Source of the DNA: Tolypothrix carrinoi HA7290-LM1
GTDB lineage: Bacteria; Cyanobacteriota; Cyanobacteriia; Cyanobacteriales; Nostocaceae
DNA length: 38,433 nucleotides
NCBI GenBank assembly: GCA_019358935.1
Contig: JAHHIK010000083.1
Coordinates: 1 to 38,433, forward strand
Reading direction: 5' to 3'
This document shows positions 1 to 38,433 of this stretch, piece by piece. The notes below the pieces were generated by a model. It was not told the origin of the DNA. It saw only the letters and a program-made list of their open reading frames with translations, and made no database searches. A program made the translations under genes and the position numbers. Position 1 is the stretch's first letter, and the number at the start of each line of letters is the position of its first letter.

Positions 1-1
1 A

Positions 2-64
2 ATTGAAGACTTGCTTGATACTTTGCCGGAACCACTAAAAGAAAATATCACGGCGCTTGGTTAA
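2..64 (+). CDS. 3' end of a small gene running in from the left (IEDLLDTLPEPLKENITALG*); possibly a small ribbon-helix-helix-like accessory gene of an IS200/IS605-family element
   Basis: Open frame from position 2 to TAA at 62-64, ending about 20 nt from the IS-type hairpin. The IEDLLDTLP motif resembles, from memory, the C-termini of small cyanobacterial proteins found beside tnpB. Confidence 0.4.
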   Translation: MEDLLDTLPEPLKENITALG

Positions 65-122
65 CCCTGCATCGTAGCTTTCATCCCCTGGCTAAAGCCA
101 AGGGGTTTTCAGCATACCTCTT
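65..122 (-). mobile_element. Left end of an IS200/IS605-family element
   Basis: Minus strand reads TTAT|AAGAGGTATGCTGAAAA-CCCCTTGGCTTTAGCCAGGGG-ATGAAAG: a tetranucleotide target, a 17-nt spacer and a subterminal hairpin (85-105). This is the layout of the IS608 left end. Confidence 0.6.
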
Positions 123-1162
123 ATAATCCCGCCACCCAGGACTTTTTCGCCTTCATACCAAACGGCAGCTTGTCCGGGGGTGATGCTGAACTGGGGTTCG
201 TCAAACACCAAGCGGACTCTATAATCTTCTAGGGGAATGATTGTTGCGGGTACGGGCTTTGAGCGATAGCGAATTTGTACTTCGGCACGAATTGGGGTTG
301 ATGGTTCGGCGATGGAAACCCAGTTTACCCGTTGGACGGTGCATTCTGGCTCGGTGGCTAGAGTGCGATCGCCTACTATCACTTTATTATTCACCGCATC
401 CAACCCGATCACATACAGCGGTTCGGCAGCGGCAATACCTAAACCTTTACGCTGTCCTATCGTGTAATGATGGACACCATCGTGTTGTCCCAGCACTTTG
501 CCGTCACCATCGACGATATCACCTTTTTTCGGTGCTAAATATTTATCTAGAAACGCCCGCATTGAGCCGTTACTTTCTACCAAGCACAAATCTTGACTTT
601 CTGGCTTGTCAGCGGTTTTCAAGTTATATTCAGCGGCGATGCGACGCGTGTCTGCCTTATGTAATTCTCCTAGTGGAAACACCGAAGCAGCAAGTAAATC
701 TTGCGACAAATCGTAGAGAAAATAAGATTGGTCTTTATTGCGGTCTACAGCGCGTAAAAGCTCGTAACGTTTGCTAGCTTCGTTGTAGCTAATTTTGGCA
801 TAATGACCCGTAGCGATGCGATCGCATCCCAATTGTTCGCGGGCATATTGTACCATTGGAGCAAACTTTACAGTTTTATTGCACTGGGAACAAGGCAAAG
901 GTGTAATACCGGCGCTGTAACCAGATACGAGATAATCAACAATGTTGGTTTGAAAGACTTCGCGAATATCAACAACTTGATGGGGAATACCCAATTGTTC
1001 ACAGATATAAGCCGCGTCGATCATACCCTCAGAACAGCACTGACCTTTGCCTTTCATCAGCCAAAGAGTCAAACCAACAACTTCATAGCCTTGATTGTGC
1101 AGGATAGCAGCAGCAGCGGAACTGTCAACGCCACCAGAAAGACCAACGACGACTTTTTTCAT
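92..1162 (-). CDS. mnmA: tRNA-specific 2-thiouridylase MnmA
   Basis: SGGVDS PP-loop, [35 protein letters not shown] and TPGQAAVWY motifs. Confidence 0.97.
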
Positions 1163-1260
1163 ATCCGTAAATCGAGCTTAGGCAACTTATTCTAAGCTAA
1201 CACTATGTATTTACTACAACGGTTAACTGATTAGTTCCAGTAAAAAATTATCTAGAAATA

Positions 1261-2169
1261 TTGACAGAACTTATGTTAAGTGCAATACCGAGTCAATTAT
1301 ATGAAGGCAGAAGGCAAAAGGCAGAAGTCAGAAGGAAAGAATTTACTTCCTTAGTTTCTTTACTTTCGCTACTTCCCCTACTTTCGGTACTCTTCTACTC
1401 TAACCCAGCACAAGCGCAAATCAATAGCGGCGGCGTTTTGCTTGCTCAACCTTTACCACCACCACCGCCAAACTTGCAACCGATTCCCATTAATCAGCAG
1501 CCATTACCGCAACTTGAACCTGGGCAACAATATGACTACAATTCTCAAACCACCAACCAAACAACCACACCATTACAATATGAGTATGAAAATCAATACC
1601 AAAATCAATACCAAAATCAATATCAATATCAAAACAACCAGAACTTTAATAGATACGTGGTTTATGTCGATAGTAATAATTCTGGACTACTGCAACAAGT
1701 ACGCCGAGTTGAACCCACAGCTTTATTAAGACGATATCAAGGACGTTCTGTAATCCAAGCTGGAACCTTTAGTAAACCAGATAACGCCCAACGTCGCGTC
1801 AGAGAACTGGCAGACAACGGAATCAATCAAGTACGGGTCGTCAGCTTATCTAACGGACAGGAAATACCTGGAGGCTATTCTGGAGGTTATTCTGGAGGCT
1901 ACTCAGGAGGCTATTCTGGAGGCTATTCTGGGAATAATAGAAGTAACTATTACTATGTAGCGATTCCGGCGCGATCGCAAGACTTACCAATAATTGAAGA
2001 CAAAATTAGACGCAACATCGGACAAAGCGCGGCAGTATTGCAAAGAAACCAGCCAAGAGGATCGCATATAGCTGTAGGACCTTTTATTCAACGCGCACAA
2101 GCAGAACAATGGAACAGTTATCTGCGAAATTTAGGCTTCGGTAATGCCAGAGTTTATTACGGAAAGTGA
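1261..2169 (+). CDS. Secreted cyanobacterial hypothetical protein with SPOR-like C-terminal modules and low-complexity linkers; start codon uncertain
   Basis: Hydrophobic segment ending in AQA, Pro/Gln-rich linker, QNQY and GGYS x5 repeats, and IQAGTFS...NAQRRVREL and IAVGPF...AEQWNSYLRNLG modules. Confidence 0.7.
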   Translation: MTELMLSAIPSQLYEGRRQKAEVRRKEFTSLVSLLSLLPLLSVLFYSNPAQAQINSGGVLLAQPLPPPPPNLQPIPINQQPLPQLEPGQQYDYNSQTTNQTTTPLQYEYENQYQNQYQNQYQYQNNQNFNRYVVYVDSNNSGLLQQVRRVEPTALLRRYQGRSVIQAGTFSKPDNAQRRVRELADNGINQVRVVSLSNGQEIPGGYSGGYSGGYSGGYSGGYSGNNRSNYYYVAIPARSQDLPIIEDKIRRNIGQSAAVLQRNQPRGSHIAVGPFIQRAQAEQWNSYLRNLGFGNARVYYGK

Positions 2170-2196
2170 AGTAAAGTTAATAGTTAGAAGTAAAGT

Positions 2197-2301
2197 TAAG
2201 AGTTAGGAGTGAGGAATGAGGAATTAAAACTCCTAACTCCTGTACAGACACGAAATTTCGCGTCTCTACAACTCCTAACTCCTAACTCCTAACTCCTAAC
2301 T
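2197..2301. repeat. STRR-type heptamer tracts (AGTTAGG / AACTCCT) interrupted by a 28-bp GTAG-type palindrome at 2242-2269
   Basis: aactcctaactcct-gtacagacacgaaatttcgcgtctctac-aactcct x4. Confidence 0.85.
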
Positions 2302-2305
2302 AATA

Positions 2306-3934
2306 ATGGCTCGGCAAGAACAAATTTCTCAAATAATAGTTACTGCACAGCAAATGCGCGATATTGAAGCGCGGATCTTTGCTGCTGGAATGCCTGTGGC
2401 TGCTTTAATGGAAAAGGTAGCGGGATTAATTGCCCGTAGAATTCAGGATATCTACTCAAGTGTAAGACAAGGGGGACAAGGGGGACAAGGGGGACAAGGG
2501 GGAGAAGGGGGACAAGGGGGACAGGGGGGAGATAAAGTAAAGCGTGTGGGAATTCTTGTCGGTCCGGGTCATAATGGCGGAGATGCGTTAGTTGTGGCTC
2601 GTGAGTTGCACTTTTGCGGCTATGATGTGGGGATATATTCTTCTTTTTCTAAGCTGAAAGAATTAACTTCGCAACATTTGCAGTACGCTGAGAGTTTGGG
2701 TATCCCCTGTTATGAATCGATAGAGCAACTGTCAGATTGCGATCTGTTGATTGATGGGTTGTTTGGATTTGGTTTGGAAAGAACGTTACAAGATGCGATC
2801 GCTAATACTATAAATCAAATTAATTCTTGGTCTAAACCAGTTGTCAGTATTGATTTACCTTCAGGATTGCACACAGATACAGGTGAGGTGTTAGGGACTG
2901 CGATTCGCGCTACACACACGTTTTGCTTGGGTTTGTGGAAGCTGGGTTTATTGCAAGACCATGCTTTAGAATATGTTGGCAAAGCTGAATTAATCGACTT
3001 TGATATCCCTTTGGCTGATGTGCAAGCTGTTGTGGGAACAAACAGAATTCACCGCATCACTCAAACCACTGCACTTTCAACTTTACCGCTACCGCGTCCC
3101 GCCGTCACCCACAAATATAAGGAAGGTCATTTACTGCTGATTTGTGGTTCGCGACGCTATTCTGGAGGTGCAATTTTAACTGGTTTGGGTGCCAGGGTAA
3201 GTGGTGTAGGAATGCTTTCTATCGCTGTACCCGAATCTCTAAAACCGCTTTTGGTGGCACAATTACCAGAAGCACTAATTATCGGTTGTCCGGAAACGCA
3301 AACAGGTGCGATCGCTTCTTTGCAATTACCCGAAAACACAGACTTGAGTTCATTTAATGCGATCGCCATCGGTCCGGGTTTGACACGAGATGCCACACCG
3401 ATTGTACAACAAGTATTGGAAAGCGATCGCCCTCTAGTTCTCGATGCTGATGGTTTGAATATCCTCGCACAGATGGGAACTATTCCCACTTTACAAAAAC
3501 GACAAGCAGTAACAATTATTACGCCTCATGCTGGTGAATTCAAGCGGTTATTTCCCAATGTCGCCGATCCGATGAAAGACAGAGTGCGTGCTGTGCGCGA
3601 AGCTGCGGTGCAAAGTGGGGCGATAGTATTGTTAAAGGGAGCGAGAACGGCGATCGCTAACTCCCAAAATTCAGTCTGGATTAATCCCCAAAGCACTCCA
3701 GCTTTAGCGCGTGGTGGTAGCGGTGATGTCTTAACGGGAGTACTTAGCGGACTGTTAGCGCAAGCTAAATCTAAGGATATTTCTGTAGAGGAAATTGTCG
3801 CAACTGCTGCTTGGTGGCATTCGCAAGCAGGGATTTTAGCGGCTGGTGAACGCACAGAATTGGGCGTTGATGCTTTTACACTGACAAATTATTTTATACC
3901 TGTTTTGGCATCAGCCTGGAAAGAATTGAATTGA
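2306..3934 (+). CDS. nnr: Bifunctional NAD(P)H-hydrate epimerase/dehydratase (YjeF family)
   Basis: GPGHNGGDA, IDGLFGFG, SIDLPSG, THKYKEGH, IGPGL, LDADGL, ITPHAGEF, LLKG and ARGGSGDVLTG motifs. Confidence 0.95.
   Translation: MARQEQISQIIVTAQQMRDIEARIFAAGMPVAALMEKVAGLIARRIQDIYSSVRQGGQGGQGGQGGEGGQGGQGGDKVKRVGILVGPGHNGGDALVVARELHFCGYDVGIYSSFSKLKELTSQHLQYAESLGIPCYESIEQLSDCDLLIDGLFGFGLERTLQDAIANTINQINSWSKPVVSIDLPSGLHTDTGEVLGTAIRATHTFCLGLWKLGLLQDHALEYVGKAELIDFDIPLADVQAVVGTNRIHRITQTTALSTLPLPRPAVTHKYKEGHLLLICGSRRYSGGAILTGLGARVSGVGMLSIAVPESLKPLLVAQLPEALIIGCPETQTGAIASLQLPENTDLSSFNAIAIGPGLTRDATPIVQQVLESDRPLVLDADGLNILAQMGTIPTLQKRQAVTIITPHAGEFKRLFPNVADPMKDRVRAVREAAVQSGAIVLLKGARTAIANSQNSVWINPQSTPALARGGSGDVLTGVLSGLLAQAKSKDISVEEIVATAAWWHSQAGILAAGERTELGVDAFTLTNYFIPVLASAWKELN
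2467..2529 (+). repeat. Seven in-frame ACAAGGGGG-type nonamers inside nnr
   Basis: Encodes QGGQGGQGGQGGEGGQGGQGG just before the first epimerase beta strand (RVGILVGPG). Confidence 0.9.
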
Positions 3935-3938
3935 TGAT

Positions 3939-4060
3939 GCCAGCCCTCAGGCTGGAAGCCGCTGGCTCTACGAACAAAGCCCGCCTGCGCGGGCTAAAAT
4001 CCTGATAGCCCACCTTCGTGGGCTTTGTATGTGTAGCCGCACCCTTCTAGGGTGTCGGCG
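3939..4060. repeat. REP/REPIN-like cluster of four hairpins arranged as an inverted doublet
   Basis: acaaagcccgc-ctgc-gcgggcta faces tagcccac-cttc-gtgggctttgt; outer hairpins ggct-gga-agcc and caccct-tct-agggtg. Confidence 0.75.
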
Positions 4061-4107
4061 GTGTGGTACAAGATGGATATAATTTTCCATAATCATCATA
4101 AACTATA

Positions 4108-4128
4108 AAGCTAGCTCAGGGCTAGCTT
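4108..4128. terminator. Candidate terminator hairpin between convergent genes
   Basis: aagctagc-tcagg-gctagctt, a perfect 8-bp stem with AT-rich flanks. Confidence 0.4.
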
Positions 4129-4201
4129 AATACAGAATAATTTACATTCTTTTGTGCGATCGCTTTGCACTCCTCTACAGAATTGGTACTCACACGCTAC
4201 A

Positions 4202-4483
4202 TTATCTCCTTGATGATTGAGGTTTTGATGTCGGCTTCAAAAATATCCATGCGACAAAGAAAGTTGCCGCTGTAAATAGTTGCGTTAGATCCAAAGCAGA
4301 TAAATACCCATCAGAAAAAGAAGCAATACTGCGATCGGTTATACCAAATACCCACGATGAAATACCAAACAGCCAAATCCCATTCTTGAGACTTCCCACA
4401 AATTGCTTAGAGTCTGGTGATTGTTCGTTATTCATAATTTCCTGCTTTATTGATGAATCCGATGTCTGAGTAGAAATTTCCAT
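4202..4483 (-). CDS. Small membrane protein with two predicted TM helices, hypothetical
   Basis: 93 aa with ATG start and two hydrophobic aromatic-rich segments (GIWLFGISSWVFGI, LFTAATFFVAWIFL). Confidence 0.75.
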   Translation of the reverse strand: MEISTQTSDSSIKQEIMNNEQSPDSKQFVGSLKNGIWLFGISSWVFGITDRSIASFSDGYLSALDLTQLFTAATFFVAWIFLKPTSKPQSSRR

Positions 4484-4682
4484 ATGTAACTTGTCTGTAT
4501 TTACTTTATATTAATAAATATTTTCTTAACTTGACTAAACTGCCAAAATGTACATCAAAAGATGCTTTTTGATTCGAGTCCTGAAATTCTATACAGGGTA
4601 GTCAGGCATTTTTGTTACAAATACGACTAATATATATAAAAAAATTAACATTTCGTAAAAATAACTCTTTGGATAGATATTT

Positions 4683-4820
4683 TGGGAATGGGGAATGGGA
4701 GTGGGGGAGTGCGAGACAAGGAGACAAGGAGACAAGGAGACAAGGAGACAAGGAGACAAGGAGAATAATTCTTCTTTCCCCCCATCCCCCCCTCTCCTCA
4801 TTCCCCATTCCCCATTCCCA
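4683..4820. repeat. Composite STRR block upstream of uvsE
   Basis: GGGAATG heptamers, about six GAGACAAG octamers, an AT spacer, then a C-rich tract and CATTCCC heptamers (inverted arrangement). Confidence 0.9.
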
Positions 4821-4905
4821 ATCTTGTTTTATGCCCTTAGATACTGATTTTTTCGAGGCAGAATTTAGTTAAATCAAAGAATGGCGATATTATGTAAATT
4901 ATTTA

Positions 4906-5850
4906 ATGACTGCAATCCAGATAAACAATTCATCTAATCTAGAGCAGCGAAAAGCGGTTACGTCTAAGTTAGGGTTGGTGTGTATCACCTTTTCCAAACA
5001 AGTGCGTTTTCGGACGATGACGCGCACGCGATATTTGCAACTGACTCCAGAACAACGTGAAAGCGCTTTGAGAGAACTTTATCGAGATAACTTGCAGCGT
5101 CTGGATACTGGCTTGTCTTTTTGTCAAGAGAATCAGATTCGGCTTTATCGCATGTCGTGTGGTTTGTTTCCTCTTAGTGACATGGAGGATGAAATCGGCG
5201 CACAAATATTAGAGGATATGAGCGCAGATTTAGCGAAAATCGGACAAAAAGCGGCAGAATTAAATATCAGAATGGTGCTGCATCCAGACCAATATGTAGT
5301 TCTCAGTTCTGATTCGCCGGATGTGGTAAAATCAAGTATCAAAATTCTCCAAGGACACGCGCACACGCTTGACTTGTTAGGGTTGCCACAATCCACTTGG
5401 TCTTTGATGAATATTCATGGTGGCAAATCTCAACGCGCAGATCAACTGGTGCGGGTAGTTTCGGAACTACCAGAAAACATCAAAAACCGCTTGACTTTTG
5501 AAAATGACGAATACGCTTACAGTTCTCTTGAAATTTTAGAAGTGTGTCAGCGAACTGGTGTGCCAATGGTATTTGATGCTCATCACCACATTTGCCATGA
5601 AAATTTAGATAGCTATGAAGACCCAAGTGTAGCATCGATGTTTTATGCAGCGCGAGAAACTTGGGCTAATCCAGAGTGGCAATTAGTTCATATTTCCAAC
5701 GGTGAAAACGCTTTTAAGGATAGAAAACACAGCGAATTGATTACCGATATGCCAAGCGTGTATCGCGAAGCACCTTGGATAGAAATTGAAGCGAAACGTA
5801 AAGAAGAAGCGATCGCTCATTTGCGCTCTTGGTGGGTTATGGGAAAATAA
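4906..5850 (+). CDS. uvsE: UV DNA damage endonuclease UvsE
   Basis: LGLVC, IRLYRMS, HPDQYVVLSS, NIHGG, LTFENDE, VFDAHHH, VHISNG and IEAKRKE motifs. Confidence 0.93.
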   Translation: MTAIQINNSSNLEQRKAVTSKLGLVCITFSKQVRFRTMTRTRYLQLTPEQRESALRELYRDNLQRLDTGLSFCQENQIRLYRMSCGLFPLSDMEDEIGAQILEDMSADLAKIGQKAAELNIRMVLHPDQYVVLSSDSPDVVKSSIKILQGHAHTLDLLGLPQSTWSLMNIHGGKSQRADQLVRVVSELPENIKNRLTFENDEYAYSSLEILEVCQRTGVPMVFDAHHHICHENLDSYEDPSVASMFYAARETWANPEWQLVHISNGENAFKDRKHSELITDMPSVYREAPWIEIEAKRKEEAIAHLRSWWVMGK

Positions 5851-5909
5851 TCTCACGCACTCGTAGCAGAGGCACAAAGAGTTCCCTTGCGCGAAATAAT
5901 TAGGAAAAT

Positions 5910-7508
5910 ATGGCGATCGCAATCGATTTTGGTACTAGCAACACAGTTATTGCTCGTTGGAACCCTGTAACCAACAGCGCAGAAACCCTTACTATACCAG
6001 GTTTGTCAGTTCAACAAAGTTTGAACCCACCACTAATTCCCAGCTTGGTTTACGTTGAAGATGCTTCGATTGGACAAGTATTAGTCGGGCAACAAGTACG
6101 CGATCGCGGTTTTGATTTAAGTAGCGAACCGCGATTTTTTCGCAGCTTTAAACGCGGTATTGGTGCAGAAATTCAAGGCTTCTTACCCGAACTTGATGGA
6201 CAAAATATCACCTTTGAGCAAGTAGGGCAATGGTTTCTTTCTCAAGTGATTTCTCAATTAGCACCAATGCAAGGAGGGTTAGATTCTTTAATATTAACCG
6301 TGCCCGTAGATAGCTTTGAAGCTTATCGTCATTGGTTAGGAAAAGTTTGTCAAGCCCTTCCCGTCGAATCTGTGCGAATGCTAGATGAACCCACAGCCGC
6401 AGCTTTGGGTTATGGGATGGTAAACGAAGAAATTCTTTTAGTAATTGACTTTGGCGGCGGAACTTTAGATTTATCTTTGGTACAGTTAGATAAAAGCGTA
6501 CAAAGAACTCAAAAACCAGTCGGTTTTCTGTTGAAATGGGGTAATAAATCTTTAGCCGAAGATTCAAAACAAAAAGTAAAAACTGCCCGCGTATTAGCGA
6601 AAGCTGGACAAAATTTAGGCGGTACTGATATTGATAATTGGTTGGTAGATTACTTTGCCAAAAATCAAGGATTAGCGGTAAGTCCTTTGACAACGCGATT
6701 AGCAGAAAGGATAAAAATTCAACTTTCAACGCAAACTCAAGGAAGCGAAGTTTATTTCAATGATGAGACATTTGAAAGCTATGAATTGGAACTAAATCGC
6801 GATATTTTAGAAAAGATTCTCAAAGAACACTCGTTTTTTGAGTTATTAGATGAATCGATGACGACACTGTTACAGCAAGCGCGACGCCAGGGAATAGAAA
6901 TTGCCGATATAAATGCAGTTTTATTAGTTGGTGGAACAGTACAATTACCAGCAGTGCAAACTTGGGTAAAGCAGTATTTTAGCGAAGATAAAATTCGTTG
7001 CGAACGTCCTTTTGAAGCGATCGCTCAAGGTGCTTTACAATTAGCCCAAGGTGTAGAAATCAAAGATTTTCTTTACCACAGCTACGGTATGCGCTATTGG
7101 GATCGACGCAATAAAAGGCATAGCTGGCATCCTATCATCAAAGAGGGACAGCCTTACCCGATGAATCAAGCAGTAGAATTAGTTTTAGGCGCTTCTGTAG
7201 AAAATCAGCCCAGCATAGAATTAATTATGGGGGAATTAGGAGCAGAAACAGGCGGTACTGAAGTATTTTTTGATGGCGATCGCTTAATTACCCGCCGTCA
7301 GGATAACATACAAACAACCGTCCAACCCCTCAACGATAAAGACGGCGCCAGAACAATAGCCCAACTCACACCCCCAGGATATCCTGGAAGCGATCGCATC
7401 AAAATTCTTTTTCAAGTCGATCAACAGCGCTTTTTACGAATCACAGTTGAAGACTTATTCACACATGAAACCCTCTTAGAAAATCAATTAGTAGCGCAGT
7501 TAAGTTAG
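5910..7508 (+). CDS. Hsp70-family protein (atypical DnaK-like)
   Basis: AIDFGTSNT, EPTAAALGYG, VIDFGGGTLD, LGGTDID, LLVGG and AIAQGA actin-like ATPase motifs; short non-canonical C-terminal domain. Confidence 0.9.
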   Translation: MAIAIDFGTSNTVIARWNPVTNSAETLTIPGLSVQQSLNPPLIPSLVYVEDASIGQVLVGQQVRDRGFDLSSEPRFFRSFKRGIGAEIQGFLPELDGQNITFEQVGQWFLSQVISQLAPMQGGLDSLILTVPVDSFEAYRHWLGKVCQALPVESVRMLDEPTAAALGYGMVNEEILLVIDFGGGTLDLSLVQLDKSVQRTQKPVGFLLKWGNKSLAEDSKQKVKTARVLAKAGQNLGGTDIDNWLVDYFAKNQGLAVSPLTTRLAERIKIQLSTQTQGSEVYFNDETFESYELELNRDILEKILKEHSFFELLDESMTTLLQQARRQGIEIADINAVLLVGGTVQLPAVQTWVKQYFSEDKIRCERPFEAIAQGALQLAQGVEIKDFLYHSYGMRYWDRRNKRHSWHPIIKEGQPYPMNQAVELVLGASVENQPSIELIMGELGAETGGTEVFFDGDRLITRRQDNIQTTVQPLNDKDGARTIAQLTPPGYPGSDRIKILFQVDQQRFLRITVEDLFTHETLLENQLVAQLS

Positions 7509-7660
7509 GGGGAATAGGGAATGGGTAATAGGGAATGGGTAATGGGTAATGGGGAATGGGGAATAGGTAATAGGTAAGATGAAAAAAGCAGATTTCCCCC
7601 TTGTCCCCCTTGTCCCCTTGTCCCCCCCTCCCCCCCTCTCCCCCTCTCCCCCTCCCTCTC
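7507..7660. repeat. Composite STRR block between convergent genes
   Basis: GGGAATR/GGTAATR heptamers, an AT spacer, then CCCCCTTGT nonamers and CCCCTCTC octamers. Confidence 0.9.
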
Positions 7661-8187
7661 TACCTCTGTATAACCACAGAAGTTCCCACCGATGCCCAAT
7701 TGAATAACCATTTAGCATGATTTACTGCCACATTCACACATCCGTGACTAACTGGAGTGCCAAAGCTTCGATGCCAGTTTGCACCGTGAATTCCGTAATT
7801 TCCGTCGTAAAACATTGCATAAGGAACATTAGGAATATCGTAATCATCACCACGCATCCTAGTTTTTTTGTGTTTGGATTGAATCTTAAAAGTACCTGTG
7901 AGAGTGGGGGTAGACTTTTTGCCTGTGGAAACAGCAACAGCATACATAGGTGTTGCCCCTTCCCAAGCTGTTAAACGTTGCTTTGAGAGGTCAATTTGAA
8001 TCCAGCGCTGATTAGATTGTTGTAGCGTTTGGATTTGTTGTGTAATTATTTGGCTTTTTGGTTTTGCCCAAACTTCACCTGACCCAATAGTAACAAAACT
8101 CAAAGTCAATGCAGCACCAGTAGTCAATACTTTTAAGGTACGCAAACAGTTAGAAGAAATCAGACTTTTCATAGCAAATATACTCAA
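7660..8187 (-). CDS. L,D-transpeptidase (YkuD family)
   Basis: IQIDLSKQRL, VSTGK..TPT.TG.F, YGIHG and SHGCVN catalytic motifs; N-terminal signal-like segment. Confidence 0.93.
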   Translation of the reverse strand: MSIFAMKSLISSNCLRTLKVLTTGAALTLSFVTIGSGEVWAKPKSQIITQQIQTLQQSNQRWIQIDLSKQRLTAWEGATPMYAVAVSTGKKSTPTLTGTFKIQSKHKKTRMRGDDYDIPNVPYAMFYDGNYGIHGANWHRSFGTPVSHGCVNVAVNHAKWLFNWASVGTSVVIQR

Positions 8188-8386
8188 TTTCAGTTTTTCA
8201 ACTCATGTTTTGCACCATGCAAGAGCGAATTATATTCGCTGAATGCAAAATATAATTTCAAGGAATTTTTCAGCTTTTAAGTTAAATTCCTCAACATTGC
8301 TGCAATCGGCATGAGTTTTATATAATTTCATCGTAAAGCAACTTTTTTAATTAGTCACTACTCTGAAGTAATAGCAGTGCTGTTTA

Positions 8387-9586
8387 CTAATTTTTATCTA
8401 GTGGCAGGGTAATGATAAACTCTGTTCCTTCTTTTAACTTAGAGTGGCAAGTTAAAGATCCGCCGTGTTTTTCGACTACAATAGAATAGGCGATCGCTAA
8501 ACCTAAGCCTGTACCATTTCCTACGGGTTTAGTGGTAAAAAATTGGTCAAAAATTTTTTGTTTTACATCCTCACATATTCCTACTCCATTATCCGCAATC
8601 CGAATTAAGACACTCTTTTCGTCTGCTGTAAGTTCTGTAGTAATTCTAATTTGTCCTTTTTCTTTAACAAATGATTGTATTGCATCGATGGCATTTGTTA
8701 AGATATTCATAAAAGCTTGGTTAATTAGCCCTGCATAACATTCGACTGAAGGCAAATTAGCGTATTTTTTAACTACTTCGATTTCTGGATGCTTTTGAGT
8801 TTGTTTGAGACGACTGCTGAGAATCATCAGAGTGCTATCAATGCCATCATGCAAGTTTACTGATTTGCGTTCAGCTTCATCTAAGCGAGAAAATATTCGT
8901 AGCGCTCGCACAATTTATTGAATTCGTTCAGTCCCCACTGTCATTGATGATAACAGCTTGCAAAGGTCTTGTTTGATAAAGTCTAGTTCAATTTGTTGAG
9001 AATAATCTTGAATTTATGGAATAGGATTATAGGTATAAACTTCATATAAATGCAGTAATTTCAACAATTGTTCAATATATTGTGCAGCATAATGTAAATT
9101 ACCTTCAAGAAAATTGACGGGGTTGTTAATTTCGTGAGCAACTCCCGCTACTAATTGCCCTAAAGAAGACATTTTTTCTTGCTGTACTAACTTAAGTTGA
9201 GTTTTACGCAATTCTAAATGGACATTAATTCGGGCTAATACTTCTTCATGCTGAAAAGGTTTAGTAATATAATCCACAGCTCCTACTTGCAACCCTTTTA
9301 CCTTATCCACCACATCAGAAAGAGCTGTCATAAAAATCACTGGAATATCCTTGGTTTTTGGATTAGCTTTTAGACGACGACAAGTTTCAAATCCATCAAT
9401 TCCCGGCATCATCACATCTAACAAAATTAATTGCGGTAATTCCTCTTGTGCTTTTTTAAACGCATTTTCACCGTTTTGAGCTACAGAAACACTAAAATTA
9501 GAATAATGTAAAAAATCAACTAATACTTTCAGATTGGTGGGAATATCATCAACAATTAAGATAGTATCTTGTTGAGTATTTAGCAT
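8387..9586 (-). pseudogene. Receiver-HisKA-HATPase hybrid kinase interrupted by two in-frame TAA codons (9014-9016 and 8915-8917)
   Basis: ORFs 9014-9586 (REC, AHEINNP H-box) and 8387-8911 (N, G1, F and G2 boxes) are in the same frame. The bridge reads NPIP*IQDYSQQIELDFIKQDLCKLLSSMTVGTERIQ*IVRALRIFSRLDE. Confidence 0.85.
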
Positions 9587-9592
9587 AAAAAA

Positions 9593-12409
9593 TCACTCGA
9601 TAAAAGGTTTAATTAAATTAGCGATCGCTTCATCATCAAATTCATCAGCTAACTTTAATACAGAGTTAGCAAAAGCTGTATATTTAGAGTCTAGCTGCTT
9701 AATTCGGTTAGCTTCCTCTGCAATTCGCAAAACATAACCACCTTTAGCAGCTTGATACAAATTGGTAAGTTCTTGGCTTGGGGGGATAACCATTTCATCG
9801 ACTTCAGTAAAAGTGTTTTGAGTTTCCGTAACTAATTCTGAGTTATCCTTAGTTTCATAAATCCATTCCAACTTTAAATAAAGCTGTAATTGCTCAAGTA
9901 ATTCGATTGCTTGCACAGGTTTAGGAATAAAATCATTACAGCCGACTTCTCTACTTTTTTGGCGATCGAAGCTGAACACACTAGCAGAAGAAGCAATAAT
10001 TAGCGCATTTTTAAATTCCGCTAGATTCCGCAAACATTGAGTCATCTCAAAGCCATTCATCACAGGCATCGATAAGTCAGTAATAATTAGATCGGGCTGA
10101 TATTCTCTAACTTTTTCTAAACCATCTTGTCCATTATTTGCTTCAATCAAGTCAAAACCAATTGGCTCTAGCAAATTCACAATAACAGCACGATTTTCCC
10201 AGCGATCGTCAACAATCAAAATTTTTCGTCTTTCACCTTGATAACCAATTACATTTTGCTCAGTATTGGTCTTTTCTAACTTCATCAAATCTGTTGCTTC
10301 TATTACATCTAAATCAAACCAAAATTTACTACCTTTTCCATAAGTACTTTCAACATAAATTTGACTGCCCATCATTTCCACAATTTTGCGACTAATTGCC
10401 AATCCTAAACCAGTTCCTTCTACTTTGTGTGCGCTATCTCCCACCTGTTCAAAAGGCAAAAAGATTTTATCTAACTGTTCCGCTGTCATTCCCACACCTG
10501 TGTCTTCAACTTGAAAGCGAATTTTTGTGATTGGGAATTGCTCTTTCCCATTACCCTCCGGGTTCGCAGTTCCTTCAAGTCGGCAGAGCCGCCCAACGGA
10601 CTGCTCACCAATTACTGATGACCCACTATCATTTACCCCTACTTTAAAACTTACACTACCTTTATCAGTAAATTTGATAGCATTACCTAACAAATTGATT
10701 AACACTTGACGCAGACGTTTTTCATCAGCATGAATAGCTGTAGGTAAATGATTGAGTGCCTCATAATCGAAGCCAATTTCTTTTTGTTCTGCCTTAATGC
10801 TACATATTTCTCGAACTCCCAATAAAAAGTTATTCAAATAAAAATCTGTGGGATATAGTTCTAACTTTTGTGCTTCGATTTTAGAAATATCTAAAACATC
10901 ATTAATCAACGTCAACAAATGCCAACCACACTGATAGATAATGCTGATTCCATCCTGTTGTTTAGAACTAGCACTTTTATCTCGTTGCAGAATTTGAGCA
11001 TAGCCGAGAATACCGTTGAGAGGAGTTCGCAATTCATGGCTCATATTTGCCAAAAAATCGCTTTTTGCATGGTTGGCAGCTTCGGCTTGTTCTTTAGCTA
11101 AATTCAATTCTTTTGTGCGTTCTGTAACTCGATTTTCTAGTTCCATGAAAGACTCTTGTAGTTGTTCTGCCATTGCGTTAAAAGACTGTGCCAAAACACT
11201 AATTTCTCTTACCCCGACAATTTCCATAGACAAGTCTAAGTTTCCCGCAGCAATTTGCTCAGATGCTTGAATTAATCGGAAAATCGGTTTCGCAATCCAG
11301 CGAGAGGTAATAACACCTAGCAACGTAGCCAACAATAAAGCTAATACACAAAGCAAAATAGTAGTGCGGGTATTAACGTTAATTTGCCCCATGAAATCAG
11401 ATTCTGGTACTGTCACAACAATCAGCCAATCTAGACCATATTTGTCTTTCCAAGGCGTAATTTGAGCAAATTGGCGCTGTCCGTTGAGGGTAAATTCCAA
11501 GTGTTGGCTGGCTTTGATTTTGTTTAAATTGCCAAAGTGTTTGTTTAAATGCTGTGCTGTGGCTCGAATTAAAATATCTTTACTGTCTGTGGCTTTGAGG
11601 CGTTTTGCCTCTTTATTTACCATTTTGTATGGCGACTCAGTAGCGGAACTTGCGACTATCAGCCCGTCACGCTCTAAAATAAAAGTCTTGCCATTTCGAC
11701 TAATTTTTAATTGGCGCAAGAAATTACTAATTTGCGAAAGCCGCAGATCAACCCATAAGATTGCTTGGAGGGTGTGGGTTTCGTTATATACAGGATAAGT
11801 AGCAGAGATTGCTAATATGTCAGGGAAGCCATCCCAAGGATAAACGCTACTCCAAGCGGGCTTGCCTGCTTTAATCGCATCTTGGGATGAAGTGTCTTTT
11901 AGAACATCATAGTCATAGACATCTATCAGTTTAGTACGATTTCCCTGGCTATCTGTGGCGTAGGTGTAGCCTTTAGTCGTGGAGTAGGGGGAAGGTTGAT
12001 CGATCGTGACATTGTGGAAGTCTTTGAAATATCCAGCCGCTGCATATTCCCCATTTGGTAGGGTGTGACCGATGTACCCCACATCAAACACTTGCATTTG
12101 TTTCCAGAAGTAATGCCCCATACCTTTTAAATCTCGCAGGTTAAGCAAACCTAACTTGACGTTATTTACATTAAGTTGATTAATTTGATGCGGAGTAGCT
12201 AAGTAACTATCTAGGTGCTGATCGATACGGGCACTGACCTCGGTTTGCAATTGAGTCGCCAAATCATTAATCGCTTTTTGTCCGTTGCGTAGAGAGAAAT
12301 AACCCACAAGTCCCACCGCTGCAAAGATTTGCAAAACAAACGGAACCACCAGAACAAGGCGTAATGGTACTTTCTGGGCAAGCTGGGTGCGGGTGGCGAT
12401 ACTTTTCAT
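9593..12409 (-). CDS. Membrane hybrid sensor histidine kinase (Cache-like periplasmic domain, HAMP, HisKA, HATPase, receiver)
   Basis: Two TM helices, HAMP ([14 protein letters not shown]), [30 protein letters not shown] and a receiver domain (ILIVDD, ITDLSMP, KP). Confidence 0.95.
10554..10609. repeat. Small structured dispersed repeat inserted in frame in the kinase ATPase domain
   Basis: ccctccgggttc-gcagt...tcaagtcggcagagccg...actgc-tcacc within degenerate heptamer flanks; part of a roughly 35-aa loop between the N box and the G1 box. Confidence 0.65.
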
Positions 12410-12533
12410 TTAATCAGTTGGCGTAAAATAAAGTCCCTACCAAAAGCATCGTCTTTAAACGACGATGTTTTGGCGCTGTTTACCTATATAATTCCCAAAC
12501 TGGATTTGAAAATTTCAATATCTAACATTGAAA

Positions 12534-12691
12534 ATGGGGAATGGGGTAATGGGTAATGGGTAATGGGGAATGGGGAATGGGTAATGGGGAATGGGTAAAA
12601 GAAAGAAGAAATATTTCTCCCCCTGCCCCCCTGCCTCCCCTGCCCCCCCTGCCCCCCCTGCCCCCCTGTCCCCTTTCCCTTTTCCCCTCCT
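12534..12691. repeat. Composite STRR block in the divergent promoter region between the kinase and the sigma-like gene
   Basis: About nine GGGGAAT/GGGTAAT heptamers, an A-rich spacer, then CCCCCCTGC-type nonamers. Confidence 0.9.
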
Positions 12692-12794
12692 CAAAAGTGC
12701 ATAATTAACCTCAGGTGATTCCCATCAATAAAGTAGAACCACAGCAGACACTTCTTTTATGAACACTCGTTGACAACTAGCAAGAGGAAACTTC

Positions 12795-14366
12795 ATGAAA
12801 AAACGTGAAGACATCGTGGAAAAGTTCTCGACGTTTCTGAGCTTTGGAAACGCCAATATTGCTAGAAACTTGATTTGGCACACAGATCCAGAACTAGAAC
12901 GTTATATAAAACGTTTAGTCAAGTCTGAACCAGAAGCTAATAAGGAATTTTGGGCACGATATTTTTTGAAAATTTTAACAGAGGTATCACATTCGCAAAG
13001 TAGAGAAGTAGAGAATAAAAAAGATACACGAACACAAATTCAAGCCAACGCAGGCAAATCTTCTGTTCCATCTTCTTCAATAGCGGGAAGACACTTATCA
13101 GCTTACTTACAAGAAGCTTGTTTGTGGGCTTCTCAAAAAAGTTATCAAAGGTTTAAGTTTCTCCGGCACAAATACCCATTAGAAGAATATTTTCAGATAG
13201 CTAATTCAGCTGCAAATCCTCCAGCTAAACTTTTCAAAAATTTTAATTTAGAACATCCGCAAACCAATATAGAAGGTTATGCTAAAACTGCATTAGTACG
13301 TTTTGTCAGCAATACAATTTATCGACAAGATATAGAGGCAAAAAGAGATAAATTTTCTGATTATGGTTTGTTAAAACATTTAACTAATAAAGAATTGCGA
13401 GAAGCTTTAACTTCCCAAGGGATAAACAATAACCAAATTTTATCATACTGCTTAGTTTGGCAATGCTTAGATGAAATTTATCAACCGAACCAGAGCTTAG
13501 TCAATAGGAATTTTAAATATCCAAGTGAAACACAATTAACCCAAATTACTTTTCGCTACAATCAACGGCAAAATCAACTAAATTCTTCTACAGCAACTTC
13601 AGTAGATAAAATTCAAGATATGCTGTCAACTTGCATTAAAGCTGCTCGCGATTACCGCACCAAACGTTTTTTACCTCTAGAAGAATATGATACTATATCT
13701 GACTTGATGCCTACTCCTTGGGATACACTTTTGCAACAAGAAGCATCAGAACAAGTCCAATCTCTCATCTGGCAGTTATTTTCAAATATGCCAGAAGCCG
13801 GACAAATAATATTTCAACTTTTGCTAGGATTAAATTTAACTCAAATTGAAATAGTCGCAGTTTTAAAAAGTAAGTATCCGGAATTGCAAAAGCAATATCA
13901 AGTGGCTCGTCACTTAGCAAGATACAATAAAAATCTATTAAAAGACTTGGCTAATGAGTGGCAGAAAATTAACCCAGAAGTTTGCCTAAATGATGACAAA
14001 GATATTGAACGAATAAAAGACGCTATGGGTGAGTGCTTGCAGTCGCTCTGTCAAAACTTGTTATATTCGACTTTAGATAAAATTGAAGAACAATGCAATC
14101 ATTCAAAAAAGCTTTCAACTCTGACCAATGAAATAAATATGCTGAAACAGCCACGACTAGAACCGTTGATTGTTGACTTATCTGAGGCATCTAATATGCT
14201 TAGAGAAATAAAACAAAATTTAATAGATTGTTTCCAAGAAGAATTAGAAATTAATATGAATTTACCTAAAGCATCTCTAAAATTAGTTGAACCTAAAATA
14301 GAGATTTTGGTTGAGGAATGGATAAAAGGCAAACTTTATGTTGCTAATAAGGGTGAAGTAAGATGA
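12795..14366 (+). CDS. Cyanobacterial sigma-70-like (ECF-type) regulator
   Basis: N-terminal IVEKFSTFL and HLSAYLQEAC.W motifs, SDYGLL, and a region-4-like HTH (LGLNLTQIEIV...KQYQVARHLAR). The stop overlaps the next start (ATGA). Confidence 0.7.
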   Translation: MKKREDIVEKFSTFLSFGNANIARNLIWHTDPELERYIKRLVKSEPEANKEFWARYFLKILTEVSHSQSREVENKKDTRTQIQANAGKSSVPSSSIAGRHLSAYLQEACLWASQKSYQRFKFLRHKYPLEEYFQIANSAANPPAKLFKNFNLEHPQTNIEGYAKTALVRFVSNTIYRQDIEAKRDKFSDYGLLKHLTNKELREALTSQGINNNQILSYCLVWQCLDEIYQPNQSLVNRNFKYPSETQLTQITFRYNQRQNQLNSSTATSVDKIQDMLSTCIKAARDYRTKRFLPLEEYDTISDLMPTPWDTLLQQEASEQVQSLIWQLFSNMPEAGQIIFQLLLGLNLTQIEIVAVLKSKYPELQKQYQVARHLARYNKNLLKDLANEWQKINPEVCLNDDKDIERIKDAMGECLQSLCQNLLYSTLDKIEEQCNHSKKLSTLTNEINMLKQPRLEPLIVDLSEASNMLREIKQNLIDCFQEELEINMNLPKASLKLVEPKIEILVEEWIKGKLYVANKGEVR

Positions 14367-15586
14367 CATCTGATTTGAATGAATTAATGGTAATTTATCC
14401 AGAAAAATTATGGTTAGAAATATCAGACCAAGCACAAGAACACGCATGGCGATTATCTAAACTAAAGTCTTACTCTCATGCAACTGCTAGTTGGAATGCC
14501 TACCTTAATAATCTGTCTTTGCATATTTTTTTGGCTTGGTTGAAAGAAGACCCCGATTTGCGGGAAACTGTCAATGTTTGGCTGGATGACGAGCAATTAG
14601 CCAGCGTCTGGGAAGTTGTAAATGGCACGATGCTAACTATCGGTGATACTAAATTAGTACTAATTCCCAGTGATAAAAGTAATTTTCAAGAGTTGCGGAT
14701 TCCCCAAGAATGGGTTGATATTCCTAACTGGGCAGGTAACTATTATTTGGCTGTGCAGTTAAACTTGGAAGAACGTTGGTTTGGGGTATGGGGATACGCG
14801 ACTCATCAACAAATCAGGAAGGATGCTAAATATGATTCTTTGGATCAAACTTACTCTTTGGATGTAGAAGATTTAATTACAGATTTGAATGTGATGTGGG
14901 TAGCACGAGAAGTTTGCCCTGTTGAGAAACTAGAAGTAGAACCTTTATCGATATCAAGTACACAAGTAGAGAAATTATTAGAGCAATTAAGTAAATTCAC
15001 GTTTTATTCACCTCGCTTAGATGTACCTTTTGAAATGTGGGGAGCACTACTGGCAGTGGACGAATATCGGCAGCGTCTCTATCAACGACGGCTAGAAAAT
15101 CAAAAAAACAATCAAGTTGAATGCAGCCAATCTTTAGCAAATAATTTGAGCCAATGGTTTGAAAATATCTTTGAGGTGGGTTGGCAGTCTTTTGATGCGC
15201 TTATCAGCTCGCAACAGAAGACTTTAGCCGTTCAATTTAGAAGTGATGCGACGTTGAACGACCTGCGTGTCAAGAAAGCAAAGTTGATTGATTTGGGGAT
15301 GCAATTGGGTGGTACTGCTGTTGTGCTGCTACTGGGTTTAACATCTGAGTTGGATGAAAAAATCAGTATTCGCGTGCAACTGCATCCGGCAAATGAAGAA
15401 ATTTACTTGCCACCTTATCTCAGACTGGTTTTGCTCTCGGAATCAGGTAAAATTCTTCAGGAAGTACAATCAAGAAATCACGATCATTTGATTCAATTAA
15501 AAAAATTTAAATCTCATCCTGGAAAAAATTTTAGTATTAAGATAGCTTTTGGTGATATCAGTATTAAAGAAGACTTTGTGCTTTAA
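14363..15586 (+). CDS. DUF1822-family protein (candidate anti-sigma partner)
   Basis: WNAYLN, SVWEVVNG, ELRIPQEWVDIPNWAGNYYLAVQ, VWGYATH, NLSQWF...GWQ and AKLIDLG motifs. Confidence 0.85.
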   Translation: MTSDLNELMVIYPEKLWLEISDQAQEHAWRLSKLKSYSHATASWNAYLNNLSLHIFLAWLKEDPDLRETVNVWLDDEQLASVWEVVNGTMLTIGDTKLVLIPSDKSNFQELRIPQEWVDIPNWAGNYYLAVQLNLEERWFGVWGYATHQQIRKDAKYDSLDQTYSLDVEDLITDLNVMWVAREVCPVEKLEVEPLSISSTQVEKLLEQLSKFTFYSPRLDVPFEMWGALLAVDEYRQRLYQRRLENQKNNQVECSQSLANNLSQWFENIFEVGWQSFDALISSQQKTLAVQFRSDATLNDLRVKKAKLIDLGMQLGGTAVVLLLGLTSELDEKISIRVQLHPANEEIYLPPYLRLVLLSESGKILQEVQSRNHDHLIQLKKFKSHPGKNFSIKIAFGDISIKEDFVL

Positions 15587-15606
15587 CCGCTGGTTAACTT
15601 CCAAGC

Positions 15607-17946
15607 ATGAGTAAATTAGTTGTATTAAATTTGGGAAGAGGTGACTTAAAGCGGGGCTTTCCCTCGGTGACAGTTCAGCTATGGGAAGAAGGCAATCCCA
15701 TTGCCATGCAATTTACAGGCAGCTTACCACCGGCATCGTCGCTTTGGCAACTCTACAGGCGTTGGCAGTTACTTTATCAGTTGCTCTATGAAGCACTTTA
15801 TCCTAGTTTGGGTTGGCGGAGATACCTAGATAAAGAAGATGAAGAAATCGAAATAGACGAAGACGACGTAACCAATATTTCCTCGGTGGATTTTATTAAT
15901 TTATGTGATGATTTATCTCAGGGAATCAATACTTGGCTGAAGTCCGAGGCATTTCGCAATATTGACCAAAAATTACGCACAACATTAGCTCCTGATGAGG
16001 AAATTCGGGTAATTTTGGCAACAGAAGACGAAGAAGTAAAACGGCTTCCTTGGCATCTGTGGGATTTCTTTGAAGATTACCAATCAAGTATTGTCGGCAT
16101 CAGTGCTGCGGAGATTGAACGAGTTAAGCCATTACCTAAAAGTCCAAGGGATAAGTTAAGAATTTTAGCGATTATTGGCAATAGTGAAGGAATTGATGTC
16201 CAAAAAGATAGAGCAATTTTAGAACAATTACCAGGCGCGGAAACAGTTTTTCTGGTAGAGCCACAACGACAAGAGTTAGATAAATGGCTGTGGGATAAAC
16301 AGGGTTGGGATATTCTCTTTTTTGCCGGACATGGTTCAACTCAAACTGATGGAGAAACCGGGCGAATTCATATTAATAAAACTGATTGTCTGACGGTTCC
16401 TCAATTGAAAAATGCGCTGAAAGCAGCGATCGCTCGCGGGTTGCGTTTAGCTATTTTTAACTCCTGCGATGGGCTTTCCTTGGCGCGTCCGTTAGCTTCT
16501 TTGCAGATTCCGCAAATGATTGTCATGCGCGAACCTGTGCCGGATTTAGTCGCACAAGAATTTTTGAAGCATTTTCTCGCGGCATTTGCTGATGGTGAGT
16601 CTTTTTATTTGGCGGTGCGAGAAGCACAAGATAGGTTGCAAGGTTTAGAAAATGAGTTTCCCTGTGCTAGTTGGTTGCCTGTGATGTGTCAAAATCCATC
16701 TGAAGCACCGCTAGTTTGGCAAAAACCGATTGTTGCTCCTAAGCGCAAATCCTCACCAAATCGTCGTATTCTACGGATCGCTTTTCAAGTCAGCTTGCTC
16801 GTCACCGCTTTGATAATAGGAATGCGCGAGCTTGGGATTTTACAGTCGTCAGAACTGAAATCTTTCGATTATGTCATGCGATCGCGTCCTTATGAAGCAC
16901 AAGATCAACGCATTTTAGTGGTTGGCATCACCGAAGCTGATGTTCGCGATCAAAGCGCCAAAGAAAGAGGTGGAGCTTCATTATCAGACAAAACTTTGGC
17001 ACTCGTTGTGAGAAAATTAGAACAGTTTCAACCGCGAGCGATCGGCTTGGATATTTATCGCGAGAATCCAGTCAGCACAGATTATGCTTCTTTAGCCAAG
17101 ACAATGCAAAATAGCGATCGCTTTTTCGCAATCTGCAAAACCAGTGAAGATGACAAAAACCCTGGTATCCCCCCACCTCCAGAAGTGAGCGTGCAACGCC
17201 AAGGCTTTAGTGATGTTTTGACCGATCCCGACGGCGTTATCCGCCGACAATTATTGGCGATGGCACCGGCGCTTCCTTGTTTAACCGACAAATCCTTCAG
17301 CTTTCGTTTAGCTAGCCGTTACTTGGCTGATTTTGGCATTATACCACAACTTAATTCCGAAAAAAACTTTCAGTTTGGCAATGTCGTCTTCAAAAACTTA
17401 GAGTCAAACAGCGGGGGTTATCATGGAATCGATAATTTAGGTCATCAAGTACTGCTCAAGTGGCGTTCCTCACCTGCGATCGCTCCACAAGTTACACTTA
17501 AACAAGTTCTACTCAATCAACTTACGCCAGATTTAGTGCGCGATCGCATTGTCATCATTGGTACCACAGCTGAAAGTTATCATGACTATTGGTCTACTCC
17601 CTACAGTGCCCAAAAAATGCCCTACCAACCGATGTCAGGGATAGTCGTTCAAGCGCATATGATAAGTCAGATTCTCAGTGCTGTGTTGGATCGCAGACCA
17701 TTATTATCAGTCTTGCCAAAATGGTGTGAAGTTATGTGGATCTGGTGCTGGTCTATTGGCGGAGGTATGATTGCTTGGTACTTCCGCTCACCATTACACT
17801 TAGGAATAGCGAGCAACACCGGTCTGGCTATATTATATGGAGTTTGCCTTTATATATTAATACAAGGGGTATGGATACCGCTTGTTCCCTCAGCCTTGGT
17901 TTTCTTAGCTTGTGGTGTAATTGTCGCAGTATACACTAAGGACTAG
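15607..17946 (+). CDS. CHAT (caspase-like protease)-TM-CHASE2-3TM membrane protein
   Basis: RLPWHLW, FFAGH and IFNSCDG (His/Cys dyad); TM near aa 390-410; CHASE2 motifs (RILVVGITEAD, PRAIGLDIYR, DPDGVIRRQLL, IVIIGTTA, GIVVQAHMISQI); three C-terminal hydrophobic helices. Confidence 0.92.
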   Translation: MSKLVVLNLGRGDLKRGFPSVTVQLWEEGNPIAMQFTGSLPPASSLWQLYRRWQLLYQLLYEALYPSLGWRRYLDKEDEEIEIDEDDVTNISSVDFINLCDDLSQGINTWLKSEAFRNIDQKLRTTLAPDEEIRVILATEDEEVKRLPWHLWDFFEDYQSSIVGISAAEIERVKPLPKSPRDKLRILAIIGNSEGIDVQKDRAILEQLPGAETVFLVEPQRQELDKWLWDKQGWDILFFAGHGSTQTDGETGRIHINKTDCLTVPQLKNALKAAIARGLRLAIFNSCDGLSLARPLASLQIPQMIVMREPVPDLVAQEFLKHFLAAFADGESFYLAVREAQDRLQGLENEFPCASWLPVMCQNPSEAPLVWQKPIVAPKRKSSPNRRILRIAFQVSLLVTALIIGMRELGILQSSELKSFDYVMRSRPYEAQDQRILVVGITEADVRDQSAKERGGASLSDKTLALVVRKLEQFQPRAIGLDIYRENPVSTDYASLAKTMQNSDRFFAICKTSEDDKNPGIPPPPEVSVQRQGFSDVLTDPDGVIRRQLLAMAPALPCLTDKSFSFRLASRYLADFGIIPQLNSEKNFQFGNVVFKNLESNSGGYHGIDNLGHQVLLKWRSSPAIAPQVTLKQVLLNQLTPDLVRDRIVIIGTTAESYHDYWSTPYSAQKMPYQPMSGIVVQAHMISQILSAVLDRRPLLSVLPKWCEVMWIWCWSIGGGMIAWYFRSPLHLGIASNTGLAILYGVCLYILIQGVWIPLVPSALVFLACGVIVAVYTKD

Positions 17947-18000
17947 GGACGCTTGGACGCTTGGAAGAGAGATTTTCATACTTTAGGTGACTAATGACTA

Positions 18001-18744
18001 ATGAGAAAATCAATCATTGCATTTACCATTACTTTTACATCGCTGTGCATTAGCTACATGATGCCAGTCATGGCATATTTCGATTCATCTAATATACAAA
18101 TTCGTTTTAATCAAAAAGAAGCAGATGGATCGAGTCGAGGCAGACCTTCCAGAAGGGTAGGAACGGGAAGTCGGGGAGAATGTCCACCTGTGCAAGTGCC
18201 AGTTACTGCCTTAATACCCGCTAAAAATCCCGGTTTAACGGTTGAGGAACATCCTACGTTTTGGTTTTTTGTCCCTTATCAGTTTAATAATACATCCGGG
18301 GGAGAGTTTGCCTTGCAGGATGAAGCAAACAATGATGTTTACCGAACTTCTTTTAAGCTGCCGGAAACAGCAGGGATAGTTAGCCTCAGCGTACCATCCA
18401 CAGTAAGCTTAGAACTAAACAAAAGCTATCAATGGTACTTTAAAATTTACTGTAGTCGGCAAAATTTATCTAACCCAGTATTTGTGCGTGGATGGGTGGA
18501 AAGAGAAGCGCTCAAACCAGATTTAAAGAAACTTTTGCAAGCAGCTAACGATAAGCGATCGCGCATTGCTATTTATGCTGAAAATGGTATTTGGTATTCA
18601 GCTTTGACCGAGTTAGCTAAACTTCATTTTGCGGAACCTAAAAATACCGTCTTTATTAATGATTGGGCTAATTTGTTGCGAGATGTTGGCTTGGAGAATT
18701 TAGCCCAACAACCGATTGTCGGTGAAGTGAAAAGCTACCGTTAA
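18001..18744 (+). CDS. DUF928-family secreted protein
   Basis: Signal peptide, GRPSRRVGTGSRG.C, HPTFWFFVPY, YQWYF, V.GWVER, YAENGIWY and W.NLL.DVGL motifs. Confidence 0.9.
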   Translation: MRKSIIAFTITFTSLCISYMMPVMAYFDSSNIQIRFNQKEADGSSRGRPSRRVGTGSRGECPPVQVPVTALIPAKNPGLTVEEHPTFWFFVPYQFNNTSGGEFALQDEANNDVYRTSFKLPETAGIVSLSVPSTVSLELNKSYQWYFKIYCSRQNLSNPVFVRGWVEREALKPDLKKLLQAANDKRSRIAIYAENGIWYSALTELAKLHFAEPKNTVFINDWANLLRDVGLENLAQQPIVGEVKSYR

Positions 18745-18747
18745 GTT

Positions 18748-18901
18748 AGGTAATAGGTAATAGGTAATAGGTAATGGGTAATAGGTAATAGGTAATAGGT
18801 AATGGGTAATGGTGATAATTATTTTTCCAGTCCAAGCTCAACAGCCTCTGCCCGATGCCCGATTACCCATTACCAATTACCCATTACCAATTACCCATTA
18901 T
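18748..18901. repeat. Inverted STRR heptamer tracts between convergent operons
   Basis: About nine TAATAGG/TAATGGG units, then ATTACCC/ATTACCA units. Confidence 0.9.
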
Positions 18902-18905
18902 CCAT

Positions 18906-21791
18906 CTAAAGCCAATTTCCGACTAAAACATAAGGTGCCCAAAAATAAGGAGTTTGATATTTAACTAATAAAGCAAGTTGAGCGTGACGCAAAGCTTCGG
19001 CTTTAGTTTCGCGTTGTGCTAACTTTTGATAAAATTGATTCATTAATTCCGCAGTTGATTGGTCTTCTACTGACCATAAAGTTGCTAAAGTACTGCGGGT
19101 GCCTGCTCGCACGGCTATTCCCGCTAACCCTAAGGTAGCTCGCTTGTCACCACTAGCGGTTTGACAAGCACTGAGGACAAGTAATTCAATTGCGCGATCG
19201 CTTGTATTACGAAGTCGCAATAAGTTATCAAATTCTTTTACTTTCAACAGCTGTTCCCAAGTGAGAATAAAGGTTTTCTCGGCATTAGAACTAAACTCAC
19301 CGTGAGTTGCTATGTGAACTACACTAAATGGTGCTTCTTTAATCTGATTTTGGACATTTTTTTCAGTAAAAGTGCGATTGAGAAGTTCTTGACTTTTGGG
19401 AATCGTTGAGTGAATTTTCTGTGATTCCACTATCACGTTGTTGAGCGGAGGAAATGAGCGACCTTGGATTTCGCGTTGTTCGCTAACTCCAGCAATTAAA
19501 ACATTTAATTCTCTACGTTGCAAAGGTTTGGGGTCAATAAGTTGCAAACCAGGAGCTAAGGCGATCGCATACTTTTGAATTAAATATTGTTTCTGTTTTT
19601 CGTCATAAAGAACACCCATCGGAATATTTCGCAAAGAACCATCTAGTACAAACACTAAGGTTTTCATGTTTATCTTTGCTAAATCAGCTTCCAGTGGTTG
19701 AATCAACCATTCATACAGTTTTTGTGAGAGTTTTTGAACATCATTAATCCGGTCGGGTTCTCTAAGAAATTGCCCTAATTTCTCTAGGGTTATTTCAACT
19801 TCTTTTGCCTCTTTGTCAGTTGTGTAGTGCCTAAGTTGAGTTTGATTTGGTAACTTGAGAATAATTTCTATGCGGTCTTTTAAAATAATCGGATAAATAA
19901 CTGCGGCTGTCGAATCAATTTTGTCAACCACGTCATCAATTTGTTTTGGTTTCTCTTGTAAACAAGCTTCCCGAAAAAAGTTTTCTAGTTCACTTAATTG
20001 CAAAGCTTCAATCACATTCCGCGCTTGCTTTAAGTTATCTTGACTCACTGAGAATTGGGCAATGGGCATTGGGCATTGGGCATTGGGCAATGGGCAAAAT
20101 TCCTCTCCCCCTGCTCCCCCTGCTCCCCCTGCTCCCCCTGCTCCCCCACGCCCGTCGCCCTTGTCCCCTTGTCTCCCTTGTCCCCCTTGTCCCCCCCTCC
20201 CCCCCCCTCCCCCCCTCTCCCCTACGGGTTGCAAGAGTAAATCAACTAATTGCCGATATACAGGTTCTACATTATCTCGAAAGGTAAATTGCACATCTGG
20301 ATTTAGGGCAATCAAATCATTGCGTAAAAATTTCAGGGTATCTACTGCTTGAGTATAGAAGGCGATCGCCCCAGTAATATCGCCTTTAATTTTGAGTATC
20401 TGTCCTAATTGCCATTGCCAAAGATAAGCAATATCCTTGGCTTTAATTGCTTGAGCTTGTATCAAAGCTTGCTCTGTCAATTTCTGCGCGTTCGCTATAT
20501 CTTGGGTTTTCAGATACAATCCACCCAGCGCACCGATCGCATAAGCTTCGGAACGCTTATCCTCAATGCTTCTAGCTTGTTGAATCGCTGTTGCCAAACT
20601 TTCAGCAATTTCTTTCCAGGATGGGATGTCTGCATTGGTAGCTTGTTTTAAATATACCAAACTCTCAGCTAAGTGAATTTGGGCATAAATTGTCGTCTGG
20701 CTGGGTGGTATTTTCCTCAGCTTTAACTGTATCTCAGACGATAATTGTTGTGCTTGCGACCATTTTTGCAGTGACAACAACATACTCAGATGATTAAGTT
20801 GTGCTTGGATTTGTCCAAGCGGTGAAGTAGATATCGTAGCGGCTTGCGAGTAAAATTGCGCTGCTTGCTGGTAAAATTTGATAGCTTTTATATTTTGAGT
20901 GAAGATAGATTTGGTTAAATACTGCAAGGGCGTATACTCTTCAATACTTATTGTGTCCAGCCGCGATTCTCTATTACCATTAGCTGCATAAATGTTACCT
21001 AAACTAATCAAAGCAGCGCTTATTTCTGGAGGAGATTCTAATTTTTCGGCTATGTCCCGACTTTCAAGCAAAACTTCTAAAGATTCTTCTAAATTACCAA
21101 TTAATTGCACCACATCACCCAAGCTGCGTAAAGCGGTAGCTTTAACCAATGAGTCTGGTTGCTTTTCTAGACGGTGGTACATTTCCTTTAATGTCGTGCG
21201 AGATTGTAGGTATTGCCCTAAGGCTTGTTGGGCAATGCTTTGGTTAATCAAGCTGCGAGTTTTGCCAACTTCATCACCTGCTTTGGCATAGATATTTTCA
21301 GCTTGTTTCCATGTGTTTAAAGCAAGTTCTGCTTTACCTAGTTCTAATTGGAGATTTCCCTGAATTTCTAATGTTTGCGCCAAAACTGATGCCGAATTTG
21401 GGGTATTTTCTAAGGTTGTTAAGATTAAAAGACTTTGAGCGATCGCTCGATCTGCTTTTTCCCATTGTCCGAGTTGCTTAAAAGCTAACGAGAGATTACT
21501 TAAGGCGATCGCTTCTCCCAATTTATCTTTTTGAGTTCGCAAAGAAGAAGCTGCTTGTTGCAAAATCATCACCGCTGTCGATAACTCTCCAGCTTCATAG
21601 AGTTTTCGACCTTGTTCAATCAATACTTGACCATTTGGGGGTTCAACTTGAGAAAACACCGGCGATGAAATTGAACAAGTGATAAATAACACTGTTAAAA
21701 AGAGGGGAAAAGGTTTTTTCCTGATTGCAAGCAGTTTATTCTTTAAAAAACGTCGTACCGCTACAATAAATCGCCACCGTTTTCTTCTCAT
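18906..21791 (-). CDS. Secreted TPR-CHAT protease
   Basis: Basic N-region plus hydrophobic signal, multiple TPR-like repeats, FRDNVEPVYR, LENFFREAC, and a CHAT domain with VHIATHG and LVLSACQTA dyad and PYFWAPYVLVGNWL terminus. Confidence 0.93.
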   Translation of the reverse strand: MRRKRWRFIVAVRRFLKNKLLAIRKKPFPLFLTVLFITCSISSPVFSQVEPPNGQVLIEQGRKLYEAGELSTAVMILQQAASSLRTQKDKLGEAIALSNLSLAFKQLGQWEKADRAIAQSLLILTTLENTPNSASVLAQTLEIQGNLQLELGKAELALNTWKQAENIYAKAGDEVGKTRSLINQSIAQQALGQYLQSRTTLKEMYHRLEKQPDSLVKATALRSLGDVVQLIGNLEESLEVLLESRDIAEKLESPPEISAALISLGNIYAANGNRESRLDTISIEEYTPLQYLTKSIFTQNIKAIKFYQQAAQFYSQAATISTSPLGQIQAQLNHLSMLLSLQKWSQAQQLSSEIQLKLRKIPPSQTTIYAQIHLAESLVYLKQATNADIPSWKEIAESLATAIQQARSIEDKRSEAYAIGALGGLYLKTQDIANAQKLTEQALIQAQAIKAKDIAYLWQWQLGQILKIKGDITGAIAFYTQAVDTLKFLRNDLIALNPDVQFTFRDNVEPVYRQLVDLLLQPVGERGGGGGRGGQGGQGRQGDKGDGRGGAGGAGGAGGAGGEEFCPLPNAQCPMPIAQFSVSQDNLKQARNVIEALQLSELENFFREACLQEKPKQIDDVVDKIDSTAAVIYPIILKDRIEIILKLPNQTQLRHYTTDKEAKEVEITLEKLGQFLREPDRINDVQKLSQKLYEWLIQPLEADLAKINMKTLVFVLDGSLRNIPMGVLYDEKQKQYLIQKYAIALAPGLQLIDPKPLQRRELNVLIAGVSEQREIQGRSFPPLNNVIVESQKIHSTIPKSQELLNRTFTEKNVQNQIKEAPFSVVHIATHGEFSSNAEKTFILTWEQLLKVKEFDNLLRLRNTSDRAIELLVLSACQTASGDKRATLGLAGIAVRAGTRSTLATLWSVEDQSTAELMNQFYQKLAQRETKAEALRHAQLALLVKYQTPYFWAPYVLVGNWL
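20055..20223. repeat. Composite heptamer + nonamer repeat block inserted in frame in the TPR-CHAT gene
   Basis: TTGGGCA heptamers, then CCCCCTGCT and CCCCTTGT units; translated as GERGGGGGRGGQGG...GGAGGAGG...[14 protein letters not shown]. Confidence 0.9.
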
Positions 21792-21803
21792 CTCCTTTAT
21801 CCC

Positions 21804-24362
21804 TCAATCTTGACTAACGGGTGCTGCAACAGGGCAAGTTGGCGTTGACAAAAAGTTATTTATGTGCTTTGTTGGGGCAGAGGCGATTAACGTCACCTCA
21901 CCTTTATTGTTAATTACCCAACCAGTAGCTGCTACCATTTGATTTGGCAACTTAGAGCCACTTACTTTAGTAATTCCCCCCCTCTCCCTCTGTCCCCCTC
22001 TCCCCCTCTCCCCCTGCGTCACCCAATTGACGGTTGCAGTCTGATTACTACGCAGTGCTTCAGTTGGTAAAGGTGGTAAACCCCCGCGTCCGGTGATTGT
22101 AAATTTATTGCCTTGATTTGCTGGACAACCTTGAGCAATTAAATTAGAGCGATCGCTTACATCATCTGGTAATTCCACTAACCCAGAACTCAGGTCAATG
22201 TCAGGGGTAATAATATTTACTTGTCCGCTCAACGCCGCATTTTCCTGGGAAATTGCCGTAATGTCGTTTGACTGTAAATTTTGAGCATCTATTTCGCTGG
22301 GTTTTTTTGCTTCCAAGCGGCGTACTAAGTCTTCTCGGCTACGCTGTTCGATATTAAAAATACCAAAAGCTTGAATTTGCACTTTGCCACCAGAACCTTC
22401 AAAAGCATTTGCGCTGATATCGCTATTTTCATTTTTGACAGCAAGTAAAAACCCATTTGGGGCATTAATATTAATGTTACCGCCATTGCCGCCAGCTTCA
22501 GCGGTACCGGCACTAGTGGAGATTTGGCTTCCACGACGCAATAGCAAGAAGTCTTGAATTCCTAAAGTAATATTTCCACCGTTACCAGATGTAGTTGTGG
22601 CTAAGATACCTGCCTGATTATCAAGCCGGATGAAGTTAGAATCAACTTTGATATTTCCGGCAAATCCTTGTCCTTGGCTGCTAGCATTCACTTCAGCATT
22701 ATTTCTCAGAGTTAAGGCATTAGTAGTGATGTTGATGTCACCTCCATTGCCCACTGCTTTTGAGTCTACAGTACTGAATGCACCACTTGGTCTTGGAATT
22801 ATTTGTGTTGTATCCACCCCATCAAATAAGACAGAATTTCTAGCAGTAATATTGATATTGCCAGCATTTCCTATACCAAAAGTACTAGCAGATAATCTAG
22901 CCCCATTTTTAACTGTCAGGGAACCAGTAGTGATGCTGATGTCTCCTCCTTTGCCCACGGCTTCAGTTGCAATAAGATTGCTGAATAGACCACTACGCGA
23001 TGGCGTACCGTTTGCATTGAAGCCCAATCCATCAAAAGATACTGTATCTCGTGCATTCACAGTAATATTGCCACCATCGCCGCTTGCAGAAAAGGTCAAT
23101 ATAACACCGCCATTAGTCAGAGATAGTGACCCTGTGGTAATGCTGATGTTACCTGCTTTACCCACCCCTGTCCGCTCGACATCGCTAGATACTGCACTCG
23201 CAGTAGTAATGCCTACCCCATCAACAGAAACTGTATCCTTAGCATTAATGGTGATATTACCAGCATTGCCGATTCCTAAGGTGCTGGCATTCAACTTTCC
23301 ATCATTGCCCAGAAATAGTGAGCCGGTGTTAATGTTAATATCACCTGACTGTCCAATTGCCTTTTTTTGCACACTATTATCAATACGGCTACCATTTTGA
23401 ACATTTACTGCTGCTTGTGCATTAATGTCAATATTTCCGGCAATGCTTTTGACTGAACCCAGCCCATCTGCTATCCCAGCCAGTATCCGGCTTTGATTTG
23501 CCAGATTTAAATTTCCGGCATTAATGGCAATACTGCCATTATCTTGACCGCGCACATTCACATTAGCATTATTGATCAGTGATACGTCACTTCGCCCCAC
23601 CCCATCAGGAAAATTTAAACTCAGATTGCTGCCATTTCCATTTAAGTTAACTGTTCCCGCACTTCTAAATCCTCCTAACTCTACTCGACCACCAAAAGCA
23701 AATAATCCGCCACCATTTATATTGATATCACCGCCAACTAAAGATAAATTCTGACCATCTGGAACACGCAGACCATTTGCGGTGAATGTGCTTGATGGAT
23801 CTAATTCTGAAGGTGCAACTGAGTTAACCTCAATTGGTGCAGTTGCAGAGGAATTGAAAAACAACGCTGAAGGATTTATTGTCAGCAAGGGGAGGGGTGC
23901 TTCTGGGTTAGAAGCGCTGAAAAAGCCTTGATTGCCAAATTCAATGGCATTAGCAGTACTTGCCAAAAATGAGCCACCGATATCTAACTTGGCATTTTGA
24001 CTAAATACGATTCCATTGGGATTAATCAAAAATAAGTTTGCTGTACCCAAAGCGCGAATTGTACCATCAATGTTAGAAATAGATTTACCCGTTACCCGAC
24101 TGATAATATTTTGAATATTTAGAGCATTGTTAAAGAAAGCGACGCCACCATTAGGAATAGAAAATGTCTCAAAGCTGTGGAATAGATTTGTTTTTGCGGT
24201 TGTTCCTCCTTCGATCAGGTTTACATTGTTCTGTTGTGTGACTCTGGAGTTTATCGGTAGGGTTGCATCCGGGGTAATTTGTGCAACTGTTGGCTGAGAA
24301 GTAAATAAAAATAGTAGCGCACTGCCATGAATCAGCCAGAAGCGCATGAAAAGCAGTTTCAT
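21804..24362 (-). CDS. Filamentous haemagglutinin N-terminal domain exoprotein (TpsA-like), paralogue 1
   Basis: Signal peptide ending VAQ, NLFHSF, NIISRVTG, LFLINPNGI, repeated G.GG.I.I beta-helix units, NSDISANA and a C-terminal QGC...FTITGRGGLP motif. Confidence 0.93.
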   Translation of the reverse strand: MKLLFMRFWLIHGSALLFLFTSQPTVAQITPDATLPINSRVTQQNNVNLIEGGTTAKTNLFHSFETFSIPNGGVAFFNNALNIQNIISRVTGKSISNIDGTIRALGTANLFLINPNGIVFSQNAKLDIGGSFLASTANAIEFGNQGFFSASNPEAPLPLLTINPSALFFNSSATAPIEVNSVAPSELDPSSTFTANGLRVPDGQNLSLVGGDININGGGLFAFGGRVELGGFRSAGTVNLNGNGSNLSLNFPDGVGRSDVSLINNANVNVRGQDNGSIAINAGNLNLANQSRILAGIADGLGSVKSIAGNIDINAQAAVNVQNGSRIDNSVQKKAIGQSGDININTGSLFLGNDGKLNASTLGIGNAGNITINAKDTVSVDGVGITTASAVSSDVERTGVGKAGNISITTGSLSLTNGGVILTFSASGDGGNITVNARDTVSFDGLGFNANGTPSRSGLFSNLIATEAVGKGGDISITTGSLTVKNGARLSASTFGIGNAGNINITARNSVLFDGVDTTQIIPRPSGAFSTVDSKAVGNGGDINITTNALTLRNNAEVNASSQGQGFAGNIKVDSNFIRLDNQAGILATTTSGNGGNITLGIQDFLLLRRGSQISTSAGTAEAGGNGGNININAPNGFLLAVKNENSDISANAFEGSGGKVQIQAFGIFNIEQRSREDLVRRLEAKKPSEIDAQNLQSNDITAISQENAALSGQVNIITPDIDLSSGLVELPDDVSDRSNLIAQGCPANQGNKFTITGRGGLPPLPTEALRSNQTATVNWVTQGERGRGGQRERGGITKVSGSKLPNQMVAATGWVINNKGEVTLIASAPTKHINNFLSTPTCPVAAPVSQD

Positions 24363-24426
24363 AAACTGGAGATGCTCCTCTAGACTTTTTATTGACTATA
24401 CAGCTATTTGGTTAAAGTTTAGATAT

Positions 24427-24597
24427 GGCGTTGCTGAATCTGAGGATATTAAAATTTTTAGATGTTAAGACGTTCCACCTAGGGGCGTCTTTATTATATG
24501 CGTGTCAAGCGCCCTTCGGGTGTGGGGTGTGGGGCTGCGCGATCGCTTCCCCTACACCCTACACCCTATACCCCACACCCCGTTCATGGTCAACGCC
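24427..24597. mobile_element. Probable MITE with GGCGTTG/CAACGCC ends carrying nested repeats
   Basis: 7-bp perfect terminal inverted repeat; flanks agatat/ggatat (5/6 match, possible target duplication); internal GGGTGTG...CACCCTA tracts around a HIP1 site. Confidence 0.5.
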
Positions 24598-24658
24598 GGA
24601 TATGATATTAGTTGCGTGCAATCCACCGCGAGCGATCGCCCTATTAACTTCAGGTTTC

Positions 24659-24868
24659 ATGTTCTGAAGCTCAACATTCGTGTTCTGAACTCGAAACTTG
24701 ATGTTCTCAGGCTCAACATTCGTGTTCCAAACTCGAAACTTGATGTTCTCAGGCTCAACATTCGTCTTCCAAACTCGAAACTTGATGTTCTGAAGCTCAA
24801 CATTCGTGTTCCAAACTCGAAACTTGATGTTCTGAACTCGAAACTTGATGTTCTGAACTCGAAACTTA
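24659..24868. repeat. Tandem array of ten 21-bp units with A/B alternation (42-bp higher-order period)
   Basis: A = atgttctgaagctcaacattc or atgttctcaggctcaacattc; B = gtgttccaaactcgaaacttg and variants; order ABABABAB plus two B-like units. Confidence 0.95.
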
Positions 24869-24897
24869 TACAGTTGGGAGCGCAAAATATATCTTCT

Positions 24898-24925
24898 GTA
24901 GCGATAATTCATGAATTATCGCTAC
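24898..24925. repeat. Perfect 28-bp GTAG-type palindrome (REP-like)
   Basis: gtagcgataattcatgaattatcgctac equals its own reverse complement. Confidence 0.9.
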
Positions 24926-24967
24926 GTAAATTAAGGAACTACGCCGGTTTTTGCGTAAGTCCTATGA

Positions 24968-25387
24968 CTACTTGTTGCTTTGTTGGTTGTGTTTTCCTTC
25001 CTGTTGGCGGAGTTCGTTTAAAATGGCGCTACCATTGTTGAAGGGACCTAAAGCGACGACAGCTGATGCGAGTTCGGTGACTTGATGCAGTTCTTGCCAA
25101 GTTGCTCCAGCGCGACGAGCGGCGATCGCATGGTGGTGTGCGGCTGGGACACCCATAACTAACAGCATCCCAAACAGCATTAATTGCGTTGTCTTGGTGT
25201 CGAAAGTTTTGTTGTAGAAAGCGTGAGCGCGAAATTTCTCGGCGAGTCGCAATCCCTCCGGGTCAATTTCACTACTAAACTCGAATTTTGCTTTCGGTAA
25301 TGGTGGCACTTCACCAAATAATTCGGCGTAGCTATCACCAAAGGCTGCAAGGTCAGGGGGTAAATTGGTCGATTGCGTGTCAGACAT
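24968..25387 (-). CDS. Carboxymuconolactone decarboxylase (CMD/AhpD-like) family protein without a CxxC motif
   Basis: FDTKTTQLMLFGML...HAIAARRAGATWQEL pattern; no cysteine in the protein. Confidence 0.8.
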   Translation of the reverse strand: MSDTQSTNLPPDLAAFGDSYAELFGEVPPLPKAKFEFSSEIDPEGLRLAEKFRAHAFYNKTFDTKTTQLMLFGMLLVMGVPAAHHHAIAARRAGATWQELHQVTELASAVVALGPFNNGSAILNELRQQEGKHNQQSNK

Positions 25388-25479
25388 AATAAAAGAATAA
25401 AAGCTTCAGTATAATCTAGTGGTCTATGAGATTAATTTTGAAAAATTGTAGGAAAAGCTCTCGGACCGTTGACAAAAAA

Positions 25480-25687
25480 GGGTGTGGGGTGTGGGGTGTG
25501 GGGTGTGGGGGAAAGAAATATCTCTTCTTCCCTACCCCCTACCCCCTACCCCCTGCCCCCTTATGAGCGGGGGTAGGGGGGGAGAGGGGGGTGAGAGAAA
25601 GAAAAGTATCGATTGGTTCTTTTCTCTTGCCCCACTCAGCCACACCCTACCCCCTACCCCCCTTCTTCTACTACACCCCACACCCTA
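25480..25687. repeat. Composite STRR block (GGGTGTG / CCCCTAC tracts)
   Basis: Two successive pairs of G-rich then C-rich heptamer tracts. Confidence 0.85.
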
Positions 25688-25717
25688 ACCATGCAACCCC
25701 CTTCATTACGAAGCAAG

Positions 25718-25744
25718 CATTCCCAGTCAGAGACTGGGAACGAG
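25718..25744. repeat. REP-like hairpin directly after the yagR stop; possible terminator or mRNA stabiliser
   Basis: ttcccagtc-aga-gactgggaa, a perfect 9-bp stem. Confidence 0.6.
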
Positions 25745-25746
25745 AA

Positions 25747-27963
25747 TTACAGCAGTTTGTCTGGTGTAATTGGTAAATCGCGGATGCGCTTGCCTGTCGC
25801 ATGATAAACTGCGTTTGCCACAGCTGCCGCTACTCCAGTAATGCCAATTTCCCCTATACCTTTAGCACCGAGCGCGTTGACGTGCGGGTCTTTTTCTTCG
25901 ACAAAATAAGCTTCAATTGCCGGAACATCGGCGTTTACAGGGACGTGATACTCTCCCAAGTTGGGGTTGACAATGCGCCCGAATTGATGATCGGTGACAG
26001 TTTCCTCAAATAGCGCCATACCTAAACCCATAGTAATGCCGCCAATCATTTGCGATCGCGCTGTTTTCAAATTCAGCACCCGTCCCGTACCAAAAGCACC
26101 GACAAACCGCTTCACACGCACTTCTCCTAAGTCTTGATCGACACGCACCTCGGCGAATTGTGCGCCAAACGAGTGCATTGAGTACTTTTTATTTTCTTCG
26201 TCAAACTTAACATCAAAGTTAGCTTCAACTTGCTTGAGATTTTGCCGCTTGAGTATATCTGCGTAACTTTCGCTTTTGCCTTTATCGCTTTTGACAAACA
26301 TCCGCCCATCTTCAAAGGCGATTTCTGTATCGGGGATGTTGTAAAGAGGCGATCGCTGATCTGCACGTGCAATATCCAGTACTTTTGCACGTGCAGCTTT
26401 TGTCGCGCCGACAACTGCACTACCCACTGAGGCAACTGTCGCCGAACCGCCAGAAACAGGCGCATTCGGCATATTAGTATCACCGAGTTCAAATCGCACC
26501 CGCTCTACAGGCACACCCAAGACATCGGCGATGACTTGCGCCATTGCTGTTGCCGTACCCGTACCCATTTCATGCGTACCGCTTTGCACAACCACGCTAC
26601 CATCAAGCATAATTTTGGCTACAGCGCTGGCAGGAAAGCGATACACAGGATATGTGGCTGTTGCCATGCCCATGCCAATTAAATAACGCCCATCGCGCAT
26701 CGAACGCGGTGTGGGGTTGCGTCGCGACCAACCGAATTTGTCTGCGCCGAGTTGGTAACATTCCTTCAGCGACTTGCTCGACCAAGGCAAGTTTTTATCG
26801 GGGTCTATTTCCGCATAATTACGCAAGCGTAACTCAATCGGGTCTAATTTTAACGTGTAGGACAGTTCATCCATTGCTGATTCTAGGGCAAAAGTTCCCG
26901 GAGTTTCCCCAGGAGCACGCATATATGTTGGTTGCCCTTTGTTAACCTTGACTACCCGCTGTGAGGTTTGCAAGTTCTCGGTAGCGTACAGGATGTGTGT
27001 TGCCACGGTGAACGGTTCGACGAATTCGCCCACCGCTTCAGAACAAGTGTGGGAAATGCCTTTATGAGCGATCGCCGTTAACCGCCCATCACGTTTTGCC
27101 CCTAGTATAATTTGCTGCTCTGTTTCCGCTCGATGTCCAACATTGGTAAACATCTGCTGACGTGTCAAAACTAACTTCACCGGACGTTTGACTTGACGCG
27201 CAGCAACAGCAGCAAGGGGAACGTGCGACCACACACTACCTTTACAGCCAAACGCCCCGCCGATAAAATGGCAGACGACACGCACATTTTCTTCCGGAAT
27301 GCCAAAGCCGATCGCCAGAGTTTTCCGCTCACCAAATGTATACTGGGTTGCATCGTATACGGTGAGTTTATCACCCGACCACACAGCGGTTGTAGCGTGG
27401 GTTTCCATCGGGTTGTGATTTTCGGTGGGTGTGGTGTAAGTTTCTTCTAGCCGCACTTCAGCTTCAGCCAAACCTTGTTCTAAATTGCCGCGTGCGATGT
27501 CTGCTGGTCTGAACCCAACCGCACCCTTTGGCATAACCGCTTTTTCGCGCTCCATTTCGGTGACAAATGGTTGCTCATTGTAAGCGACACGTACCAAAGA
27601 TGCAGCGTGGGTGGCACGTTCCAATGTATCGGCAACTACAACACCGATATATTGACCGTGGTGATATATATTGCCATCTCCTAAGGGTACGCGGGCTTCG
27701 CCGGCGGCTCCTCCCTTGTTCATATCTGGCATTTCTTTTAATTTGGGCGCATTGAGGTGCGTGATAATCGCAATGACTCCGGGTGATTTTTCTGCCGCAC
27801 TTGTATCAATGTTCTTAATAGTTCCACTGGCAATCGTGCTACCAATTAGCACCGCATGGACGAGATTTTCCAGGGGGAATTCAGCCGCGTAATGTGCCGC
27901 ACCTGTCACCTTCAAGCGTCCATCAACTCGGTTCATCGGTTTGCCAACTGCTTCAATATTCAT
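25747..27963 (-). CDS. yagR: Xanthine dehydrogenase-family molybdenum-binding subunit (YagR/PaoC type)
   Basis: RVDGRLKVTG, HNPMET, IGGAFGCK, YMRAPG, EMGTG, SGGS and GAKGIGEIG motifs; the start overlaps the upstream stop. Confidence 0.92.
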   Translation of the reverse strand: MNIEAVGKPMNRVDGRLKVTGAAHYAAEFPLENLVHAVLIGSTIASGTIKNIDTSAAEKSPGVIAIITHLNAPKLKEMPDMNKGGAAGEARVPLGDGNIYHHGQYIGVVVADTLERATHAASLVRVAYNEQPFVTEMEREKAVMPKGAVGFRPADIARGNLEQGLAEAEVRLEETYTTPTENHNPMETHATTAVWSGDKLTVYDATQYTFGERKTLAIGFGIPEENVRVVCHFIGGAFGCKGSVWSHVPLAAVAARQVKRPVKLVLTRQQMFTNVGHRAETEQQIILGAKRDGRLTAIAHKGISHTCSEAVGEFVEPFTVATHILYATENLQTSQRVVKVNKGQPTYMRAPGETPGTFALESAMDELSYTLKLDPIELRLRNYAEIDPDKNLPWSSKSLKECYQLGADKFGWSRRNPTPRSMRDGRYLIGMGMATATYPVYRFPASAVAKIMLDGSVVVQSGTHEMGTGTATAMAQVIADVLGVPVERVRFELGDTNMPNAPVSGGSATVASVGSAVVGATKAARAKVLDIARADQRSPLYNIPDTEIAFEDGRMFVKSDKGKSESYADILKRQNLKQVEANFDVKFDEENKKYSMHSFGAQFAEVRVDQDLGEVRVKRFVGAFGTGRVLNLKTARSQMIGGITMGLGMALFEETVTDHQFGRIVNPNLGEYHVPVNADVPAIEAYFVEEKDPHVNALGAKGIGEIGITGVAAAVANAVYHATGKRIRDLPITPDKLL

Positions 27964-28943
27964 GCCATTTCTCCTACAGTAGTAAGTGCGCGGACGATCG
28001 CCCGTTTTGCCATTTCCACTTTGAATTTGTTGTACTTTTGCGGCTTTGCTTGTTGCACAATTGCTGTTGCTGCGGCTGTAAATGTTTCCTCGTTCGGTTT
28101 CGCACCAACGAGAATTTTCTCAGCTTCGAGCGATCGCCAAGGTTTGTGTGCGACACCACCCATTGCGATTCGCGCCGCCTTGATGGTACCGTTGTCAATA
28201 TCCAAAGCTGCGGCAACCGAAACCAAGGCAAAAGCATAAGAAGCGCGATCGCGTACTTTGAGATAATGCGATCGTCTTGCGAACGGCGAATCTGGCAAAT
28301 CAACAGACACAATCAACTCACCTTGTTGCAACACCGTATCAATTTCTGGCGTGTCGCCCGGTAAACGATGAAACTCGGCGATGGGAATTGTACGTATCCC
28401 ATTTCCTCCCTGAACGCGGATGGTAGCATCAAGCGCGGCTAGTGCCACACACATATCAGAAGGATGGGTGGCAATGCATTTGTCACTTGCACCCAAGATA
28501 GCGTGAATTCTGTTATACCCTTCAATTGCCGCACAACCTGAACCGGGTTGGCGTTTATTGCAAGGCATCGACGTATCGTAGAAATAATAGCAGCGCGTTC
28601 TTTGCAGCAAATTTCCACCGACTGATGCCATGTTTCGCAGTTGTGGTGATGCACCTGCAAGAAAAGCTTCGGAAAGTAACGGATATCTCTCTTTAATCAG
28701 TTGATTATTTGCCACATCACTGTTTTTTGCCATAGCACCAATCCGCACCCCATCTGATATCACCTCAATTTTTGCCAATGGTAATCGGGTAATATCAACA
28801 AGCTGTGAGGGTTGCGTCACACCTTCTTTCATCAAATCAAGCAAGTTAGTTCCACCCGCGATAAACTTCGCTTCTGTGTTACTTGCAACCGTTTGAATGG
28901 CTGCACGTTCTTCTGTAACGCGGGTGTAAGCAAATGGTTTCAT
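27960..28943 (-). CDS. yagS: FAD-binding subunit (YagS/PaoB type); true start at MKPFAY
   Basis: [23 protein letters not shown], Cys cluster RCYYF...CNK...C...CIATHPSD and [13 protein letters not shown]-like AAAGGA upstream of ATG 28943; the longer ORF is repeat-derived. Confidence 0.92.
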
Positions 28944-28967
28944 ATTTAATTCCTTTGACAACAGCTC

Positions 28968-29427
28968 GCAATGGGCATTGGGCATTGGGCATTGGGCATT
29001 GGGCATTGGGCATTGGGCAATGGGCATTGGGCAATGGGCATTGGGCATTGGGCATTGGGCATTGGGCATTGGGCATTGGGCATTGGGCATTGGGCATTGG
29101 GCATTGGGCATTGGGCAATGGGCATTGGGCATTGGGCAATGGGCATTGGGCATTGGGCTTTTTTAAGAGGGGAAAAGGGAAAAGGGGAAAGGAATTAATT
29201 CTTCAGCTCCCCCTGCTCCCCCTGCCTCCCCTGCTCCCCCTGCCCCCCCTGCTCCCCCTGCTCCCCCTGCTCCCCCTGCCTCCCCTGCTCCCCCTGCTCC
29301 CCCTGCCTCCCCTGCTCCCCCTGCTCCCCCTGCCTCCCCTGCTCCCCCTGCCCCCCCTGCTCCCCCTGCCCCCTTGTCCCCCCTGCTCCCCCTGCTCCCC
29401 CTGCCCCCTTGTCCCCCATCCCCCCCT
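28968..29427. repeat. Very long composite STRR block inside the yagTSR operon
   Basis: About 27 TTGGGCA/ATGGGCA heptamers (28968-29158), a purine spacer, then about 24 CCCCCTGCT-type nonamers (29205-29427). Confidence 0.95.
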
Positions 29428-29438
29428 CTTCAAAAACC

Positions 29439-29954
29439 CTATCCCTGAGAAGCGCGAACTTCTTGTACCGCAGCGACGATACCGGGATAAGCACCGCAAC
29501 GGCAAATATTACCGCTCATACACTCTCTAATGCCTTCATCCGATGTTGGACATCCTTCTTTTAAAAGAGCCACAGCGGACATAATTTGACCGGGTGTGCA
29601 GTAACCGCACTGAAAACCGTCGTGCTTGATAAATGCAGTTTGCACCGGATGAAGTTCATCACCGTGAGCTAGTCCCTCAATCGTGGTAATTTCAACGTCA
29701 TCGTACATGACAGCTAGCGACAAACAAGAATTAATTCTGCGTCCGTCAGCCAGCACAGTGCAAGCACCGCATTGTCCGTGGTCGCAACCTTTTTTACTAC
29801 CAGTCAGACCAATGTATTCTCGTAGAGCATCAAGTAGGGTGACACGCGGTTCAATTTGCAAAGTGTGTGCAGTACCGTTGACTCGCAGCTTTACGTTGAT
29901 AGTATGTGATGTTTGCGGCGTTAGGTTCGGAGCTTTGATTGGAGCTTGTGGCAT
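29439..29954 (-). CDS. yagT: 2x[2Fe-2S] subunit (YagT/PaoA type); alternative upstream start at 30047
   Basis: [12 protein letters not shown]...NSC and QCGYCTPG...NICRCG motifs; strong SD AAGGAGG before ATG 29954. Confidence 0.9.
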
Positions 29955-30316
29955 AGTAATCCTCCTTCGTAAATTAGCGATCGCAGCTGCTACTGTACTT
30001 ACAATCATCAATTTACCTAACCTGCGGCGTCTGAGCCTAAGCTTCATCTATATTGCTCCAAAATTCAGTTTTTCTTGAGTAAAAATACTGGCTTCACCCT
30101 GGTAAAATTCGATTGCTTATACAAAGCTGCCTGTTGTTACAGTCAAATTCCTTAAAATGTACTTATTATCACAATACAAGTTCATCTGCCTATAGTCTCT
30201 CTGTCGCAAGATTGATGCCAAAAGTATTATGTATTCGTTTTTACTGTCTTTTCATCTTGTGCATTTACCCAACAATAACGTATCGGAGCTAATAATAATT
30301 GCAATACCAAGTGCCA

Positions 30317-32782
30317 CTACAATGCAGGGCAAGTAGTTGGAATTAAGCTTTGAGGCGTAGTGTTAGCAGCAGCGATCAACGTCACTTCCCCTTTGTCGTT
30401 AATTACCCAACCAGTAGCAGGCACAATTTGATTTGGCAACTTCGAGCCACTTACTTTAGTTATTCTCCCCCACTCTCCCCCTCTCCACGCCAGACGCCTC
30501 AAGGTCGGACGCCTCCGCACAGCGCTGGCTCCTCTCCCCCTCCTCTCCCCCAGCGTCACCCAATTGACAGTTGCAGTCTGATTACTACGCAATGCCTCAC
30601 TTGGTAAAGGTGGTAAACCCCCACGTCCGGTGATTATAAATACATCGCCTCGACTTGCTGGGCAACCTTGGGCAATTAAACGACTTTGGTCAACAACATC
30701 GCTGGATAATTTTACTAATCCACGAGTGGGGTCTAGTAATGGTGTATTGATTTGCACATTCCCACTTAAGTCAGGATTTGCCCCAGTAGCCGTGATTTCA
30801 CTTTCTTGAGTGAGAGCATTCCGGAACTGAGTACCAAAAATCCCATAGGCATTGATAATTACATTTCCGCCCCGAAAATCAGTAGAATTCGCACTGATAT
30901 CGCTATTTTCCGCAGGGACGGCGACGATGAAACCATTTTTGGCATCGATGTTGATGTTGCCGCCTGTGATATTATTGCCTGTGGCGCTGGTGGTGATAGC
31001 ACTGCCTCGGCGCAATATTAATAAATTAAGAGAGCGGAGGTTGATATTTCCCTCTCCTGCTGTGGTATCAGCCCTGAGTTTTCCTTGATTGTCCAGCAAT
31101 AAGACACCAGAGGTAATCTCTAAGTTGCCTGCCCTCCCTGAGCCAGTACTAGCGACACTAACTGCTGCTCCATCCCGGACAGTCAATTTGTTAGTATTAA
31201 TTCTCAAGTCGCCTGCACTACCAGAACCCTCGCTTGTAGCTAGCAACGTACTAGGAACAATTTCACCATTACGACCAATGCCGGTGCCAGTGACTGTCAC
31301 AGAATTGGAGGCATTTATATCTAACCTCCCTGCTTTACCTGTACTAGCGTTAATCGCAGCAGTTGAGATACTTGCACCGTCTTGGACAAGCAAACGTTGT
31401 GTGTTGATTATTAAGTCCCCCCCATTGCCAGTGGCTGGTATGAATACCCTGCTAGTTCTGGTTCTAGTCTCAGCAACCAAACCACTAGGTAAATTAATAA
31501 TACTTAGTACCGCTCGACCGCTGGCTTCTACAGATTCAGAGGCATCTATTCTCAAAGTCCCTGCATTACCTGCACCAATGGTACTAGTTACTATTCGTCC
31601 TCCATCACGGAGAATCAATTTTCCGGTGGAAATGTTCACTGTTCCAGCATTCCCAGGATGATTGTTGTCACCGAGACTCTGCGTACCTAAGCTTGTATAA
31701 AATCCATTACCCAGTAATTGCACTGATTCAGAAGCATTTACTGTTATGTTCCCTCCCGATCCAGAACCAAAGGTAGACGCATCTATAGATGCAGCATCAC
31801 GGACAATCAACCGTTTCGTTTCAATTTTTATGTCACTCGCTGGTCCGTTTTCCTCAGTCCCAGTAAGTAACTGACTGGAGCCACTTACTTCTACAGATTC
31901 AGATGCTTTGATTGACAGAGGTTGACCTGGTTTGTTTCCCAGAGTAAACCCTCCTAGTTGTGAATTGTCAGCGATCGCAATTTTTCTGCCATGCAACTGG
32001 ATAGCCCCATTGCCTTCACCATCTGTACTAATGAAAGCTCCGTACATTTGAATATCTTGGAAGCTTCGCACGCCATTATATCCCAACATCCAGCCCTCGG
32101 CAGCTGGGATTAGGCTGACGAGACTGTTAGGGGCAACACTCCCTAAGTTAATTCGTCCTGCTCGTGCTGTCAGTCTGCCACCTTTGACTAATACATCACC
32201 ACCTAAGATAGCCAAGGTATTACCAGGCATAACTTCTAGGGTAGACCCCTCAATTTGAATCGGTTGAGCAATTTGCCCAAATTGCAAACCTATGGGAACA
32301 CTAACAGTTAGTAGTGGTGGTGTTTCAAGATTAGTAGCACTAAATTGTGTGCCATCAGCAAATATGAGATTACTGGCTGTACTCGTCACGAAAGAGCCAT
32401 TAACGTTTAATGAGGCATTCTGACCAAAGATAATCCCATTGGGATTAATCAGAAAAAGATTAGCAGAACCGTTGGTTTTGAGTAAGCCATCTATATTAGA
32501 GATTGAGCCACCTGTCACCCGGCTAATAATGTTTTGAACATTCAAGTCGTTGTTAAAAAAAGCCGATCCACCTGTGGGTACAGACAATTCTCTAAAACTA
32601 TGAAAAAGATTGTTTCCAACTCGATTTCCATTAGTAATATTGAAGTCCAGATTATTGGTGGTTAAAACCTTAGTAGATAAAGTTCCATCTGAGGTAATTT
32701 GTGCCTGAATCAAATCGGTTTTGGTTAGAAAGCATAAAAACCCTAAACCAGCAATCCACAAATAGTTAGTCCGCTTTCTCAT
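30317..32782 (-). CDS. Filamentous haemagglutinin N-terminal domain exoprotein (TpsA-like), paralogue 2
   Basis: Signal peptide ending AQ, NLFHSF, NIISRVTGG, LFLINPNGI, beta-helix repeats, NSDISANS and QGC...FIITGRGGLP. Confidence 0.93.
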   Translation of the reverse strand: MRKRTNYLWIAGLGFLCFLTKTDLIQAQITSDGTLSTKVLTTNNLDFNITNGNRVGNNLFHSFRELSVPTGGSAFFNNDLNVQNIISRVTGGSISNIDGLLKTNGSANLFLINPNGIIFGQNASLNVNGSFVTSTASNLIFADGTQFSATNLETPPLLTVSVPIGLQFGQIAQPIQIEGSTLEVMPGNTLAILGGDVLVKGGRLTARAGRINLGSVAPNSLVSLIPAAEGWMLGYNGVRSFQDIQMYGAFISTDGEGNGAIQLHGRKIAIADNSQLGGFTLGNKPGQPLSIKASESVEVSGSSQLLTGTEENGPASDIKIETKRLIVRDAASIDASTFGSGSGGNITVNASESVQLLGNGFYTSLGTQSLGDNNHPGNAGTVNISTGKLILRDGGRIVTSTIGAGNAGTLRIDASESVEASGRAVLSIINLPSGLVAETRTRTSRVFIPATGNGGDLIINTQRLLVQDGASISTAAINASTGKAGRLDINASNSVTVTGTGIGRNGEIVPSTLLATSEGSGSAGDLRINTNKLTVRDGAAVSVASTGSGRAGNLEITSGVLLLDNQGKLRADTTAGEGNINLRSLNLLILRRGSAITTSATGNNITGGNINIDAKNGFIVAVPAENSDISANSTDFRGGNVIINAYGIFGTQFRNALTQESEITATGANPDLSGNVQINTPLLDPTRGLVKLSSDVVDQSRLIAQGCPASRGDVFIITGRGGLPPLPSEALRSNQTATVNWVTLGERRGRGASAVRRRPTLRRLAWRGGEWGRITKVSGSKLPNQIVPATGWVINDKGEVTLIAAANTTPQSLIPTTCPAL
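30487..30531. repeat. Small structured dispersed repeat inserted in frame in the paralogue 2 tail
   Basis: acgccagacgcctcaaggtcggacgcctccgcacagcgctggctc, with an outer gccag/ctggc stem; absent from the aligned site in paralogue 1. Confidence 0.75.
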
Positions 32783-32895
32783 AAATTCTTAAAAAAAATT
32801 AAATTCAGCACAAATTACCTGTTTATAGTTAAGTAGGCAAAAGTTTTATCAAAACACTGTTTATCTGCTTTTGCCTAATTTATGACTGAGTTATC

Positions 32896-33201
32896 TTAGT
32901 TACAATTTGGTAGGCACTTTTGGACATTATTTACCCAAGCCCAACGTCCAAAGCTACCATCTGGACATATGACGCACTGCTTGATTGATATCATCGGTTT
33001 ATCAATAACCGGAACTTTAGTCATTACTTGTGGTGGTGAATCTCCTTTGTTTGTATCTTGCGGCATTTTAACGACTTCTAGCTCAATCGGTTCGGATGCG
33101 GTAACAGTATTAAATTTCGTTTCCTCAGCCTTAGCAATGGGGCTAAACATCAATAAAAATGATAAAGCGAAAGCAATGACAAGAGAAATTTTGCGTTTCA
33201 T
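32896..33201 (-). CDS. Small secreted protein with a four-cysteine C-terminal module
   Basis: Signal peptide MKRKISLVIAFALSFLLMFSPIAKA, SD AAGGAG upstream, and C-terminus CVICPDGSFGRWAWVNNVQKCLPNCN. Confidence 0.8.
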   Translation of the reverse strand: MKRKISLVIAFALSFLLMFSPIAKAEETKFNTVTASEPIELEVVKMPQDTNKGDSPPQVMTKVPVIDKPMISIKQCVICPDGSFGRWAWVNNVQKCLPNCN

Positions 33202-33251
33202 GATTTATCTCCTTAGTAGACTTAAGTTTTTTCCTGATATTCGTAGCTGCT

Positions 33252-33492
33252 TAGGACTTATGCATTCACATAAATTTGATTGTGTGCATAATGCCTTACT
33301 TGATTTGCTCAACAGAAGTTAAGCATCAATCAGCTTTCCTTCTGTATTCTTAATAGATATAAGAAAATCAACTTATGCAGTTTTGCGATTATGTGGAAAA
33401 AATTGCCAGGATTCTGGTTAGTTCAACTAAGAAGACTGAGTTCAGTGCCGTTGATACACGTAACTGTCTCAAAGTAAAGTGCGTAAGTCCTA
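33252..33492. mobile_element. 241-bp MITE with 13-bp terminal inverted repeats and a 5-bp target duplication
   Basis: TAGGACTTATGCA ... TGCGTAAGTCCTA (12/13 match), flanked on both sides by CTGCT (33247-33251 and 33493-33497). Confidence 0.85.
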
Positions 33493-33822
33493 CTGCTGTT
33501 TCTCCTCTGATAATGCTAGTGTCCCCCTGTTAAGTCACAAAGAATTAACTGACAGCATTTCATCTAATATGAAATTGAAATAAACAGCAGTACTAAACGT
33601 TTACCAACTGAAATTGCAGAAAACGCTGTTTCATAGACAAAATTAAAATTTTAACCTTTTCCTGACTATACCGCTATTTGAACCGAATTTGATTATTAAA
33701 AAGTAATCGGTATCAAGTGACATTTTCTATCTTTAGATAGATGCATAATAAATCCATGTTTAGTAACTCTGTTAAATAACAGTGCCTAAAAAGATTATCT
33801 GTGACTTTTAGATTAAACGCAC

Positions 33823-35709
33823 CTACATTAGATAATATTCAAACCGCTGCCGCAGTTGTTCAACTGTCAAATTCTGAGTCCAGTATTCTACCAAAGCGTG
33901 ACCAAATGCCCAAGCGTTACGCTCTGGATCAGCTTTATTTTCCAGCAGCAACGACCACAAAGATAGTAAATCAAAGTTGCGTGAATTAGCGTTGTCAGGA
34001 CTCAAAAGCGAGAAAAGCTCATATGCCATTTGCAATTTGCCAATTACTACAGGTAACTGTTCTACGGGAATTTTCTCTGTTAGCAGATATGCTAAATTAG
34101 GCGATCCGGTTGAGAGGGTGGAAATGAACTGAAGGACGGGACTTTTGAGTAATGCAGTCAGTCCTTGAGTAGTCGCCATTTGAAAGGTATAATTGTCAAT
34201 GATTTTCGCAGCAGCGACGGTGCGAGCTTCGAGGTTACGCAAAAAGCGAGCAAGACGCAGTTGTTTAGCTGGAGCGATCGCCGACAATAATCCCAACGAT
34301 AGCGCGTCCACACCCCAAGCAACGCGATTTGTTTTCATATCACCGGTGACGACAGGTAAAATTAAATCGCAGAATTCACCCAGAAGTTGAGCGCGATATT
34401 CAGTAGCTTGACGAATCGCAACTTCCTTCGGGCGATCGCCTGACTCCCAATTTAATGGTGGCTCCCACTCGCGAATCGGACGCAAACGATCCACCTGAGT
34501 GACAACTCCAATCATCGGTAAGTCGGCAATATCTGCTTTCATATCTGCGATAAAATCTACATCCATTTGCAGAGATGGATCGAGCGCGGGGGTAACTAAC
34601 AGCAGTAAATCGGCATTTTTGGCATAATCCAGCACCAATTCCCGAAAGTCGGTACGGTTGACTTGTTCATAACCTGGTGTATCCCAAAGCGTCAAAGTTT
34701 CCCCGGTTTTGCTTTGCCATTGATAATTTTTCAGGCGATCGGTACTGGGTAATACATCGACGGCAGCGAGTTCGGCTTGAAACAACGTGTTAATCAAGCT
34801 GCTTTTTCCCGAACCGGTTCGCCCTGCAAGTAGAATATTGACAGGTTTTTGCTCAACTGCGGTGGGGGGTTCAGCAGATTCGAGAATTTCTCGTAAAGTT
34901 TGAGTTTTCGTCTTTGGTAGCGTCGGTGTCGGCAAAGCTTCTTCATCGGGTATCGTCGTACCTCCGTAAAGGGCTACGGCTCGCTGACATAAGCTTCTCA
35001 GGGCAGTTTCCCGCAACATTTGACTCAAATTGCCCAAAAGTTGTTCAGTTGCCCGGTTACTGTAACCTTGACTGGCTTTTTTCGCCACCGCCGCTGCCGG
35101 GTTTAACAGCCACTGTGCCCAATTCCATACCCGCATAAGTTTACGTGCAGATGGTTCCAATTTCTGGTATACTTCATATGCTTGGTATGCTTGTCCAATT
35201 GTGACTTGATTCAGGGCGGGGGATAACTTTTGCATCCAGCGATCCACATCATCCAGCGTTCCCCGAATTAGCGCGTAAGCTTGGGGAACGTAAATGTTGA
35301 GTAGAGGATATTTGACTTCCGGATGATAGATTTGGGAAACTGCGACAACTAGATCCTGACATCGTTGCCAAAAGGTTTGCCAGTCTTCCCAAATCGGGCG
35401 ATCGCTTTGGGCAGTATTAAGAATTTCTTGTAATATCGCTTCAGTTTCCTCAAGCGTGGTTGTATTATCTGCCACAGATTTCAGTTCTTTATTTACCTGT
35501 GTGACAACCGCTTCTATCTGCGTTAGTTGCGGTTGAGTCCATTTTACTAGTAGAATACGCCAGCCGACAAACACCAGCGTGAACACAGCCCAAATCCAGT
35601 TAATCCGCCACTCGTGGATTTGCAAACCTGCGGATACAAGTAAGAAAGTGATGATAAAAGCGATCGGCGTTGCTAAAATTACCCATTGCCACAGTTTTAA
35701 GCGTACCAT
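33823..35709 (-). CDS. Membrane-anchored P-loop GTPase family protein (Era/MMR_HSR1-like domain)
   Basis: Two N-terminal TM helices; G1 GRTGSGKS, G3 DTPG and G4-like TQVD. Confidence 0.88.
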   Translation of the reverse strand: MVRLKLWQWVILATPIAFIITFLLVSAGLQIHEWRINWIWAVFTLVFVGWRILLVKWTQPQLTQIEAVVTQVNKELKSVADNTTTLEETEAILQEILNTAQSDRPIWEDWQTFWQRCQDLVVAVSQIYHPEVKYPLLNIYVPQAYALIRGTLDDVDRWMQKLSPALNQVTIGQAYQAYEVYQKLEPSARKLMRVWNWAQWLLNPAAAVAKKASQGYSNRATEQLLGNLSQMLRETALRSLCQRAVALYGGTTIPDEEALPTPTLPKTKTQTLREILESAEPPTAVEQKPVNILLAGRTGSGKSSLINTLFQAELAAVDVLPSTDRLKNYQWQSKTGETLTLWDTPGYEQVNRTDFRELVLDYAKNADLLLLVTPALDPSLQMDVDFIADMKADIADLPMIGVVTQVDRLRPIREWEPPLNWESGDRPKEVAIRQATEYRAQLLGEFCDLILPVVTGDMKTNRVAWGVDALSLGLLSAIAPAKQLRLARFLRNLEARTVAAAKIIDNYTFQMATTQGLTALLKSPVLQFISTLSTGSPNLAYLLTEKIPVEQLPVVIGKLQMAYELFSLLSPDNANSRNFDLLSLWSLLLENKADPERNAWAFGHALVEYWTQNLTVEQLRQRFEYYLM

Positions 35710-35949
35710 TGCTTCATGCCTACCTTAAAAATTTATAATTCGCGCCCGCATGTACTTGAGGGGATTTAGAAAGAACGATGTAACAGGAATGCTTATAGTC
35801 GGCATCGGGTACAAACCCTCTTTAATTATGAATTATGAATTAATAATTATTAATTAGGTTGATTAAACTTCTTCTACCGCTATTTTTGCAATACAACAAG
35901 CATTTCAACTTAGTTGCTGCCGGAACGTCTGTACGAAAGGCACGGAGTA

Positions 35950-36075
35950 GGAGTTTCGTGTTTGGAACTCGGAGTTTCGTGTTTGGAACTCGAAGTTTCG
36001 TGTTTGGAACTCGAAGTTTCGTGTTTGGAACTCGGAGTTTCGTGTTTGGAACTCGGAGTTTCGTGTTTGGAACTC
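35950..36075. repeat. Tandem array of six near-identical 21-bp units
   Basis: g(g/a)agtttcgtgtttggaactc x6 with degenerate flanking units and no spacers. Confidence 0.95.
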
Positions 36076-36127
36076 GGAGTTTTACCTTTGAAAGCTCAAA
36101 TTCTGGCTATGTCCCCCTCTCATCTAA

Positions 36128-36231
36128 TACCGTTTCACTTTAAGGTTGATACAAATAGACCGCACTCTTGCAGGGGGCAGGGAGCAGGGGAAAAGAGAAT
36201 GATGTGTATCACACATGAGCGTGAAATGGTA
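36128..36231. mobile_element. 104-bp MITE with TACC...GGTA ends and a TAA target duplication
   Basis: TAA|TACCGTTTCAC ... GTGAAATGGTA|TAA (10/11 match); a second internal inverted pair tgatacaaat/atgtgtatca. Confidence 0.75.
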
Positions 36232-36372
36232 TAAGATCCCAATTGCATTTTCTGCAATTTGCGCCAAGCCAAAAAGAAAAATAAACTTGCCAACAGTGTG
36301 ACAGAACCAACCGGAACTAGCTCCCGTCAGTTTCTTGTAATAAAATTAAAACCAGAGCATACATCGGATACT

Positions 36373-36386
36373 TTAGTCATTACTAA
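36373..36386. promoter_or_regulatory. Palindromic candidate operator upstream of the carbonic anhydrase gene
   Basis: TTAGT-N4-ACTAA; fits TTA-N8-TAA and the LysR T-N11-A pattern, about 80 nt before the ATG. Confidence 0.3.
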
Positions 36387-36468
36387 CAAATTGATAACAC
36401 TTTAATACGTAAGCAGCTTTCTCTGGCAAAATTTAGGGTATGCCTTTTCTCTGTCAAGGTTAAAAGTA

Positions 36469-37284
36469 ATGAAAAAATTAATTAAAGGTCTGCGCGAGTT
36501 TAAGGCTAACTATGTTAGCACGCATCAAGAACTCTTTGAACAACTATCTCTTGGTCAAAAACCCAGAGTGTTGTTTATTACTTGTTCAGATTCGCGTATA
36601 GACCCAAACTTAATTACGCAAGCCAACTTAGGTGAATTGTTTGTTATCCGCAATGCTGGCAACATTATTCCGCCATTTGGAGCAACCAACGGCGGTGAAG
36701 GTGCGACAATTGAATACGCCGTGCAAGCTTTAGATATTCGACAAATTATTGTCTGCGGTCACTCGCATTGCGGTGCAATGAAAGGGCTGATGAAGTTAAA
36801 CCAATTGCGAGAGGAAATGCCGCTTGTGCATGATTGGTTAAAGTATGCAGAGGCAACCCGACGATTGGTAAAAGACCATTACAGCCAATACCAGGGGGAA
36901 GAACTACTAGAAATTGTAATTGCTGAAAATGTACTGACTCAAATTGAAAATTTGCGGACTTATCCAGTTATTCGCTCCAAGCTGTACACTGGGCAACTAA
37001 ACATTTACGCATGGATTTACAACATTGAGAAAGGAGAAGTTTTAGCCTTCGATCCAGAAAGTCATGCTTATGTCTTGCCTCAAAACCAGCTCAAGGCTGA
37101 TGAAATCGATGAGACGCTACTTACTGAAGAGTTATTAAATGGCAATCTAGTCAAAACCATCTCCACTGAACAAATGGCAGTTGAACAGCCTCAAGAAGTT
37201 ATCTTTAACGCGCAAAGGTTTCCAATAACACGACTTTCAAAAAAGCAGGCAGAACGAATTTATCGAGGTTCAGCGGCAAACTGA
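36469..37284 (+). CDS. ccaA: Beta-carbonic anhydrase with a CcaA-type C-terminal extension
   Basis: Zn ligands CSDSR and HSHCG, GELFVIRNAGN, and a roughly 65-aa tail ending QAERIYRGS like carboxysomal CcaA. Confidence 0.8.
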   Translation: MKKLIKGLREFKANYVSTHQELFEQLSLGQKPRVLFITCSDSRIDPNLITQANLGELFVIRNAGNIIPPFGATNGGEGATIEYAVQALDIRQIIVCGHSHCGAMKGLMKLNQLREEMPLVHDWLKYAEATRRLVKDHYSQYQGEELLEIVIAENVLTQIENLRTYPVIRSKLYTGQLNIYAWIYNIEKGEVLAFDPESHAYVLPQNQLKADEIDETLLTEELLNGNLVKTISTEQMAVEQPQEVIFNAQRFPITRLSKKQAERIYRGSAAN

Positions 37285-37369
37285 TAATTCAACTTTGTCG
37301 AACATGCCAGAAGTATTCGCTTCATCGTTGCCACGCGCGATCGCGTTTTACTTGAACCTATCCCACTAA

Positions 37370-37750
37370 TACCAGATTGTGGTAATCTATTTTTGACTTG
37401 AGTTGGGTGTATCAGTTGATGGCTGGACGTTTTGAGGGATTGAGCGACCTGTCATTACAGTTATTTGAGGATATATTTTCTAAGCAGGCATCCAAGCGTG
37501 GTAAAGGAATGCCTCATGCACCGTATCGTCATGTATTAAATAGTCTGTTATACATTCTGATAACTGGATGTCGATGGTGTGACCTTCCACGAGGCGATAT
37601 ATGGGCATCGAAAAGCTCATCCCACCGATGGTTAAAGCGATGGCGTTCTGATGGAACATTTGAATATATACAAGGACGCGTAAAGCGCGATCGCGCTTTG
37701 AAAGGGGGCTTATAAACTGGGACTTTGGGGCTATTGACGGCTCTTTTTCC
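37370..37750 (+). mobile_element. Truncated, frameshifted IS5-family element (left end plus transposase N-terminus)
   Basis: TAA|TACCAG left end; MAGRFEGLSD...LNSLLYILITGCRWCDLP...HRWLKRW. Homology continues in another frame (GLINWDFGAIDGSFS) and then stops. Confidence 0.8.
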
Positions 37751-37769
37751 ATTTTTGATCGGGAGGAGT

Positions 37770-37797
37770 TAAAAAGTAAAAAGTAAAAAGTAAAAAG
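37770..37797. repeat. (TAAAAAG)x4 heptamer tract
   Basis: Direct reading of the sequence. Confidence 0.85.
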
Positions 37798-38149
37798 TAA
37801 TGCATAGAATCCCCATAAATAAATTCAGTTCTCTTTAACGAAGGACGCCTTGTTTCTTCGCGGCGGTTGGCGCATGTGAAATCTTCTGTCCGTCCACACG
37901 CCGCGTGCACTACGTGTCTTTTTACAAATTTTTATCTTCTTTTCCATGAATAAATTCAAAGGCGTAGAACCGTTTTATTTTTCTTTATGAGTGCCTTCTT
38001 ACAAAGCTTTGATGCCTTCTCTTCTCCTTCACCAGACGCCTTGGGCGAACGAGAGGCACGCGGCTACGGCAACGCATGCATAATCGCGAACGGAGTAAAC
38101 CGAGCGCGAGAACTTTGCGCTTTTAACTTTTAAATGAGTGCCTTGTTCG

Positions 38150-38314
38150 GTGAAGGCGGAATGTTTGCGGTTGCTAACTACGTTAAAATTAGACCCAGCG
38201 CGGATGCAATTAATTTCGGGGTTTGTGGGCGTGTATTTGAAACTGAATGCTGCGGAGGAGGAAGTTTTTAAAGCCACTGCCGATAGAATGGGATTAACCC
38301 ACAAGGAGTCGTAG
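38150..38314 (+). pseudogene. Internal fragment of an Rpn-family (recombination-promoting nuclease-like) gene
   Basis: Below the ORF-track cut-off: VKAECLRLLTTLKLDPARMQLISGFVGVYLKLNAAEEEVF...; matches the helical region of cyanobacterial Rpn-like proteins as remembered. Confidence 0.65.
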
Positions 38315-38433
38315 TTTTCCCCCATCCAAACTCACTTCTGGAATTGCTTGAAGGGCCGATGGTAGCTGTAGATCCTGTTTATTCACCTTTTCGTTGTAGG
38401 GTACTATGTCCTAGTTTCACCCCTGTTAATGCT
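38306..38433 (-). pseudogene. Frameshifted ISKra4-family transposase fragment running off the window
   Basis: ALTGVKLGHSTLQR, a frameshift, then VNKQDLQLPSALQAIPEVSLDGGKLRL; LTG...HST.QR and DGGK.RL are typical of these cyanobacterial transposases. Confidence 0.6.

Follow-up and report, generated by a model that had tools for sequence, protein, structure and literature searches.

A candidate modular trans-envelope signaling system joining a CHAT-CHASE2 receptor and an ECF-type sigma factor to exported DUF928, TPR-CHAT, and TpsA-like proteins in Tolypothrix

Introduction

Can two caspase-like proteases on opposite sides of a membrane pass a signal from the cell surface to a sigma factor? A locus of the cyanobacterium Tolypothrix carrinoi HA7290-LM1 raises this question. 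We analyzed the whole stretch of 38,433 nucleotides that contains it (the window). The core of the locus is already catalogued, and the mechanism considered here follows known precedents. In a computational study, Kaur et al. 2021 described an EACC2-caspase with a TM-CHASE2-TM arrangement and with ECF sigma and DUF1822 neighbors, and three Fischerella rows in the available part of that study list 'TM+beta_rich+TPRs' and 'TPRs+CASPASE' genes (PMC8195603). The preliminary description of the locus, which had spoken of a neighborhood of unknown mechanism, is corrected by this listing of the core together with DUF928-like and TPR-caspase genes. CHASE2 is said to have no known ligand (PMC10581220). 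Within the open-licence literature (PubMed Central and bioRxiv), we found no experimental work on the cluster, on DUF928 as a CHASE2 partner, or on the pairing of TPS proteins with TPR-CHAT. New here are candidate cut sites, a candidate sensor partner, and a promoter probably read by the sigma factor.

Results

Layout and gene content of the locus

The six genes of the cluster form two convergent operons (Table 1). ORF calls, Pfam matches, and dyad positions bore out the genes, the His/Cys dyads of both CHAT domains, and the spacings first described, which are exact (an overlap by ATGA; gaps of 20, 54, and 12 nt). The convergent gene ends lie 161 nt apart, separated by short tandem repeats. 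The Pfam scan, which took in 22 ORFs of the window, returned the expected DUF1822, CHAT-CHASE2, DUF928, TPR-CHAT, and TPS families; it revealed no TpsB transporter gene. The small protein upstream of the second TpsA-like gene has no Pfam match, and the sigma factor is weak by HMM alone. Genome-wide, home-built profiles recovered 8 TpsB-like and 31 TPS-like genes. Scans of the region for sigma-70 promoters and terminators did no better than chance, and no RNA holder is listed for it.

Table 1. Features of the locus, with positions in the window
Feature	Coordinates	Strand	Basis or remark
Candidate sigma-operon promoter TGCATAA-N16-CCCAT (-35/-10-like)	12698..12725	+	70 nt before sigma start codon
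Large ECF-like sigma factor, 523 aa	12795..14366	+	TIGR02937 in homologues; predicted fold
DUF1822 protein, 407 aa, probable anti-sigma factor (inferred role)	14363..15586	+	Pfam E 3e-91
CHAT-CHASE2 membrane receptor, 779 aa	15607..17946	+	Pfam CHAT 1e-13, CHASE2 2e-64; hydropathy
Exported DUF928 protein, 247 aa, probable CHASE2 partner	18001..18744	+	Pfam E 2e-62
Exported TPR-CHAT protease, 961 aa	18906..21791	-	Pfam TPR + CHAT 5e-62
TpsA-like beta-helix exoprotein, 852 aa	21804..24362	-	TPS (PF05860) E 4e-57; TIGR01901
Second TpsA-like paralogue, outside the span first described	30317..32782	-	TPS E 8e-62
Small exported Cys-containing protein, upstream of second TpsA gene	32896..33201	-	ORF; membership uncertain

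Along the receptor, an N-terminal EACC2-type domain is followed, by Pfam and hydropathy, by CHAT, a transmembrane (TM) helix, periplasmic CHASE2, and further TM helices; signal peptides and topology of the cluster proteins were assigned from hydropathy and inspection only. The inner dyad (H242/C287) is kept in 17/17 aligned homologues. One hydrophobic helix (388-406) precedes CHASE2, and helices follow it at 734-752 and 757-775, with a third near 712-730 by eye. The idea of a single TM is corrected accordingly. A conserved 160-aa domain precedes CHAT in receptor homologues, which we provisionally name EACC2 by its position. By its caspase-sensor order and its ECF sigma and DUF1822 neighbors, the core of the receptor cluster is classed as an EACC2-caspase system. 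Sequence search found no structure for CHASE2.

Exported proteins beside CHASE2 receptors

The TPR-CHAT protein begins with a signal-like segment and carries an in-frame Gly-rich insertion of short tandem repeats (approximately 20054-20223), ∼50 aa longer than that of Nostoc homologues; the outer dyad (H830/C876) is kept in 31/31 aligned homologues. The first TpsA-like protein has a hydrophobic N terminus followed by a TPS domain. The two paralogues are 41% identical overall and 65% identical in their tails; the first tail is at most 48% identical to the tails of 15 other TPS proteins. The second paralogue probably belongs to the same system. We dropped locus-specific TpsA tails as a general rule because the TPS domain was equally locus-specific in G142 (four same-locus pairs).

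Is the outer protease dedicated to a relay with the inner one, as had been suggested? Among the sampled loci, which are the best-scoring rows and come from related, nonindependent genomes, TPR-CHAT adjoins 14/32 loci with protease-less CHASE2 receptors and only 5/11 protease-bearing receptors (missing within the flank at 6/11). Because it sits beside protease-less receptors too, and beside fewer than half of the protease-bearing ones, it is not dedicated to such a relay. TPR-CHAT was missing within the flank at 20/37 orthologue loci, some cut by contig ends; four loci that lack it are not so cut (L006, L018, L020, and L028). With regard to the neighborhood conservation first expected, co-location was partly kept and the convergent layout was not. 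The cluster behaves as two modules (output and input) and not as one fixed relay. Judged by gene neighborhoods, the input module (DUF928, TPR-CHAT, and TPS protein) is generic and would also serve CHASE2 cyclases and kinases. At one locus (L095), a TPS-CHAT fusion adjoins a DUF928 gene.

Could the two modules be entirely separate? In such an arrangement, CHASE2 would gate the sigma switch together with DUF928, which would serve constitutively as co-receptor for a ligand that is small or foreign, and TPR-CHAT would only mature or release TpsA exoproteins, much as accessory proteases mature Bordetella FhaB. This would fit the tighter tie of TPR-CHAT to TPS genes in this genome, where each of the 6 TPR-CHAT genes of this kind has a TPS gene no more than 10 kb away, compared to 4/6 near CHASE2 and 4/6 near DUF928. 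It would also fit the conserved tail of the first TpsA-like protein (C746, TGRGGLP with Arg759, and C843), whose TGRGG-type motif is kept in 36/41 TPS tails, and the close relatives, such as L006, that have no outer operon beside the receptor. We nevertheless regard full separation as rather unlikely, given that 19/22 DUF928 loci bearing TPR-CHAT also hold CHASE2, that all six genes lie within 25 kb in G142 despite rearrangement, and that DUF928 has a near-invariant Arg in its Gly-rich linker.

DUF928 as a candidate partner of CHASE2

CHASE2 lies within 10 kb of 43/60 DUF928 loci, leaving 17/60 without it. The DUF928 fold matched that of MtxA (4z29) with both domains aligned (Z 9.2, rmsd 4.1 over 150 aa, 11% identity); the next match had a Z of 6.9. 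By predicted fold, export, and CHASE2 neighbor, DUF928 is classed with MtxA-like CHASE2 partners. The predicted DUF928-CHASE2 complex, in keeping with the contact proposed earlier, scored 0.52 (best of three controls, 0.00), a value in a range where wrong predictions outnumber right ones except for pairs that were already likely. Runs agreed in at least 81% of contacts, with a partner pLDDT of at least 80. The score mark was reached by 116/157 solved pairs and 2/215 mismatched pairs, and only 18 solved pairs, along with both mismatched ones, reached it at 0.60 or under. The complex prediction thus hints at binding, and on balance we favor DUF928 as a periplasmic protein partner of CHASE2.

In keeping with the cleavage steps first proposed, plausible Arg cut sites are present in DUF928 and DUF1822. 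The Gly-rich linker of DUF928 ends in R58 (codon 18172-18174), with Arg in 148/152 domains; the model has low confidence around this residue, and the linker is probably flexible there. The exported TPR-CHAT might switch DUF928 by a cut after Arg58, a possible step that we propose only tentatively; the conserved Arg could instead be a binding residue. Control of TPR-CHAT by the conserved tail of the TpsA surface protein is conceivable but doubtful.

A sigma factor coupled to a probable anti-sigma factor

Sigma-2 spans approximately residues 50-179 of the first protein of the operon and sigma-4 approximately residues 313-391; it also carries an insertion and, at the C terminus, a helical extension. 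TIGR02937 matched it with an E of 1e-4, under the cut-off, and matched 80/85 of its homologues. The structure model (pLDDT 81) had its best fold matches in sigma regions 2 and 4 (SigA domain 2, Z 9.3, rmsd 2.6 over 115 aa; SigL region 4, Z 8.0, rmsd 2.2 over 73 aa), Z values of 8-9 being middling for helical proteins. Foldseek placed sigma factors on top, none with an E below 0.001, and a PDB sequence search with the protein and its alignment gave no match. From the homologue matches and the predicted fold, we class the protein as an ECF-type sigma-70 factor, in agreement with the sigma fold expected for it. Homology to HetZ was not found: NF037963 matches three times in the genome and not in the window, and hhalign to HetZ gave a P of 0.35.

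The sigma gene directly precedes DUF1822 at 30/30 class-wide loci and 36/37 orthologue loci, confirming their tight coupling. DUF1822 also goes with the inner protease, adjoining 9/11 protease-bearing CHASE2 receptors versus 0/49 other DUF928 loci. Two receptors, L087 and L121, have no DUF1822 nearby, and 13/30 sigma-DUF1822 pairs lack an inner protease within 1.5 kb. DUF1822 is a probable anti-sigma factor. In the linker before its C-terminal beta domain lies R293 (QFR/S, codon 15239-15241), with Arg at this position in 41/43, 16/16, and 33/36 alignment rows; R371 is equally conserved (41/43). R293 is a candidate scissile Arg that resembles the site at which HetF cuts PatU3 (TNYR/SPET; PMC9457339), and the PatU Arg in the alignment is kept in 30/31. 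DUF1822 itself is not evidently a PatU homologue. A suggestive hhalign P of 0.015 became 0.1 with a wider alignment, worse than an unrelated control at 0.007; PatU clusters headed the ESM Atlas matches at 0.78, which is a lead only, and a PatU region search gave only PatU-like proteins among the matches listed (120 of 302). We treat the two proteins as analogues of HetZ and PatU.

Kaur et al. 2021 proposed autoproteolysis (PMC8195603, section 9), in which the inner caspase would cut its own receptor, the fragment would act as an adaptor or activator for DUF1822 or sigma, and the output would be a counter-invader response. A self-cleavage model has also been proposed for DdvA (PMC11506125), and the motif-linked genes described below include a caspase, STAND ATPases, and lanthipeptide genes. 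We find autoproteolysis improbable, however, because the linker Arg of DUF1822 and the exact HetF-PatU3 and Csx29-Csx30 pattern point to a separate inhibitor as the substrate (PMC9457339, PMC10028731).

A probable sigma-read promoter and its candidate regulon

The bipartite motif occurs in 28/36 sigma-operon upstream regions, with a 16-nt spacer in 27. The two close-orthologue genomes held 10 and 9 copies and the other 89 of 91 genomes held 46 together, at most 3 each; some of the genomes counted had themselves supplied upstream regions from which the motif was built. Ten further orthologue genomes held 2-10 copies, versus 0-1 for the reversed pattern. Two genomes whose orthologues are more distant lacked the motif, and it was not found before the sigma gene of G142. 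The motif co-varies with close orthologues, and TGCATAA-N16-CCCAT is probably the promoter that the sigma factor reads. Its copies point to a candidate regulon that takes in exporters, lanthipeptide genes, and further ECF sigmas. A weak copy (12.5 bits, under the threshold of 18 bits) lies near 33379, before the small exported protein. A copy before hetR (19.3 bits) was near noise level (controls gave three hits) and for this reason was set aside.

A reversed polarity, in which the system is on by default through resting protease activity or DUF928 in its uncut form and the signal switches it off, or in which the whole cluster is the sigma regulon and TPR-CHAT one of its outputs, would agree with the motif before separately transcribed DUF928 genes (L014, L018, L019, L020, and L032) and with the constitutively low PatU3 held by HetF (PMC9457339), but is very unlikely, since no motif precedes the TpsA/TPR-CHAT operon here and the input module occurs with receptors without sigma (1/49 loci).

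Discussion

From the observed genes, domains, dyads, co-occurrence, Arg sites, and motif, we infer the binding, cleavage, and transcription steps of a modular trans-envelope signaling system and its direction of control. DUF1822 would hold the sigma factor until CHASE2 is engaged, and the cytoplasmic CHAT of the engaged receptor would then cut DUF1822 after Arg293. The freed sigma factor would read TGCATAA-N16-CCCAT promoters of its own operon and of peptide exporters, lanthipeptide genes, and other ECF sigmas. We hold this output module and the role of DUF928 as CHASE2 partner each to be somewhat probable; the modular system as a whole falls a little short of an even chance.

The full two-protease relay is unlikely. 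It would amount to an envelope caspase-like cascade in which polymorphic TpsA surface fibres activate TPR-CHAT through a constant periplasmic tail, DUF928 clipped after its Gly-rich Arg is the long-missing protein ligand of CHASE2, and the second CHAT destroys the anti-sigma factor, inducing exported-peptide and defense genes; the same signaling would recur with cyclase, kinase, and TIR outputs. Such protease-activated pro-ligand signaling would parallel the logic of Spaetzle and Toll.

What would follow if the modular reading were correct? DUF928 comprises 7,345 clusters at 50% identity, and the searches made found no function for it. Were DUF928 the partner of CHASE2, in its cut or uncut form, this would explain how many cyanobacterial cyclases, kinases, and proteases receive their input. 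The output module, which has several paralogues per genome, would add one more natural CHAT/anti-sigma/sigma switch to those of HetF and Craspase, and the candidate promoter offers a ready reporter.

Comparison with known systems

The closest likeness is to EACC2-caspase systems, which share the N-terminal module, the caspase, CHASE2/TM, and the adjoining ECF sigma and DUF1822 genes. Their published account, in the part available, gives no role for DUF928 or an outer protease, no cut sites, and no promoter, and the rows with CHASE2 among those listed hold no TPS gene (PMC8195603).

HetZ, PatU, and HetF are encoded by separate genes elsewhere in this genome, including a gene on contig C171 that we take to be HetF-like. 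The Anabaena HetF-PatU3-sigma-HetZ system has the same membrane-anchored cytoplasmic CHAT and large ECF sigma with insertions, and its Arg-specific cut lies in an anti-sigma encoded right after sigma, where the cut proposed here is a candidate only (PMC9457339, PMC13342950). HetF has periplasmic TPRs, whereas the receptor here has CHASE2; the sigma-HetZ promoter is TCCGGA (PMC13342950), in contrast to TGCATAA-N16-CCCAT. Craspase (Csx29-Csx30-CASP-sigma) likewise uses a CHAT protease to cut a sigma inhibitor, but is cytoplasmic and RNA-guided by Cas7-11 (PMC10028731); among the 22 ORFs of the window there is no Cas family, and the window holds no CRISPR array and one isolated Rfam repeat match.

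Myxococcus DdvA-DdvS also has a periplasmic TPR-CHAT that controls an ECF sigma across the membrane. DdvA is, however, one transmembrane anti-sigma released by RseP, whereas TPR-CHAT here is separate and exported, has no DdvA-type cytoplasmic zinc anti-sigma domain, and is accompanied by a cytoplasmic CHAT (PMC11506125). The MtxA gene precedes a CHASE2 cyclase in magnetotactic bacteria and encodes the same kind of exported Ig and helical protein as DUF928, with an extra N-terminal domain, a cyclase output, and an unsolved function (PMC4439547; PDB 4Z29). Finally, Sinorhizobium NsrA-CyaD1/D2/K has a beta-barrel receptor and a cAMP output, with no protease or sigma described in the part of the source available, yet its CHASE2 receptors are activated by a protein signal from the outer membrane (PMC13001267).

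The cluster encodes a predicted sigma factor and two intact CHAT proteases

All six reading frames of the preliminary description were recovered, and its ATGA overlap and 20-, 54-, and 12-nt gaps agree with the sequence. Pfam bore out the domain calls: DUF1822, CHAT plus CHASE2, DUF928, TPR plus CHAT, and TPS. The His/Cys dyads are intact in both proteases and invariant in the homologues aligned (17/17 inner, 31/31 outer). Relatives that are close and carry names are Tolypothrix and Hassallia, which makes the host a heterocyst-forming cyanobacterium. Export and topology of the cluster proteins are predicted from hydropathy and inspection, which place one hydrophobic helix before CHASE2 in the receptor and two or three after it. 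No TpsB gene was found in the window; a home-built profile found eight TpsB-like genes in the whole genome.

The sigma protein alone falls under the TIGR02937 cutoff, and this model is matched by 80 of 85 homologues. When its AlphaFold2 model (mean pLDDT 81, pTM 0.45) was compared with structures, residues 50 to 179 matched sigma region 2 (Z 9.3, rmsd 2.6, 115 aa) and residues 313 to 391 matched region 4 (Z 8.0, rmsd 2.2, 73 aa), with sigma factors throughout the top of the list. Z values of this size are only moderate for helical proteins, so the assignment leans on all three lines jointly. HetZ identity was rejected: the HetZ model picks three other genes in the genome, and profile comparison gave P 0.35.

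Features of the window, with strand where assigned
Position	Strand	Feature
3973-3996		Single Rfam CRISPR-DR28 match, barely over gathering score; palindromic stretch past a gene end
8387-9586	-	Response-regulator/histidine-kinase gene, apparently broken
8387-8911	-	Kinase ATPase ORF; in-frame stop upstream
9014-9586	-	Receiver and start of HisKA
12698-12725	+	TGCATAA-N16-CCCAT
12795-14366		Sigma factor
14363-15586		DUF1822
15607-17946	+	CHAT-CHASE2 receptor (inner protease; H242/C287)
18001-18744		DUF928
18906-21791	-	TPR-CHAT (outer protease; H830/C876)
21804-24362		TpsA-like TPS protein
24659-24867		21/42-nt tandem repeats, intergenic, related to those at 35950-36082
24968-25387		Carboxymuconolactone decarboxylase-family gene, between two TpsA genes
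25747-30047	-	PaoABC-like molybdopterin oxidoreductase operon, between two TpsA genes
33823-35709	-	Membrane protein with GTPase domain, dynamin/IRG-like matches; no relation to the cluster
35950-36082		21/42-nt tandem repeats, intergenic

No CRISPR array surrounds the CRISPR-DR28 match. Repeats of 7 to 9 nt are numerous across the window, some within reading frames, and the FAD subunit ORF of the PaoABC-like operon starts inside a 7-nt tandem repeat.

Sigma factor, DUF1822, and inner protease form a conserved, probable output module

In 36 of 37 orthologue loci DUF1822 comes after the sigma gene; the inner protease is next in 32, and contig ends account for three of the five loci without it. 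Across the class, in 30 loci chosen with the Pfam DUF1822 model as the best-scoring locus per genome, a sigma-type gene stands directly upstream of DUF1822 every time (30/30), and the inner protease lies within 1.5 kb in 17. Among 60 DUF928 loci, DUF1822 lies near 9 of 11 protease-bearing CHASE2 receptors compared to 0 of the 49 other loci. R293 of DUF1822, in a variable-length linker preceding the C-terminal beta domain, is conserved in 41/43, 16/16, and 33/36 rows of three overlapping sets; R371 is conserved to the same degree. We lean toward a switch composed of the inner protease, DUF1822, and the sigma factor.

Of 36 aligned upstream regions of the sigma gene, 28 contain TGCATAA-N16-CCCAT. 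The source genome has seven exact N16 copies, six of them intergenic (30 shuffled motifs give 0 to 3), and a weight matrix gave 23 matches at 22 sites versus 3 and 3 in controls. Of 91 genomes in the order, only two contain a close orthologue (∼800 bits), and these carry 10 and 9 copies; the remaining 89 account for 46 in total, with no more than three apiece, and the motif is missing from two whose orthologues are more distant. Ten more orthologue genomes have 2 to 10 copies each, one of which per genome may be there by construction, versus 0 to 1 for the reversed pattern. We infer that the sigma factor reads this motif. Source-genome genes 3' of motif copies include two other ECF sigmas, two C39-peptidase ABC exporters, a di-haem peroxidase, a LuxR regulator, a caspase, STAND ATPases, and LysM proteins. 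In G142, an orthologue genome with a rearranged locus, the sigma contig carries eight of the nine copies, which precede exporter and lanthipeptide genes as well as the operon of DUF1822 and the receptor.

A weak copy in the source genome (G000:C71:36460, + strand; 19.3 bits, 15-nt spacer) lies ∼300 nt before hetR. It could be chance; if real, it would link heterocyst control to this sigma factor.

The proposed input module is shared by CHASE2 receptors with other outputs

Within 10 kb of the 60 DUF928 loci, hand-picked among 150 matches listed of 218, we found CHASE2 at 43, TPR-CHAT at 22, and TPS at 18. Only 11 of the 43 CHASE2-bearing loci have the inner protease; the remaining receptors carry nucleotide cyclase, histidine kinase, GGDEF, AAA, or TIR outputs. 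TPR-CHAT lies near 14 of 32 such loci without the inner protease and 5 of 11 with it, and the outer genes are therefore part of CHASE2 signaling in general. At one locus (L124:6362-9511), a TIR-TIR-CHASE2 receptor adjoins DUF928, TpsA, and TpsB genes, so that this input module is paired with a TIR output.

The DUF928 model resembles MtxA (Z 9.2, rmsd 4.1, 150 aa; next match, 6.9), a likeness first suggested by an Atlas match, and a CHASE2 cyclase gene comes after the MtxA gene (PMC4439547). The predicted CHASE2-DUF928 complex scored 0.52 (best of three controls, 0.00), with contact agreement of at least 81% and partner pLDDT of at least 80. The mark was met by 116 of 157 solved pairs and 2 of 215 mismatched pairs; the score lends predicted binding weak support, because among pairs that met the mark, both mismatches but just 18 solved pairs scored 0.60 or under. 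DUF928 is, on balance, the probable CHASE2 partner. Its N-terminal linker, low-confidence in the model, ends in GGxxR/G, with Arg in 148 of 152 domains. Some DUF928 proteins (L093, L094, L111, and L112) have tandem Gly-rich Arg motif repeats ahead of the domain, and a tandem-domain protein (P0213) retains the motif ahead of each domain.

TPS proteins have a conserved two-Cys C-terminal tail with TGRGGLP (36/41). The genome's six TPR-CHAT genes of this type are all near TPS genes, and at one locus (L095) a TPS-CHAT fusion adjoins DUF928. The outer protease may cleave DUF928, the TPS tail, or both.

The six genes are not a fixed unit

The preliminary description joined all six genes in a relay, in which the outer CHAT would process the exoprotein or DUF928, the product would activate CHASE2, and the inner CHAT would cleave DUF1822 and free the sigma factor. 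This was supported in part, though not as a fixed relay: co-location is partly conserved, but the outer operon and gene order vary. Gene order is not the same in Tolypothrix-like, Nostoc, and G142 loci, and the outer operon is absent near the receptor in the complete flanks of four loci (L006, L018, L020, and L028). The locus samples are biased toward rows with high scores and toward related genomes. All six gene types lie within 25 kb, rearranged, on one contig (G142:C216, L150-L152), where they adjoin NHLP/LanM lanthipeptide genes and type I exporter genes and the motif occurs eight times. With five intact inner receptors and eight DUF928 genes in the source genome, paralogues acting in trans could fill in for an absent outer operon. 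We consider the whole two-protease relay unlikely.

Paralogous sigma/DUF1822 units occur on nine source-genome contigs (C106, C129, C62, C73, C28, C86, C17, C131, and C161), with sigmas of short (∼220 aa) or long (390 to 520 aa) types; those on C28 and C86 are apparently split into several ORFs.

Comparison with known systems

No experimental work on this cluster turned up in the open-license PubMed Central and bioRxiv literature. EACC2-caspase systems with CHASE2, ECF sigma, and DUF1822 are defined in PMC8195603, three operon rows of which contain DUF928-like and TPR-caspase genes; PMC5587647 mentions one CHASE2-DUF928 neighborhood. The cluster is a real, conserved signaling cluster, a variant of this computationally described kind, with a predicted role. 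Sinorhizobium CHASE2 cyclases receive a protein signal via NsrA (PMC13001267). Experimental precedents are Csx29-Csx30 (PMC10028731), DdvA (PMC11506125), and HetF-PatU3-HetZ (PMC9457339, PMC13342950). In the last, HetF cleaves PatU3 at TNYR/SPET (PMC9457339) and PatU3 inhibits sigma-HetZ (PMC13342950); the aligned Arg of PatU is conserved in 30/31. Profile comparison of DUF1822 with PatU gave P 0.015, and 0.1 once the alignment was widened, against 0.007 for an unrelated control. The likeness to the DUF1822 system is a parallel of logic.
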